Source: an uncultured Nitrososphaerota archaeon
GTDB taxonomy: Archaea; Thermoproteota; Nitrososphaeria; Nitrososphaerales; CADDZS01
NCBI GenBank assembly: GCA_963799845.1
Contig: CAWCYI010000006.1
Coordinates: 736,001 to 800,000 of the forward strand
Reading direction: 5' to 3'
Length of the DNA stretch: 64,000 bases
Part shown: positions 1-64,000 of the stretch, piece after piece
Numbering within the stretch: position 1 is the first letter of the stretch
Layout of the letters: every line of letters starts with the position of its first letter
Notes under the pieces: model-generated
Seen by the model: the letters and a program-made list of their open reading frames with translations, nothing else
The model's database searches: none
What the model was told of the DNA's origin: nothing
Position numbers and translations under genes: made by a program

Positions 1-2
1 TT

Positions 3-299
3 CACTGCGATCCGATCGATTTTGAAATCCTGGAACCGCTGGACGGTCCCAGCATCTACAAGGAGTTTCTAGAGGAGCGGGGCGAGGGTCTGCACCACGT
101 TTCAGTGGTCAGTCCTCGGGAAGACGTCCATGCAGCCTTGAATGATTTCAAAAAACAGGGAATCGAAGTCGCGATGAGCGGCCGTCTGGGCGATAATATC
201 GAGTTCTATTACATGGATACAGATCCGATGTTGAAGATGGTCGCAGAGACCGTGAGCGGTCATGCGATCTCGATGAAGCCGAGCTGGACATATCCCTAG
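3..299 (+). CDS. VOC/glyoxalase family protein (methylmalonyl-CoA epimerase-like), 5' partial
   Basis: Frame open from the window edge: FEILEPLDGPSIYKEFLEERGEGLHHVS, a typical Glyoxalase_4 motif; stop at 297-299. Confidence 0.8.
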   Translation, partial: HCDPIDFEILEPLDGPSIYKEFLEERGEGLHHVSVVSPREDVHAALNDFKKQGIEVAMSGRLGDNIEFYYMDTDPMLKMVAETVSGHAISMKPSWTYP

Positions 300-1866
300 G
301 TCCCGGCCGCGCGCCATAATGGATTCAACAATCCAGAATCCGCGATCTTCAGGTTTGCCCGATAAATATCAAGCCACTTTTCATATAGGACGGAGTATTG
401 CTCGTGAATCTTCATTCTGGGCTTGAAGGTCTTCTCGATTCTTACCAGTTCAGCCGCGCCGTCTTGCAAGCTGTCGTAGAATCCGGCACCAACTCCCGCA
501 CATATGGCAGCTCCCAGCGCCGTTGATTCCTTGATCACTGGAATATTGACTTGCACTCCCAGAGTGTCTGAGAGGATCTGGGCCAGAGGAAGCTTTTCGA
601 TCCGCCCCCGGCAAAGGTCAATTCGTGAGGTTTTGATCGGGTTATCGACTCTATTATTTTCAGATGCCCTAACGAAACGTAGCCTGCGGCTTCCTCTATC
701 GCTCGGATGCATTCTTTTTTACCTGATAACTTTGGGTTCGTAATATCAAATTGCAAAAACGAGGGAGACGCGTGAACCCAGTATTTTGAGTTCATTAGGT
801 TTGAGAAGATTCCTAATACACCACTGCAACCTGGAGGGACCGAGCTTGCTTCCTTTTCCATCAGTTCGTACGCATCGACGCCGAGCCTTCTTGCCTCTTC
901 TTTTTCCTCCTGGCAAAACGCATCCCTGAACCAGCGCATGGTCAGGCCGCAGTAAAATCCGATACCCTCGAGCATCCACTGGCCTTCGATGGTGCTGCAC
1001 AGGGTTCTCAATCTTATCTTTGGATCGATGAGCGGTTTATCGAGCAAAATTGTATGTTGCCAGAAACTTCCGCCAAGGATCGTGACCTTTCCCGGCCTCG
1101 AAACCCCGATCCCGGCGAGGCCCAGCTGAGTATCGGCGCCTCCTACGACCACCGGAGTCCCTTCGGGGAGAGACGTTTCCCTCGATGCTTTTTTCGTAAC
1201 TCCCCCGACGACGGTTCCCGACGAAATGACGCGGGGAAATATCTCCCTTTCCAGTCCGACCATCTCCAGTATTTCCCGAGACCACGACCTTGTCTTCAAG
1301 TCGAACATTCCGGAGCTGGAACCGATGGAGGGTTCAGTGACAAATTCGTCGGATAATCTGTAAAGAATCCAGTCAGCAAGCATCCCCATGTGCGCGATCT
1401 TACCGAACACTTCGGGCTCGTGTTTCTTAATCCAGAGAAACCTTGGCACTGAGGTAATGGAGACCCAGTCTCCCGAGATGAAGTATATCTTCTTGGCATC
1501 TCCACTCTTTACAAGTTCAGTGGCTTCATCCTTCGCCCTCGAATCTACGTTAGGGCAGGCCCAGATCTCCCGTCCCCGCTCGTCATACAAGACCATCCCC
1601 TCCCTCATGCTTGTCGCACTGACAGCATCAATTTTGGAGCCGTTGGTTCCCGCTTTTTCGATCGCGTCCCGAATGCAGACGCAAATTAGCCCCCAGTTTG
1701 TCCTTGTGTCGAAGACCTGCGATGTCGGGTAACCCTTGAGCGGTTTATGCGACCACTCCTGCTGGGAGAAGGAGACCTGATTACCAGATTTGTCGAAAAT
1801 GACGGCCCGGCAGCTGCCGGTTCCAGCGTCCACCGCCATTATGAAATGGTCTGATTCTCTCTTCAA
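296..1866 (-). CDS. lsrK: Autoinducer-2 (DPD) kinase-like FGGY kinase, frameshift at ~580
   Basis: DAGTGS, SMREG..LY, IWACPNVDSRA, GLTMRWFRDAFC.EEK, FAGGGSK, KESTALG and C-terminal LWRAAG match enterobacterial LsrK as recalled; ORFs 535-1866 and 296-712 join by adding one C in the run at 580-582. Confidence 0.8.
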
Positions 1867-1892
1867 AGAAGGGACTCTTTTCTAAAAGGATG

Positions 1893-2939
1893 TTAATTCT
1901 TCAGAACTTCAGGATTTATCACGGTCTCAAGCGCGAGACCGGAAAGGTAACGTTGTAGCTGTTTTGCAACGATCTGAGCGCCCTTCGTCGTTGTTTCGAA
2001 TGTTGCTCCCGCAATGTGGGGAGTTACAATCACGTTATCCAGAGTGATCAACGGATTAACGGGGCGATTGGGATTGTACCTCAATACATCCATCGCTGCT
2101 CCCGCAATCTTATTCTGTTTCAGCGCTTCGAACAGGGCAGTTTCGTCAACCATGCTCGGTCTCGCCGTATTGATGAAAAAAGAGTCAGGCTTCATTGACC
2201 CGAACTCCGTTTCTCCAAAGAGGTATTCGTTTTCTTTCGATTCCCTGGCGTGAAGAGAAACAAAATCGGATGCCGATATTAGATTCTGAAAGTCCGTCAC
2301 CTTCACTCCAGGGGCCTCGATCTTTGATTTGTCAACGTAAGGGTCATAGACAAGAATTTCCATTCCAAACCCCAGGGCTCTCGTGCACACCTTTGAGCCT
2401 ACCCTGCCGTAGCCTACCAAGCCAAGAACTTTTCCGCCAAGCTCATGTCCGAAGAACTGGTTTCCCTCATAGTTATCTGCGCCAACGATTTTTGTTGCTT
2501 TTACATGATCCAGAGCTCGCACAATGTTCCTCGATAGCATGATCATGAACGCTATCGCGAGATCTGCAACAGCGTCCGCATTCTTGCCCGGTGCAGTTAC
2601 TACGGGGATCTTCGTTTCAGTTGCGGCCTGAACATCAATATTAACGGGCCCTCCGCGAGCGCAACAGATTAGTTTCAGATTGGGAGAAGCATCCAGTACC
2701 TGATCAGTTACGGGAGCTCCATGAACCACGAGGCAATCAACCGAATCTATCTCATTGATTAATTGACTTGGAGAGCCCAGGTACTCCCTAATCCTTCTTT
2801 CCGAATCGGAAATTGGATTCAGCTTCTGGTCTTCATTCATTTCGATATAGCGTACATCGCAGGTTCCTGAAATATCGGAGAATGCCTTTCTGAAATCCTC
2901 AACCGAGACAAAAGAGTCGCCTGCGACAAGAATCTTCAT
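1893..2939 (-). CDS. D-isomer-specific 2-hydroxyacid dehydrogenase (SerA-like)
   Basis: GLVGYGRVG Rossmann motif, FINTARP, GAAMDV, TPHIAGAT. Confidence 0.9.
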   Translation of the reverse strand: MKILVAGDSFVSVEDFRKAFSDISGTCDVRYIEMNEDQKLNPISDSERRIREYLGSPSQLINEIDSVDCLVVHGAPVTDQVLDASPNLKLICCARGGPVNIDVQAATETKIPVVTAPGKNADAVADLAIAFMIMLSRNIVRALDHVKATKIVGADNYEGNQFFGHELGGKVLGLVGYGRVGSKVCTRALGFGMEILVYDPYVDKSKIEAPGVKVTDFQNLISASDFVSLHARESKENEYLFGETEFGSMKPDSFFINTARPSMVDETALFEALKQNKIAGAAMDVLRYNPNRPVNPLITLDNVIVTPHIAGATFETTTKGAQIVAKQLQRYLSGLALETVINPEVLKN

Positions 2940-3706
2940 CGCATGCCCCTTCCGCCGCTGACAGTGAGGATCTCGCCAGTGACAAAATCAGATTCATCCG
3001 AAGCGAGGAAGACGCAAGCACTTCCGATCTCGTCCGGTCTTCCCAGCCTCTTGAGCAATGCTTCAGCTACCGCGTTTCTCCTAGCCTCTTCAGTCATGGA
3101 AGCCACCATGTCCGTCTCGATAGTACCAGGGGAAACCGCATTCACTCGAATGAAAGGTGCCAATCTGACGGCAAGAGCTCTAGTTACTCCAATCACCCCG
3201 GCTTTTGACGCCACATAGTTAGGAATCGTCAGAGCTGACGGCTGCGCGAGACCGGATATCGATGCTATGTTGATTATAGATCCTTTCTTCTGCTCGATCA
3301 TTATCGGAGCTACTTCCTTGCAACAGAAAAAAGTCCCCTTCAAGTTGACATCAATGGTTCTATCAAAATCTTCCTCGGTGGACGAGAGAAAATCCTTTCG
3401 TATGATGATGCCCGCATTGTTGACCAGCACATCTATTCTTCCCATCTTCTCTTTTGCAACAGAAACCATCGTCCTAATCTCGTCAATTTTCGAGACATTC
3501 CCCTTGGCAAGAAAAGCTCTTCCGGGGCCCTGATCGTTTAGAGACTCCACCAATTCGGTCGCTTGAGTCTCCGAGCTGTTATAATTCACCAAGACATCGG
3601 CTCCTTCCATGACAAACGATCTCGCAATGGCAGCTCCAATTCCTTTGCTAGCGCCTGTGACAATTGTTTTCTTGCCTTCCAGTCTGCTGTTTCCTGCGTG
3701 GCTCAT
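2936..3706 (-). CDS. SDR family oxidoreductase (FabG-like)
   Basis: TGASKGIG, NNAG, YVASK. Confidence 0.92.
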   Translation of the reverse strand: MSHAGNSRLEGKKTIVTGASKGIGAAIARSFVMEGADVLVNYNSSETQATELVESLNDQGPGRAFLAKGNVSKIDEIRTMVSVAKEKMGRIDVLVNNAGIIIRKDFLSSTEEDFDRTIDVNLKGTFFCCKEVAPIMIEQKKGSIINIASISGLAQPSALTIPNYVASKAGVIGVTRALAVRLAPFIRVNAVSPGTIETDMVASMTEEARRNAVAEALLKRLGRPDEIGSACVFLASDESDFVTGEILTVSGGRGMR

Positions 3707-3815
3707 GTTACTGGTTCACCGGGCAGAGGTTATTCAGACTTTTGACGCGAGTGTCGCACACTTGAATCCTCATACTTTCTTATAAGAAAGGGAGGCCAAC
3801 AGTCGATTCGATTTA

Positions 3816-4169
3816 ATGTCAAGACAATTATCCTCAAGCGAAAGAGAGAAACTTCTTGAAGATATTTCGAACAAGTGGGAGGAAACTCTCCACTTCCTGG
3901 GAGAAGGCGGTGATGTCACTTTCGGTTTCCTTGCTCTGGCAAAACACGATCTGCTTGTTTCAGGAAATACGGTCAATTGTCAATATTGCAAACGGCATAT
4001 TGAGGAAGAAGCCAAGCTAATTGATATGACCATGGATCTCGCAAAGTTGGGAAACACGTACCCACACGCTCACGGTTTGGGCGAAAAGATGCGTATTGCT
4101 TTCTCGGCAATGAAAATCACAATATTCATTACACTTGGCGGACTGAGACGCGCCGGATTTCTCCCATAA
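3816..4169 (+). CDS. Hypothetical protein with CxxC..H and HxH motifs
   Basis: 117-aa ORF downstream of a TTATAA box at ~3780, stop 2 nt before the E2 ORF. Confidence 0.65.
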   Translation: MSRQLSSSEREKLLEDISNKWEETLHFLGEGGDVTFGFLALAKHDLLVSGNTVNCQYCKRHIEEEAKLIDMTMDLAKLGNTYPHAHGLGEKMRIAFSAMKITIFITLGGLRRAGFLP

Positions 4170-4171
4170 AA

Positions 4172-5356
4172 GTGTGTGAACGTTTGGCGGAAGCGGTGAC
4201 GGTCCCTAAACTTGGTTTGACGATGAAGAAAGCCACCGTCGTCAAGTGGCACAAGCGAGAAGGGGAAGGAGTAAAAAAAGATGAAACAATCGCCGAGATA
4301 GAAACAGACAAAGTAACGTGCCAAATTCAATCCCCGCAAGACGGGATCCTTCTGAAAATCTTAGGACAAAAGGGCGCAAACGTCCCTGTAGGGGGAATTC
4401 TCGCTTACGTGGGACAGCAAGGGGAACAGGTTCCGGAGAATGTCGTGGCTCCGCCAAGTCCAACGGATAAACCAGCGCCTATTGCGGGAAAGCAATCAAG
4501 TGCTCAACCACTGATTCAAAGCCCCGCTTCTGATAAGAAGAGAGTGTCTCCGCGAGCTAAAAGACTGGTCGAAGAAAAGGGAATAGATCTCTCAAGAATT
4601 GTCGGCAGCGGACCTGAAGGAATGATCCTTGAGAGCGACATACTGGCTTACATCGAGACCAATCTCTCCCGAACGAGCAATGGACTGAAAGTTAAACAAG
4701 TGATTCCGTTCACTGCGATCCGCAAGGCCATCGCTGAAAATATGACTGCCAGCTTGCAGGGGATGGCGCAAGTAACACTGATGGCGGAAGCTGAGGTATC
4801 TCGCTTTCAGAAAATTCTAGCGGGAGCCGAGTCGTCCGATGATCATCCGACATACACAGATCTGCTGGTCCAATTAGTATCAAAGACTCTGGAAAATCAC
4901 CCCATGTTAAATTCGACGATCGAGGAAGACCAGATCAAGATTATCGAAGAGATCAATATTGGTGTGGGAGTCGCCGCAGAATCCGGTCTGGTCGTCCCAG
5001 TAATCAAAAACGCAAACAAAAAAGGTCTCAGCGAAATTTCAACCGCCCTTAAGGGACTGGGCGAGAAAGCCCGTCAGCAAAAATTGATGCTGGAAGACGT
5101 TTCTGGGGGAACGTTCACAGTTACAAATCTTGGGATGTATGGAATCACTGCATTTACCCCGATAATTAATCCTCCTCAAACTTCAATCTTGGGCGTTGGC
5201 GAAGTCACCCTCAAGCCAGTCGTGGACTCGGGGAAAATAGAAGTTAGACCGATGATGATGCTCAGCCTGACTTTTGATCATCGGGCGATGGACGGACACA
5301 TCGCAGCTAATTTTCTCAGGGACCTGAGAAAAGCCATCGAAAGTGGCTCTGGTTAG
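4172..5356 (+). CDS. Dihydrolipoamide acyltransferase E2 (AcoC/PdhC-like); probable start TTG 4184
   Basis: Lipoyl domain EIETDKV, peripheral-subunit-binding SPRAKRL..GSGPEG, catalytic FDHRAMDG. Confidence 0.93.
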   Translation: MCERLAEAVTVPKLGLTMKKATVVKWHKREGEGVKKDETIAEIETDKVTCQIQSPQDGILLKILGQKGANVPVGGILAYVGQQGEQVPENVVAPPSPTDKPAPIAGKQSSAQPLIQSPASDKKRVSPRAKRLVEEKGIDLSRIVGSGPEGMILESDILAYIETNLSRTSNGLKVKQVIPFTAIRKAIAENMTASLQGMAQVTLMAEAEVSRFQKILAGAESSDDHPTYTDLLVQLVSKTLENHPMLNSTIEEDQIKIIEEINIGVGVAAESGLVVPVIKNANKKGLSEISTALKGLGEKARQQKLMLEDVSGGTFTVTNLGMYGITAFTPIINPPQTSILGVGEVTLKPVVDSGKIEVRPMMMLSLTFDHRAMDGHIAANFLRDLRKAIESGSG

Positions 5357-5369
5357 GCGCAGCGAAATC

Positions 5370-6359
5370 TTACTTTCCGAACGAGGCGTGAACTGCCTTG
5401 ACGATTCTTTCGGTGCTCGGAAGGAAGACTTCTTCCAGAACCGGACTGAACGGAGCCGGAGAGTTTAGGGCAGTGACCATCTTGATCGGAGAATCCAGAT
5501 AGTGGAAACCCCGATCCGCAACCAGGGCAGATACGTCGGTAGCAAAGCCGCATCGCGGGTAATCTTCGTCGACAACTACGAGTCTACCTGTTTTCTTGAC
5601 CGAATTCAAAATCGCTTCCTCGTCCAGAGGTACAATTGTCCTCGGATCAAGAACTTCTGCACTGATTCCTTCTTTCGCTAGAAGCGAAGCCGCTTCCAGA
5701 CTTTGATAAACTGTCCGAGCTAATCCGACGATCGTAACATCCTTGCCTTCCCGCTTGATCTCTGCTTTTCCGAAAGGTATGGTGTAGCTTTCGGTCGGAA
5801 CCCTTCCTTCAATGCTGTGCAGGAACTTGTGCTCGAAGAACATCACGGGATCGTCCTGCCTCAGCGCTTGAGTGAGAAGACCTTTGGCATCGTAGGGAGT
5901 CGACGGTACCACGCACTTTATTCCAGGAATGTGCGCGAAGATGGAATAGAGGCACTGAGAATGCTGCGCGGCTGCCGACAATCCTCCGCCGATCATGGTG
6001 ATTATCGTAAGCGGGATTTTCGCCTTGCCGCCGAACATGTATTTCATTTTCGCGGCTTGATTGAATATCTGGTCAGCGGTAACGCCGAAGAAATCAACGA
6101 ACATCAAATCAACTACGGGCCTCAGTCCTGTCGCAGCAGCTCCTACAGCGACCCCGACAAATCCGGCTTCAGAGATCGGGGTATCGATGATCCTGCTATC
6201 GCCGAACTTTTCCTTGAAACCCTTGAATCTGCCGAAGACGCCTCCCCAGATTCGAACGTCCTCCCCCATGACGATGATGCGATCATTCCTCTCCATTTCT
6301 TGCTGGAGCGCGTTAGTTATCGCTTGCAGAAATGTGAATTTTACTTCGCTGACTTGCAT
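5370..6359 (-). CDS. acoB: TPP-dependent acetoin/2-oxoacid dehydrogenase E1 beta
   Basis: DTPISEAGFVG, MFVDF, NQAAKMKYMFGG, AAAQHSQ, FFEHK. Confidence 0.85.
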   Translation of the reverse strand: MQVSEVKFTFLQAITNALQQEMERNDRIIVMGEDVRIWGGVFGRFKGFKEKFGDSRIIDTPISEAGFVGVAVGAAATGLRPVVDLMFVDFFGVTADQIFNQAAKMKYMFGGKAKIPLTIITMIGGGLSAAAQHSQCLYSIFAHIPGIKCVVPSTPYDAKGLLTQALRQDDPVMFFEHKFLHSIEGRVPTESYTIPFGKAEIKREGKDVTIVGLARTVYQSLEAASLLAKEGISAEVLDPRTIVPLDEEAILNSVKKTGRLVVVDEDYPRCGFATDVSALVADRGFHYLDSPIKMVTALNSPAPFSPVLEEVFLPSTERIVKAVHASFGK

Positions 6360-6376
6360 GAAACATATTTCTCCTT

Positions 6377-7357
6377 TTAGTTGCTAGAGTAGATGTCGTC
6401 CATGACCTCATCGGGCGAGGGCCATTCGCTTTTCTCGGCGAAATCGACCGCTTCATCGACTTCTCTCAGAATGGAATCGTCGATCTCGCGATATTTGGCT
6501 GCGGTCAAGTAACCTTGTTCGATCAATGAGTTCTTGAACCTCGCTATAGGATCAACTCTCTTCCAGTCGTCAACCTCCTGTGTCGTTCGGTATTTCTGAT
6601 CATCGCCTTCGAAGTGTCCCATGTACCGGTAAGTGTCACAGACAAGGTACGAAGGACCTTCTCCCCGTCTTGCTCTTGCGACCATTCCTGACGCGGTATC
6701 GAAAACTGTCATCACGTCCATACCGTCGATTCTGGACGCCGGAATGCTGTAGGACGATGCCCTGACTGTAGGGTCTTCCACACTCGTAGCATACTTGATC
6801 GAGGTTGATTCCGCGTATTGGTTATTTTCTAAAACGAAAATCACGGGTAGTTTCCATATCGAAGCGAGGTTCAGAGATTCGTGCAATACTCCTTGATTCA
6901 GCGCTCCGTCGCTGAAGAAAGCAACAGCTACCTGGTCTGTTCCTCGATATTTGGCGGAGAGGGCTGCACCCACAGCGTGAGGAACGCCCCCCGCAACAAT
7001 TCCATTGGCTCCGAGCATTCCCAAAGTCAGATCTGAAATGTGCATCGATCCACCCTTGCCCTTGCAGGTGCCGGTCCTTTTTCCAAAAAGTTCAGCCATC
7101 ATGGACTTGATTTCAATACCCTTAGCTATGCAATGACCGTGTCCGCGGTGAGTACTAGTCACATAATCGTCATCTCGTAAGTTGGATAAAACTCCCACCG
7201 CGACCGCTTCTTCACCGATGTAAAGGTGGACGAATCCCTTGACCCTCGAAGCTGCAAATTCCTTCTTTACTCTCTCTTCAAATCTCCTGATTGTAAGCAT
7301 CCTTTGGAGCATGTCCAAGAGCTTTTCATTGCTTTGAACCGTGATTGAACTGGTCAT
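6377..7357 (-). CDS. acoA: TPP-dependent acetoin/2-oxoacid dehydrogenase E1 alpha
   Basis: GFVHLYIGEEA, STHRGHGH, GKGGSMH, SDGA..N TPP motif, YRYMGHFEGD (AcoA-type). Confidence 0.85.
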   Translation of the reverse strand: MTSSITVQSNEKLLDMLQRMLTIRRFEERVKKEFAASRVKGFVHLYIGEEAVAVGVLSNLRDDDYVTSTHRGHGHCIAKGIEIKSMMAELFGKRTGTCKGKGGSMHISDLTLGMLGANGIVAGGVPHAVGAALSAKYRGTDQVAVAFFSDGALNQGVLHESLNLASIWKLPVIFVLENNQYAESTSIKYATSVEDPTVRASSYSIPASRIDGMDVMTVFDTASGMVARARRGEGPSYLVCDTYRYMGHFEGDDQKYRTTQEVDDWKRVDPIARFKNSLIEQGYLTAAKYREIDDSILREVDEAVDFAEKSEWPSPDEVMDDIYSSN

Positions 7358-7542
7358 ACGACCGTAAGACTGGACGACTCACTATTGAATTTATCTCGAT
7401 CATTCGAAGAGTAATTTGCGAGCAATGTCAAAATCGGTGTCTTCAGATAACTATCAGACTCGAAATACGCGGCCGTGGTCTAATCTCAAAAAACTGGGCC
7501 GCTATTCATCTGAAAGAAGATTCCTTCACTGGACAATCGAGG

Positions 7543-8295
7543 TTACTGATGCATTCCTCTGCCCCCTGTAACCAGCATGAGCTCGCCGGTGATGAAATCC
7601 GACATATCCGAGGCCAGAAACACTGCCGCGTTAGCAACATCTTCCACTTTTCCCAGCCTCTTCAAGGGTGTTTCATCAATCAGAGCCTTGTTCGCTTCCG
7701 AGTCTCTGAATGATGTCATATCAGTAACGATCGCGCCCGGACAGATCGCATTCACATTGACGTATGGACCAAGACGGAGTGCGAGAGCCTTTGTCAATCC
7801 ATTTACGCCAGCTTTGGAAGCAACGTACTCGGCGAAGCGCATCGCAGATGGATGGTACATGCCAGAGTTTGACGATATGTTGACAATCTTGCCTTTCTTT
7901 TGGTTCAGCATGATCGGAGCAACTTCTTTCGAACAGAGGTAGGTCCCTTTCAGATTAACGTCGAGCGTTTCATTCCACATTTCTTCAGTGTGTTCAAAAA
8001 GGTCAACTGGATAATGAATGCCGGCGTTGTTCACCAAAACGTCAATGCGCCCCCAAGCATTCATCGTATCTTGCACAATCCGCTTTACTTCTTCCAATCT
8101 TGACACGTTTGCTTTCACAAGAATTCCCGTCCCGCCATCCACTTCGATATCCTTCAAGAGAGAAGCAGCCTCTTGGGATGAGTTGTTGTAGTTAATTGCG
8201 ACTTTTGCACCCTCAGAGCTAAATTTTTTCGCAATCGCTCTCCCAATCCCCCGGCTGGCACCGGTGACGATGGCTGTTCTATTTTCCAATAACAT
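7543..8295 (-). CDS. SDR family oxidoreductase, paralog of 2936-3706
   Basis: TGASRGIG, NNAG, YVASKAG; shares C-terminal GGRGM with the paralog. Confidence 0.92.
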   Translation of the reverse strand: MLLENRTAIVTGASRGIGRAIAKKFSSEGAKVAINYNNSSQEAASLLKDIEVDGGTGILVKANVSRLEEVKRIVQDTMNAWGRIDVLVNNAGIHYPVDLFEHTEEMWNETLDVNLKGTYLCSKEVAPIMLNQKKGKIVNISSNSGMYHPSAMRFAEYVASKAGVNGLTKALALRLGPYVNVNAICPGAIVTDMTSFRDSEANKALIDETPLKRLGKVEDVANAAVFLASDMSDFITGELMLVTGGRGMHQ

Positions 8296-8365
8296 GTTCT
8301 GCTAATTATTGAGGAAGGTTGATGAAAGTTTTGATGAGTATGGGTTTGAGGTCACTTTCGGTTTC

Positions 8366-9214
8366 TTATCTTAATCCGAGCTCCCTCATCATCTTATCAG
8401 TCGCTGAATAAGCCTCGAAAACCCAGCTCCTGACTTGAGTCGGATCATTTGGCCACTGGAGCTCGATGCTCACCGGGCAAGCGACACCAATCTCTTTCAA
8501 GACTATGAGGTATTTCTTCAACGGGACGACTCCCCTTCCGGGAGGTAAATCTCCGTGTACTTTTCCATCGCAGTCCGAGAAGTGGATGTTGATGATTTTG
8601 TTTCGGAGTCTCTCCAAAGTCTCAGGATCGTCACCCATCAAGAACAGATGCGATACATCTGCGTTCGCTTTTACCGCCGGATGATTTGCGTCTTTGATGA
8701 ACGTCGCCATGTGATCTACGGAGTCGAGCAGGTAAAACATGTACGGCACATACTCTAGGGCGATCTCTATCCCAAGTGATTTTGAATAATCCGCAATTTC
8801 CCTGACTCCTTCGACTGCCCAGTTCCATTGCAATTCCGGTTTGAATTCCCTCTTCTCGTAAGAGTAATTTCCTAACACGAGGACCATTGTGGGGGAGTCG
8901 AAATCAAATCCGATCTCCAACTCTTTTTTCACGTAATCAATTGTTGCTTTCCTCATTTCAGGAACGAAATCAGTCAACCCGTTGGCAGCGACGATGAATG
9001 AAGAGCAGGGCATCTCGTTTTCCTTGAAGGCCTTGCGCTGGGCTTTTCTGACTTCAACCGAGGAATTCAATGGAAAAATGTCGTACGAATCAAATCCCAT
9101 TTTCTTGGCAACTTTGATTCCTTCGATGGGGCCCACCGGAGAACTCCACCAACAATTCTCAATCAGACCCAGTTTCAATTGATGAACTTCCGAAAACGGT
9201 GTGCAATCTTTCAT
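8366..9214 (-). CDS. Sugar phosphate isomerase/epimerase (ketose 3-epimerase-like, AP endonuclease 2 fold)
   Basis: IALE, DVSH, IHFSD..HGDLPPGRG, SIEL metal ligands. Confidence 0.85.
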   Translation of the reverse strand: MKDCTPFSEVHQLKLGLIENCWWSSPVGPIEGIKVAKKMGFDSYDIFPLNSSVEVRKAQRKAFKENEMPCSSFIVAANGLTDFVPEMRKATIDYVKKELEIGFDFDSPTMVLVLGNYSYEKREFKPELQWNWAVEGVREIADYSKSLGIEIALEYVPYMFYLLDSVDHMATFIKDANHPAVKANADVSHLFLMGDDPETLERLRNKIINIHFSDCDGKVHGDLPPGRGVVPLKKYLIVLKEIGVACPVSIELQWPNDPTQVRSWVFEAYSATDKMMRELGLR

Positions 9215-9493
9215 TTATCTTATTTTTGCAAAGAATTGTGACGGTTCAAAATAATTTGAAAACAGGGATCTGATTATGGGTGGGCCGTTTTGGAAATATG
9301 TGTTGCCTGAAAATTTAGTGAAGTTATCCAAAATTATGGCATTTCTTTAGATCAGACTTGGCCTCGCATATGCCATTAGATTGTTACTTTTTTCTCCAAA
9401 ATTAGATTAATTTTATGAATCAACGACGGAGAAAGAATAAAAAAAGATATAATCTGCCAAGTCTTAAATAATCATAGACTTTCTCGGCAGATA

Positions 9494-11089
9494 ATGGCGG
9501 GTACAAAATCAGTTTTCGTGCGCGATGCCACGGGGTTGGTTCGAGCTTTTCGTTGGTATGATGCTCTGATTCTAAGTCTTGCAGTTACCGGTCCAACATA
9601 TTTTGGGATCGCCTCGCAGATCGGTTACGTCTCACCTAACGTTCCCGGCGCGGATTTCACGACTTCCGCCGCGATCGGTTTGTTGTTCATGATTCCTTTG
9701 GGGCTAGTCTACTATTTGTTTGCCGTCAGTATGCCTAGGTCCGGAGGAGATTACGTCTGGATAGGCCGATCCATTCATCCGATTTTGGGATTCGTGGGCG
9801 GCTGGGCCATGTTCATTTCATTCATCTTTCTTCTGGCGGGAGTTGGAGGTCCGACCTGGGCTGGAGTTGTAGTTCCAGTTTTTTACGTAACCATGGGATA
9901 TGTCTGGCACAGCCCAGGACTGGTCACTTACGCTACTACGTTCACCAGGAATACAGTCTTTGAGTATGGATTACTCGTGATAATCTTGGGTGCTTTAATT
10001 ACAGCCTTTGGTCCTAAAGTGTACAGCAGAATCATGATCTTCTTAGCGGCGATCATCCTTCTTGGCACTTTCGTTTTCATCGGTGTAGCGGCGACCACCT
10101 CTCCTACGACTTTCGCCAATGCTTTCAACACTTTCACTTCTACGAATGCGCTGAACGCGACATACAGTAGTATCATTAGTAATGCAGGAACCGCTGGCTG
10201 GGCATATCAGCCAATAACCACCGCGCTCACTTTGGCGAGCGTTCCTTTCGGGGTCCTCTTGTTTAACGGATTCAACTATTCAGTGTACGTGTCTGGGGAA
10301 ATGAAAGATGTCCGAAGGAGTATGCTGTGGGGAGTTTTGCTTGCATTACTCATATGCGGAATCTTGGATATCATAGGTCTCTACTTTGGAGTAAAGATGA
10401 TTGGCTACGAGTTCAATCAAGCAGCCTTCTATCTGTTCGGGCATGGATCTTCCGCCTGGCCGTTTCCAGGGATTTCTCCGTGGATCGCGCTATTCACCCC
10501 GATGGTGATCAACAATGCATACCTGTCCACATTCGTGCAACTCGGTTGGTTACTTTTCTTCATATGGTGGGCGGCCGCTCTTATCCTCGCGATTTCGCGT
10601 TACGTCTTTGCATTCTCTTTCGACAGGGTCCTGCCCACGGCTTTTGCGGACGTAAACCAGCGCTTCCACTTCCCGCTCAAAGCGACGGCCTTGACTTTGG
10701 GGATCGGGATACTCTTCCTGATCGACTTCACTTACCTCCAATCCTACCTGGTGGCTACACTCAACACTACTGCAATTTGGGCCGTGGTCTGGGTTGTCGT
10801 AGGCCTGTCGGCGATAGTCTTCGCGGTCAAAAAGAAGGAGATGGCGAAGGCTCTTCCCGGTGGTCCAGTGCTACTGATGGTCTTTGGTCTGCTGTCAATG
10901 CTCGCTATGGGCGCTACTTTCTATTACGCAGCGACAAACTCTGCAATCGGACCGTTCACCACTTCTGCGCAGGGCCTTCTCGGAGTAGTATTTGCGTCGG
11001 GCCTGGTAATCTACATCATCAGTTACTACTACCACAAAGCCCACAACATCAACCTCGACTTGGTATTGAAGGAAATACCTCCAGAGTAA
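9494..11089 (+). CDS. APC family amino acid/polyamine permease
   Basis: FVRDATGLVR, MPRSGGDYVW, FAFSFDRVLP, about 12 hydrophobic segments, C-terminal EIPPE. Confidence 0.9.
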   Translation: MAGTKSVFVRDATGLVRAFRWYDALILSLAVTGPTYFGIASQIGYVSPNVPGADFTTSAAIGLLFMIPLGLVYYLFAVSMPRSGGDYVWIGRSIHPILGFVGGWAMFISFIFLLAGVGGPTWAGVVVPVFYVTMGYVWHSPGLVTYATTFTRNTVFEYGLLVIILGALITAFGPKVYSRIMIFLAAIILLGTFVFIGVAATTSPTTFANAFNTFTSTNALNATYSSIISNAGTAGWAYQPITTALTLASVPFGVLLFNGFNYSVYVSGEMKDVRRSMLWGVLLALLICGILDIIGLYFGVKMIGYEFNQAAFYLFGHGSSAWPFPGISPWIALFTPMVINNAYLSTFVQLGWLLFFIWWAAALILAISRYVFAFSFDRVLPTAFADVNQRFHFPLKATALTLGIGILFLIDFTYLQSYLVATLNTTAIWAVVWVVVGLSAIVFAVKKKEMAKALPGGPVLLMVFGLLSMLAMGATFYYAATNSAIGPFTTSAQGLLGVVFASGLVIYIISYYYHKAHNINLDLVLKEIPPE

Positions 11090-11234
11090 ACTGGCTGTTT
11101 TCCTCGGTACGAAGCTGTCAGAAAAAGCTCTAACCGAAGTAGGCTCTATTTTTGAGTCTTCTTCGGACAATCTGATTTAGCGAGATTGCATCAGACTTAA
11201 ACATCAGCCGAATTCTTGCTGAGTCGATTCTAGA

Positions 11235-12323
11235 TTGAAAATCGAAGAGCTTCCGACTCCATGCGTACTGATAGACCTTGATGCGCTGGAAAGAAATATC
11301 GAGAAGATGGCAGCGTTTACAAAATCGAAGAATTGCGGGGTGAGGCCACATGCAAAGTCCCACAAGAGCCCGTTCATTGCAAAGAAGCAGATGGATGCGG
11401 GAGCTGTAGGTGTCTGCTGTCAGACTCTGATCGAAGCCGAGGCAATGATTCTGAACGGGATCGACCACGTCCTGTTGACGCATAATCTAGCCTCTACTGG
11501 GATGCTCGAGAGATTTCTAAGCCTAAGAAAGAATGGTGACATAAAGATTCTTGTTGATGGACCAGAAAATACAGAAATGCTTGCAAAGGCCGCTAGACAT
11601 CGCGGACTCACTGTCGATGTTTTGGTCGAGGTCAATGTTGGAAACAACAAAGCCGGACAGGAACCCGGCGAACCCGCCGCGAAATTTGCTTCGTGGGTTT
11701 CGAAAGTAGAGGGCGTCAGGTTCAAGGGTCTCCAGTGCTACGAAGGGAATCTTCAACTCACGATTCCGAGTTTTGAAACGAGAAAGGAGCAAGCCGGGCC
11801 GGTTCTTCAAAAGATCACGAAAACCTTAGGTGCTCTAAAAAACTTGGGACTCGTGCCCGAGATCGTAACCGGTGGAGGAACTGGAACTTACAACATTACA
11901 GCCGGTTATCCAGGAGTGACGGATATTCAACCAGGATCCTACATTATGATGGACAGGCGGTACTCGGAGATCGACACGGCAGGTTCCGATTTTGAGCAGG
12001 CGATGACAGTCCTTTCAACCGTTGTAAGTACTCCAAACGATACGAGAGCGGTCATAGACTTGGGGTGGAAGGCAGTTGGTATCGAGTATGAAGCCCTGGG
12101 ATGGGGAGGAATGCCCAAGCCCCTGATTCATGGTGTTACCTATTCGACCGGTGGCGACGAGCACGGAGTGTTGAAAAGCGAGATCGCTTCGAAGCGGCCC
12201 AACGTTGGTGACAAGGTTCGATTCATTCCTGCCCACTGCGATACCACATTGAACCTACACGGAGTTTTTTACGGAATTCGAGGGGACAGCGTTGAAGTGG
12301 TCTGTCCAGTTGCCCGTCGCTGA
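11235..12323 (+). CDS. DSD1/D-threonine aldolase family PLP-dependent enzyme
   Basis: RPHAKSHK PLP lysine, GGGTGT, QPGSYIMMD, DEHG, PAHCDTT. Confidence 0.88.
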   Translation: MKIEELPTPCVLIDLDALERNIEKMAAFTKSKNCGVRPHAKSHKSPFIAKKQMDAGAVGVCCQTLIEAEAMILNGIDHVLLTHNLASTGMLERFLSLRKNGDIKILVDGPENTEMLAKAARHRGLTVDVLVEVNVGNNKAGQEPGEPAAKFASWVSKVEGVRFKGLQCYEGNLQLTIPSFETRKEQAGPVLQKITKTLGALKNLGLVPEIVTGGGTGTYNITAGYPGVTDIQPGSYIMMDRRYSEIDTAGSDFEQAMTVLSTVVSTPNDTRAVIDLGWKAVGIEYEALGWGGMPKPLIHGVTYSTGGDEHGVLKSEIASKRPNVGDKVRFIPAHCDTTLNLHGVFYGIRGDSVEVVCPVARR

Positions 12324-12332
12324 TTTTCGGGA

Positions 12333-13184
12333 GTGAATGAGATGAAATTCGGATTAGCTGTTACCGGACGGGCAAACCCGAAGATTCTGGAAAAGATGGC
12401 GATCAAAGCTGACGGCGTCGGTTACGACTCATTCCTCGTGACGGATCACTTTATGCTGCCGGATGCAAATAACCACATAGACGTCTGGTCCTTCCTCCCG
12501 TACCTAGCAGCAAAGACAGAGAACGTTCGGCTTGGGACTTGCGTGACCCCACTCCCATTTAGGCGGCCGGGTATTCTAGCGAAGATGATCTCCACCACGG
12601 ACAATCTTTCCGGCGGCAGGGTGATCCTGGGTGCCGGATTCGGGTGGTTCAAACCCGAATTCGATGGATTCTCTCAGTGGCTTGAAACGAAGGAGAGAAT
12701 TTCGTACAGCGAGGAAGCTATCCAACTTATGTTAAGGCTCTGGACAGAAAAGAATCCCGTGGATTATGATGGAAAATTCGTGCATTCGAAGGGAGCGGTA
12801 ATCGAACCGAAGCCAATCCAGAAACCGCATCCACAGATCTGGTTCGGAGGTCATAGGTCTCAGAGTTTGCGAATGGCAGGACGGTATGGTCAGGGCTGGA
12901 TGCCGATAGGGCCGAGATGGTTCAGCGACAGCTATCCCAGACCCGCCGAATACGCGGAAATGAAGGCAAAGATTGTGTCCAGATTAAAGAACAGAGGTGT
13001 CTCGGAGAAGAAATTTGTTTTTACGACTTTGATCAACAATGCAGACTTGAAGACAGTGAAAGCCGATGTGGAACAATTCATCGACGCCGGCATGAATTAT
13101 TTTACTCTGGGCGAAAAGGCGCAGTCCGAGGACAGCATCAAGAGTATTGCAAAAGTTGCAAAAGATATAGGCGGATCGCTCTAA
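12333..13184 (+). CDS. LLM-class flavin/F420-dependent oxidoreductase
   Basis: DHF, LAAKTENVRLGTCV, DNLSGGRVILGAGFGW, PKPIQKPHP. Confidence 0.9.
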   Translation: MNEMKFGLAVTGRANPKILEKMAIKADGVGYDSFLVTDHFMLPDANNHIDVWSFLPYLAAKTENVRLGTCVTPLPFRRPGILAKMISTTDNLSGGRVILGAGFGWFKPEFDGFSQWLETKERISYSEEAIQLMLRLWTEKNPVDYDGKFVHSKGAVIEPKPIQKPHPQIWFGGHRSQSLRMAGRYGQGWMPIGPRWFSDSYPRPAEYAEMKAKIVSRLKNRGVSEKKFVFTTLINNADLKTVKADVEQFIDAGMNYFTLGEKAQSEDSIKSIAKVAKDIGGSL

Positions 13185-13188
13185 ACCG

Positions 13189-14086
13189 GTGAGCGGTTCT
13201 CAGTTGAAAAAATCGGGCTGGAAGATTTCATTTATCCCTTACTTCATGAAGGCGAAGCTCCAGTGGAGTGCTCCGAAAAACGACGAGGCTATTCGGGTCC
13301 TTTCTGAAGAGGGATTTGACGGTGTCGAGTGGATGCTGGGACACCACTTCAACAGTACCCGAAGAGCTCCAGCGTCTCGCAGAGAAAACTAGGAAGAATG
13401 GGCTTGAAATTTCAAACCTAATGTGCTGGCAGGATCTGGTAACTAACGTTAGCAAGACGCGAAATTTGCGTATCAAAGTTCTCGAAGAATACATTGCAGC
13501 AGCCGGATCGCTGTCAATCCCGATCGTGAACGTATTTACTGGGCCGATCACGTGGGCTCCGAATTATCAGAAGATCGGGCGAGATATTTCCGAAGGCAAA
13601 GCCTGGTCTGTCGTAGTTGATTCGTTTTCGAAAATAGTAGATGCAGCTGAGAAAAACAACGTTATCCTCACCGTCGAGGCAGTCTTCGGAATGCTGGTCC
13701 ACGACTATTACACGATGCGAGAGTTTCTCGGCCACTTTGACTCCAATCATCTCGGGGTCAACCTCGATCCGTCGCACTTGGCACTGTATGGAAACGATCC
13801 GGCGTGGGCAGTATCTCGGCTGGGACACAGAATTAGACATGTGCACGTTAAGGATGCCGTCGGGAAAGCCGGTACTCTGGGAGAAGATTTTGTTTTTCCT
13901 TTCTTGGGGGAAGGATCGGTCGATTGGAAAGATTTTCTCAAGGCTCTAGCGCAGGTAAACTACAGCGGTTATCTTTCTCTAGAGTTCGAGAATGATGTTT
14001 ACCTGAACAACGTCTGCGATGGCGACTGGGCGATGGCGGCTAGGGAATCAAAATCCCGTCTATTGAAATTCCTCGGAGAATTGTAA
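13189..14086 (+). CDS. Sugar phosphate isomerase/epimerase, frameshift at ~13357
   Basis: GFDGVE in ORF 13189-13392 continues as PEELQRLAEK...NLDPSHL, HVHVKD, LGEGSVDW, LSLEFE in ORF 13268-14086. Confidence 0.85.
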
Positions 14087-14199
14087 TTGTCTCTGAAACT
14101 CGAAACAGTCGGCATCAAGTCGTAAAGAGCATTAAGTGATGCGAGTAAATACCGAAAGACGCAAAAACTCTCCGTCTGTAGAGTGTTCCGTTTTTATCA

Positions 14200-15189
14200 A
14201 TGGAATACGTTCGATTCGGCAACACCGGTCTCAAAATCTCCCGTTTGTGTCTCGGCTGCATGAGCTTCGGCAACGGGACAGACTACATGGTAGAGGAGGA
14301 TGAGGCAAAGAAAGTCATCGCGAGAGCATGGGACCTCGGGATAAATTTCTTTGATACTGCGAATGTGTATTCCGATGGAAGGTCTGAGGAGATAGTCGGC
14401 GACTCGGTGAAGGATTATGGCCGTGAGAACCTGGTGATCGCAACCAAGGTCTACAACGACATGGGGAGCGGCCCCAATCAGCGAGGTCTGTCGAGAAAGC
14501 ACGTGATGTGGCAGATGGGAGAGTCTTTAGCCCGGTTGAAGATGGACTACGTTGATCTATACCAGACTCATCGCTGGGATTACGATACCCCGATTGAGGA
14601 AACCCTGTCGGTACTTTCAGATCTGGTACACGGCGGAAGCGTCAGGTACATCGGCGCGTCAAGCATGTGGGCGTGGCAGTTTTCAAAAGCCCTCTACACA
14701 AGCGAACTCAGGGGTTTTGAAAAATTTTCCAGCATGCAAAATCTATACAATCTGCTCTATCGCGAAGAAGAGAGGGAAATGATACCACTCTGCGTGTCCG
14801 AAAATGTTGCTCTAATTCCGTGGAGTCCGACGGCAGGCGGCTTGTTGACAGGAAAGTACTTTTCTGATGGAAAGATCGCAACCTCCTCAAACGATTACAG
14901 CCGGCTGGCACCGGGTTCTTTTGGCTACAAGAGGTACGTTGGTAGAGCATCAAGTGACGAAATAATGAAGCGGTTGATCGAAATCGCGAAGAACGAGGGG
15001 GCAAAGCCAACGCAAGTAGCTATATCGTGGCTGCTCACCAAAAAGGCAGTTACTTCTCCCATAATTGGGACTTCGAAGGTCGAACATCTGGAAGAATTCG
15101 TAGGATCGCTGAGTGTCAACCTTTCAGCGGAAGATTGCCGGTACCTGGAAGAGCCGTACCAGCCGCAGACAGTCTCGGGATTCGTCTAG
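14200..15189 (+). CDS. Aldo/keto reductase (YajO-like)
   Basis: CLGCMSFG, FFDTANVYSDGRSE, DYVDLYQTHRWD, IPWSP. Confidence 0.93.
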   Translation: MEYVRFGNTGLKISRLCLGCMSFGNGTDYMVEEDEAKKVIARAWDLGINFFDTANVYSDGRSEEIVGDSVKDYGRENLVIATKVYNDMGSGPNQRGLSRKHVMWQMGESLARLKMDYVDLYQTHRWDYDTPIEETLSVLSDLVHGGSVRYIGASSMWAWQFSKALYTSELRGFEKFSSMQNLYNLLYREEEREMIPLCVSENVALIPWSPTAGGLLTGKYFSDGKIATSSNDYSRLAPGSFGYKRYVGRASSDEIMKRLIEIAKNEGAKPTQVAISWLLTKKAVTSPIIGTSKVEHLEEFVGSLSVNLSAEDCRYLEEPYQPQTVSGFV

Positions 15190-16055
15190 AGTTCGTCGAT
15201 CAATCCAGCTTTCGTCGCAGCAGTCTCGTTTTCCACGTCTGCAACTCTCTTCATGAGCGCCGTGACGCCGCTTTGAAGGGTGTCCATCTTCGAGTTCCCT
15301 TCAACGATACTTTTCTCCAGCCCGTCAAGCCGCTGGATAATTTTATTCAAATCTTCAGAAATTGAGTCTGTCTTCGAGTTTATAGGGCCGTTTCCGCTAG
15401 CGAAGGCGTCAAGTTTTGGTGAAACCCTTGCAACCGTCTCGGATAGAGTTTGGATCTTCTCGCCCCAAGTGAGGAGGTTCTTGTCAAACGATTCGAGCTG
15501 AGCCGCCAATTTCGGAATGGCATCGCTTTCGATTAATTCCGCTCGTGCCCTCGCATCTAAAATTGCAACGTCATGCTGCCCTAATTGTTCGTCCAATCCC
15601 TTGCACAATGTTTTTAGCTGCGACATTGTTTCATTTACCGATGCGAGTTCAGTCCAGAATGATTCCACTTTCTGATTTGTCGCCGTGAGACTATCGGTCA
15701 GGGTTTCAATGCCGTTGGTCTTCGGATTAAAATTTCTGACTTCGTGTTCAATTCCTGCTTTGTATGTCGAGATTTCGTTGGTCAGCGCTTGGATTCTAGA
15801 GTTGCTCGTCTCCACGGTTTTTGTGAGATTTTCGGCAATCTCCTGACTAGCAGCAAGTTCTCGGCTGAACTCCTCAATCTCCCGTGAGGTCGCCGCAACT
15901 TCTTTTGCAAGCTCCTCCGCTCTGGTACTGCTCGTCGCAAATTCCTTTGTAAGTTTCTGGACCTGACGGTCCAATTCGGTAACTTTAGTCATGATGAGCT
16001 TCCAGCGCTTTTTCTTCTTGGCATCCTTCTCGACATCTGTCTTTTTTCCTTTCAT
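15186..16055 (-). CDS. Long coiled-coil hypothetical protein
   Basis: 289 aa with continuous heptad pattern and basic N-terminus. Confidence 0.7.
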   Translation of the reverse strand: MKGKKTDVEKDAKKKKRWKLIMTKVTELDRQVQKLTKEFATSSTRAEELAKEVAATSREIEEFSRELAASQEIAENLTKTVETSNSRIQALTNEISTYKAGIEHEVRNFNPKTNGIETLTDSLTATNQKVESFWTELASVNETMSQLKTLCKGLDEQLGQHDVAILDARARAELIESDAIPKLAAQLESFDKNLLTWGEKIQTLSETVARVSPKLDAFASGNGPINSKTDSISEDLNKIIQRLDGLEKSIVEGNSKMDTLQSGVTALMKRVADVENETAATKAGLIDEL

Positions 16056-16520
16056 TGCTGGTCTGGAGCCGCCACAAGCGATTCAATACAGGATAAACAC
16101 CCGCGACGCTCCTTCAGATAAATAACTCTAACAATCTTTCTGAAGGACTTCCGATTTATTTCGAACGAAATTCGGCTTCTTGTGCGGGAAAGGTGGAATA
16201 GTAATTCTATGAAGATGACGGAATTTGTGCCTGCTCCTTCTCGAATTTTACAAGCCCAAATATGGATTTGCGAGCCCAACTAAAGTCGAGGGAAGACGTC
16301 CCGGGGCTGCATTATGGCCGAAACACTTGACTTTGAACGGCGATTATCCAATGCCGCGGTTTCCACAATCCAAGTAGGCCTTTTGAGACGATCTGATTTC
16401 GAAGCAAACGAGACGAATTTCGATCAATGGGAAAAAGTTCTTCATATCGGGAAATTATAGGGCGATCTCGACTTTACTCGAGCTGAAAAATCGATTGCGA
16501 AAAAATCGTAACCGGTAATC

Positions 16521-17431
16521 GTGATCCTCGGTTTCGCAATTCTGATTTCACTAAATTTGTTTTCTTTTCTTCTAGCTTATCCAAACATATCTCAGCTAAA
16601 TTCGGGATGTTGTGGAACGACGCTTCTAGCAAAAGACTTTTCAGCATTTTACGTCGGTGCGTGGCGGCTCTTCAGCGATCCATCCCAAGTTTACTTTCAC
16701 GGCAACCTGAACGATGGGGGATCTCAGATTTATCCTCAGCCCGAGCAGTTCAAGTATCTCCCCTCTTTCTTGTTCATAGTTGCACCATTGATCTTCGAAA
16801 CATACAATCAGACAATTGTCACCTTTGACATCATCCAATTTCTTCTACTCCCCCTTGTTGCACTACTCATTTACAAGCTCGTAATCCCAAAGGGACTGTT
16901 GCTTACTTTTCTTGCAGGACTCCCCGCCCTGCTATTGCTGTCGCCCGGGATCCTCTGGGGATTTTCAGCCGCATTCTACTGGCAGTGGTCGGAGGGTCAG
17001 TCGAAGGTTCTTGAGACATTCTTGCTCTTGCTTTCTCTGTATCTTGCTTATACGAAAAAACCCAGATTTTCCGGAGTGCTTCAAGAATATCTTTTTTCGA
17101 CCCGAGGTTTTCGCTTATTGCTCTGCCGCTGTTTCTCACGTTCAACAAGCAGAAGTTACGTGCTTCGTTAACGGTTCTCGTGGCGACCGTAATAATTAGC
17201 AACCTGCCGCTTTTGTATCCCGGCATGGGGCCGGGATTTCTATCGATGCTGATTTCGACCGGATTAAGAACCGAACTCTATCCTTACGCGCTCATGCTAT
17301 TCGTTACCATCCTGGTGCTGAGTCTCGTCTATCACGAAGAAGTATCTAGCGCCTACAGGGAGTTTCGAGCCAAGAATCGGACCGCTGAATCCACTGAAAA
17401 CGGTCAAGTCGTGGTTACTCCTTTGTCTTGA
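16521..17431 (+). CDS. Multi-pass membrane protein, glycosyltransferase family 87-like, frameshift at ~17085
   Basis: KDFSAFY and FKYLPSF luminal-loop motifs; continues in another frame as FFDPRF...SNLPLLY to stop 17431. Confidence 0.6.
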
Positions 17432-17511
17432 TGTGGGATAATACTATTAGCCTAGAAATGTGCTAGCTGTATGCTCTTGATTATGTTTGAAAATTTTGTG
17501 GTGATATTTGA

Positions 17512-19581
17512 TTGATCGAGTCGGTTCTGCAAATAGATTTTAGCGATCCCACGATCGCTACCGCGACTATTTTGATAATAATAATCGCGCTCGTTTTATT
17601 CTACGTCTTTATCGGCCGCGGGATATTCCTCGTACGTGACAATCAGATCGGTGTCCTGACGAAGAAATTCGGCGGTCAGAGGATGCCACAGGGTCAGATA
17701 ATTGCCCGCAAAAATCAGATCGGAATCCAGGCGCACACCCTAATGCCGGGCCTGTATGTCAGGAATCCAATCATATGGCAGATAAAGAAATTTCCGATAA
17801 CCGAGATTGGGGAAGAACAAGTTGGAGTGGTCGAATCAATCGATGGAGAGGCTCTCCCCAAAGCTCGCCTACTTGGCGATGCCATAGAATGCGCGCATTT
17901 CCAAGATGGTGAAACTTTCCTCGATAACCACGGGAAGAAGGGACCTCAGGTGGACATACTTCAACCTGGGAAGTACAGGATCAACCCACTTCTGTTCAAG
18001 ATCACTCCCCAACCTGCGACGATGATTGGATCAAACGAGGTTGCGATCTTGATTGCGCAGGATGGCATACCACTCCCATCAGATTACATTGTCGCTCCGA
18101 AGCCTCTTGAAAAGCCGGATCCGGAGGGCAAATTCCCGAATGCGCGTCCGCATCACTATTTTCAGGACGGCCAGGCGTTCATTGATAGCGGAGGTTTCCG
18201 GGGCCCGCAACAAGACACGCTGCAGCCTGGAAAATACTACATCAATACGCTGCTATTTACGGTAACAAAGGTTCCGAAATTCGAAGTTCCGCCTGGCTTC
18301 GTTGCGGTTTTAAGATCTAACGTTGGGAAGGAGATCGTCCAGTCGCAGACTGTTCCCATGGCAGTCAGTCAGGCTTCAAGTCTCAGTTCTACTCTGGTCT
18401 CGGATGTCGAAAAAGTTCTCATCTCCGACGTGAACCAGAGGGGCATCTACGACAAACCGCTCACGCCCGGTACCTATAATTTGAACACTATCGCCTTCAC
18501 CGCGTACCCCGTCCCGACAAGCGCGATTATGGTTGACTGGGCGGATACCGAAAGCCCTCTCGCAGCAACAATGTCTCGCCCCGAAGCGACACCAGCCAAG
18601 AACATCTCGGCATATCCTTACCTCTCAGACCAGACGGTCAAGGGGATCTCGTATTTTCAATTCAGCCAATTGAACGTAGTTTCAAAGGACGGGTTCCAGC
18701 TGGAGGTAAGCGTCCGAATGATCATTCGAGTAGCGCCGGAGAACGCAGCTTTTGTAATCGCGCGATTCGGCTCTGTGTTCAATTTGATCAGTCAGATAGT
18801 CCACCCGCTGATCGATTCGTCGTTCAGGAACAGTGCCGGTGAAAAGAAAGCGCTGGAATTTTTCCAGAGCAGGTCTGATCTCCAGAAGGAAGCGCTGGAA
18901 CGAGCCAAGATGGAATTTGAAAAGTATCACGTCGAAGCCCAGAACCTGTTGATTTCTTACATCGACATTCTTGACAAGAGTCTCCTCGACACACAAACTC
19001 AGAAAGAAATCGCGCTTCAACAGCAGGCGCAATATCAGGAGCAGGCGAAGGCTCAGGAACAGAGAATCGACGTTGAAACAAAGAAAGCAAACGCCGACAA
19101 GCAGCCAGACGTGGTCGCATCAAAGCTGCAAATCACCATAAATCAAAACCTCGCGCAGGCCCAGATTGAGCAAGCGAAAGGAATCAGCGTTTCTACAAGT
19201 ACCCAGGCTGACGGGCAGTCGGAAGCCATCAGGAAGGTGGGTCAGGCGCAGGCGGACGCATATAGGGCTCAGGTACTAGCTTTAGGGCAAAACAACGTCG
19301 CGATGGTGAACGTGATGGACAGGGTGAAGGACGGCAAGATTCAGATTACGCCGCAGACCCTCGTCGTCTCGGGCGGCAAGGACGGGGAAACTACGTCCAC
19401 TCTTTTCTCGGCTTATCTCGCCACACTTATGCAGAAGGGCACGCCCCAATTCAAAGATGACAGTGGAGACTCCCAGAAGAGCGAATCAAGTCAGGTTTCG
19501 ACATCGGCGACCGGTAGCGCGTCTACATACATGGTCGGCTCGGATAAAGTGAAGAAAATGTCCGGCAATAATCAACCGTAG
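17512..19581 (+). CDS. SPFH/band-7/flotillin domain protein with repeated LxPGxY beta-modules
   Basis: N-terminal TM helix, four LxPGxY repeats, SKDGFQLEVSV..IARFGSVFNLISQIVHPLIDSSFRN core, Q/A-rich coiled coil. Confidence 0.9.
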   Translation: MIESVLQIDFSDPTIATATILIIIIALVLFYVFIGRGIFLVRDNQIGVLTKKFGGQRMPQGQIIARKNQIGIQAHTLMPGLYVRNPIIWQIKKFPITEIGEEQVGVVESIDGEALPKARLLGDAIECAHFQDGETFLDNHGKKGPQVDILQPGKYRINPLLFKITPQPATMIGSNEVAILIAQDGIPLPSDYIVAPKPLEKPDPEGKFPNARPHHYFQDGQAFIDSGGFRGPQQDTLQPGKYYINTLLFTVTKVPKFEVPPGFVAVLRSNVGKEIVQSQTVPMAVSQASSLSSTLVSDVEKVLISDVNQRGIYDKPLTPGTYNLNTIAFTAYPVPTSAIMVDWADTESPLAATMSRPEATPAKNISAYPYLSDQTVKGISYFQFSQLNVVSKDGFQLEVSVRMIIRVAPENAAFVIARFGSVFNLISQIVHPLIDSSFRNSAGEKKALEFFQSRSDLQKEALERAKMEFEKYHVEAQNLLISYIDILDKSLLDTQTQKEIALQQQAQYQEQAKAQEQRIDVETKKANADKQPDVVASKLQITINQNLAQAQIEQAKGISVSTSTQADGQSEAIRKVGQAQADAYRAQVLALGQNNVAMVNVMDRVKDGKIQITPQTLVVSGGKDGETTSTLFSAYLATLMQKGTPQFKDDSGDSQKSESSQVSTSATGSASTYMVGSDKVKKMSGNNQP

Positions 19582-19587
19582 ATAGAA

Positions 19588-19914
19588 TTGATAGCCCGCA
19601 CAAAATTCCGAAGAAATGGAATAGGTCATCTGGTCTACGCTCTTGTCATAATCGGGATAGTCATAATCATCATCCTCGTGACAGTTATCCTCACGAGGAA
19701 TCAACAGCTTTCAAATCAGGCGCAGGCGGAAGTTTCTTACTTCAACAACCAGCCGCCAATCCCGACCCAAAGCTGTACTGTGCTGAACATTAATTATCAG
19801 AGGGCCACTCAGGATATTTCGACGTATTCTTCGTTTGTTCCCTCCAACTATTTTCAAAATCTTTCAAATCAGTATCTTTCGGAAATAAACGCGAAGACCT
19901 GTCCTTCAAGCTAG
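19588..19914 (+). CDS. Small membrane-anchored protein with class III (pilin-like) signal peptide
   Basis: KFRRNG followed by IGHLVYALVIIGIVIIIILV; two Cys in the exported part. Confidence 0.65.
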   Translation: MIARTKFRRNGIGHLVYALVIIGIVIIIILVTVILTRNQQLSNQAQAEVSYFNNQPPIPTQSCTVLNINYQRATQDISTYSSFVPSNYFQNLSNQYLSEINAKTCPSS

Positions 19915-19924
19915 GTGATCGAAG

Positions 19925-20770
19925 TTGAAAGAACATGACGCTATCGTGAACGGGATCAATATCCATTACGTCACATGGAACAGCGGTTCAACAACTGATC
20001 GACCGCCCGTTCTTCTGGTGCACGGCCTGACTTCGAGCTCTCGCGCCTGGGTGAAACTCGGGGATTTCTTGGCATCGAAGGGTATGTACGTAATCGCCCC
20101 GGATTTGAGGGGGCGAGGGCTGAGCGATAAGCCTCCTCACGGATACGGCATCGCATTTCACGCCAACGATTTAATCGCCCTTTGCGATTCGCTCGGGCTG
20201 TCTAAAGTAATTTTCGTAGGACACTCGCTAGGTGCGGCCATCGGTCTCTACTTTTGCGCGTTGTTTCCGAATCGTGTTGAGAAGTTCGTCCTGATCGATG
20301 CAGGAGTAAGGCTACCCCCGGAGATACTGCAGGCTATTGGAGCTTCACTAAACAGGTTGGGGCAGGTCTATCCGTCGATTGATTCATACCTCGCGCTCTG
20401 CAAGCAGATCCCTTTTCACAAGTGGGACTCTTTCTGGGAGGAGTACTATCGGTATGATGCTGATGTGAGAGAAGATGGCACCGTAACTTCCAGAGTACCC
20501 AAATCGGTGATTCAGGAAGAAATCGCGGCCAATTCCATCATCAACACGGAACTGCTTGTACCGCTTGTTAAGGTCCCGACTCTATTGGTCCGTGCCACAG
20601 TTGGCACCCTAGGCGCAGATCGGGGATTGTTGCTAACTCGCGAAGAAGCGGAACGGCTTCAAGGGATAATCAAGGGCAGCACAATCGTCGAAATTCCCAA
20701 TACCAATCACTACACAATTATTATCTCTGAAGATTTCGAAAGAGAAGTTTCCAATTTCTTGGAAAAGTGA
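19925..20770 (+). CDS. Alpha/beta hydrolase
   Basis: LLVHG, PDLRGRGLS, GHSLG nucleophile elbow, C-terminal His (NHY). Confidence 0.92.
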   Translation: MKEHDAIVNGINIHYVTWNSGSTTDRPPVLLVHGLTSSSRAWVKLGDFLASKGMYVIAPDLRGRGLSDKPPHGYGIAFHANDLIALCDSLGLSKVIFVGHSLGAAIGLYFCALFPNRVEKFVLIDAGVRLPPEILQAIGASLNRLGQVYPSIDSYLALCKQIPFHKWDSFWEEYYRYDADVREDGTVTSRVPKSVIQEEIAANSIINTELLVPLVKVPTLLVRATVGTLGADRGLLLTREEAERLQGIIKGSTIVEIPNTNHYTIIISEDFEREVSNFLEK

Positions 20771-20905
20771 ATCAATTATGTTCTGAAAAGGCACTCAGAA
20801 CATAATTCGAATCCGAAAAAATAGAAAGGGTGCACTAAAGCGATGCAAATACGGATCGTGGCTCCAGAACTATTTTAGCAATTTGTCTATTATTGTTTCG
20901 TTATA

Positions 20906-21271
20906 TTGACTCTCGACTCGAAAGAAAGAGGTACCTTTCTTTCATCCTCGCGTAAAAGTGATGATGCTCCAACCATGCAGATTGTAGACTGCATCGAAAG
21001 GGGTTTGAACCACTATGGCGCGACTATGACGCGAGTAGTCTTCTGGAACTTCGAGAAGAAGTTTGGGCTTCAAAAAGCAGACATTTCAAAGTATCCCGAG
21101 AAATTCGTCCTGTCAATCGAAGGGATGTTTGCGGGGGGAGCTCCAAATGTCGAGAGATCCATCATCCAAGAAATGAAATCTTCTATCACTCATTGCGAGT
21201 TGGACGATTCTAATTTAGTTACGGCTTTGAAACAAGCAAGGGCATTTTATCAGAGGAACAGAGAGGATTAA
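20906..21271 (+). CDS. NitrOD5/DUF3227-like small protein (paralog 1)
   Basis: CIERGL..YG...VFWNFEKKFGL...I..YPEKFV..IEGMF..GA..VERSI pattern. Confidence 0.7.
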   Translation: MTLDSKERGTFLSSSRKSDDAPTMQIVDCIERGLNHYGATMTRVVFWNFEKKFGLQKADISKYPEKFVLSIEGMFAGGAPNVERSIIQEMKSSITHCELDDSNLVTALKQARAFYQRNRED

Positions 21272-21287
21272 GGTAGTGAAAAATTAG

Positions 21288-22751
21288 ATGGGTCAAAAAG
21301 AAGTAACTACATATGAGACCTCCACTAATGTCAATCGTTCAAAAGTAGGGCCGACTCCTGAAACGAATCTGACTAATAACGGCCTGCTTGATTTGTTGCT
21401 TGCACCACAGATCAGATTCATCTTACTCAAAGGAGAGCCTGGAACCGGTAAAACCACACTCGCGATAGATCTGCTTACCAAATACGGAAAGGGCATGTAT
21501 ATCTCGACGAGATCGTCTCTTGAGCAGGCGACGATTCAGAACCGAATGCTTCGCGAGTTAGTCCAGAAAGGATTGGTCTCCGAACCCAATTTCGCTCGGG
21601 AAAACAAAGTCAGCTTCGCCGACTACAGGCTTGGTCTCCCTGAAAATATCATTCAGGCAGTAATCGAGAACTCTCGGAAATCAAAAGATGATGAAAAGCT
21701 GGTCGTACTGGACTCCTGGGATGCGTTTGCAAAACTACTGGATCCGATAGACAGACAAAAGACGGAGCAATCCATGCTTGCAATTTCCGAAGCAAACGGT
21801 ATCAGGCTTCTGTTCGTCAGCGAAACGGCAGAGCCTACTGCAATGGACTACATGGCCGATGCTGTTCTTGCAATGGAGGACAATTTATTCGAGGGTCAAC
21901 GTGTCCGCAGAGTGATCTGGAAGAAATTGAGGGGATTCGAGATTCCTCACAGGAACTATCCCTACACCTTGCACGGAGGAAAGTTTTTGATGATTGACAC
22001 TCCTATGACCTTCACTTACCCCGCAAATCCCACCAGAACACCGTTTGCTGGAAGGAAGCACGGAACGAATTCGTACTCCACGGGGATTGAAGCTTTGGAC
22101 TCTTTCCTTGGCAGTGGCCTTGCCAAAGGAAGTCTTGTTCTCTTGGAGTTGGGCGCAAACATCGGTTCCCTTTCACATATTCCTGTGATCACTACAATAG
22201 TTGGCAACTTTATAGCAAACGGCGGGTGTAGCATTTCACTCCCCTCCGTGGGAATTACTCCGAAGAGGGCAAAGGGGATGGGGCTGAGACGTTTTTCACC
22301 CGAGGTCGTAAATTCCAGACTCCGAATCTGTCACTTCGATTCTGAAGAAAACGATCCCTGCTTTGTTCAATTGGACAGAAATTCACTCGAAAGAACCTTT
22401 GAGCTGATCAGAAATGCGGTTATTTCTCTGAAAGGTTCCGAACAGCGCAGCTGCTTCATCTATCTCGGAATGGAGATGATGGAATATCTGTTCGGATCGG
22501 AAAAATTAGGCGGGATAGGAGTCGAAATTAACCAAGAATTGAAGAAGACGGGAGATATCGCGATCTGCGGATTGAAAAGCGGATCGGCCTTGGCTTCGAA
22601 GCTTTCAAACTCGTCCGACATTCATCTCAGACTGGATCAGGTAGACGGCGCGCTGATGCTTTACTCCGTTAAACCGCCGTCTTCCATTTACCACTTCAAG
22701 GTCGAGCAAGTAGAAGGAAACATCAAGATCGAGCTCATACCGATGGTTTGA
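21288..22751 (+). CDS. KaiC/GvpD-like RecA-superfamily ATPase (active domain plus degenerate domain)
   Basis: Walker A GEPGTGKT, Walker B VVLDSWD, DYMADAV, KKLRG; second domain STGIEALDSFLGSGL..GSLVLLE lacks a P-loop. Confidence 0.85.
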   Translation: MGQKEVTTYETSTNVNRSKVGPTPETNLTNNGLLDLLLAPQIRFILLKGEPGTGKTTLAIDLLTKYGKGMYISTRSSLEQATIQNRMLRELVQKGLVSEPNFARENKVSFADYRLGLPENIIQAVIENSRKSKDDEKLVVLDSWDAFAKLLDPIDRQKTEQSMLAISEANGIRLLFVSETAEPTAMDYMADAVLAMEDNLFEGQRVRRVIWKKLRGFEIPHRNYPYTLHGGKFLMIDTPMTFTYPANPTRTPFAGRKHGTNSYSTGIEALDSFLGSGLAKGSLVLLELGANIGSLSHIPVITTIVGNFIANGGCSISLPSVGITPKRAKGMGLRRFSPEVVNSRLRICHFDSEENDPCFVQLDRNSLERTFELIRNAVISLKGSEQRSCFIYLGMEMMEYLFGSEKLGGIGVEINQELKKTGDIAICGLKSGSALASKLSNSSDIHLRLDQVDGALMLYSVKPPSSIYHFKVEQVEGNIKIELIPMV

Positions 22752-22837
22752 TGCAGCCTAGAACCGTTACTGACAGATTCTGGCTAAAGTCCTATTAACT
22801 CCCTTAGGAGAATTCCTAAATAATACATTAGGAATGA

Positions 22838-23293
22838 ATGTCCAGTAAAATGGAATCCGAGCGCAAGGCGTGGTCAAAAACTAAGGGTATCACTGCTATA
22901 ATTATCGTGTATGCTAGTATCATTGCCATCTTGTTCGTCAATGCCAATTTTAACAAACCACAGGTCAATCTTACGGGCTTGGGACTCACTGGGAATGTCC
23001 CGTGCTCACCCTGCATCTCGTATTTCGGCTCGAGCATCCAGAATGCGAGCAAGACAGATTCAATACTGGCCGGAGACCAGTTCAACGTGACAACTATTTC
23101 TGACCATCAAGGTTCTCAAACTCACAAGATCACTAACATTTCTATTCTCAGCCCCGGCTTTACGCTGATCTCCGCTTTTCCATCGCTGCCGATCGTTTTG
23201 ACTCCCAAGCATCACACAAAGATAACGATCGTGGTCGAGGCTCCCGATCAGGCTTACACTGGCCTATTGGTCTATCAAATTACGGCATCTTGA
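22838..23293 (+). CDS. Hypothetical membrane-anchored exported protein (Ig-like beta fold possible)
   Basis: KTKG plus hydrophobic helix, CxxC, PSLPIVL.P beta-rich C-terminus. Confidence 0.65.
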   Translation: MSSKMESERKAWSKTKGITAIIIVYASIIAILFVNANFNKPQVNLTGLGLTGNVPCSPCISYFGSSIQNASKTDSILAGDQFNVTTISDHQGSQTHKITNISILSPGFTLISAFPSLPIVLTPKHHTKITIVVEAPDQAYTGLLVYQITAS

Positions 23294-23378
23294 ACATAAG
23301 ACGTAGAATTTCTTTCAATCCTATAAGACACCCTTTGTTGGAATCTTTGTATCCTGCTCTTTCGTAATGAGGAGTAGC

Positions 23379-23654
23379 TCATTTGTTAGAGGAGAGTAAT
23401 TCAGATTCCAATAGCTCAATTTCCTTCTGAACGGCGTCGCGTTCAACCACGATCTTCAGGTTCGAATCCGTACCGGAGTAGGTGCCCAAAATATTCAAAG
23501 TCAATGTCAGTTGAACGAGGGCTCTTCTCTTTTCAGCCAACTGCTCGACTTTATCAAATACATCCTGCGTCTTTAGCAATGCAGTCATTGCCATGCAACA
23601 CCACTGCCATAAGTATTGAATATTCTCCGATTTAGGGGATTTTACGTAATTCAA
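23379..23654 (-). CDS. Small hypothetical helical protein (start probably ~23594)
   Basis: Amphipathic helical ORF filling the intergenic space. Confidence 0.4.
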   Translation of the reverse strand: MNYVKSPKSENIQYLWQWCCMAMTALLKTQDVFDKVEQLAEKRRALVQLTLTLNILGTYSGTDSNLKIVVERDAVQKEIELLESELLSSNK

Positions 23655-23720
23655 TGTGAAACCTTTCCGGGCGTTATTGATTATGGCAAGAAAAACTGCC
23701 CTTCTTTTCTTATCGTCTCA

Positions 23721-23823
23721 TATTGCCGTTTTCAATAATTAGTTATGCACGGGAGTTGGGAAAGTGGCATTCAGGGTTAAATCTCAATAGGGACCCCAAA
23801 TTACGGTTAGAGTTTAACCAATC
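23721..23823 (+). promoter_or_regulatory. Conserved upstream module, copy 1
   Basis: TATTGCCGTTTTCAATAATT (23721-40), TGGCATTCAGGGTTAAATC (23765-83) and AGTTTAACC, all identical in copy 2. Confidence 0.65.
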
Positions 23824-24123
23824 ATGGAAACGTATGAACTGGTTCAATGCGTGGAGAGAGGACTGAGTTTTTTCGGCGCAAATATGAAACAGGCCGCATA
23901 TTCGTCATTTTCATCTCGGAAACGAATAGGCTCTGAAGATATCTTAGCTAATCCCTGTGAGTTTGTCAATGCGTTGAAAGACGTTTTCGGTCCTGGATAC
24001 CCGCTCGCGGAACGCGCAATCGTGAAGGAAATAAAGAGTGAATTCGAGCTATTCTCTCCGTCCAGGTCATACAACCTTCAGGACGCCCTGGAGAACGCGA
24101 AAATCAAAATCGCCGAGATATGA
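23824..24123 (+). CDS. NitrOD5/DUF3227-like small protein (paralog 2)
   Basis: LVQCVERGLSFFG...ILANPCEFVNALKDVFG.GY.LAERAIVKEI. Confidence 0.75.
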   Translation: METYELVQCVERGLSFFGANMKQAAYSSFSSRKRIGSEDILANPCEFVNALKDVFGPGYPLAERAIVKEIKSEFELFSPSRSYNLQDALENAKIKIAEI

Positions 24124-24445
24124 GAACCCCAAGAAAATCGTAAAATGACCTTTTTGGGTTGGGAACCAAGAAAATCAGATTGTTGCTTAATGTTTATCTT
24201 GAATTTTCTGAATCGGTAGCTCCATGAATAAACCTTCAAAATCAATCTATTGCCGCACGTTGAAAGCTTCCTCTCATATTGCGGTATCAGCAGTTGCCAT
24301 GATGATCTTGAGCTTTGGATGCAGTTCTTGAAAAGCTTGATAGTTTCGATTCCATTCACATTGATAAATGGCATTATCATTCTTGACATTTCAGCCAGTC
24401 GAACCTATTCAATAGCGTAGTCGAGGAGTCTTTTCCATAGTCTTC

Positions 24446-24546
24446 TATTGCCGTTTTCAATAATTGATCATACACCAATCTCCGGAAATATGGCATTCAG
24501 GGTTAAATCCCCCCGTTGGCCTTGGCTAGGATTAGTTTAACCTATC
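24446..24546 (+). promoter_or_regulatory. Conserved upstream module, copy 2
   Basis: Same 20-nt (24446-65), 19-nt (24491-509) and AGTTTAACC boxes, with different spacers. Confidence 0.65.
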
Positions 24547-24978
24547 ATGGAAATGTCTGACCTAGTTCAATGTGTGGACAGAGCGCTGAGTTCTTTCGGT
24601 ATGAACATGAAGCAGGCCACATACTTCTCAATGGAATCTCGGGAAGGAATGGGCTCCGACGAGATCTTGTCGAATCCCGAAGCATTTATTCGCACGTTGA
24701 AAAATACATTCGGGTCAGGATATCAGCTTGCCGAACGCAGGATCGTAAAAGAAATAAACGTGCTATGTTCTCCGTCCAGGTCATGCAACCTTCTTGACGC
24801 CTTGGAGATGGCGAGAAGCAAAGTCACCGATTTCAGAAGCGATCGAGATTCTGCACAATTCATGAATTGGGCGGCAGCCATGGGCCCAGAGCTGGACGCC
24901 GATGCTCAAGTGGCTCCAGTCGCTAATTTTGGTTCCGGGAACCTTACTGTATCTTTGGTTCGATTGAAGAAAGCTTAG
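24547..24978 (+). CDS. NitrOD5/DUF3227-like small protein (paralog 3)
   Basis: LVQCVDRALSSFG...ILSNPEAFIRTLKNTFGSGYQLAERRIVKEI; clear DNA-level paralog of 23824-24123. Confidence 0.75.
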   Translation: MEMSDLVQCVDRALSSFGMNMKQATYFSMESREGMGSDEILSNPEAFIRTLKNTFGSGYQLAERRIVKEINVLCSPSRSCNLLDALEMARSKVTDFRSDRDSAQFMNWAAAMGPELDADAQVAPVANFGSGNLTVSLVRLKKA

Positions 24979-25407
24979 AAATGAGGGTTGCTGTTACTTC
25001 TTCAATAGTTGACTCGGGAACTCTAGTCGAAAACCGTCGACAAGGTAACAGAGCTATGTGGGAAAGAAGCTTACAACTTCACTTTTGATTACTTTTGAAA
25101 AAGGGTAAGGATTTTACACAATTCTATTTGAAAGGGAAAACAAACCACAGGATGCGTCTATGGAAATCTCTAAGATTCATTCTTAGAATCGATAGACTCT
25201 GAAGCAAATAAGGACTCAAAATTGAGTTCCCAAACTTATGCCCCTTAACTTAGCAGAATCCAAAATTAGTTTCTCATAATATGGTTAGTTGGAATTTTCC
25301 AATCTGGCTCAATCGAAAAATGAGTCGACAGAATCGCAAAGGTCGCCATTTTCATGGCATATCTTAATGTCGAGTAAGGATTAATGATCTCGTTTAACGG
25401 AAAGAAA

Positions 25408-25734
25408 CTGTTATTCTCGCTGTGGATGCGGAATACAAGCTTACGTAATGCTTGGAAAGCAAGTAATCTTTGTAGACCCGTGGGGTACCACACAATTCTG
25501 CCACAGCTGCCTCCAATGGGTTCCAAAGAATTTAGGAGAAAGGGAACATGACTGCCCCAAATGCGGGATCAAACTATCAAGAGACCTCAATTCTGCAAAA
25601 TTGATTAGAAGGCTTGGCATCCAGAAAAGAAGCCCGCCCTCGGACGGGGAGTCGTCATCCGCTGAGCTTTTGCCTCTACCATCTCTGAGGAGAATGGCAA
25701 GCATTGGTGAGGAAGCGGGAGGCCTACGAATGAA
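25408..25734 (+). pseudogene. tnpB: IS200/IS605 TnpB C-terminal remnant (Zn ribbon plus RuvC-III)
   Basis: EYKL, then a frameshift, then GKQVIFVDPWGTTQFCHSC...HDCPKCG..SRDLNSA; the right end resumes at 27369-27390. Confidence 0.85.
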
Positions 25735-27368
25735 GAGACTGTGTGAGAACTATTTAAAGGCAAATACTTTGGCCGACAGGCCTATCTACGAGTACGCCCT
25801 AATGCATGAACGTGAGTAATAGCGGTCACGTGGAGGGTAGTGAGCGAAGGCAGAGGATACTCCTTCCAGACATGTTGGACGAATACGTAGACGAAGACAA
25901 TCCAGTCAGGTTCATTGATGCATTTGTAGACAAGCTCAGCCTGAAGAAGCTCGGATTCAAGCATTCCGTCCCAAGCGAGACTGGAAGACCGTCGTACGAC
26001 CCCGCAGATCTTCTCAAGCTATACATCTATGGATACCTGAACCAGATTCGTTCCAGCAGAAAGCTCGAGCGAGAGTGCAGGAGAAATCTTGAACTCGTCT
26101 GGCTCATGAAGAAACTCACTCCGGACTTCAAGACCATATCCGATTTTCGGAAGAACAACGTAGACTCGATCAAGCCAGTCTTCAAGGAATTCGTCTTTCT
26201 TTGCAAGAGCCTTGATCTCTTCGGGCTTGAGCTCGTCGGCATCGACGGGAGTAAGTTCAAAGCTGTCAACTCCAAAGACAAGAGCTACTTTAACGAAAGA
26301 AAACTCGAGAACAGCTTGAAACTCACGAACGAAAAGATAGAACGCTACCTGAAGGAGCTCGAGGAGAATGACAAAAATGACGTTGATGATGATAACGACA
26401 AAGAGCAGGAGACTAGGGAGCTCAAAGAGAAGATTGACAAGCTTGAGGAGAAGCGGAACGAATACATTCGAATACAGAATGAGATGAAGGAGAGCGGAAA
26501 GAAAGAGATGACGCTCAACGACCCGGAGAGCAGACTGATGAAGGCTGGCAGGGGGCTCGACGTGTGCTACAACGTAGAATCTGCCGTCGATTCAAAGTAC
26601 CACATGGTTTGTGAGTATTATATCACGAATCATCCTAGTGACAAGAACGAACTTGCAAATGTTGCAATAGGAGCTATGAAGACACTGGGCGTCGGAAAGC
26701 TTGATGCAACCGCAGATAGCGGATTCTTCGACGCGGAGCATATCAGAGAATGCATCCAAAATGGGATAACTCCGTACGTCACCGAGCAGAAGTCCATCGG
26801 GAGTGCGAAGAGGAGAGGCATACCAACGCCGGAATTTTACAAGAGCGAGTTCTTCTACGACAAAGAAGCAGATGCGTACACTTGTCCCGCGGGAGAGAAT
26901 CTTTGGTCCATGTACGTAATGGACAAGGGGAAGGGTAAGCGAATGAGGGTCTACGGGACAACGGCGTGCTCCAACTGCCCATTCTTCCTTACAAAATGTA
27001 CAGCCGACAGAACTGGCAGGAAGATATACAGAGGACTTCACGAAGAGCTAATCGAAGAGATGAGGCAAAGAATCAAGGACGACCCTTCCAAAACAAAATT
27101 TAGGAAGGAGCTCTGCGAGCATCCGTTTGGTACGATGAAGAGGGCGTTCAACCAGGGCTACCTTCTTCTCAAAGGATTAAGGAAGGTTGGCGGTGAAGTC
27201 GGATTCACCATGCTTGCATATAACATGAGGAGAGCAATCAATGTACTCGGAACAAAGGCATTGATAGGATCGCTCGGACTGTAGTCGAGATCCACTAGCC
27301 CTCTTTATGAAGTAACATCGAATAGATCTCATCGTGGGAGCGGATCAAATGAGTTTTAACACAGTCTC
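25735..27368 (+). mobile_element. IS1182-family insertion sequence (~1634 bp)
   Basis: TIRs GAGACTGTGTGAGAACT and AGTTTTAACACAGTCTC (15/17 match) around a single transposase. Confidence 0.9.
25806..27284 (+). CDS. IS1182 family transposase
   Basis: GRPSYDP..LLKLYIYGYLNQIRSSRKLERE, PDFKTISDFRK, IDGSKFKA, DPESRLM, ADSGF, YTCPAG, EHPFGTMK. Confidence 0.95.
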   Translation: MNVSNSGHVEGSERRQRILLPDMLDEYVDEDNPVRFIDAFVDKLSLKKLGFKHSVPSETGRPSYDPADLLKLYIYGYLNQIRSSRKLERECRRNLELVWLMKKLTPDFKTISDFRKNNVDSIKPVFKEFVFLCKSLDLFGLELVGIDGSKFKAVNSKDKSYFNERKLENSLKLTNEKIERYLKELEENDKNDVDDDNDKEQETRELKEKIDKLEEKRNEYIRIQNEMKESGKKEMTLNDPESRLMKAGRGLDVCYNVESAVDSKYHMVCEYYITNHPSDKNELANVAIGAMKTLGVGKLDATADSGFFDAEHIRECIQNGITPYVTEQKSIGSAKRRGIPTPEFYKSEFFYDKEADAYTCPAGENLWSMYVMDKGKGKRMRVYGTTACSNCPFFLTKCTADRTGRKIYRGLHEELIEEMRQRIKDDPSKTKFRKELCEHPFGTMKRAFNQGYLLLKGLRKVGGEVGFTMLAYNMRRAINVLGTKALIGSLGL

Positions 27369-27390
27369 TTCATTCGTAGGAGGACGTCAC
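27369..27390 (+). mobile_element. Right end of the IS200/IS605 element (omega-RNA 3' end)
   Basis: Removing the IS and the extra TGAA at 25731-34 restores GAGGCCTACGAA-TTCA-TTCGTAGG-AGGACGTCAC, a hairpin plus GTCAC end typical of these elements. Confidence 0.75.
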
Positions 27391-27886
27391 ATGAAAACCA
27401 GAACTGATAGATGCTGCAAAACTAGATCCACGGGCAGCATAAGTAATCCAACTGTTGATTCGGGATAATTGACTGTCTAGTTTTTGGACGACTTGCTTGC
27501 TCTAAATTTGTTCTTGAATGCATTTTATTAGGTCAAAAACAGCAGAGCGGACCATATTCTAAGATTGTAGCTCGATTCCAATATAGCGTTCCTTTTTTTG
27601 GCACTTCTTTGATGCCATCTACAAAGAGAGGATTGAAGTTGGGTCGTGGGGAAAAAGGCTGGATGCCTTCCATACAATCATAGTGAGTCGCCGTGGCTGG
27701 ACGCAAGCTCGAGGAAAGTTAGCTTGTCGGCCTAAGCGAATAATCTATTCAAGAAAGACTCATTTGGTTGTTTTTTCGCTCAAGGTAAGAAGAAATCCAC
27801 ATTGGCCTAGTTTACAATCTGACATAATTGAACGACTTGTTTTCATTCAAGGATGCAGTTACTCCTACTTGATAGAAAGGTATAGA

Positions 27887-28663
27887 ATGAAAATGAATAG
27901 AACTCTTTTGATTCCGATTTCCGTAACTGTTGTCATAGCACTTATGCTAGGTGGGATGACTATATTGAGCTCAGCGTCAACAACCGCTGCAAATCTGATG
28001 CCGGTGAATCTTGGAACAGCCGGTAATTTCGTAATTTTAGCGAAATCAGGAATCTCAACTACTGGAACTACCAAAATTACAGGTAACATTGGTGTGAGCC
28101 CAATTGCTGCCACCGCCATAACTGGGTTCGCCTTGAAATTGGATTCGTCGGGTACGTTTGCGACTTCATCGCTGGTAGTTGGAAAAGTATACGCGGCCAA
28201 CTATGCGCCTCCTACTCCGGCTATGATGACGACTGCCATTAATAATATGCAGACAGCTTACACCAATGCCGCTGGACGAGTTAATCCAAAGTCTACTAAT
28301 TTATACGCGGGAGATATTAGCGGGAGAACTCTCACTCCTGGCCTCTACAAATGGACAACCGGGGTTATAATAAACACTGGAGTTACTCTCGCCTGCAGTG
28401 GCAGTGCAAACGCTGTCTTCATCTTCCAGATAGCAGGAACTCTAACCGTGGGCAGCGGTGCTATCGTTACTCTTAGTGGTGGTTGCAAAGCTACCAACAT
28501 TTTCTGGCAGGTCGCAATGAAAACAATTCTTGGAACAACCTCGAACTTTAAGGGGATAATCTTGGATGAAACTGCGATTGTCGTGCAGACCGGGGCAACT
28601 CTGACAGGTAGAGCACTAGCGCAGACCGCAGTTACATTAGACGCCAACACTGTTGGGCCATAG
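27887..28663 (+). CDS. Secreted ice-binding protein (DUF3494/IBP-1 beta-solenoid)
   Basis: Signal peptide, then PVNLGTAGNFVILAKSGIS, GNIGVSP, AYTNAAGR, TLTPGLYKW, VFIFQI, NIFWQV, GRALAQTAVTLD. Confidence 0.93.
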   Translation: MKMNRTLLIPISVTVVIALMLGGMTILSSASTTAANLMPVNLGTAGNFVILAKSGISTTGTTKITGNIGVSPIAATAITGFALKLDSSGTFATSSLVVGKVYAANYAPPTPAMMTTAINNMQTAYTNAAGRVNPKSTNLYAGDISGRTLTPGLYKWTTGVIINTGVTLACSGSANAVFIFQIAGTLTVGSGAIVTLSGGCKATNIFWQVAMKTILGTTSNFKGIILDETAIVVQTGATLTGRALAQTAVTLDANTVGP

Positions 28664-28822
28664 ACCAGTCCCATTGCGCAGTACGATTGGCTAGGTTTTG
28701 ATCTACCCTTAGATACGTTTGAAAATCAGAAATATTATCGAACATAAGTACAGCAGTATGTCGATCATATTTGTCGGTTCTGATCACGTATTCACGAGAC
28801 GTATCCGTAGGTGGTAAAGAAG

Positions 28823-28924
28823 TGGGGTTGTCAGGATTCGGACCTGAGACCTCCAATGGGTTAGCCTTTGTTATTTGGCTATCCGCCCAAGGGTGGAATG
28901 CTAACCAAGCTACACCACAACCCC
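28823..28924 (-). tRNA. tRNA-Pro(TGG) with 27-nt intron (28856-28882) at position 40/41
   Basis: Acceptor GGGGTTG/CAACCCC-A, D-arm GTGT/GCAT, anticodon arm CCACC-CTTGGGC-GG^TGG, T-arm TCAGG/CCTGA; intron hairpin TAGCC/GGCTA; T-loop reads TCCGAAT. Confidence 0.85.
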
Positions 28925-29018
28925 AATTGTGGATATTTCCTTTCAAGCGATGGAAAAAGGGAATATTAGTCTTGTCAGAGGTCCGAATTTCTTTCTGAGA
29001 AATCTTCCGAGTATCAAA

Positions 29019-29789
29019 TCAGAGTTCTGTCTTTAATCCATCTTCGGCGACTATGACATTCGCAAATTCTGACAATGCTTCTTTCATCATCAGGCTGGGA
29101 GTTTCACGATCATCGTTAACATGAGTCAGGACTAGGTTCTTCGCATCTGCCGACCTTGCTGATTGGGCAGCTTCCAGCGCGGTAGAGTGTTTCGGCGGTC
29201 TAGCTCGCTCAACGTCCTTTTGAAGAAAAGTCGCTTCGTGAATGAAAACGTCGGCCTCTCTTCCCAGAGCCTTCAAGGGCAGACAGGGCATGGTGTCGCC
29301 CGTGTACGACAAGATCTTCTGATCGGGACAGGTTAACCTGTAGCCCAAGCAGGGAATCGTGTGATCCATCTCGAAAGTGTCTGCCGAATAACCGGCAAAA
29401 CTGATTGTCTGATTCGGTACAAGCTCGACAAGTTCGATCTGAAATTCCCGCTTCGAAGCGACCTTTGTTATCCTCTGGACCATCCCGAAATATTCTGCTA
29501 GTCCGGCAGGCCCATAAACTCTGAGATTCGTCTTCCTTTTCCTTATTCCCATCGTTTCAATTATCTGCGTAATCCCTGTAACGTGGTCGGAGTGATAATG
29601 GGAGACCAGAATGTCGGAAATTGAATTAACGTCCGCGCCAAACTTCAGCAGGTTTCTTATCGCTCCGTCGCCGCAGTCGAGCAACACGAGTTCCTTAGTC
29701 TGGCTTTCAGAGAGACCAATGCACGCAAAGCCCCTCTCACGGCTCGGGACTGCCGATGATGTCCCGTAGAAGGTAACAGACGAGACCAA
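29019..29789 (-). CDS. rnz: Ribonuclease Z
   Basis: GTSSAVPS.ER, LLDCGDG, SHYHSDH, YTGDT, HEATF, KHST, LTH. Confidence 0.85.
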   Translation of the reverse strand: MVSSVTFYGTSSAVPSRERGFACIGLSESQTKELVLLDCGDGAIRNLLKFGADVNSISDILVSHYHSDHVTGITQIIETMGIRKRKTNLRVYGPAGLAEYFGMVQRITKVASKREFQIELVELVPNQTISFAGYSADTFEMDHTIPCLGYRLTCPDQKILSYTGDTMPCLPLKALGREADVFIHEATFLQKDVERARPPKHSTALEAAQSARSADAKNLVLTHVNDDRETPSLMMKEALSEFANVIVAEDGLKTEL

Positions 29790-29843
29790 AGTTTTCCGGG
29801 ATCACATTCGAAATTAGCACGTAAAAAAGGAACTGCCGGGAAT

Positions 29844-30257
29844 CTACTTTTTCGGTTTCTCTTTGCTCCGATTTTCAATCAGCCCGTCGTTGGTCAGGGA
29901 ATATTTGTTCGCCTTCGCCCAGAGCCGGATGAGATCTATCGAAAGTAACGCATCTTCGCCAATAAGCACGCGATCCTGCTTTTGGAGCTCCTCGTCAAAT
30001 CTCGCCTCCATGAAGGTCGTGCCGTTGATCTCCTCGGTTGTTATCGGGCGGTTCAACGTTTTTGAAAACATAGCAAAATCGATCATTTTCTTGGATTTGC
30101 TGACCAAGATTTTCAGCGAAATTATGTCTCCCGCCTCAATGCTGATTTCGTTTTCAGTCACAGGAACGACGATCAGGGAGCTGCCGAGCAGCCTTCTTCG
30201 TAAGTAGTCGAAGAGGCCGACGCTGTTGGGATCGATAACCTCATCGGGGCTCGCCAA
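29844..30257 (-). CDS. Hypothetical protein
   Basis: 137-aa ORF co-oriented with rnz and pduO. Confidence 0.6.
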   Translation of the reverse strand: MASPDEVIDPNSVGLFDYLRRRLLGSSLIVVPVTENEISIEAGDIISLKILVSKSKKMIDFAMFSKTLNRPITTEEINGTTFMEARFDEELQKQDRVLIGEDALLSIDLIRLWAKANKYSLTNDGLIENRSKEKPKK

Positions 30258-30391
30258 AGGAAAACATACTCCCCAACAAAACTGACGCCAGATAGCAACT
30301 TTGACTGCGTTATAATAGTGTCTGAGAGCGGTTTTCGAAAATTGTGAACGGCGGAGGTGCTTGTTACAGCAGTAGAGTTTAGTAAGATACC

Positions 30392-31075
30392 CTAGTTCTT
30401 CCCGTTCATGGAAGCGATTTTGGCGGGAAGGCTCTGCTTCTCTTCAGGAGAATGATTGTGATTTTCCTGTTTTGTTTCCGGCTTTGTCTGGGCCTGAAGG
30501 ACAGTAACAGGGGCAAAGTCCTTTTTCCACAAAGTATCTGGAACGCCCTGCGCCTTGTTTGCAAACCTCGCCAGGGTGAAAAGAAAATCGGAGAGCCTGT
30601 TTGTGTACGCCAGAATATTAGCATCAACTGGTTCTTCGGCGGACAAAGCGACTATGCTTCTCTCGGCACGTCTCGCAACCGTTCTTGCGAGGTGCAACCT
30701 GGCTGCAAGATCCGTCCCGTACGGAAGAATGAACGCCTTTATCGGCTGGACGTGCTCGTCCATGTGATCGATGCATTTCTCTAGATATTCGAGATCGGAA
30801 TCCTTTATCGAATAATTCTGGTCTTCGGTACCAGCGAGCGTCGCGCCCAGGGAAAAGAGCTTGTTTTGGACCGTCTCCAAGACTTGGTCGATGTAACTCA
30901 AAATCTCTCTGGAGCCAGATGATCCTTCGACTATGTACGACCTGGCGATCCCTATCGCTGCATTTGTCTCATCGATATCTCCGTAAGCACGGACTCGAAC
31001 ATTATCCTTCCGTACTCTCTTGCCTCCATAGAGGCCTGTTTCACCCTTGTCTCCAGTTTTTGTGTAGATTTTCAA
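30392..31075 (-). CDS. pduO: ATP:cob(I)alamin adenosyltransferase (PduO type)
   Basis: KIYTKTGDKGET, AYGDIDE, FILP.G, LHLARTVARRAER, NRLSDFLF; probable TTG start at 31075. Confidence 0.92.
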   Translation of the reverse strand: MKIYTKTGDKGETGLYGGKRVRKDNVRVRAYGDIDETNAAIGIARSYIVEGSSGSREILSYIDQVLETVQNKLFSLGATLAGTEDQNYSIKDSDLEYLEKCIDHMDEHVQPIKAFILPYGTDLAARLHLARTVARRAERSIVALSAEEPVDANILAYTNRLSDFLFTLARFANKAQGVPDTLWKKDFAPVTVLQAQTKPETKQENHNHSPEEKQSLPAKIASMNGKN

Positions 31076-31326
31076 TACATTATCAGTTCTTTCTTGGAAA
31101 GACAAACGACCTGTCATTCGAAGATGCATATTGGCTTTGTGTAGCGCGAATCAATAGACGATGGAACTTTTTCTGTAAAAACATCTTCTGGTGGAGTCAT
31201 CTGCGCTTTTTTGGTAAGATCGATTCGAATTTTACCAGTATCTAAATTTTTTTCAGTATACGGAGTAAGAGCTTTCATCTGAAAATAAATAGCTCGGGAA
31301 TATCACGGATGTTGTGAGGTTCAATT

Positions 31327-32973
31327 TTGAGCAGTGAGAGCTGGGGGTTAGACTCCCAGAATCGTCTGAAGATAAAGAGAGCTTTGCTTTCCGTCTACGA
31401 CAAGACCGGGCTGGCAGAGTTCGGAACCGCCCTGAAAAATCACGGCGTCGAGATCGTTGCAACCGGGGGTACGCAGGCATCCCTTGAAAAGTCTGGTATC
31501 AAGACCGTTCCGCTGGAAAAAATCGGGCACTTTCCCGAAATGCTCGACGGCAGAGTAAAAACTCTCCAACCCGAGATTTTTGCGGGCATCCTTGCGAGAA
31601 AATCCAGTTCCGACCACATGAAACATATCTCATCTCACGGGATCTCTCCGCTTGACATGGTCGTTTGCAACTTCTACGCCTTCGAGTCTGCGGCGGAGAA
31701 GGCAAATTCCACCGAGCAGGAGCTGATCGAGTTGATCGATATCGGCGGTCCGTCTCTTGTCAGGGCATCGGCGAAGAACTTCGAATCGGTCTGCGTTGTG
31801 CCCTCGGCCAAATACTACGGGGAGATTCAATCCGAGCTCGATTCCTCCAGCGGATCAATCTCCTACGAGACTAGACGAAAGATGGCGCTCGCTTCTTTTG
31901 AGATTGTCTCGGCTTACGACTGCGCAATTTACACTACTTTGAGCAAGCGGATGTATCCCCAAAAGTCGTTCTCCGACTCTTTCTTCGTCTCTGCGAGAGG
32001 TTTCGAGGTGCCGAAGTACGGAGAGAACCCTGATCAAAAAGCGATGATCTACGCGATCAACGGTGCGAAGGGAGGAATTCCCGAATGGAATCAAGTTTTT
32101 GGAGATACCCGTTCGTACAACAACCAGCTCGACGTCGCCTCTTCCTTCGAGATTCTGGAGGGATTCGAGGACTTTCCGGCTGCCGCGACCGTGAAACACG
32201 GTCAAATCTCGGGGTTTGCGTACTCTACCACGCTGTCAGACGCATACCGTCTTGCGCATGCATGCGACCCAGAGGCGGATTTTGGTAACACTACAGTATT
32301 CAATAGACGCATCGATGTAGAAACGGCAAAGCTCGTCGGAAAGAACGAAGGTACTGACGATGATTCCGTTTACACGGAGATCGTGCTGGCCCCCGGCTTC
32401 GAGGAGGAAGCCCTCGAGATTCTAAAAGCCAAGCAGAAAAAGAAGATGCGCCTAATTCAAACAACCGTCGGTTCATCGTATCCGTACGACGTCAAGATAA
32501 TTCAGGGTCTGACTCTTGTTCAGGAAGCTCCCGATTATCGAAAGAAACTAGATCCGACCAAAGTCACAACGGAGACGAAAGCAAAACCAACCGAAAAAGA
32601 TGTAGCTGTATTGCTCGGATTGTGGGAGTTAGCGAGAAGAGTCGAATCCAACGCCATCGTCATTGGAAGCGGAGAAGTCTCACCAGAAAACGGCAGCCTC
32701 AGAAAACTCTGGACACTTGGCGTCGGGAGTTTCAGGAAGCGCAACGGGGCGACGAAAATTGCCCTCGATAATGCCGGCGACAGAGCCCGGGGAGCGTACT
32801 GCGCTTCAGATGGGTTCTTCCCATTTCCGGACAGCGTCGAGATGCTGGGAAACTCCAGTGTGCGCGCCATAATTCAGCCCGGTGGATCCATCAGCGACAG
32901 GAAAGTAATCGAAATGTCGGACAAGTTTTCCATCCCGATGCTGTTCACGCATGAAAGAGCATTCAAGCATTGA
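31327..32973 (+). CDS. purH: Bifunctional AICAR transformylase/IMP cyclohydrolase
   Basis: RALLSVYDKTG, DGRVKTL, IDIGGPSLVRASAKN, YGENP.Q, VKH, ASDGFFPFPD, IQPGGS. Confidence 0.95.
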   Translation: MSSESWGLDSQNRLKIKRALLSVYDKTGLAEFGTALKNHGVEIVATGGTQASLEKSGIKTVPLEKIGHFPEMLDGRVKTLQPEIFAGILARKSSSDHMKHISSHGISPLDMVVCNFYAFESAAEKANSTEQELIELIDIGGPSLVRASAKNFESVCVVPSAKYYGEIQSELDSSSGSISYETRRKMALASFEIVSAYDCAIYTTLSKRMYPQKSFSDSFFVSARGFEVPKYGENPDQKAMIYAINGAKGGIPEWNQVFGDTRSYNNQLDVASSFEILEGFEDFPAAATVKHGQISGFAYSTTLSDAYRLAHACDPEADFGNTTVFNRRIDVETAKLVGKNEGTDDDSVYTEIVLAPGFEEEALEILKAKQKKKMRLIQTTVGSSYPYDVKIIQGLTLVQEAPDYRKKLDPTKVTTETKAKPTEKDVAVLLGLWELARRVESNAIVIGSGEVSPENGSLRKLWTLGVGSFRKRNGATKIALDNAGDRARGAYCASDGFFPFPDSVEMLGNSSVRAIIQPGGSISDRKVIEMSDKFSIPMLFTHERAFKH

Positions 32974-33428
32974 AACTTTCGAAAGAGCAGGCCGAATATC
33001 TTCGCAAGGGAAGGGTGGGAAGGCTCGCCACCATTGACGAAACCAATTCGGCTCATCTTGTCCCAATAGTCTATACCTGCATCGGAGACAGGATCTACTT
33101 TGTGGTTGACAGAAAAAAGAAACAATCGGGAAAGGCACTCAAGCGAATCCGAAACATTTCTGAAAATGAAAAAGCGACTCTGTTAATCGACAATTACTCC
33201 GAGGACTGGGACGAGCTCTCATACATGATGATTTACTGCCGGGCTGCAATAATCGGGCCGGGAGAGAGATATCGGGAAAAGCAGGCTGCCGCGAGAAAAT
33301 TGAAGGAGAAGTACGTCCAGTATGTAAAAGATGATTATTTTCCAGATGATATTGACAAAGCAGTTTTTGTCAAGCTGGAGCCTCAGAAAGCGATATTTTG
33401 GCGGAATTTGCGTCATTCTGTAGCCTAA
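32970..33428 (+). CDS. Pyridoxamine 5'-phosphate oxidase-like (PPOX class, F420/FMN-binding) protein
   Basis: VGRLAT...HLVPI, KRIRNI..N, LLIDNYSEDW..L, LKEKY.QY. Confidence 0.85.
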   Translation: MKLSKEQAEYLRKGRVGRLATIDETNSAHLVPIVYTCIGDRIYFVVDRKKKQSGKALKRIRNISENEKATLLIDNYSEDWDELSYMMIYCRAAIIGPGERYREKQAAARKLKEKYVQYVKDDYFPDDIDKAVFVKLEPQKAIFWRNLRHSVA

Positions 33429-33462
33429 TATAACATACCAGAATCAACCCACCCTGAGAACT

Positions 33463-34323
33463 ATGAGCGTTGCTCAGACAAAGAGTTATGCGCATCCAGA
33501 AGTCCTAGTCGACACAACCTGGGTAAGAGATCACCATAACGATCCGAACGTGCGGATTGCCGAGGTTGACTACGATCCGACCGCAAATTACAATCAGGGC
33601 CACATTCCAAATGCCATACTGTTTGATTGGAAGAAAGACATCAACGAGCCTGTAAGGAGAGACATTTTGAGCCAGTCTCAGCTCGAAGACTTGTTCAGCC
33701 GAAACGGAATTTCCAATAGCACCACACTGATTCTCTATGGAGATTTCAACAACTGGTTTGCTGCGTTTGCCTTCTGGGTCTTCAAGTATTACGGCGTGAA
33801 AGACGTCAGGTTGATGAACGGCGGCCGAAAAAAGTGGATTGAGGAAGACAAGGAGCTGACAAAGGATGTACCTTTAACTCAAAGATCTGACTACAAAGTT
33901 TCAAGGCCCGATGAATCCGTCCGAGTCTATCTCGATGACGTCAGAAAGGCGATCTCGGCTGGCAATGTCGCTCTGGTTGACGTTCGCAGTCCCAAAGAAT
34001 ATTCCGGCGAAATACTAGCTCCACCCGAGTACCCTACCGAGCACGCCCAGAGAGGCGGGCATATCCCCGGTGCTAAGAACATCCCCTGGGCGCAGGCAGT
34101 GAAAGACGATGGAACGTTCAAGACTGTCGAAGAACTCGAAAACCTCTACAAGCCAAAGGGCGTCACTCCGGACAAGGAGGTCATCGCATACTGCAGGATT
34201 GGCGAGAGGTCTTCGCACTCGTGGTTTGTATTGAAGTACCTTCTAGGATACCCTGACGTCAGAAACTACGATGGTTCCTGGACTGAATGGGGAAATCTGG
34301 TTCGCTCGCCTATCGAAAAATAG
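33463..34323 (+). CDS. Thiosulfate sulfurtransferase (tandem rhodanese)
   Basis: GHIPNA, LVDVRS, GGHIPGA, catalytic YCRIGERS, YDGSWTEW. Confidence 0.95.
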   Translation: MSVAQTKSYAHPEVLVDTTWVRDHHNDPNVRIAEVDYDPTANYNQGHIPNAILFDWKKDINEPVRRDILSQSQLEDLFSRNGISNSTTLILYGDFNNWFAAFAFWVFKYYGVKDVRLMNGGRKKWIEEDKELTKDVPLTQRSDYKVSRPDESVRVYLDDVRKAISAGNVALVDVRSPKEYSGEILAPPEYPTEHAQRGGHIPGAKNIPWAQAVKDDGTFKTVEELENLYKPKGVTPDKEVIAYCRIGERSSHSWFVLKYLLGYPDVRNYDGSWTEWGNLVRSPIEK

Positions 34324-35479
34324 ATTTTCCGAATTGCTCAAATCACATTTACCTCCTCCAAGGTTATGAGTCCCCTGTCCCCAACAATCTCTTTTACGTT
34401 CGTGAGAATCGGCAGAATCTTCTCTGGTTAACACTGTAACAATTATTGAAAACTGACTATTGGAGAGATATCCAAGTTGGTTTCCGAGCGTTGCGACAAT
34501 TGTTCCCACAGTTAGTCCTGTGCTGAAAAGCATCGTTGAAAATATCGGAGCCTCTGGAATCCACTTTTTGCAAAGTGCATAAACTCCGACGAATTTTGAG
34601 CCTAGTTTAGTCCCCAACAAGCCCAAGACTAGCAGGATATTTGCAATAACTACAGGAAGAGCAATTAACATTCCAGCCCGTATGAAAAAGGCTGGGGCAA
34701 GAAGAGTGAATGTGACTGTCCTCATTTTCGAGAGAATTTCCTGATGTTCCTGAATTGAATTTGCAAAAATCAAACCCAGCACAAAGGCACCAAAAACTGA
34801 ATGCAGGTCTGCTTGGTCTGCAAAGAAGGAAATCGCAAGCAATATTGCGAGGACGAATCTGAGTTCTAATTCGACTGCTCTTTTTCCGAAATTACGAATA
34901 ACATTTCTCAGTAATCTTGGAACTATTGGAATGAGAGCAATCAGCACAACGAAGAAAGCAATTGTATAAAGGTCGAATGTCGTCTGGATGAAATTTATTC
35001 CAATCAGAGTAAGGATATCGTTTACAAAAGTTACGGCGATTATCGTTTTTTGCGGTTGGGGTCTTGATAATTTCGTATTCTGACAAGACAGCATATACTA
35101 CGGCAACGGACGTAGTAGTTAGAGCTAGACCACCTGCTAGTCTTGCATCCCAAGTCCAATTTGTGAAAACTGTAAGAAATCCAATTATTCCTATAAGGGG
35201 AGCGACAAACGCCATCGTCCCGATTCCGAAGCTTTGCTTCGCCTGCTTACGCAGAAGGATGAACTCGACTTCTGAACCTGCAAGAAATGTAAGAACCAGT
35301 CCGCCAAACGTCCCAAGAAAATCGAGCCACGGAGCAATAGATAATCCTAGGAGGTTTGCGAGGATTACACCCGCCGCAACTTCAAAGATTGAGGAGGAAA
35401 TTCTTGACCTTATTCCGATTATTCCTGCAACGACTACTGCTATCGCAACTAGTGCTGGTAAATACAGGCTTACTGTCAT
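34243..35479 (-). pseudogene. Cation:proton antiporter (CPA2), frameshifted at 35046-35051 with aberrant C-terminus
   Basis: LTFLAGSE, LTTTSVAVVYAVL, VTFVNDI, FGAFVLG, PAFFIRAG, STGLTVG; extra A in an A6 run; homology is lost after ~34430. Confidence 0.75.
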
Positions 35480-35515
35480 ACGGTTTTCTCATGCTCGCCA
35501 TTTTCGAATTACCTT

Positions 35516-35572
35516 GGTAGAGACTATTGGCTCATCTTTTTCGATGAGCGGTTAACGGCGAGCCTCACCGCC
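35516..35572 (-). ncRNA. Fluoride (crcB) riboswitch
   Basis: GGCGGTGAGGCTCGCCGTTAACCGCTCATCGAAAAAGATGAGCCAATAGTCTCTACC: P1 GGCG/CGCC, hairpin GCTCATC/GATGAGC, pseudoknot GAGGCT/AGTCTC, 3' CTAC; 36 nt before the antiporter start. Confidence 0.85.
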
Positions 35573-35702
35573 TGACAATTAAATGGGTTCAAAAACATCT
35601 ATATGATTTTGCCGGTGCATTCGGTCAAAAAACTCTGGGTCGAACGAAACTAGTATCTATGACTTTGGCCCATTTTTCATAATTTTAGAGGACTGCCCGG
35701 AC

Positions 35703-36371
35703 CTAAACTTTCTTGACGATAAAGTGGTAAAGATTTTCCTCCCGTCTAGTCTCGACCAGCTCGTTTCCGGTCTGCATCGACCAGCGGACCATTTCAATGT
35801 CAGCGGTAGGATCGTCTGTCACCAAATGAACCACGTAGCCCCTCGGCTTGTCCGAGAGGAGTTCGCTCAGATTTGCCAGAGTGGTCGTACATTCTGTTCC
35901 AATCGAATACATGTCTTCATCGGGAAGAAGTTTGAAGCATCTTATCCTGAGTTCTCTAATTCTTGAAAGCAGCTTTTCCCTCGCATCCGATCCAAGGGAA
36001 AGACCGTTGAGAGATCCTTCTTCAAAATCCTGATATTCGGCCATCCAATTCTCGTACGGAGACTCTGAGACCAGGGCAGGATTGGATAGGAGAACCTCGT
36101 TAAACCTCGAAATCTTTCCCTGGATTGGAGACCGAACCGCGCCGAAGTACCTTATTGATTCAATCGTCGCAATGCTCTGCCCTCTTTTTGTTTCGCCGAT
36201 AATCGGGCGATATTTTATCCCTGAGATCTTTCCTGCGAGAAACACAAGAACGCTGGAGATTCCCATCCGACCAATTTTCCTTTGAGATCCGGTCTCAATC
36301 TTCTGGAACCAAACATCGTTTTCGACATCGTAGAAAAGCTTGTCCGGGAACTCGCAATGATCAATATTCAC
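35703..36371 (-). CDS. GcvH/lipoyl-carrier-like domain fused to TusA/SirA domain
   Basis: N-terminal PDKLFYD..VW, ATIESIR, VRSPIQG, NPALV..SPY..W; C-terminal IGTEC, LVTDDPTA..E..RW...G, FIVKK. Confidence 0.8.
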   Translation of the reverse strand: MNIDHCEFPDKLFYDVENDVWFQKIETGSQRKIGRMGISSVLVFLAGKISGIKYRPIIGETKRGQSIATIESIRYFGAVRSPIQGKISRFNEVLLSNPALVSESPYENWMAEYQDFEEGSLNGLSLGSDAREKLLSRIRELRIRCFKLLPDEDMYSIGTECTTTLANLSELLSDKPRGYVVHLVTDDPTADIEMVRWSMQTGNELVETRREENLYHFIVKKV

Positions 36372-36559
36372 GCCGAAAATAATCCTCGCTTCTTATTGAA
36401 TGACGATATGATAGCTCCCGCCTAATTAATGAAGGGATAGATGCAACTCTGCATCGCGTTGATAGACAGAAATTAGGATAAGAAACTACGGGTGTGCGAT
36501 AGTTTTGGAGAAACGACGCCTTAGAATCCTTAATAGCTAATTCAGCAGGCAAAAACGAC

Positions 36560-36997
36560 ATGAAAGACGAAACCAGAGATTATCTAGTTCAAGAGATGGG
36601 GAGGGTTCACGAAGTGTTCCAGACGCTGGATAGATATGATCCGGAGCTTGTTGATTCACTCGCCTCTCTGAGACGAAGCGCGATCCCCGGCCTGAATGAT
36701 ACCAAGGCTGTGCTGCCCGCAAAGTACCGGGAGCTGATCATGGTTGGAGTTGAGGCGGCCACGGGGCGGGGCGAGAAGGGTAAGAGCCACGCGCGAAAGG
36801 CGATTAGGGCCGGCGCTTCCCCAAAAGAAGTCCAGGAGGCGCTCGCCCTCTGCATCTACCTCGTTGGAATGAGCAGCTGGGTCGATGGCGGAATGGAATG
36901 CGTTCTCGCAGCTGAAGAAGAAGACGCCAAGATAAAGCGTGGGGAGAAATTCAACTGGACGGCGGAAGTTCCCTCGGCTCATTCGAAAAAGGAATGA
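36560..36997 (+). CDS. Carboxymuconolactone decarboxylase (CMD/AhpD-like) family protein
   Basis: LPAKYRELIMV, HARKAIRAGASPKEVQEAL. Confidence 0.85.
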   Translation: MKDETRDYLVQEMGRVHEVFQTLDRYDPELVDSLASLRRSAIPGLNDTKAVLPAKYRELIMVGVEAATGRGEKGKSHARKAIRAGASPKEVQEALALCIYLVGMSSWVDGGMECVLAAEEEDAKIKRGEKFNWTAEVPSAHSKKE

Positions 36998-37043
36998 AGC
37001 GTCATCTTCGACAGTAATCATTGCGGTCGGTTAGGGCATACCA

Positions 37044-38042
37044 TTGAAATTCGGAGTAAGGCTTCCCAATTCGGGACCGCTTGCAAACCGGATAAACATC
37101 GTGGAGGTCGCCGAAGAAGCAGAGAATCTGGAATTTCACTCGGTCTGGGTTCACGATCACATCCTCTGGGGTACGGAACAGCACAGAACCCATCTCTCCG
37201 CGGGTTCCGCCGAAGCGCTTGAGGAGTCCCAGAGGCCGAATTTCTACGAGTCGGTCACCACGCTTTCTTACATCGCCGGAAGAACGAAATCGGTGAAGCT
37301 CGGCGTAGCGGTACTCGTCTTGCCCCTCAGAAACCCGCTTGTTCTGGGAAAGCAGCTCGCCAACCTGGACGTTCTTTCCGAAGGCAGGTTGATCGTCGGG
37401 GTCGCGCCGGGTGCTCCCAATATTACAAAACACGAATTTGAGGCCGTCGGAGTGGATTACGAGCAACGCGGGAAAATCACCGATGAATACATCTCTGCTC
37501 TGAAAAAAATCTGGAACGAGAACCTCCCAACTTTCTCAGGGGCATTCTTGAATTTCAGTGATGCCCAGATATTTCCAAAGCCTCTGCAGAAGAATCTGAA
37601 AATCTTGATCGGAGGAGGCGAGAGAGGAATCAGCCCACGGGCGCTGAGAAGAGTGGTCGAGCTCGGCGACGGTTGGATACCGGCCTATCTGACTCCAGTC
37701 GAGATTAGGGACGGTGTTGCGAAGATCAATGAGGAGTTTCGGTCTCGGGGAAGGGATCCTTCCGGCTTGACAATCGTGCACGAGATGTTCACAGCAGTGG
37801 ATAGTGATTCTTCACACGCAGCGGCATTAGCAGCAAAGAGCCTTTCGACCAATTTTGTCTCAGTCGAAGAAGGCATGAAGAGGAGCCTCGTTGGAAGTCC
37901 ATCAGAACTTGTAAGGAAGCTTGAGCTTTATTCTTCTGCTGGAGTGAATGTTACTGAACTGAAATTTATTTATTCGGAAATTCTATCTTTGCTCAAGATG
38001 ATGAAACTTTTCGCAGAGGAAATCCTGCCCTCGTTCAGCTAA
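37044..38042 (+). CDS. LLM-class F420-dependent oxidoreductase
   Basis: SVWVHDH, KLGVAVLVLPLRNP, LDVLSEGRL, FPKPLQ, GDGWIP. Confidence 0.9.
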   Translation: MKFGVRLPNSGPLANRINIVEVAEEAENLEFHSVWVHDHILWGTEQHRTHLSAGSAEALEESQRPNFYESVTTLSYIAGRTKSVKLGVAVLVLPLRNPLVLGKQLANLDVLSEGRLIVGVAPGAPNITKHEFEAVGVDYEQRGKITDEYISALKKIWNENLPTFSGAFLNFSDAQIFPKPLQKNLKILIGGGERGISPRALRRVVELGDGWIPAYLTPVEIRDGVAKINEEFRSRGRDPSGLTIVHEMFTAVDSDSSHAAALAAKSLSTNFVSVEEGMKRSLVGSPSELVRKLELYSSAGVNVTELKFIYSEILSLLKMMKLFAEEILPSFS

Positions 38043-38444
38043 TCAAGTAAATCTCGACACGGCGCGAAGCACCGTAAAAAGCGCGCTGTGATTCTCCTGA
38101 GTTATCTCGGCAGCGTGCCTGAACCTTACCGAATCAAAGATCGATCCCTTGACATCGACCAGGCCGTTGCTGAAAGCCTCGTCCTGATCAATCTTTCCCG
38201 TCAGCATCCCGTAAAACAGGTCAGCGTTGGAGTAGAAGACAACGTCCGCATTCTCCAACTTGTGATCTATAAAATTGATTGAAGAATCTTTTGAGAAGAC
38301 TACTCCGAACGGCTTTTCTCCGATCAGGTCAAACTCGATTCTGCTTTCCCACCCGAAGGTAAACTCCTTGACCTCCTTCGTCTTGCTCATGTAATCGACG
38401 AGAAGAGTTACCGCTCTTGCACATTTGCCGACCAATTTATTCAC
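38043..38444 (-). CDS. SCP2 sterol-carrier domain protein
   Basis: ADVVFY..ADLF..MLTGKID..EAFSNGLVDVKGS. Confidence 0.75.
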   Translation of the reverse strand: MNKLVGKCARAVTLLVDYMSKTKEVKEFTFGWESRIEFDLIGEKPFGVVFSKDSSINFIDHKLENADVVFYSNADLFYGMLTGKIDQDEAFSNGLVDVKGSIFDSVRFRHAAEITQENHSALFTVLRAVSRFT

Positions 38445-38447
38445 CAG

Positions 38448-38960
38448 CTATTTCGGAATTGGAGCTCCAGCTTTTTCTTGCCGCAAACTTTTCGCGGCTG
38501 CAAATATAGATTCCAATATTCTTCCGTAACCTGTGCAACGGCAGATGTTCCCCGCAAGAGCCTCCTGAATATCGACGAGTGAAGGGTCTGGATTTTTGTC
38601 GAGAAGGCACTTTGTCGAAATCATAATTCCACTCGTGCAGTAGCCGCACTGCAACCCGCCGTTAACAAGAAAGCTTTCCTGAATCATCGAGAGCGCGTCT
38701 CCTCCGATGCCATTGTTTGCGGCCAGCCCTTCAACGGTCAGTATCTCTTTCCCTTCCGCATACTGGGCCGGAAACATGCAGGAGTAAATGGCTTTCCCGT
38801 CGATAGAAACGGTGCAGGCTCCGCAGCCGCCGTAATCGCAGCCTCTCTTCGTCCCTATCATTCCTAACTCTTCCCGCAAAACACGCGACAGAGTATCGTA
38901 CGGTTTCAGCCGTACGCTTTCCTCTCTGCCGTTAACTTTCAGGACAACTGAATCTGTCAT
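38448..38960 (-). CDS. Molybdenum hydroxylase [2Fe-2S] subunit (CoxS/CutS)
   Basis: GCDYGGCGAC, QCGYCTSG, GNICRCTGY. Confidence 0.95.
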   Translation of the reverse strand: MTDSVVLKVNGREESVRLKPYDTLSRVLREELGMIGTKRGCDYGGCGACTVSIDGKAIYSCMFPAQYAEGKEILTVEGLAANNGIGGDALSMIQESFLVNGGLQCGYCTSGIMISTKCLLDKNPDPSLVDIQEALAGNICRCTGYGRILESIFAAAKSLRQEKAGAPIPK

Positions 38961-38961
38961 G

Positions 38962-39849
38962 CTATCCTCGGATCCTCTCGTATGCTTTCAAAACGCAATC
39001 GCGAAGAACGATCGGAAGGATCGCCATCTTGTACTCGCTCGACCCGTGAACGGACGGGAAGAGTTTTTCCTTTTCGAAAGCGTCCTCGGCAGCTTCCATG
39101 ATCGCCTTTTCGTCAACCTGTTTCCCCAGAAGCTTCTTCTCAAATGCCGAGGCGCGAAGCGGTACTCTCTTTATTCCGCCGAGAAAGACCTTGATGGAGG
39201 ATAGCTTACCGTCACCCTTGGTGGAGAGAGATACCGCCGCATTGATCAGGTTAAAGTCGTAAGCGGTCCTCCCGATTTTTACGAAGGCAGATTTCTCCTC
39301 AGATTTTTTCGGAAGCAGTACTTCCTTTACGATTTCACCGTACTTTAATTTCGTCAAGAACGCGTCGATGTAAAAATTCTCAAGATTGGTTGAATACTCG
39401 GTGCCTTCCGGATTTAACACCCTGAGCGAAGCCCCGCACGCAAGAAGTGCGGTCGGAAGATCGACGATCGGAACGGAGATGCAGACCTCTCCTCCAATTG
39501 TTGCCACATTTCTGATCTGGATCGGACGTATCTCTCTGAGAGCATCGCCTATAGCCTCCAGCCCCATCCTCTCACCAACTCCTGATTCGAGCAAGTTCTG
39601 AAGTCTGGTTGTTGCGCCGATCGTCACGCTAGCCTTCTCGTCTTTGATGTAATCAAGGCCGAGCTTCATTATCGAAACGACATGCTTTACTTCCGGAATG
39701 TATCCCCTCCTCGCCAGTTCATAAAAACCGGTTCCGCCGGCTATGATGTGGGCGTGTTTTCCCTCGCTCTTCAGCTTGCCAAGCGCTTCCTCCTTTTTGT
39801 CGGTCAGGAGAAAGTCCCTGGTTCGAAATACCGCCAAGCTCAGATTCAA
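38962..39849 (-). CDS. Molybdenum hydroxylase FAD subunit (CoxM/CutM)
   Basis: IAGGT, IGATT, QIRNVATIGG, L..GEIV, GSSEYK. Confidence 0.92.
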   Translation of the reverse strand: MNLSLAVFRTRDFLLTDKKEEALGKLKSEGKHAHIIAGGTGFYELARRGYIPEVKHVVSIMKLGLDYIKDEKASVTIGATTRLQNLLESGVGERMGLEAIGDALREIRPIQIRNVATIGGEVCISVPIVDLPTALLACGASLRVLNPEGTEYSTNLENFYIDAFLTKLKYGEIVKEVLLPKKSEEKSAFVKIGRTAYDFNLINAAVSLSTKGDGKLSSIKVFLGGIKRVPLRASAFEKKLLGKQVDEKAIMEAAEDAFEKEKLFPSVHGSSEYKMAILPIVLRDCVLKAYERIRG

Positions 39850-39889
39850 GTCCAGTCGAGTGACTTATTTTCAAACCATCTAGAATGGT

Positions 39890-40891
39890 CTACTTTTCGA
39901 AGATCCATTCTCCATCTCTTATGATCGTCTTTCCGTCAATTTCCACAGTTGGATATCTCACGGTCGCGTCGAGATGCCACTTTGAAACATTCTTTCCGCC
40001 CGGGTATGCGTGATGGTTATCACCGAGGGCGAAATGGACAGTGCCTAGTTTTCCCTTCTCAGACAGAGTTCCAAATTTCACGAGATGCCCTGAACCAAGA
40101 GAAAATTCAGCAACGACGTTCGAGCCTTCGTCAGCCGCAGCTAGGACGCTCTTCAATTTTTCAGCTTCCTCTCCGCCCGTCACTTCGTAGGCCCTGCCGT
40201 TTTTTGCCTTTACAGTTATGTAGTTCTTGACTCCGTTTGGAGCAACGACGTTCATCACGCCGTCCATGACGATCTGGCCGTTTGCGCTGTCTTCGATCGC
40301 GGCGTAGGCAACCTCGCCCCAGAGAGGCATCGGCCCCATCATCACCCCTTTCTGCCTGACCGGCGTTACCTTGAGCGGCGGCCTGCCTTTTATTGAAAGA
40401 GCGATGTCGGTCCCCTGTTTTGAAGTAACGTGAATTTTATCCGCACCTTTGAAAATATCAATCAACGTGTCCGTTCTTTTCTCCACTTTGTCGATGTCTC
40501 CGTCAGTCAGACCCCAAGACCCCAGACCTTCTTCAACCGAAGCAATCCTCGCCTGGTTATCAACTGTCTCGCGAACAGTCGTCGTATGGGCAAATCTATG
40601 CGCATAGTCGATCTCTGTTTTGATTATGATTACATCTGAATTTTTCACCGCCGCACTCACGTGTTTCGGAGGCTCCGGTATTCCGGGAATCAGCAGTCCC
40701 TCAGCCACAATTGAGGAGATGTCCATCAGCGCGACATCCGCTCCGACCGAGTTTGCCGCTGCCGCGAGAGCCTGGGCTTCTATCTCGTGATTACCATCGG
40801 CAAGCACCAGAACGCTTTCCCCCGGCTGTACCCGGTATCCCTTTCTAACGCATATCAGCGCCTCCTTCTCGGCGGTAATGAAAGAATGCAT
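39890..40891 (-). CDS. M29/aminopeptidase-T-like (NicX-like) metalloprotein
   Basis: VQPGESVLVLAD, GTDI.LSI.GR, GEV, ANGQIVMDG, AEFSLG, EK..GTVHFALGDN, HLD. Confidence 0.8.
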   Translation of the reverse strand: MHSFITAEKEALICVRKGYRVQPGESVLVLADGNHEIEAQALAAAANSVGADVALMDISSIVAEGLLIPGIPEPPKHVSAAVKNSDVIIIKTEIDYAHRFAHTTTVRETVDNQARIASVEEGLGSWGLTDGDIDKVEKRTDTLIDIFKGADKIHVTSKQGTDIALSIKGRPPLKVTPVRQKGVMMGPMPLWGEVAYAAIEDSANGQIVMDGVMNVVAPNGVKNYITVKAKNGRAYEVTGGEEAEKLKSVLAAADEGSNVVAEFSLGSGHLVKFGTLSEKGKLGTVHFALGDNHHAYPGGKNVSKWHLDATVRYPTVEIDGKTIIRDGEWIFEK

Positions 40892-41094
40892 ATTGATTTT
40901 GATCTATGAGGAATTTTAGAAAAATCTTTGTGTCATACCTCTTTTACTTTCAAAGAAAGAGTTCGGACAGTTCACGTGACGCTGGCAAAGCACCTATATT
41001 CGAATTGAAAGCAGGCGAAATGTAGGTTCAAAAGTCCTGATTTACGTTCATGCAATTCTTTTTTATCCAAAACTGATTCTAATCGAAACTCGGA

Positions 41095-41842
41095 ATGACG
41101 ATCACATCCGCAAAGCTTTACCCGGGAAAGAAAATCGATCTTCACGCGCACATCGGTAATTTTGGCGGATGGGCGAATGTTTCTTGCACAGACGACCAAT
41201 TAGTTCAATCAATGTTAGACTATAACGTCGAAAAATCTGCAGTTTACTTTACCGACAACGAGCTCGTTAGAAAGGCTGTTCAGAAGTACCCTGACAAACT
41301 GCTCGGGTGTGTCTGGCCGAATCCGCATGAGGAGACCGCGGCGGAAAAAGTAAGGATTGCACTTTCAGAATGGGGTTTCAAAGGAATAAAACTGCACCCG
41401 TTATTCCAAGCTTTTCTTCCAAATGACGACATTGTGCATCCAATCATGGAAGAAGCGCGCAGAGCTAACGTCCCGGTTTTGATTCACACCGGTCACTCTC
41501 CCTTTTCGCTTCCCTGGAGCGTTGGCGAACTGGCGGAGAAATTTCCTGATGTGAAGATTGTAATGCTGCACATGGGGGATGGCCACGGTCTTTACATCCA
41601 AGCTGCAATCAACACTGCCAAGCGTTTGGACAACATCTACCTCGAAACTAGCGCGATGCCCATGGCTACGAAAATCAAGGAGGCGATGGACGTTGTCGGA
41701 AAGGATCGGGTTATGTACGGATCAGATATCCCGTTCGGCAACCCACCGGTTGATATCGCGAAAGCTGACAGCTCTTGAGCTAAGTGACGAAGATTTTGAA
41801 CTGTACTTTTACCGGAACGCGAAAAATCTGTTGAATGTCTAA
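41095..41842 (+). CDS. Amidohydrolase_2 family protein, frameshift at ~41762
   Basis: IDLHAH, GIKLHP, IHTG, LHMG, YLETS, MYGSDIP; C-terminal LS.ED.E..F..NA..LL lies in the +1 frame. Confidence 0.88.
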
Positions 41843-41846
41843 CAGA

Positions 41847-43556
41847 CTACTCTGGGGGAATCTCGGCGAAAGAGAGGGAGAGGTCTATCTTCTGACTTCT
41901 CCTGATTCCGTATGCGATCCAGTATACCAAGAAGCATGCAACGAAGATTCCGACGACAAATTCAAGGGATGTCGAAGTATAGAACGAGAGGAATCCCAGA
42001 GCTGGCCCGTTGATAAAGATGTAGGCGATGAACAGGTTTACGATCAGAGCCAGAATTCCAGCTATTGTAAGAATAGGGAATCCCCCGATTTTATATTTGG
42101 CCGCAGGTGATGCTTCATAAATTTGCTTTTTCCTAAATGGAAATAGAATCGCGGTTACGCTGATCAGAATGTAAGCTATTTGCGTTGCAAGTCCAGCGGT
42201 ATCGAAGTAGCTAGTTGATGTATACTGGTAAATGATCAAGTACAGAAATGCCTCGCATCCAATCGCGGAAACTATGAGGGCAACTATGGGCGAGTGAGTT
42301 CTCGAGCTCACGTATGCCAGTTTGTCAGGCAGAACACGGTCAAGGGAAGAGGCGAGCATTATTCTCGTCGACGCGAAGTAAACTATGAGTATGACCTGGA
42401 ATATACCAAATGTCGCACCAACCAAAATCAGCGTCCAGACTGTCGCACTGCTGCTGATAGACGCAACTAATGCCGGATAGTAAGGCGTGTAGAGGAATGC
42501 CAGTGGGTTGGTCGAAGGATCGAATGTAGAATACAGGTTGAAGAATGAGTGCAAGAACGGCAGCCCAATCACCGCTTCGAGAAGATACCATAGTGCGAGC
42601 AAAAATACGGCGAAAGTTAGAGCAGATCCGATTTGCATTGTCACTTGAGCTCTAAGATTTCCCGCCCTCTTTATTTCACCCAGATTGTAGATGCTCCAGA
42701 AGGCGTATCCGAAGGACAACCAAATAATGCCGAAGAGAAAAAGAGTATTTTCCAAACTGAAGGATGAGCTATGAAGATTCGCTGTATTGATTATGTACTG
42801 GTAATAACCTCCAGCGGCATTTACGTTCGCCGTACTGATCTGGCTTTGATTTCCCGCGGCGATAAGTGGTGCAGTAAATGAATTCAGGCTTGATACGAAT
42901 GCAGCGTGCGAGGTAGTTGCCAAAACTCCTAGGAGTGTCAGCGCAGAAATTGCACTGCCAGCAAAGAGCAAATACTGCAGTCTGACATAGAACCGAATTC
43001 CCAAAGCTGCAACGGCAAAACCAAGAATTATGATAAGAGTTGTGATCTCAAACACGAGAGTATTGTCGTACTGCCCAAAGCCAGCTGCAAGCTGACCGGC
43101 AAAATTGGCATCACCTGCATTTGTCAATCCCAGAAGAGCAAATAGTGGCTGATATCCAATCGTTGTCATCACCACACCAAGAAAGCTCGCAAAATACCAC
43201 TGCCAAACCGTCCAAGCGGAAAATGTCGAAGCAAATCCGATGGAAGGATGTAGCACCCTGCTCTGCCACACGTAATCGCCTCCAGCTCTAGGCATTGCCG
43301 ATGATAGCATTGAAGTGGAAACATAGAATGGAATCGCCGAGACCGCCATCAGCAAAATTGCGAGTCCGATATTCGCTCCAAGGAAGGAAGAAGTATAGCC
43401 CACGGAAAATAGGGTAGCCCACGTAAACCCGTAAAATCCGATTGCCATGAAATTATAGATGAACGCTTGACTGGTCGAAATCTCGCGGACGAGGCCGGAC
43501 GAGTTTCTCGAAAAAATCTTTTGGGGGGGCTGACTGGGCGGTTGGTTAGATCCCAT
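41847..43556 (-). CDS. APC family amino acid/polyamine permease (paralog of 9494-11089)
   Basis: FSRNSSGLVR, MPRAGGDYVW, LDRVLP, C-terminal EIPPE. Confidence 0.9.
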   Translation of the reverse strand: MGSNQPPSQPPQKIFSRNSSGLVREISTSQAFIYNFMAIGFYGFTWATLFSVGYTSSFLGANIGLAILLMAVSAIPFYVSTSMLSSAMPRAGGDYVWQSRVLHPSIGFASTFSAWTVWQWYFASFLGVVMTTIGYQPLFALLGLTNAGDANFAGQLAAGFGQYDNTLVFEITTLIIILGFAVAALGIRFYVRLQYLLFAGSAISALTLLGVLATTSHAAFVSSLNSFTAPLIAAGNQSQISTANVNAAGGYYQYIINTANLHSSSFSLENTLFLFGIIWLSFGYAFWSIYNLGEIKRAGNLRAQVTMQIGSALTFAVFLLALWYLLEAVIGLPFLHSFFNLYSTFDPSTNPLAFLYTPYYPALVASISSSATVWTLILVGATFGIFQVILIVYFASTRIMLASSLDRVLPDKLAYVSSRTHSPIVALIVSAIGCEAFLYLIIYQYTSTSYFDTAGLATQIAYILISVTAILFPFRKKQIYEASPAAKYKIGGFPILTIAGILALIVNLFIAYIFINGPALGFLSFYTSTSLEFVVGIFVACFLVYWIAYGIRRSQKIDLSLSFAEIPPE

Positions 43557-43623
43557 TTGACGGCTGGGAAGCGCCTAATCTATAAATGCGTTCTTACATG
43601 TTTCACCGATTCATAAGGCAGGC

Positions 43624-44583
43624 CTAACCGGCCACGAACTGGTATGATTTATACCCGGAATCATCGATGTTGACCAACACTCCCCTGAGCACACCTTCGC
43701 CGTATTCGCTACCGGGATTGATACACACTGACTTTCCGATCTTTGTGATGTTTTTAGATTCGTGAATGTGGCCATGCAACCCGAGCATCGGCTGATACTT
43801 TTCTATGGCGGCCCTCACAGCAGTCGAACCCGCTCCAAAAAGTACAATGCCACCGGCATCCATCATGGGCTTCGGCGGATAAACTGAAGCGTCGAGTTTA
43901 GGGCAGGTATCGAGGCCGGAGTTGACCGGCGGACAGTGAAGATTGAATATTGCAGATTTTGGATTTTCCAATAGGGCGATCTTATTCTCAAGCCGTCTCG
44001 CTATTTCTTCTTCTGGGAGGTCCCTTGGACAGTGCCACGGCGTGAGATTTGCAAACCCCCCGGAAATCATCTCGTGCTTCGAATCGATCTTGACGACCTT
44101 GTCCTCCGGCTGAACTATTTTCTTGCTTGCGCGAAGAACATCATCCACACCTTGTTCATCGTCATTTCCAGCGTTGACGTATAGAGGGGTAGTTGCATTC
44201 ATGTCTGCAAAGTCGACCCATTCCGAAAGCCTCTGGAGGACTAGCTCGCTGAATATTTTCTCAGCTCTGAGATGATCCAGTGCGAGTTCGGAAAGCCGAG
44301 AGGCAGATCCAACATACATGTAAGTGCCATTAGTCCTCAGGGTATCTTCGAATCGTTTCAGCTCATCCTTATTTTTCATTACGTGTTTTTGTTCCTGAAA
44401 CTCCGCCCAGTAGGTTCCGTCTGGATTCTCCGTCACGGGAACCACGTTCTTGCCAGTGACATCTCCTCCGATTATCAAAACGTCGGCCTTGTACCGTTCA
44501 GCTCCGCGAATGAATTTTTTCCAGACAGGATCGCTTCCGTGGACGTCGGTCGCAAACAAGATTCTGGTGAAACCGGATCCCAT
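43624..44583 (-). CDS. Icc-like metallophosphoesterase
   Basis: TDVHG, GGD, GNDD, H.PP, GHIHE, NPGS. Confidence 0.9.
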   Translation of the reverse strand: MGSGFTRILFATDVHGSDPVWKKFIRGAERYKADVLIIGGDVTGKNVVPVTENPDGTYWAEFQEQKHVMKNKDELKRFEDTLRTNGTYMYVGSASRLSELALDHLRAEKIFSELVLQRLSEWVDFADMNATTPLYVNAGNDDEQGVDDVLRASKKIVQPEDKVVKIDSKHEMISGGFANLTPWHCPRDLPEEEIARRLENKIALLENPKSAIFNLHCPPVNSGLDTCPKLDASVYPPKPMMDAGGIVLFGAGSTAVRAAIEKYQPMLGLHGHIHESKNITKIGKSVCINPGSEYGEGVLRGVLVNIDDSGYKSYQFVAG

Positions 44584-44700
44584 TTCTCAGATCTACTGAT
44601 TGAGCTCGGAATTAAAAAAGCAAATTGCCGGAAAAACGGTGGGGAGCTAACACTCCATGTCCACGGACTATCTTTGATTTATTCTAGAATAAGAAAAAGC

Positions 44701-46170
44701 GTAACCATTTAGCGTTTTGAAGTAATCGGCCGAAAGCTATTTGGCCAAGATTCTCCATTGAACTTTCCGTAAGCCTTTGTCTTCGATTGACGATGAACCA
44801 AGTAATCTTCCCGAATACTACCAAAGTCAAATCGATGAACTTGAAGAACAAAACAGACTCCTGAAGGAGGAGAATAAACAGCTCAAGGAGGAGCTTGCCT
44901 CCCTCAAGACAACGCTTGGGGCAGTTGTTGCAAGGAGCATAAACGCAAAGAAGGACACTCCCGCGACCTTTACTACAACCACCTCCGATAACAGAAAGTA
45001 CCACAAGAAATCTGGGAGAAGAAAAGGTCACGAAGGCGGGACGAGAAGAAAGCCAGACCACGTTGATCATACGATGGAACTGGATCAAACTGTATGCCCC
45101 AAATGCGGAGGAGTCCTCTCAGAAAAACCTACAGACAAATACGAAAGATTTGTCGAAGATGTCGTTCCCGCAAGATTGGTTGTAACAAGATACGTAATTA
45201 AGAGGAGATATTGCTGCGGATGCAGGAGACAGATCTCTCCTGAAGTGCCCAATGTCCTCAGCAACGAGCGATTCGGGCTCAGACTGATGCTCCTTATAGT
45301 TTCGCTCAAATTGCTGGGGCTGTCGTACGCAAAAATCACCTCACTATTCAAGCTCATCTTCAATCTTGAGATGAGTGAGGCTTCGGTGGAGCACTCTGTG
45401 ATGAAGGTTGCAGAAGCATTCGGTCCGCGTTACAGTGATCTCATCTCAGAAGTGAGAAATGAAAAGAGTCTGCATGGCGATGAAACAAGCTGGAGGATCA
45501 AGGGAAAGAACCACTGGCTCTGGACGTTTGTGGGCAAATGGTCGGTTATCTACGAGGTGGCAAGATCTCGAGGCAGCGAGGTTCCCATAAAGGTACTTGG
45601 TAGAGACTACGCTGGGACCGTGATAAGCGATTCATGGCCGGCATGGAACTACGTTGGAACAAAACATCAGAGATGCCTTCTGCACTACCTCCGTGATATA
45701 GAAGACACCCAGATCTATAAGAGACCGGGAAAAGAATTCACACCGTTTTCAAAGAAACTCAAACGCATACTGAATGACGCGATAAAAGTTGGAAAGAGCG
45801 TGAATGGAAAGAGGGATCGCCTAAGAGCCAAGAAGAGGTTTGAAGCGAGGGTCGAGAAAATTAACGCATCGTATTCGACCGTGGATGAGACAAACTGCAT
45901 GCGGTTTGTCAAGCGTCTGAGAAGAGAGAAGGGAATGCTGTTCACGTTCCTTGAAGAGCTTGGAGTTGACTGGAACAACAATACAGCGGAGAGAGCAATA
46001 AGACCAAGCGTTGTCATTAGAAAGATAACCTACGGCAACCAATCGATGGAAGGAGCAGATGCACACAAAGTGTTGATGAGCGTGAAAGAGACGTGCAGGC
46101 TGAGAGGATTGAACTTTTACGATTATGCCATGAACTATCTAAATCCAGCTTCAAAAAGCTAAACGGTTAC
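44701..46170 (+). mobile_element. IS66-family element (single ORF, ISBst12-like), 1470 bp
   Basis: 22-bp TIRs GTAACCATTTAGCGTTTTGAAG and CTTCAAAAAGCTAAACGGTTAC (20/22); 8-bp target duplication GAAAAAGC at 44693-44700 and 46171-46178. Confidence 0.95.
44777..46162 (+). CDS. IS66 family transposase
   Basis: Leucine zipper, GRRKGHEG, CPKCG..C..C Zn finger, HGDETSW, ISD, HQRCLLHYLR, NNTAERAIR. Confidence 0.95.
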   Translation: MSSIDDEPSNLPEYYQSQIDELEEQNRLLKEENKQLKEELASLKTTLGAVVARSINAKKDTPATFTTTTSDNRKYHKKSGRRKGHEGGTRRKPDHVDHTMELDQTVCPKCGGVLSEKPTDKYERFVEDVVPARLVVTRYVIKRRYCCGCRRQISPEVPNVLSNERFGLRLMLLIVSLKLLGLSYAKITSLFKLIFNLEMSEASVEHSVMKVAEAFGPRYSDLISEVRNEKSLHGDETSWRIKGKNHWLWTFVGKWSVIYEVARSRGSEVPIKVLGRDYAGTVISDSWPAWNYVGTKHQRCLLHYLRDIEDTQIYKRPGKEFTPFSKKLKRILNDAIKVGKSVNGKRDRLRAKKRFEARVEKINASYSTVDETNCMRFVKRLRREKGMLFTFLEELGVDWNNNTAERAIRPSVVIRKITYGNQSMEGADAHKVLMSVKETCRLRGLNFYDYAMNYLNPASKS

Positions 46171-46447
46171 GAAAAAGCTAATTTCCAGTTGTATCTCTGC
46201 CCATTCTCTCTGGTGCTTTTAATAGCAGTTCCCATTGATTCATAAAGAAAAAAATTTTCTGCGTTTCTACACACGTGAGCGCTTTTTGGCCGAAGAGCTA
46301 CGTTCAAGCTCTGTTCAATTCGGACAGCTCGTTTCAAGCTCTTCCGGCAATACAGAGCTCGAAACGCCGAGTTTCGATCTTGCCTTCATTGCGATCTTCC
46401 AATAGAAATTGAGTCAGTTATAGCGCCATTATCGCAGTTGAATCGCT

Positions 46448-46471
46448 ATTGTAAAATTGTTATTTTACAAT
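46448..46471. promoter_or_regulatory. Palindromic operator candidate
   Basis: Perfect ATTGTAAAAT-N4-ATTTTACAAT just upstream of a TTAAATAAA box. Confidence 0.45.
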
Positions 46472-46530
46472 GAGATCATTCAATCTTAAATAAACTGGAA
46501 AAAAACAAGGATGCAAAGAGCAGTCATAGA

Positions 46531-47516
46531 ATGGGCGTTTCAAGAAAAGGTCGTGGCGGTTTGCCCAAGCATGATGAAAAAATTGCTGTTGTTGGCTCCG
46601 GCTTGATGGGAAGGGGAATCGGCCAGTCGTTTGCTTCTGCCGGATATCGCGTTACGCTGATTGATCTCAACCAAAAGATTCTCGATTTTGCGTTACAGCA
46701 GATCAGTGCATCCCTGAAAGTGATGGAAAAAGCCGGATTACTGAACGAAACTAGGGAGACTGTTCTTTCTCGTATTTCCACGGAACCAGTCTTGTCAAAT
46801 GGTGTTTCTGATTCTACCTTCGTCATCGAAGCAGTCTTTGAGAATATCGACACAAAGAAAGACGTCTTCAAGAGGGTCGAGGCTTCAGTTAGCCCGGAAA
46901 CGGTAATTTCAAGCAACACGACCGCCATTCCGATTACTTCTCTTGCGAGTGTTACGTCCCGTCCCGAACGCGTTGTTGGTGCTCATTTCTGGAATCCTCC
47001 GCAGCTGATGCGTGCAGTCGAAGTCACGAAGGGAGAAAAAACGAGCCCCGAAACTGTAGAAAAGATGGTATCGATCCTCAAGAATGCCGGAAAGAAACCG
47101 GCTGTAGTGAACAAAGATGTCCCGGGGCAGATCGGAATAAGAATACTTTACGCGATGATCAGGGAGGCGACGTGGCTTGTTGAAAACGGGGTAGCTTCGG
47201 CTGAGGATGTTGACAACGTCATCAAAGAGGCGCTGGGAACGAGACTTGAAGTCGTCGGCCCTCTGGAACTTTCAGATCTTTCTGGAATCGATCTTGTTGA
47301 GAAAGTTGCAAAGATCCTCTACAAGTCGCTGGACTCTTCTCAGGGACCACAGGAACTCGTGAAGGACATGGTAAAGCGGGGGAGCTTGGCGTAAAATCCG
47401 GAAAGGGATTTTACGACTGGAAGAAAGACCGCAACGTGCAGGAAACGATCAAGTTACGCGACGAACACCTTATCAAAATCTTAAAGGAAAAAAGCGCCAG
47501 CAAAGACTCTTCCTGA
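46531..47516 (+). CDS. 3-hydroxyacyl-CoA dehydrogenase family, frameshift at ~47380
   Basis: GSGLMG.GI, EAVFE, SSNT, HFWNPP, VEV; GELGVKSGKGFYDW is recovered by adding one G to a G5 run. Confidence 0.9.
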
Positions 47517-47537
47517 GTAACGGTAGAATTCTTCCCG

Positions 47538-49922
47538 ATGTCCCAGCAGACTGTTCTTGAAGAAAACCAGGCTGATCTGGCCGTCATCGGCAAATCCGTT
47601 CCGCGCGTTGATGGGCGGGAGAAGGTTACAGGTATCGCAGTTTTCGCGTACGATATGGAACTGCCGAGGATGCTTTACGGCAAGATTCACAGGTCACGGA
47701 TTGCTCACGCAGAAATCCTCTCTATTAACAAGGAGAAGGCCCTGCGGGTACCTGGAGTCCGCGCAGTTGTTACAGGTCAGGAAGTATCCCAGGGTCTTCG
47801 AGGGAGGGGCCTGCTGGATACGCCGATTCTTGCCCACGGCAAAGTAAGGTATGTCGGCGAGCCGATAGCTGCTGTCGCGGCGGAGACTCTCGAAGCCGCC
47901 GAAGAGGCGTGCGACCTGATTGAAGTGGAGTACAGGGAGCTCCAATCTATTTTCGATCCCGAAAAATCGATGGAGCAAAACCCGGAGGTTGTGATCCACC
48001 CGGACATCGGCAAGTACCAGCGCCTCAAGGCTCAGATATACAAGGCGGTTTCAGATCCCGCGAGGCCGAACATTACAAACTACTTCAAGGTCAGGCATGG
48101 AAACATCGACGAAGCATTCGCGCGAGCAGATCTTATCGTCGAAAATCGCTACTCGACCCACATGGTTCAGCACGCTCACATAGAGCCAATTGCGGTCCTC
48201 GCCAGGTTTGAGACCGACGGATCATACACGATTTGGACGTCAGGTCAAAATACCTACAGGACGAGGAGGGAGCTGAGCGACGCCCTAAAGGTTCCGGAGA
48301 CCAAAATCAGGGTCATAGCGCTTCGTCACGTTGGCGGGGGTTTTGGCAACAAGGGAGCGGGTCACATCGAGCCGATAGTCGCCTCGCTGGCAGAGAAGAC
48401 TAGGAGGCCGGTGAAAATCGCGCTTACGAGAGACGAAGTGTTCACCGCGACGAGCGTGCGGCACCCTTCCGTGACCTACGTGAAAGATGCGGTCAAGAAG
48501 GATGGCACAATCCTCGGCAGGCAGATAAAGCTGATCTACAACGGCGGAGCGTACTCACTTGCAGGGAATGTCGCGGTGGGAAACTCCATACACGGCATGA
48601 CCAGTGTATACAGACTGCCCGCCCTGAGGGCCGATATTTACAGGGTCTACACGAATCAGGTCCAGGGGGGAGCGTTCCGAGGCTTCGGTGCGCCGCAGAT
48701 CTATTTTGCCATTGAATCGCAGATGGATCTGGTAGCAGAAAAGCTCGGGATGGATCCGCTGGAATTCCGGAGGATAAACCTGCTCCACGATGGCGAAAAA
48801 ACTGCAATCGGGCACAAGACGACTAACAGCACGATTGAGGAGTGTATGGAAAAAGTCGCAGAGTCTGTCAGGTCAAAGCCACTACCAGAAGTGGATGGAA
48901 AGTGGCACTACGGCACTGGCTACGCGATTTCAAAGGAACAGTGCGACGTCTCGTTTCCGAGCATGGCGTACGTCAGGTTGATCGAGGACGGCTCGATAGA
49001 AGTCTGGACGGCCGCGACAGATCCAGGAGAAGGAATTCACACCGTGCTTTCCCAGATCGCAGCGGAGGAAATGCAGATTCCCGTTGACAAGGTGCGGATG
49101 GTTCTCTCCGATACAGGGCTGACGCCGGTCGGAACCGGAGCGTCCGGTAGCAGGCAGACGTCCCAGATGGGAATGGCCGTCAAACTTGCTGCCCAGGATC
49201 TTAAGAAAAAAATGATTTCTTCCGCCGCGAGGAGGCTCACCATCCGTGAGGACTCGTTATCTTTCGTGAAAGGAGAAATCGTTGTCATTGGGGGAGTAGA
49301 TGGTGCAAGAAAATCTCTTCCCTATAGCGAGATTTTCCGTCCCGGTCCGATGGGCGGTGCCTTCGTCCCTGAGGAAGGGACCCTGATGGGCAAGGCTTTC
49401 TGGATGCCGAAGACTGGAGAGCTGGATCCGGAGACGGGTCAGTCATCAACCGATAGAGCCGTAGCATATTACACACCGGTAGCGCAGGCTGCTCGCGTCG
49501 CAATAAACATAGAGACCGGCGCTCTGAAAATAGTCGAATTCATCGGCTCGATCGACGTGGGAAAGGCGCTGAATCCGCTGAACGTGATCGGGCAGAATGA
49601 GGGCGCGATTGCGATGGGACTGAACGGGGCGATAAACGAAGAGATGGTTCTCGTGAACGGAAGAGTACTAAATCCGGATCTTAAGGACTACAAATTGCAG
49701 AGCATTATGGAGTACTATCCAATCAACTCGATCATACTGGAGAACTTCAATCCGGACGGTCCTTACGGGGCAAGGGGATGTGGGGAGGCCCCGATTAGTC
49801 CGGTCGCTCCGGCCCTTGCCAATGCAGTCTACAATGCGATTGGAATCCGCTTTTTTGATCTTCCGATTACTCCTGAAAAAATACTCTTGGCGCTAAAGTC
49901 TCGCGGGAACGGAAAGCGTTAA
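47538..49922 (+). CDS. Xanthine dehydrogenase-family molybdopterin large subunit
   Basis: R.DG..KVTG, VRYVGEP, VGGGFG.K, AFRGFG, ASGSRQT, GARGCGE. Confidence 0.93.
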   Translation: MSQQTVLEENQADLAVIGKSVPRVDGREKVTGIAVFAYDMELPRMLYGKIHRSRIAHAEILSINKEKALRVPGVRAVVTGQEVSQGLRGRGLLDTPILAHGKVRYVGEPIAAVAAETLEAAEEACDLIEVEYRELQSIFDPEKSMEQNPEVVIHPDIGKYQRLKAQIYKAVSDPARPNITNYFKVRHGNIDEAFARADLIVENRYSTHMVQHAHIEPIAVLARFETDGSYTIWTSGQNTYRTRRELSDALKVPETKIRVIALRHVGGGFGNKGAGHIEPIVASLAEKTRRPVKIALTRDEVFTATSVRHPSVTYVKDAVKKDGTILGRQIKLIYNGGAYSLAGNVAVGNSIHGMTSVYRLPALRADIYRVYTNQVQGGAFRGFGAPQIYFAIESQMDLVAEKLGMDPLEFRRINLLHDGEKTAIGHKTTNSTIEECMEKVAESVRSKPLPEVDGKWHYGTGYAISKEQCDVSFPSMAYVRLIEDGSIEVWTAATDPGEGIHTVLSQIAAEEMQIPVDKVRMVLSDTGLTPVGTGASGSRQTSQMGMAVKLAAQDLKKKMISSAARRLTIREDSLSFVKGEIVVIGGVDGARKSLPYSEIFRPGPMGGAFVPEEGTLMGKAFWMPKTGELDPETGQSSTDRAVAYYTPVAQAARVAINIETGALKIVEFIGSIDVGKALNPLNVIGQNEGAIAMGLNGAINEEMVLVNGRVLNPDLKDYKLQSIMEYYPINSIILENFNPDGPYGARGCGEAPISPVAPALANAVYNAIGIRFFDLPITPEKILLALKSRGNGKR

Positions 49923-49975
49923 TTCTCAAAATCGAAAACTTTCCGTACGACCATCGGGTAAGGTGCGATTTTATT

Positions 49976-51410
49976 TTGACTTACAAGCAGTTCATCAACG
50001 GCGAGTTTGTGGATTCTTCGAGCGGCGAAAGCTACGAAGTAACGAATCCCGCCAACGGAAAAATCGTAGATCGGGTCGCGAGGGGGACCGTCGAAGATGC
50101 AAAGGCGGCTATAGATTACGCCCACGATGCACTGAAACGCGAAAAAGCTTCGAAATCAAACATCTCCAAAATATTGCAAACCGTCTCGGGATTGATCAGA
50201 GAACACGAGACCGAGCTTGCGACTATAATGACTCTGGAGCAAGGCAAAACGCTTGCAGAGTCTCGCGGGGAGATAAGATTCTTCGCGCATACGATGGAGT
50301 ACTACGCTGGTTTGAAGGCGCGTGGTTCGCAGGTGCAGATTTCCGATCCGACGAAGCTCGCCGTGGTTGAAAAAGAGCCGGTCGGCGTCGTCGGCGCAAT
50401 TGTGCCCTGGAACAATCCGATACTTTTGATGGGCGCGAAAGTCGCAGCTTCCCTCAGCTGCCGGCAGCGCGATTGTCGTGAAACCTGCTAGTACAACGCC
50501 CCTATCCACGCTGAAATCGATGGAATTATTCGAGGAAGCCGGTGTCCCCAAAGGGTTGCTGAACGTAGTGACCGGCTCCGGCGAAACCGTCGGGGAAGAA
50601 TTGGTCAAAAATCCAAAGACAAGGAAAATTTCCTTCACGGGAGAAACTGCGACTGGCAAGAGGATCATGGAGCTAGCGGCCTCGCAGTTGAAGAGAGTGA
50701 CTCTCGAGCTCGGCGGCAGTAACCCGCTGATCGTTTGCGATGATGCAGATTTGGATGCGGCCGTAAATGCGACTCTCAACGGCCGTTTTAGAAATGCTGG
50801 GCAGGGCTGCATGTGCGTCAAGAGGACTTTTGTTTTCGAGACTGTCGCGCCTAAATTTCTCGCGAAATTGAAAGAGAGAGCGCTAGCGATCAAAGTTGGC
50901 GATGGAATGAAGAGCGACACAACGATGGGACCCGTTCACAGCAGGTCGCAGAGAAACAAGGTTGAAGCTCAGGTTAACGCGACGGTGAGTGGAGGAGCGA
51001 CGCTTGTGCTTGGAGGAAAAGAGCCGGACGACCCCGATCTCGGCTCTGGCTATTTTTACATGCCGACCCTGGTCACGAACGTTGACGAAAATTCAAAGCT
51101 GCTCGCAGAAGAGTGTTTCGGACCGGCGCTCCCCGTCGTTGCAGTCAAAGGACTGGACGATGCGATCGAAAAAGCGAACGCATCTATCTACGGGCTCGGT
51201 GCCTCCATCTGGACAAAAGATCTCGGAACGGCGAAGAAAGCGGCTTCAGATCTCGAGGCGGGCACCGTCCTGGTGAACTCCCTCTATGGAGCAGGTGGGT
51301 GGGAGATCGAAGTTCCGATGGGCGGGTACAAGCAGAGCGGAATTGGACGGGAGTACGGGATTGAAGGTTTGGAGTCGTACACCGAAACGAAAACGATAAT
51401 TTTCGGTTAG
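49976..51410 (+). CDS. NAD(P)-dependent aldehyde dehydrogenase, frameshift at ~50456
   Basis: PWN.P, KPA, FTGET, LELGG, NAGQGC catalytic Cys, EECFGP, GGYKQSGIGRE. Confidence 0.92.
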
Positions 51411-51435
51411 ATCGGCCAAGATAATGGAATGATCG

Positions 51436-51825
51436 TTGATGGTTTCGAAAAAAGAAACCCAAAAGATCAAGATAATTCCTCACCAGGAAGGCGACAAAGT
51501 GGATCTTGGCAAAGGAAGCTTTTCCAACCTGATTCTTACCGGGTCGAAACTTGAAAAGTCAAACAGGAACATGCTCGGGTATTCCGTGTTCAAACCTGGG
51601 ATAGATACGAAACAGAAGATCCATGTTGAGGCAGAAGAGCTCGCGTATGTGGTCTCTGGCTCCGGAAAAATTACCGTTGGAAACGAATTGATTTCCTTCT
51701 CCGCGGGCGATTCGATTTTCATTCCACCGGGTGTCCCCCACGGAGTGAGAAACGACGGATCAGTGGACGTCGCGATGGTTTTCTTCTTCTCCTCTCCAGA
51801 GTACCCGAAGACGGTCGACGCCTAA
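51436..51825 (+). CDS. Cupin domain protein
   Basis: IH..AEE..YV..GSG and GDSIFIPPGVPH. Confidence 0.88.
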   Translation: MMVSKKETQKIKIIPHQEGDKVDLGKGSFSNLILTGSKLEKSNRNMLGYSVFKPGIDTKQKIHVEAEELAYVVSGSGKITVGNELISFSAGDSIFIPPGVPHGVRNDGSVDVAMVFFFSSPEYPKTVDA

Positions 51826-51827
51826 AC

Positions 51828-51862
51828 GTCGCGGAACGCGGCGACCGCGACCCTGTCTTTTC
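51828..51862. terminator. Hairpin between convergent genes
   Basis: GTCGCGG/CCGCGAC stem followed by a T-rich tract. Confidence 0.35.
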
Positions 51863-51868
51863 AATCTT

Positions 51869-53908
51869 CTACGACACAAAAGTCAGCGTGTTGAATATCG
51901 GAGCTGTGCTCTGACCGTCCCACACGGGATCAACGAGGAATCCTCTAACCACTGATTTTTGCCAAACGAGCGATCCCGCGGCGTACCACAGTGTGACCAG
52001 TCCGAGCCAGGCGTAGGGCGCGTCATTGTAGATCTGCTGCTGTGCAGTTTTGCACGTTGCCTGGATGTAAGAGGTGTTTGTGGTAGAAGTGAACGCATTG
52101 GCGCAGGCAACCGCAGACGCGCTTGAATATACGGCCCAGTTACCGTAAAGAGACTCGTTGCTTACGAATGTGAACCAGTAATCGGCTGGAGTCAAAGTTC
52201 CAGGGCCCCACTCTTCTGCGCCCAGAAGCGATAGAGAACCGATCTGGTTTGCACTAGAAACTTCGGAAGTGTAGGAACTATACGGTGCGTAGTAATTGGA
52301 AGTTTGTTGCACTATGATGTTGACTGAAATTCCGATCTGCGAGAGATCGCCCTGGACGATCTCGGCGGTGTTTATGCAAAACTCGCATCCAGAAATTACG
52401 GTGAAGTTTAGAACAGGGAAGTTCTGAATATTTGCAGCTTTCAGGTCGGCTTGGGCAAGAGTAACATTGTATTCGTACGGGGTGAAGTTGCCCAGGTCGT
52501 AGAACTGCTTCCAAGCCGGGTATTCGGGTCCGACAAACTGGGACAACTGTCCAAAGAATACTTTCTGGGTAATGTCTGAGTAGTTGATCGCATGAACGAT
52601 TGCCTGTCTCACTAGGGTAATGTTGGTGGGAAATGCAGCGCTGTTGATTGCAACTGCCGCGACCTCTCCGTTCCACGGAGGCAATGAAAAGTAAGCGAGC
52701 TTCGTTGGATTCTGCTGGACGAGATTCCAGTCGGCGGATTCGATCATCGAAACCTGTGAGGCCCCAGTCGAAAGATCGGTATACCTCGCCAGATCGTCCG
52801 GCTTGTAATTTATTACTACATTCTTTGCGTGCCCCGGATCAAAAATTGGCTGTTGAGCGATATCTGCGGAAGAGAGGTTCTTGCCCCAGTAGTTTGGATT
52901 CTGCGCGAACTGGACGTAGCTGTTTTCCGAGACCTGGGTGACAGTGTATGGCCCGCTGCCTGGTATCGGTTTCTGGTTGAAATTTGAGTTGAACTGGGTA
53001 GGCGTTCCAAAGCCTCCGTTGTCCAAGACGTACTGGGCGTCAAACATGAGGCCTTCGTACGCAACTAGCGTTCCGGGGAAATAAGAGAACGGAGCCTGAA
53101 GCTGGAACACGATCGTATAAGGTCCCGTGACATAAATCGGCCACGACGAGTTCTCCATTAGAGCAAGCGTACTTTGAGACGGATTTACAACTCCGCTTTG
53201 ATTAATCTGGGCGATTGTCCCTGGGCCGAAGTTTACATTGGTCATGTTGAACAGCGCGTAAGACTCCAGCCAGGTAGAACTATTGCCAGAGAGGTAGTAA
53301 AATCCGTACATTTCAAGCCAGACTTGGTATGCGTTGAACGCATTTCCGCTTGAGAACTTCACATCCTGTCGCAGATTCATCGTGTACTTCGAACCATCGG
53401 AAGAAACCGTCCAGTTGCTGACAAGCGCCGGGACATATTGAATTACTCCGGTGCCAAATTGCGCTGTCTGGTTAACTCCAATCAGGGGTTGGTAAACGGT
53501 GTCTATCACCCAGTTGGGCCAGGGTAGTGAGAACACCGCGTAAAGCTGGTTCAGGTCGTCCTCGGGCCAGTTTGCATCGTCTATTACTAGAGTATTGTGA
53601 AACGGGGAAGTGGAAGTAGCGGACGCCGATGAGCTCGTCGAAGATAGTGTTGATGTACTGGAAACAGTAGAAGAAACCGAGCTTAACGAGCTCGTCGTCG
53701 AAGGTGTCGCGGAGCTTGACAGCGATGTGCTGAGACTGGACAAAGAAGATGAGGAAATTGAGGATAGAGGGCTGGTGGTTTGACTGGAGCTGGTGGTACT
53801 CGTAACCGAAGCAAAGTACAGTCCCACTCCCGCTATGATCAAGATTACGACGATTATGACAACGACTACCGCCCTCGATACCGCTTCAATATCACTTCTA
53901 CCAGTCAT
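51869..53908 (-). CDS. ABC transporter substrate-binding protein, family 5 (OppA/DppA-like)
   Basis: N-terminal hydrophobic helix, S/T-rich linker, VYQPL, WTVSSDG..YT..LR..VKF, GSGPY, NPNYWG, VRQAI.HAIN. Confidence 0.9.
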   Translation of the reverse strand: MTGRSDIEAVSRAVVVVIIVVILIIAGVGLYFASVTSTTSSSQTTSPLSSISSSSLSSLSTSLSSSATPSTTSSLSSVSSTVSSTSTLSSTSSSASATSTSPFHNTLVIDDANWPEDDLNQLYAVFSLPWPNWVIDTVYQPLIGVNQTAQFGTGVIQYVPALVSNWTVSSDGSKYTMNLRQDVKFSSGNAFNAYQVWLEMYGFYYLSGNSSTWLESYALFNMTNVNFGPGTIAQINQSGVVNPSQSTLALMENSSWPIYVTGPYTIVFQLQAPFSYFPGTLVAYEGLMFDAQYVLDNGGFGTPTQFNSNFNQKPIPGSGPYTVTQVSENSYVQFAQNPNYWGKNLSSADIAQQPIFDPGHAKNVVINYKPDDLARYTDLSTGASQVSMIESADWNLVQQNPTKLAYFSLPPWNGEVAAVAINSAAFPTNITLVRQAIVHAINYSDITQKVFFGQLSQFVGPEYPAWKQFYDLGNFTPYEYNVTLAQADLKAANIQNFPVLNFTVISGCEFCINTAEIVQGDLSQIGISVNIIVQQTSNYYAPYSSYTSEVSSANQIGSLSLLGAEEWGPGTLTPADYWFTFVSNESLYGNWAVYSSASAVACANAFTSTTNTSYIQATCKTAQQQIYNDAPYAWLGLVTLWYAAGSLVWQKSVVRGFLVDPVWDGQSTAPIFNTLTFVS

Positions 53909-53962
53909 TGAAAGCCTATGGCCAGGAAAAACGGGATAAAAGCATACTGCAAGAAGCTCATT

Positions 53963-55111
53963 TCAGCGAGCTACGTTTTTGCTTTTTAGCGAATCCCCCA
54001 GTGCGTCCATCGTCGCGGCCATGAAGCTTCTCTGGGCCTGGTATCCCATGTGCCCTATTCTAAGAACTCGACCCTTCAACTCTTTGTAGCCGCCTCCGAT
54101 CAAGATCCCGCTCGTTTTAGCAACTTCCCGAATCAGCGCCGCGTCGTCTATTGATTCCGGCAGAGTTATCGCCGTCACTGTAGGGGAGCAATATTCGTCT
54201 CTTAGCGGCCATACTTTCAGCCCCATCTCTCTGACCCTTTGTCTGCAGAATCTCGCAACTTCAATGTGTCTAGAGAGGACGTTATCCAGGCCCTCTTCGA
54301 GAATCTCGTCCAGCGCTGCAGATACGGCATTTACTTCCGACGTGAAAGGAGTAAAGGGAAACCTCTTCTGCGCAATCCAAGTGTCCTTCCAATCCAGCAA
54401 CGAGACGTAGGATGTGCGAATCGGGGATTTCTTCTTCTCGATTTTCTCCCAGGCAAATTTGCTGATAGTCATTGGAGTTAGTGCACTCGGTGCTGAGATG
54501 CATTTCTGGGAGGCGCTTACTGCCATATCGATTCCCCATTCCTCAGGCAAAAATTCAGCGCCCGCAAGCGAGGCGACGCAATCGACAATCGTAAGCATGC
54601 CGAGACTTTTTGCCATTTTGCAAAGCTCTTCTGGGGGATTGAGCAATCCAGCCGGGGTCTCGCAGTGAACCATAGTCATCGCTACCGCATCTTTGTTTTC
54701 TTCTAGGAAAGCCTTGGCAAGATCAGTATCGAAGCACTTGTTTGGTTCCTCATGAAAATACACTGGAACTCCGCCGGCATTCTTTACAAATTCGCCAAAC
54801 CACTTTCCGAAGGGGCCGTTTTCAAAAACAAGAACTTTTTCCGCGGGGTTTATCGAACAGACGATGGCAGCTTCGAGTCCGAGAACTCCTTCTCCCTGAA
54901 GAATCAAGACATCGGTGCCGCTGGAGACCTTGAATACTCGCGTCATTTTTTTGACAGTTTCATCAAAGAATTCGATAAAGCCGGGATAGTAGTGGTAAAT
55001 TACCGGCTGAGCCAGCGCGGATAGCACTCTCGGCGATACCTCGACCGGCCCTGGAGTCATCAGCAATTTTATTCCGTCTCTAGCCTTGTTCCAATTTTCC
55101 AAGTCTCTCAC
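53963..55111 (-). CDS. Class V aminotransferase, pyridoxamine-pyruvate transaminase-like
   Basis: TPGP, LQGEGVLGLEAA, SQKC PLP lysine, LDW..W...FPFTP..SE, RIGHMG. Confidence 0.85.
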   Translation of the reverse strand: MRDLENWNKARDGIKLLMTPGPVEVSPRVLSALAQPVIYHYYPGFIEFFDETVKKMTRVFKVSSGTDVLILQGEGVLGLEAAIVCSINPAEKVLVFENGPFGKWFGEFVKNAGGVPVYFHEEPNKCFDTDLAKAFLEENKDAVAMTMVHCETPAGLLNPPEELCKMAKSLGMLTIVDCVASLAGAEFLPEEWGIDMAVSASQKCISAPSALTPMTISKFAWEKIEKKKSPIRTSYVSLLDWKDTWIAQKRFPFTPFTSEVNAVSAALDEILEEGLDNVLSRHIEVARFCRQRVREMGLKVWPLRDEYCSPTVTAITLPESIDDAALIREVAKTSGILIGGGYKELKGRVLRIGHMGYQAQRSFMAATMDALGDSLKSKNVAR

Positions 55112-55117
55112 TTCACA

Positions 55118-57501
55118 TTACGATTTCGTCTTTCTTATCTTCCTCAAGACAAATTCGGGTTTCAGTGGTGTCTCCGTAATGAAATCGCCACTCATGTGCA
55201 TTACTGCATCATCGATCGCGTTGGCAACGGCGGCGGGAGCAACTACTGTTCCGCCCTCGCCCAAGCCCTTTGTATGAGAAGGATTTTGCTCGGACAAGGT
55301 TTCAATGTGATTTACTTCGATGTTCGGAGATTCGACGGCTGATGGCAAAAGATAGTCGAGGAAACTGCCTCCGTTTAACTGGCCGTCCTCGGTGTAAGAA
55401 ATCTCCTCGAAAATCGCTCCTCCCAGTCCTTCAACGATCCCTCCATGAACCTGACCGTCAACGACCATAGGGTTGATCATCTTTCCGCAATCTTCGACGA
55501 CTAGGAACCGGATAATCTTGAATTTGCCTGTTTCTTTATCGAGCTCGACCTCGCAGAACGTCATAGCATTGCTCCATGTTGCTGGAATCTCAGGTTCAAA
55601 GAAAGTCGTAGCTTCAAGCCCCGGCTGCACTCCCTTTGGAAGCTTGTCGGGTCTTCTGAGAGCTATCTGGGCAATCTCGGCAAGAGACACGCTTTTCCCC
55701 CGTCTACCTTCTGCGCCCTGTCTCACATCTCTCGGCGCGCCCTTGACAGAAAATGCGCCGTCCTCAAACATCTCGATATCCTCCGGCCTCGCTTCGATCA
55801 TCCCCGCGGCAATTTTCATGGCTTTCTCTCTGACTTTGGACGCGGATAATATAGCCGCGCTCGTTCCCAGAGGGGCGCCCCTGCTTCCCCACGTGCCCAT
55901 TCCGTACGGAACGGTATCGGTGTCGCCCCAGATTACCTGAATTTTTTCTATCGGCACGCCGAGCTCATCCGATACAGCTTGGGCGAGAGTGGTCTCGGAG
56001 CTCTGTCCGTGAGGGGCAAGACCGGTTAACACCTTGATCGAGCCATTTGGTTCGACTCTGACGGTCGCGACTTCGTATCCCAGCCCAACAGATCCGGCGG
56101 GGCCGAGAATTGCAGAGCCTATGCCGCCAATTTCAAGTAGAGTCGCGATTCCAATTCCCCTGTAGATTCCCTTCTTGCGCAGTTCCTCGTGCTCTTTGCG
56201 GAGGTTTCGATAATTCACAGCAAGGGCTCCGCTTGTAAGCGATTCAATCAGGCTGCACTTATCGTATACCAGACCGGTGGATGAGGTAAATGGGAACTCG
56301 TCGTCTCTGACGAGATTTTTCATCCTTACTTCGTAGGGATCTAGCCCTAGCTTGTGAGCAAGGATGTCAAGTATACGCTCCATCACGAAGTTCGCCGATA
56401 ACATTCCAGGGCCGCGAATGGAACCAATCGGAGTCTTATTTGTCAGGACGGCAATGTGATCGAAAAAATAGTTTTTGAAACGGTACGGCCCTGGCAAGAA
56501 TAATCCGGTGGTGACCATGGTAAACGTCAGTCCTCCCCAGGGAGACGCGCCATAAGCTCCCATATCCGCAATCATCTTGTCTCGCAAGCCAAGGATGGTT
56601 CCATCCTTTTTCGCGGCTACCTCGATGTAGTGAATCTGCTCGTGCGCATGAATCGCGAATGAGATATCCTCTGTTCGTTTTTCTATCCACTTTATCGCAC
56701 GTCCGGGAAGTAGAGTAGCCGCTAGGCACACGGAAACATCCTCTGTAAATATGTGACCCTTGAGACCAAAGGAGCCTCCAACATCTGGCATCCGGAAGTG
56801 CACCTTGTCCTCGGGCATCTTCAAAATAGCGGCAAAAAGTGTCCGCGCTACATGAGGAAACTGGACTTGGCTCCAGACATCGATCCTCCCGCTCAACCTA
56901 TCGTATTGTGCGATGATACCGCGGTTTTCGATCGGTGCCCCAGTATGGCGGTGGGTCTTGATTTTTTCTTTAACTATAATGTCTGCTTCGGAAAACGCCC
57001 GTTCAGTATCCCCTCCCTTGATCTCTGCTCGCTTTAGCAGGTTGTTATTCCAGTCGTCGTAAATTAGAGGAGTATCGGCATCCAGCGCTTTTTCCGGATC
57101 TACATTGCTTTCGAGCGGCTCGTACTCGACGCGAACCAATGAAACGAGATCTTCCGCAAGATATCCTTCAGTTGCAATAATCATGGCGACAGGTTCCCCG
57201 ACCCACCTTACCTTGCCATCCGCGAGCGGTCTGATTTTCGGGATGGGTGCATCGTGCTCCTTCGGAATGTAAAATGGTTCGACTTTATCATGAAAATCTT
57301 CGAAGGTGAAGCAAGCAACGAAACCCTCTTTGTCTCTCACTTCGGAAAAATCGATCTCGGTAATCTTTGCGTGAGCATAAGTGCTCCTGACGAACTCGAC
57401 AAACAAGACGTTGGGAGTGGAAATGTCGTCAAGGTATTTTCCTGAACCTGTGAGAAGACGGGATCTTCGACGCGCTTGACCGACTGTCCGACAAGTTTCA
57501 T
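55118..57501 (-). CDS. Xanthine dehydrogenase/CoxL-family molybdopterin large subunit, frameshift at 57460-57462
   Basis: True N-terminus MKLVGQSVKRVED(P)RLLTG from ATG 57501; VGGSFG.K, SIRGPG, HGQ..ET, TWGSRG, KGLGEGG. Confidence 0.92.
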
Positions 57502-57663
57502 TGACAATTTGATGTTTCCCTGATCTGTCCACTAATCTAAATTTTGTCGATGACGAATGAATAAGCCGTTATGATACAGGCCTAGTGAGCAGTTTCGAAC
57601 CGTAACTCGCATTGCAGTTATTAACCTTCGTCGGGTAAAACTTGGCTGTCTGAGGCGTTTCTC

Positions 57664-59238
57664 ATGAGCCAAAAAACCAGCGCAGTCATAGTTGGGGGAG
57701 GTCACAATGGACTCGTATGCGCTGCATATCTCGCGAAGGCGGGGCTATCGGTAGTCTTGCTCGAACAAAAATACATCGTTGGAGGTTGCGTGGTCACCGA
57801 AGAGATCACCCCTGGCTGGAGAGTGAATACCTACAGCTTCGAACACTATGTGATACAGAACACACCTATTATTTCCGATCTCTCGCTGGAGAGGTTCGGT
57901 CTCCGGTACTATTCGGTTGATCCGGCAGTTTTTTGCCCGTTCCCAGACCGTAGATACATGCTGCTATACCGCGAACTGAGCCGCACCCTCAAGCACATAG
58001 AGACGCTTTCAAAGAAAGACGCGCGAGCCTATGAAAAATTTCACATCAAATGGTCAAAGGTCTTGAGGGCAATCGGACTGGGCGCTCTTGCCGGTCCCTC
58101 TTCGTTCGAAGCTATCTTGACGAATTCTGGACTTTTCAATAGCAGCGCAGAAATTAATGAAATTGTCCAGGAATGCAGTCTTCCAGCTTCAAACATTCTA
58201 TCCGAAAATTTTGAAACCGAATACGTTCCTGCCCTTATTGCATTTTTGGGGCCCGCTGCGGTGGGGCAATCCCCGTCCGCTGCAAACACTGGCTGGTTGT
58301 GCGCGTGGCATCTCGGAGCTGAGCGACTCGCAAGGCCCGTGGGAGGATCCGGAGAACTTTCTCAATCTCTCGCAAACTCGGCAAAAGCAAACGGGGCTCA
58401 GATCCTGACCGGAGAAATGGTTTCCGAAATAATTGTCAAGAACGGGAAGGCGGTTGGCGTTAAGACGGTGAGCGGCAAGCAGTTTGATTCGGAGATCGTT
58501 GTTTCCAACGCAGATCCCAAACAGACATTGCTCAAGCTTGCAAAAGGCGCAGACTTTCTTGAGTTCGACGAGGTAAAGAAAATCGAATCAATCGTTGTTA
58601 GTACGGGCTTTACCTTCAAGGCCGACTACTTACTATCGGGGTTGCCGAATTATCTGTGCAGGCCTACGGAAAGGGGGTTGCCGAACGAATGCCACAAGGC
58701 TGCTACTTTCATTGCGCCGTCGGTTGAATTTCTCTCCGAAGCATTTGCAGAATATTCGAACGGGAAGAATCCGAAGGCCCCTGGCCTGATGGTCGCGCTG
58801 CACTCCACGACCGATAGCTCCCTTGCTCCTTCCGGAAAGCACAGCCTGGTTCTCGAAACTCGCTACACGCCGTACAAACTATACGGATTGAGCTGGACCG
58901 AATCCGACAAGGAAGCTGAAGCTGCGAGATTGCTCTCCATGTATTCGAAATACTGTCCTGAAGTTGACGACCTCGTTGAAAATTCAAGGGCAATGGCTCC
59001 ACAGGATATGGAAGCCGATGTGAAGATCCCACAGGGAAATTTCGTGCACGTCGACATGTCGTATAACCAGATGTTCGAGAATCGCCCCGCACCCGGATTG
59101 CTTAATGGCTATGAAGTCGATTCAATTTCAAACTTGTATCTCTGTGGTGCAGGGGCGTTTCCGGGCGGCGCTGTCAGCGGAATACCGGGACGCAATACGG
59201 CAAATCAGATTCTTAGGAAGCTCAGTTCTTCGTCCTGA
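57664..59238 (+). CDS. Phytoene dehydrogenase-family FAD oxidoreductase (PYROXD2-like)
   Basis: GGGHNGLVCAAYLA, GGC.VTEE, P.GG.G.L, LYLCGAG.FPGG.VSG.PGRN.A. Confidence 0.9.
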   Translation: MSQKTSAVIVGGGHNGLVCAAYLAKAGLSVVLLEQKYIVGGCVVTEEITPGWRVNTYSFEHYVIQNTPIISDLSLERFGLRYYSVDPAVFCPFPDRRYMLLYRELSRTLKHIETLSKKDARAYEKFHIKWSKVLRAIGLGALAGPSSFEAILTNSGLFNSSAEINEIVQECSLPASNILSENFETEYVPALIAFLGPAAVGQSPSAANTGWLCAWHLGAERLARPVGGSGELSQSLANSAKANGAQILTGEMVSEIIVKNGKAVGVKTVSGKQFDSEIVVSNADPKQTLLKLAKGADFLEFDEVKKIESIVVSTGFTFKADYLLSGLPNYLCRPTERGLPNECHKAATFIAPSVEFLSEAFAEYSNGKNPKAPGLMVALHSTTDSSLAPSGKHSLVLETRYTPYKLYGLSWTESDKEAEAARLLSMYSKYCPEVDDLVENSRAMAPQDMEADVKIPQGNFVHVDMSYNQMFENRPAPGLLNGYEVDSISNLYLCGAGAFPGGAVSGIPGRNTANQILRKLSSSS

Positions 59239-59408
59239 CAAATTATCTTGCGTTCGGTTTTGGATATAGGAAGACTCGTTCTTTTTTCTCCAGTATTGGA
59301 AACAAACAGTTTCCATTTACCGCATACTGGAAAGTTCAGGAACTGAATCCCTGAATAGCAGCTTTGAGTACCTACTTCCAACACAGATCAATTCACAGTG
59401 AAAGAGTT

Positions 59409-59741
59409 ATGGAAGCTAAAACACTACTACAGCAACAACCGAAAGATGGCGTATTCGTGAGAGCAATCAAAGCAAAAGAAGCGAATCGGAAAAATCTCGT
59501 ACTGGTCAAGAAAAAACCAGACATCCAAACTTACGTGGACATTCTGCGCGCCATACAGATGGGAGCCGGCTATCCAGGAATGATCGTCCTGAGTACGAAG
59601 ATTCAGTGGATCACCGTTATGCAGTGCCTTAGAACTCTGGAGCAGAAGGGACTGATATCGACTGGATTCGATGCCGAGACCGGAAAAGTAATTTCGCGAC
59701 TAACCGATACCGGAAGCCAACTTCTGGACAAGAACTCCTAA
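59409..59741 (+). CDS. Archaeal winged-HTH protein (ArnR1/HTH_45-like)
   Basis: YVDILRAI..G....I......W......L..LE.KGLI...LTDTG..LL. Confidence 0.7.
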   Translation: MEAKTLLQQQPKDGVFVRAIKAKEANRKNLVLVKKKPDIQTYVDILRAIQMGAGYPGMIVLSTKIQWITVMQCLRTLEQKGLISTGFDAETGKVISRLTDTGSQLLDKNS

Positions 59742-61093
59742 GAGGATTTTACAGCTGCTTCGTAGATCGACAATCCTCTTTGAAGCAGCTCGTCGGGTAT
59801 CACGAGGGGAGCCATGAACCTCAGCACGTTCCCATAATGCCCGCTCGTGTGCATCAAGAGTCCATTTTCGAACATTTGCTTCCTCATATTCACCGCCTTC
59901 TGTTTCGACGGAGACTTGATCCCCTTGTCGCTCACAATCTCGTTTCCGATCATGAATCCAACACCCCGGACATCTCCAACGGTGCTGCTCGAATTCCCAA
60001 TTCTTTCGAATTCGGGCAGTAATTTCTTGCCAGTAGTTTCAACTCGTTCAAGCAGGTTATTCCTCGCGATATAGTCGATGGTCGCAGAGCCTGCGGCGAG
60101 AGCCAGTGGATTTCCGCGGTAAGTACCAAGATGGAAACCCTCTGGGATAGATTCGTCGTACTCGCTTTTGTAGGCGATCAGAGATAGCGGTATTCCCTCG
60201 CCGACCGACTTTGAAATACAAAGGATGTCGGGGGTGGTGCCAGTCACCTCGCAACCCCAGAACTTTCCGGTTCTGCCGAAACCGCACTGAACTTCGTCAG
60301 AGATCAGAGGAATTTGATATCTGTCTGCAATTTCCCGCAGTCCCGGGAGGAAATCCGACGGCGGAACGATATATCCGCCTTCGCCCTGTATGGGCTCGAC
60401 GATGATTCCGGCGGGATCATCGACTCCCGAATATTCGTCTGAAATGACGTGCTCTAAATATCTGAGCACAACCTTACCTTCATCGCCCTTTTTTTCAACG
60501 GGGAATGGAAACCGGTAACTGTATGGATACGGAACGTGAAACACACCAGATCTCATAGTGCCAGAATATTCCACGTAATGCCTGCTCGAAGTTGCTCCGA
60601 CGATTCCCTGGTGAATCCCGTGGTATGAACCGCTGAACGCGATTATTGTCTTCTTTTTGGTCACGTGCTTAGCCAGGCTTATCGCAGCCTCGCATGCGTC
60701 TCCTCCCGTTACGGTGAATAGCACTTTGGCGTGCCCCTTCAACGATCCCGGTAGAATATTGTGAATTTTTTCAAGAAAATTGATCCTCACCTCTGTCGGA
60801 ATCTCCATCGTATGCCAAATTTTTCGCATTTGGTTTTGGACGGCTTCTGAAACGAATGGATTATTGTGTCCGAGATTTAAGACGCAAACCCCACTGAACC
60901 AATCTATGTAGAGGTTACCGTCAACATCTTTTACAGTAGATCCGGTCGCCGAATCGATTGCAAAGGGAAATGCCTTAGGATATACTGTAGCTCGAGTCTC
61001 AAGCAACCTTTGCTTTGCTAGCAATTCTCGCGACTTTGGTCCGGGTGGAGTAACCGTAATTAGCGGGGCTTCTTCATAGCTGACTTTTTGCAA
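59738..61093 (-). CDS. Class III aminotransferase (4-aminobutyrate/diaminobutyrate-like)
   Basis: DVDGN.YID, EPIQGEGG, DEVQCGFGRTG, ISKS, GTYRGN. Confidence 0.92.
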   Translation of the reverse strand: MQKVSYEEAPLITVTPPGPKSRELLAKQRLLETRATVYPKAFPFAIDSATGSTVKDVDGNLYIDWFSGVCVLNLGHNNPFVSEAVQNQMRKIWHTMEIPTEVRINFLEKIHNILPGSLKGHAKVLFTVTGGDACEAAISLAKHVTKKKTIIAFSGSYHGIHQGIVGATSSRHYVEYSGTMRSGVFHVPYPYSYRFPFPVEKKGDEGKVVLRYLEHVISDEYSGVDDPAGIIVEPIQGEGGYIVPPSDFLPGLREIADRYQIPLISDEVQCGFGRTGKFWGCEVTGTTPDILCISKSVGEGIPLSLIAYKSEYDESIPEGFHLGTYRGNPLALAAGSATIDYIARNNLLERVETTGKKLLPEFERIGNSSSTVGDVRGVGFMIGNEIVSDKGIKSPSKQKAVNMRKQMFENGLLMHTSGHYGNVLRFMAPLVIPDELLQRGLSIYEAAVKSS

Positions 61094-61371
61094 GAACTTT
61101 TTCCTCCAATGATTCGTTTGAATAATCTTGAACCATTTAACTTTACAGGCCAGCTAAAAAGTTGGTCCCGGACAACGGCGAGGAAAATTCCGAGCAAATA
61201 TCTGTCCGCTGCTTATAAGCAAAAGAGGCCGCTGGAACCCCAAACTCCGGCAGGTATTGTCGGCTGACGATTCCGTTCAGCTGAGGGCGCGATTTGCAGT
61301 TTTTGTGAAAAGCCTAGATTCGTTATTCCCACACCTTAGATTAGATGAGAGAAAAAGAGAGACTTCAGGAA

Positions 61372-61560
61372 TCACTCTAAAACTATACCCAGAACCATAA
61401 TCAAGAATCCAATAGCGGAAATCGCCAATTCCTGATACAGGCCGAGGCCGACTTTCGTTGCTCCGATGTCGCCTACGATAATAACTACCAGCCCGAGCAG
61501 GAATAACGGATACTTGAAATCGTGTGGAAGAATTCGTTTCCCGTGGTTTTGATGGCTCAT
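61372..61560 (-). CDS. Small two-TM membrane protein
   Basis: Two hydrophobic helices; 12 nt downstream of the Sdh-anchor-like gene. Confidence 0.6.
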   Translation of the reverse strand: MSHQNHGKRILPHDFKYPLFLLGLVVIIVGDIGATKVGLGLYQELAISAIGFLIMVLGIVLE

Positions 61561-61572
61561 TGCAAGCGACGC

Positions 61573-62274
61573 CTAAAACTTGAAGATTGTAAAGTCAATG
61601 TGTAAACCAGCGCTCAAACCCCTGAGATAAAGATCTACAAAAACAATTGTCATAAGACTGATCCAGGCGAGGGCTTCATGGTGAGAATTCCACCAACTCT
61701 GAACCCTCCAAAGAGAATTCCGGGCTGCGCCTCCACGAGTGCAGCTGTAGCAATCAATGTTCCCCCCAATCAGATGACGAAAAGCGTGGCAGGAAAGCGT
61801 CCATCCTGTGAGAGTCAGAGCGTTTGCTAATAGGATGAGGCTGCCAAGCCTGAGTGAATCGGAGAAGACAACGGACTCGTAAAAATCATAATAAAAGAAT
61901 GGCAAGAGCAGGATTCCGGCGTACAGAAAATACCTGTGCAAATTCTCAAACAGAAAGACCGCGTTTTTCTCTCCGGTATACTTTCTCGTCGCCTTGTCAA
62001 GGCGTTCTGGATTGTCGCAGGACAAAGGGTGGTGAAAGATATGCCTGTGATAGTCCTTTCTGTACGCATAGCATGTCAACCGGAATAAGCCGGGAATCGG
62101 GACGATCAGAACCGTAGGACTGTAGAAAGGATCAATATATCCTGTAATCGCGGCAACCGGATAAGTTATCAGGGCATAGCTACCGACAGCCAGAATCAGA
62201 ATAAAGGTCCAAAGCCGCCAGTTTGCTTCGACAAGCTCGTACGGGAAGAAGTATTGACTGGCAGATTTCTCCAA
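61573..62274 (-). CDS. Succinate dehydrogenase membrane anchor-like protein (actinobacterial Sdh1/Rv0249c type)
   Basis: PFYSP, FRLTCYAYRK.Y, YTGE, NLHRYF, LSCH..RHLIGG..DCYSC, N..H...AW. Confidence 0.75.
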   Translation of the reverse strand: MEKSASQYFFPYELVEANWRLWTFILILAVGSYALITYPVAAITGYIDPFYSPTVLIVPIPGLFRLTCYAYRKDYHRHIFHHPLSCDNPERLDKATRKYTGEKNAVFLFENLHRYFLYAGILLLPFFYYDFYESVVFSDSLRLGSLILLANALTLTGWTLSCHAFRHLIGGNIDCYSCTRGGAARNSLWRVQSWWNSHHEALAWISLMTIVFVDLYLRGLSAGLHIDFTIFKF

Positions 62275-62523
62275 TTCCTATCGACGAGTCCGAAAGAAAA
62301 TTTCCGGTATCAATTATTATGCATTGTCCCGAAGGACTTCTGATCTATTTGGCGTCGCAAAGATCAACATTGCTTAAATAGAATTATCCACGACTTGCAA
62401 TTTTATCTTAAGAAAAAAGAATCGTGAGAGGAGTTTGGTTTCAATTTGAGTTGGGGTACACTTGCCGGGGAAAAGAAAGTCGACACCGAGATAGAGGCAC
62501 ATCCGCGACCGCACAGGAGTTGT

Positions 62524-63288
62524 ATGCGTCTTGAAGGTCTCAACGCTCTGGTCACAGGAGCTGGACGTGGATTTGGATCGTTGATTGCAAGAGCTCTAGC
62601 CGAAGAGGGAGCAAACGTAGTGGTCGCATACAATACATCCAAAGAAGGTGCGGAAAATTTGAGCGCCGAGATAGAGAAAATGGGACGCAAGTCAATGACA
62701 GCGAAGGTGGACATTACAAATTGGTCGGAGGTAAAATCGATGACTGATAAGGTTTGGAAAGAGTTCGGACCACTGGATCTCTTGGTGAACAACTCGGGAG
62801 ACGTGTCAAGCAAACAGATGTCCTGGAGGCAGATAACCGAGGAAGCTATTGATCAGACGCTGGCTGTCGATATCAAAGGCACGCTTTTCATGCTGCACGA
62901 AGTAGGTTCGAGGATGCTCGATAGGAAGCAGGGCACGATAGTAAACGTTGCTTCGAACGTGATTGTAACTGGTAGTCCCCGGGCTCCTCAATACGCCGCG
63001 TCTAAGTACGGCGTGATTGGATTGACTAAATCCTACGCGCTAGCCTTTGCACCTTGGGTCCGTGTTAACGCGGCGTGTCCCGGTTACATGGATACTGAAG
63101 CTACAACGAGGCGACCAGACTGGACTCCAGAACGGAGAAAGTACATTGTCGATCACACGGCTTTGAAGAGGATTGGCAAACCAGAGCATATAGTGCCGGT
63201 AGTACTGTTTCTGGCGTCCGATGATTCGATCCATATGACCGGGAACATTGTAATATGTGACGGCGGCTTCTCGATGCCTGGAGCCTGA
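62524..63288 (+). CDS. SDR family oxidoreductase
   Basis: TGAGRGFG, NNSG, YAASK, VRVNA. Confidence 0.92.
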   Translation: MRLEGLNALVTGAGRGFGSLIARALAEEGANVVVAYNTSKEGAENLSAEIEKMGRKSMTAKVDITNWSEVKSMTDKVWKEFGPLDLLVNNSGDVSSKQMSWRQITEEAIDQTLAVDIKGTLFMLHEVGSRMLDRKQGTIVNVASNVIVTGSPRAPQYAASKYGVIGLTKSYALAFAPWVRVNAACPGYMDTEATTRRPDWTPERRKYIVDHTALKRIGKPEHIVPVVLFLASDDSIHMTGNIVICDGGFSMPGA

Positions 63289-63364
63289 TTCAGAAACCAT
63301 CGAAACTTTTTCCGCTGCCATACCAGCAGGTAGATAACCTACTTTTTGCGTCTAGGATGGAACA

Positions 63365-63850
63365 ATGAATATGGTTCAAGAAGAATCTAACTTGCCGCCA
63401 GATGGCAGCGGTGAATCTCACATGGAGATCATTGTCGAGCCCTGGAAGAAGCTCGTCATCCACGAACTGCTTGAATACAAATTTGAAGATCTGGCAAAGC
63501 TGGTAGCAACTCAATCTGTACAGCAGGGCGGGACTGCGATTCCAACCATCAGCTGGGCAGAGGGAGTGGCGTTCTTGATCAGCCCATTTCCGGATGAGAG
63601 CGAAGTTATCATTGAAGAGAAGCTGAAGGGAATCATTCATTATAACACGGTGCTATTCGCGCTAAAGCCCGGTTTCGAAGCGGAGATATTCATGAGAGGA
63701 TCTCAGATCAGGATCAATCTTATTGATGTCGGAACAAACGAGATATTCAAACTTCTCGCTGGAACCCTTAAAGACCACGCGAAAATCCCAGCCGTAGTAG
63801 GTAACGCCGCGTCGAAAGTACCACAATCGATGACGGCCGGTCTGCAGTAG
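63365..63850 (+). CDS. Hypothetical protein
   Basis: 161-aa ORF with globular composition; MEIIVEPWKKLVIHE could be the true start. Confidence 0.65.
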   Translation: MNMVQEESNLPPDGSGESHMEIIVEPWKKLVIHELLEYKFEDLAKLVATQSVQQGGTAIPTISWAEGVAFLISPFPDESEVIIEEKLKGIIHYNTVLFALKPGFEAEIFMRGSQIRINLIDVGTNEIFKLLAGTLKDHAKIPAVVGNAASKVPQSMTAGLQ

Positions 63851-63904
63851 TAAACCTCCAGATTATAAGAAAGGAGAGAAACCACCTCTTTCGGTGGGTC
63901 TCTC

Positions 63905-64000
63905 CTGAAGAATTCTCCCGTAGCTAAGATCCTACTCGAGCTTGCCGACTATACTGAAGTCGAGGACGACCAGCCATACCGTGCAAGAGCTTACAGGCGA
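63905..64000 (+). CDS. polX: DNA polymerase X (PolX/PHP) N-terminus, 3' partial
   Basis: (M)KNSPVAKILLELADYTEVEDDQPYRARAYRR matches the PolX 8-kDa domain N.EIA..L..IAD..E....FR..AYRRA. Confidence 0.75.
   Translation, partial: MKNSPVAKILLELADYTEVEDDQPYRARAYRR

Follow-up and report, generated by a model that had tools for sequence, protein, structure and literature searches.

A candidate LsrK-family catabolic gene cluster carrying E1/E2 genes in a soil Nitrososphaerales archaeon

Gene content of the cluster

The window analysed here is a 64-kb stretch of DNA from a soil Nitrososphaerales archaeon, and the cluster described below occupies its left ~15 kb. A Pfam scan of the window covered 60 ORFs (beyond nt 16000, those of at least 120 aa). 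The genes reported in the initial annotation are real and form the left part of this cluster, and all the neighbours it had placed beside the kinase (E1 alpha and beta, E2, two SDRs, a 2-hydroxyacid dehydrogenase and a VOC protein) were confirmed by Pfam matches. The cluster contains the following features:

3..299, + strand: VOC/glyoxalase-superfamily protein, C-terminal 98 residues (Pfam Glyoxalase_4)
296..1866, - strand: LsrK-family FGGY kinase, frameshifted, N part 535-1866 and C part 296-712 (NF008187, PDB 5ya0, tree)
1893..2939, - strand: D-isomer 2-hydroxyacid dehydrogenase of phosphoglycerate dehydrogenase/glyoxylate reductase type (Pfam 2-Hacid_dh_C, 2-Hacid_dh)
2936..3706, - strand: SDR oxidoreductase 1 (Pfam adh_short)
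3816..4169, + strand: 117-aa ORF without family, stopping 2 nt ahead of the E2 start
4172..5356, + strand: E2 dihydrolipoamide acyltransferase (Pfam Biotin_lipoyl, E3_binding, 2-oxoacid_dh)
5370..6359, - strand: E1 beta, TPP-dependent dehydrogenase (Pfam Transket_pyr, Transketolase_C; NF006667)
6377..7357, - strand: E1 alpha, PDH-'y'/acetoin-dehydrogenase type (Pfam E1_dh)
7543..8295, - strand: SDR oxidoreductase 2, co-directional with E1 alpha and upstream of it (Pfam adh_short)
8366..9214, - strand: xylose-isomerase-like TIM barrel, sugar isomerase/epimerase-like (Pfam AP_endonuc_2)
9494..11089, + strand: APC-family permease (Pfam AA_permease_2)
11235..12323, + strand: PLP enzyme of the D-threonine aldolase/D-3-hydroxyaspartate aldolase family (Pfam Ala_racemase_N, D-ser_dehydrat)
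12333..13184, + strand: luciferase-like (F420/FMN-type) oxidoreductase (Pfam Bac_luciferase)
13268..14086, + strand: second xylose-isomerase-like TIM barrel (Pfam AP_endonuc_2)
14200..15189, + strand: aldo/keto reductase, cluster membership uncertain (Pfam Aldo_ket_red)

For comparison, 80 loci of other species were fetched (62 bacterial, 10 from Nitrososphaerota and 8 from Bathyarchaeia). The core of the cluster was found again in every one of them, so the grouping of these genes goes beyond chance.

E2 has lipoyl, E3-binding and catalytic domains, in which the DK (lipoyl-lysine) and DHRAMDG motifs are visible. E1 beta reached 356 bits on the NF006667 subfamily model, over its cut-off of 321, and E1 alpha scored 377.3 bits on TIGR03182. 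The five best homologues of E1 alpha are 88-91% identical to it, three bearing the JGI name acetoin:DCPIP oxidoreductase alpha and two being unnamed, and its top PDB match is human PDH E1 alpha (221 bits). The earlier label "AcoA/AcoB-type" is consistent with these matches but falls short of proof; E1 alpha lies under the TIGR03182 cut-off of 393.85. No gene for E3 (dihydrolipoamide dehydrogenase) was found in the window or beside the E1/E2 genes of Bathyarchaeia.

The two SDRs are 53% identical to each other. The end of SDR1 overlaps the start of the dehydrogenase gene by 4 nt, which suggests that SDR1, the dehydrogenase and the kinase probably form a single operon. Orthologues of SDR2 occur in Nitrososphaerota and Bathyarchaeia loci (61-67% identity) and in four Chloroflexota loci (57-59%). 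The 117-aa ORF has a 94% identical copy at the same position in locus L001; it matched no Pfam or NCBIfam model, nor anything in the remaining 79 loci. The TIM barrel at 8366..9214 had been called a ketose epimerase. It is indeed sugar isomerase/epimerase-like, but that name is too specific, since the best epimerase models gave 36-47 bits against cut-offs of at least 300; its best PDB match scored 44 bits. An orthologue (80-81% identity) was found only in the sister-lineage locus L002.

In the right part of the cluster, the APC-family permease is the probable importer; its orthologues (54-95% identity) occur in six Nitrososphaerota and two Bathyarchaeia loci. The PLP enzyme matched D-threonine aldolase (PDB 7dib, 261 bits) and has homologues in 42 bacterial and 7 Nitrososphaerota loci. 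The luciferase-like oxidoreductase, which fell short of the F420 LLM subfamily cut-off, and the second TIM barrel both have orthologues in Nitrososphaerota loci and in L078 (58-64% and 57-65% identity, respectively). No orthologue of the aldo/keto reductase lies at the corresponding position in related archaeal loci. A role in nutrient catabolism or salvage is suggested by the additional genes that are conserved, namely a permease, a D-threonine-aldolase-like enzyme, a hydrolase and oxidoreductases.

The kinase and its conserved partners

The kinase is split between two frames. Its N part alone scored 543.4 bits on NF008187, the NCBIfam LsrK equivalog (cut-off 528), over model positions 3-428, and its C part, in a different frame, scored 100.8 bits over positions 426-520. 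An intact relative (P0003, 91% identical) reached 654 bits on the same model. The top PDB match is E. coli LsrK itself (5ya0, 405 bits; runner-up 83 bits). Moreover, a tree placed the window kinase, E. coli LsrK and all 17 locus kinases used within a 40-row clade with 100% support. By its sequence, then, the kinase is a member of the LsrK clade, and on both counts, model score and FGGY phylogeny, the initial assignment held. According to PMC8028047, there is no substrate-bound LsrK structure against which specificity residues could be checked.

The left edge of the window falls within the VOC gene, leaving its first ~68 residues to the left; the remaining fragment matches residues 69-166 of the 166-aa L002 homologue at 88% identity. 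VOC homologues lie beside the kinase in 50 bacterial, 9 Nitrososphaerota and 6 Bathyarchaeia loci. This constant partner may replace LsrG, although the characterised proteins closest to it are methylmalonyl-CoA epimerases, with a score of 21 bits. The 2-hydroxyacid dehydrogenase gene lies directly upstream of the kinase, and a homologue accompanies the kinase in 56 bacterial, 8 Nitrososphaerota and none of the 8 Bathyarchaeia loci. It scored below the cut-off of every NCBIfam model, its top PDB matches being phosphoglycerate dehydrogenase and glyoxylate reductase (161-164 bits). Roles for both proteins are guesses.

The initial annotation proposed that the E1/E2 complex acts instead of LsrF and LsrG. 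Its report that lsrF, lsrG, lsrR and lsrACDB are absent from the window was borne out: tblastn with E. coli proteins (E <= 1e-8) detected no lsrF, lsrR, lsrA, lsrC, lsrD or lsrB in the 64 kb, an archaeal LsrF query likewise matched nothing at E <= 1e-6, and phmmer (E <= 1) found no LsrG, LsrB or LsrR. LuxS had no Pfam match among the 60 ORFs scanned. The absence of LsrG extends to all 80 related loci (E <= 1). For lsrF, the absence from the window is real, yet very probably an edge effect. A 272-aa LsrF orthologue (P0276) and the window kinase (P0002) reside on contigs of equal length, 1,751,265 bp. P0276 scored 395.5 bits on the LsrF equivalog NF006081 (cut-off 297) against 177.6 bits on the ADH synthase model (cut-off 299). 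It shares 52% identity with E. coli LsrF, and the alignment pairs D57, K203 and D251, residues that presumably have roles in LsrF. In addition, the order kinase-VOC-LsrF is observed in eight of the nine Nitrososphaerota loci holding LsrF (L002-L008 and L062). Because of the identical contig size and this synteny, the LsrF gene most likely lies on the source contig, within about 1-2 kb left of the window. The earlier claim therefore fails for LsrF, an orthologue most likely being present elsewhere in the genome.

LsrF is also found beside the kinase in 50 of the 62 bacterial and 9 of the 10 Nitrososphaerota loci; 10 bacterial loci have no LsrF match nearby. From these comparisons, the LsrK-family kinase, the VOC protein, the 2-hydroxyacid dehydrogenase and the LsrF-type thiolase appear as the conserved core, common to other Nitrososphaerota and to many soil Chloroflexota, Actinomycetota and Dormiibacterota.

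Distribution of E1/E2 and alternative readings

Among Nitrososphaerota, E1/E2 genes accompany the kinase only in the window and L001, being missing from nine of the ten loci, and they are missing from 61 of the 62 bacterial loci. Judged by this distribution, E1 alpha/beta-E2 is a lineage-specific insertion. Since most loci lack it, the core pathway can do without it, and the two could be unrelated. The linkage of lsrK with E1/E2 is thus not conserved in the closest relatives, but it recurs farther away. In five of the eight Bathyarchaeia loci, the genes VOC-aldolase II-kinase-E1a-E1b-E2 follow each other on one strand, with no LsrF within 10 kb and no 2-hydroxyacid dehydrogenase nearby, and in one Anaerolineaceae locus (L058) an E1 beta gene lies beside the cluster. 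The Bathyarchaeia E1 alpha is 41-42% identical to that of the window, whereas more than 100 proteins, the named ones from Chloroflexota, are 56-63% identical to it, which points to independent recruitment. In L002, the E1/E2 slot is occupied by a split transketolase, adjoining the same TIM barrel and in one operon with the kinase.

A TPP-dependent second exit in the kinase pathway is therefore plausible. Alternatively, E1/E2 could be an ordinary acetoin/2,3-butanediol or pyruvate dehydrogenase complex that landed here by rearrangement and is functionally unconnected with the kinase, in which case the SDRs could be butanediol or acetoin reductases. Besides the rarity of E1/E2 in related loci, this would fit the identity of the closest homologues beyond the lineage (from Chloroflexota, annotated as pyruvate dehydrogenase E1 alpha), the match of both SDRs to the meso-2,3-butanediol dehydrogenase model (196-198 bits, under the cut-off of 270), the rearrangement of the region relative to L005, and two Zn-alcohol dehydrogenase genes after E2 in the Bathyarchaeia loci. 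Such alcohol dehydrogenases are often carried by aco operons. However, E1 lies beside the kinase cluster in three separate lineages (window/L001, Bathyarchaeia and Anaerolineaceae), L002 holds a different TPP enzyme in the same slot, and SDR2 orthologues belong to the cluster even where E1/E2 is absent. We regard an ordinary complex as a serious but unlikely explanation.

A kinase with motifs along its whole length had been described; in fact, a 1-nt frameshift disrupts the gene around nt 583-586, the alignment with E. coli LsrK changing frame at nt 583. The DNA there reads TGG CCC AGA, while W-P-Q is invariant across 18 relatives, which indicates that one base was lost from the C run (GGG on the + strand). 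The gene might be a true pseudogene in a decaying cluster: the public protein set holds only a truncated 443-aa kinase product (P0002), two further genes of the window are split (a Na+/H+ exchanger at 34243-35479 and an aldehyde dehydrogenase at 49976-51410), and the window carries transposases. Against this, the lost base sits in a G/C run, every neighbouring gene is intact, and each half still aligns with E. coli LsrK (45% and 48% identity) without meeting another stop in the aligned stretches. Three frameshifts per ~60 genes would fit long-read assembly error, and similar breaks affect other assemblies of the set (the L062 kinase, at a different site, and the L060 LsrF). An assembly error is more likely than decay, and a pseudogene seems improbable.

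Replacement of LsrF and LsrG in this archaeon by E1/E2, which would split phospho-DPD, or the acyloin made from it by SDR reduction, into acetyl-CoA and a C3 phosphate and so allow LsrF-independent consumption or quenching of AI-2, would agree with the 64-kb window lacking both genes, the position of E1/E2 between two SDRs and adjoining the kinase operon, the LsrF-free Bathyarchaeia loci and the established chemistry of TPP-dependent acyloin and diketone cleavage, but is very improbable given P0276, the synteny that places LsrF just left of the window, the missing linkage in most Nitrososphaerota loci, and a relative whose kinase (P0008), LsrF (P0281) and E1 alpha (P0393, 90% identical to that of the window) are all on contigs of the same size (237,840).

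Proposed pathway and comparison with the Lsr system

On balance, we lean towards a catabolic cluster with an LsrF route and E1/E2 as a second exit. From the protein families we infer the following substrates. The permease would import a compound, which the D-threonine-aldolase-like enzyme, the SDRs, the TIM barrels and the LLM oxidoreductase could trim to DPD or a close 1-deoxy-ketopentose. The kinase would phosphorylate the terminal hydroxyl of this product, and the VOC protein, in place of the absent LsrG isomerase, might act with the 2-hydroxyacid dehydrogenase to give 3-hydroxy-2,4-pentanedione 5-phosphate. LsrF would convert the latter, with CoA, to DHAP and acetyl-CoA. E1 alpha/beta-E2 would most likely open a second exit, dependent on TPP and lipoamide, in which the same phospho-1-deoxyketose, or one related to it, is split by acyloin or diketone cleavage into acetyl-CoA and a C3 phosphate. 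In this genome, E1/E2 most likely stands alongside LsrF, as an addition rather than a replacement. Compared with the Lsr pathway of E. coli, the Lsr-like pathway proposed here would keep LsrK and LsrF, whereas LsrG is absent and the kinase is constantly accompanied by a VOC protein.

The kinase cluster and the family of its kinase

The kinase occurs in a cluster that occupies the left ~15 kb of the window.

Genes of the kinase cluster (window coordinates, strand, product), from ORF listing and family scans unless other evidence is named
3-299, +, VOC/glyoxalase protein, 5' end lost at the window edge
296-1866, -, FGGY kinase
1893-2939, -, D-2-hydroxyacid dehydrogenase
2936-3706, -, SDR1
3816-4169, +, orf117, 117 aa, no family
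4172-5356, +, E2 acyltransferase (Pfam Biotin_lipoyl, E3_binding and 2-oxoacid_dh)
5370-6359, -, E1 beta (Pfam Transket_pyr/Transketolase_C)
6377-7357, -, E1 alpha (Pfam E1_dh)
7543-8295, -, SDR2
8366-9214, -, xylose-isomerase-like TIM barrel
9494-11089, +, APC permease
11235-12323, +, D-threonine-aldolase-like PLP enzyme (PDB 7dib, 261 bits)
12333-13184, +, luciferase-like oxidoreductase
13268-14086, +, second TIM barrel
14200-15189, +, aldo/keto reductase (uncertain member of the cluster)

Judged by strand and spacing, the genes may form two divergent pairs of transcription units, four units in all. SDR1 and SDR2 share 53% identity. The stop of orf117 lies 2 nt upstream of the E2 start; its product is 94% conserved in L001, the locus of a close relative, and had no match in the other 79 loci compared and no Pfam or NCBIfam family. 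Scans of the window for tRNA and Rfam families found none, and a promoter/terminator scan, with a bacterial model on an archaeal host, returned 10 promoter-like sites against 13.8 expected.

The initial annotation had placed the kinase in the LsrK family, and this assignment is well borne out. The ORF of its N-terminal part contains the FGGY N- and C-terminal domains (PF00370, 158.6 bits; PF02782, 28.4 bits), and residues 6-430 alone scored 543.4 bits on NF008187, the NCBIfam LsrK equivalog model (cut-off 528), to which the C-terminal part adds 100.8 bits. The second-best NCBIfam model on the N-terminal part was xylulokinase, at 158 bits. P0003, an intact relative 91% identical to the window kinase, reached 654.3 bits on NF008187. 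When the kinase was searched against the PDB, E. coli LsrK, with which it shares 45-48% identity, came first at 405 bits, the runner-up scoring 83; its closest homologues come from Nitrososphaerales/Thaumarchaeota assemblies, which identifies the host as archaeal. A FastTree phylogeny of 127 rows was built: besides the window N-terminal part and E. coli LsrK, it covered 17 of the 80 locus kinases, two second FGGY kinases encoded in Bathyarchaeia loci and 106 of 150 representatives; the 44 representatives left out fell outside 470-560 aa, and the tree contained no named non-LsrK references. E. coli LsrK, the window kinase and all 17 locus kinases were included in a 40-row clade with 100% local support, in which the window kinase belongs to a 20-row 'soil' subclade (95%) and E. 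coli LsrK to a separate 6-row subclade. In the part of PMC8028047 available to us, no substrate-bound LsrK structure is described and no substrate-binding residues are named.

LsrK motifs had also been reported along the whole kinase: both parts do match LsrK, but in this assembly the reading frame is broken by a 1-nt frameshift at nt ~583. The alignment with E. coli LsrK changes frame at nt 583, and the C-terminal 95 residues, corresponding to NF008187 positions 426-520, lie in a different frame from the N-terminal part. Relatives of the kinase are intact, with 514-524 aa. The DNA at the site reads TGG CCC AGA; the corresponding residues are W-P-Q in each of the 18 relatives aligned, which points to the loss of one base from the C run. 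A programmed -1 frameshift is unlikely, as there is no slippery heptamer at TGG CCC AGA and the relatives are in frame. Two more genes of the window, a Na+/H+ exchanger (34243-35479, -) and an aldehyde dehydrogenase (49976-51410, +), are each split into overlapping ORFs. Three frameshifts in ~60 window genes suggest assembly indel errors or a pseudogene-rich genome; for the kinase, an assembly error seems more likely than decay. The kinase of L062, a Gagatemarchaeum locus, is likewise frameshifted at another site (about 6005), and the LsrF gene of locus L060 (11588-12300) is in three pieces.

Elsewhere, the window encodes an ice-binding-like protein in a Nitrososphaerales genome (27683-28663, +; PF11999, 251.5 bits) and mobile elements, namely a DUF772/DDE transposase preceded by a short ORF that bears a Cas12f1-like/TnpB TNB domain (25448-27284, +) and an IS66-family transposase (44777-46162, +). 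Moreover, two molybdopterin large subunits (xanthine/CO-dehydrogenase family) with FAD and 2Fe-2S subunits are encoded (38448-39849, -; 47538-49922, +; 55118-57532, -), with an amidohydrolase, aminotransferases and another APC permease in the vicinity; this region may serve purine or N-heterocycle catabolism.

LsrF and conservation of the cluster

The initial annotation had coupled the kinase to an acetoin-dehydrogenase-type E1/E2 'instead of LsrFG'. As it had noted, no lsrF, lsrG, lsrR or lsrACDB was found in the window by tblastn or phmmer. The notion of a replaced LsrF, however, very probably does not stand. With the LsrF of L002 (a Nitrososphaerota locus) as query, a 91% identical protein, P0276, was found on a single contig of 1,751,265 bp, and the window's kinase (P0002) is recorded on a contig of that same length. 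P0276 scored 395.5 bits on NF006081 (LsrF equivalog, cut-off 297), is 52% identical to E. coli LsrF and conserves D57, K203 and D251, which we take to be the catalytic residues of LsrF. The possibility that this LsrF-like gene encodes an archaeal ADH synthase of the aromatic amino-acid pathway was rejected, as ADH synthase models gave 178-197 bits, under their cut-offs (177.6 bits for P0276), against 395 for LsrF.

An LsrF homologue was found in nine of the ten Nitrososphaerota loci compared, and the tenth, L001, stops inside the kinase gene. Eight of the nine LsrF-bearing loci share the gene order dehydrogenase-kinase-VOC (opposite strand)-LsrF, with a VOC-LsrF gap of 100-600 nt. Since the left edge of the window falls 68 codons into the VOC gene, this synteny leads us to expect LsrF just outside the window, and its apparent replacement is very probably an edge artefact.

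For the wider comparison, 80 of 511 related loci were taken from species-representative genomes, and the window proteins and E. coli Lsr proteins were mapped onto them. The set comprised 62 bacterial loci (Chloroflexota, Actinomycetota, Dormiibacterota and one Acidobacteriota), 10 from Nitrososphaerota and 8 from Bathyarchaeia.

Genes found near the kinase in the 80 loci (bacterial; Nitrososphaerota; Bathyarchaeia)
LsrF: 50/62 (52 counting one cut and one fragmented copy); 9/10; 0/8
2-hydroxyacid dehydrogenase: 56/62; 8/10; 0/8
VOC: 50/62; 9/10; 6/8
D-threonine-aldolase-like: 42/62; 7/10; 1/8
Class II aldolase: 13/62; 0/10; 5/8
E1 alpha, E1 beta and E2: 0/62 (E1 beta only, 1); 0/10 (E1 beta and E2, 1); 5/8

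Of the 62 bacterial loci, 27 encode a cyclase-like hydrolase and about 20 a SorC/LsrR-like regulator (28-34% identical), the regulators being confined to bacterial loci. LsrF homologues of the bacterial loci show 56-64% identity to the E. coli protein. No ORF of at least 60 aa in the window or the 80 loci gave a phmmer match to LsrG at E <= 1, and no tblastn or phmmer match to the LsrACDB importer or LsrR was obtained in the window or the archaeal loci. In four bacterial loci without LsrF (L029, L038, L042 and L058), the downstream genes were scanned for an enzyme that might take over the cleavage, but regulators, a permease and unrelated products were all that they encode. No other protein accompanies the kinase as constantly as the VOC protein. 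VOC-fold enzymes catalyse proton-transfer isomerisations, which makes it a candidate stand-in for LsrG.

In L025 (labelled Candidatus Nitrosopolaris sp.), the surroundings of the kinase resemble those of the bacterial loci, with a VOC protein 53% identical and a SorC/LsrR-like regulator, and without the APC permease and LsrF; this contig may be mis-binned or recently transferred.

TPP enzymes beside the kinase

Among the Nitrososphaerota loci, E1/E2 genes were found only in L001, the locus of the 91% relative, where they are arranged as in the window. In L002, whose kinase is 77% identical, a two-subunit transketolase (1347-3175, +; 274 aa and 335 aa) takes the E1/E2 slot, between the same TIM-barrel gene and a 75-aa SDR1 remnant and in the orientation of the kinase. 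Homologues closest to the window E1 alpha share 88-91% identity with it, and three of the five best bear the JGI name acetoin:DCPIP oxidoreductase alpha, the other two being unnamed. One of these close homologues, P0393, is recorded, as are the kinase P0008 and the LsrF P0281, on a contig of 237,840 bp, so that a relative with this E1 has retained LsrF as well.

At ~60% identity follow Chloroflexota proteins that bear the name pyruvate dehydrogenase E1 alpha. The window E1 alpha scored 377.3 bits on TIGR03182 (PDH 'y' branch), just under the cut-off of 393.85, which is presumably where acetoin-type E1 alpha enzymes fall, and the closest protein of solved structure is human PDH E1 alpha. JGI names of its homologues mix acetoin:DCPIP oxidoreductase and pyruvate dehydrogenase, while NCBI names are generic; among the models searched, no dedicated AcoA model matched. 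Plasmid homologues, ~50% identical, also bear the generic NCBI E1 name, one of them in a rhizobial sugar locus. None of the 60 window ORFs scanned encodes an E3 (dihydrolipoamide dehydrogenase, AcoL).

In five of the eight Bathyarchaeia loci, the genes for VOC, class II aldolase, kinase, E1 alpha, E1 beta, E2 and then two Zn-dependent dehydrogenases follow one another on one strand, and neither LsrF nor the 2-hydroxyacid dehydrogenase was found near the kinase in any of the eight. Their E1 alpha proteins are only 41-42% identical to that of the window despite 60% identity between the kinases and 76-83% between the VOC proteins, which indicates that each E1 set has closer relatives than the other. 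In L058, an Anaerolineaceae locus without an LsrF match, an E1 beta fragment (50% identical) lies at the contig end beside the cluster. Three apparently separate recruitments of E1, together with that of a transketolase in a fourth lineage, are hard to ascribe to chance, although the counts are small and the rows related. The complementary gene pattern across the loci suggests that the kinase product has two possible exits, one through the dehydrogenase and LsrF and the other through the class II aldolase and E1/E2; the lineage of the window carries both the LsrF exit and an E1/E2 set. In L056 (Bathyarchaeia; 4266-8768, +), the kinase is followed by DhaK/DhaL, a gene of the class II fructose-bisphosphate-aldolase family and a second FGGY kinase, a further kind of module downstream of it.

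A putative pathway and comparison with known systems

To the observed family memberships, gene orders and conservation pattern, a pathway can be fitted in which the substrates, and what the VOC protein, the dehydrogenase and E1/E2 do, are inferred. A substrate would be imported and trimmed by cluster enzymes, the product would be phosphorylated by the LsrK-family kinase and converted by the VOC protein and the dehydrogenase, and the converted product would undergo thiolysis by LsrF, with E1/E2 as a second, TPP-dependent exit. Given an LsrK-clade kinase and an LsrF orthologue, both above cut-offs, the end products are likely DHAP and acetyl-CoA. The many extra conserved genes argue for nutrient catabolism or salvage over signal quenching.

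It seems improbable that soil archaea have drawn an E1 alpha/beta-E2 complex into an Lsr-like pathway (in Bathyarchaeia, with a second branch in the Nitrososphaerales lineage of the window) to cleave a phosphorylated 1-deoxy-ketopentose to acetyl-CoA and triose or glycerate phosphate, a VOC-fold enzyme replacing LsrG. The E1/E2 substrate would then be phospho-DPD or its reduced acyloin, e.g. 1-deoxypentulose 5-phosphate. If true, this would make it the first complex of the acetoin-dehydrogenase type with a phosphosugar substrate and would give archaea a way to consume DPD/AI-2 without LsrF.

Taken together, LsrK and LsrF, known as the enterobacterial machinery of AI-2 removal, are the core pair of a larger cluster that is conserved in Nitrososphaerota among the soil archaea and, among uncultured soil bacteria, in many Chloroflexota, Actinomycetota and Dormiibacterota. 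This cluster lacks LsrG, LsrR (SorC/LsrR-like regulators occur in some bacterial loci only) and the Lsr importer, and includes the VOC protein and usually the 2-hydroxyacid dehydrogenase. DPD-type 1-deoxy-dicarbonyl sugars may thus be widespread in soil as a substrate or as a product of damage, quorum signalling being just one role, and automatic 'quorum sensing' labels on archaeal genes call for caution. The repeated recruitment of TPP enzymes (E1/E2, split transketolase) beside the kinase poses a testable biochemical question. Databases already name these proteins autoinducer-2 kinase and LsrF; our literature search found no paper on archaeal LsrK or this cluster. According to the accessible part of PMC11442133, the 'lsrF' candidates of marine ammonia oxidisers are FbaB-like aldolases and occur without lsrK. 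The main text of PMC10640624, on Gagatemarchaeaceae genomes, does not mention autoinducer, quorum, acetoin, pyruvate dehydrogenase, lsr or 2-oxoacid.

The cluster resembles the E. coli/Salmonella Lsr system in its LsrK-clade kinase (45-48%) and LsrF orthologue (52%), both above curated cut-offs. It differs in its archaeal host, in the absence of LsrG, LsrB, LsrACD and LsrR from the window and archaeal loci, in having an APC permease instead of the ABC importer, in the VOC protein and 2-hydroxyacid dehydrogenase as constant partners, and in the extra conserved D-threonine-aldolase-like enzyme, cyclase-like hydrolase, SDRs, luciferase-like oxidoreductase and TIM barrels.

With AcoA/AcoB/AcoC/AcoL and the E1 alpha/beta pyruvate dehydrogenases, the window shares a heteromeric E1 and an E2 with lipoyl, E3-binding and catalytic domains. 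Unlike the acetoin dehydrogenase system, it has no E3 gene in the cluster, its E2 lies on the opposite strand behind orf117, and E1/E2 sit inside a sugar-type cluster that contains an LsrK-family kinase. A putative acetoin-type complex in a sugar locus is also found on plasmid A of Sinorhizobium americanum (L083, 287819-302763), where E1 alpha/beta-E2-E3 genes, with an E1 alpha ~51% identical to that of the window, have those of a SorC-type sugar-binding regulator and of a carbohydrate ABC transporter as neighbours; in contrast to the window, this locus is bacterial and has E3, and no LsrK-type kinase is annotated in that stretch.

The D-apiose 'transketolase' pathway is a catabolic cluster with a split transketolase, and we found no paper joining apulose, transketolase and kinase. 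Compared with such clusters, the window bears E1/E2 rather than a transketolase, while L002 pairs a two-subunit transketolase with a TIM-barrel isomerase and the kinase, an arrangement in which a kinase step would lead to TPP-dependent C-C cleavage.
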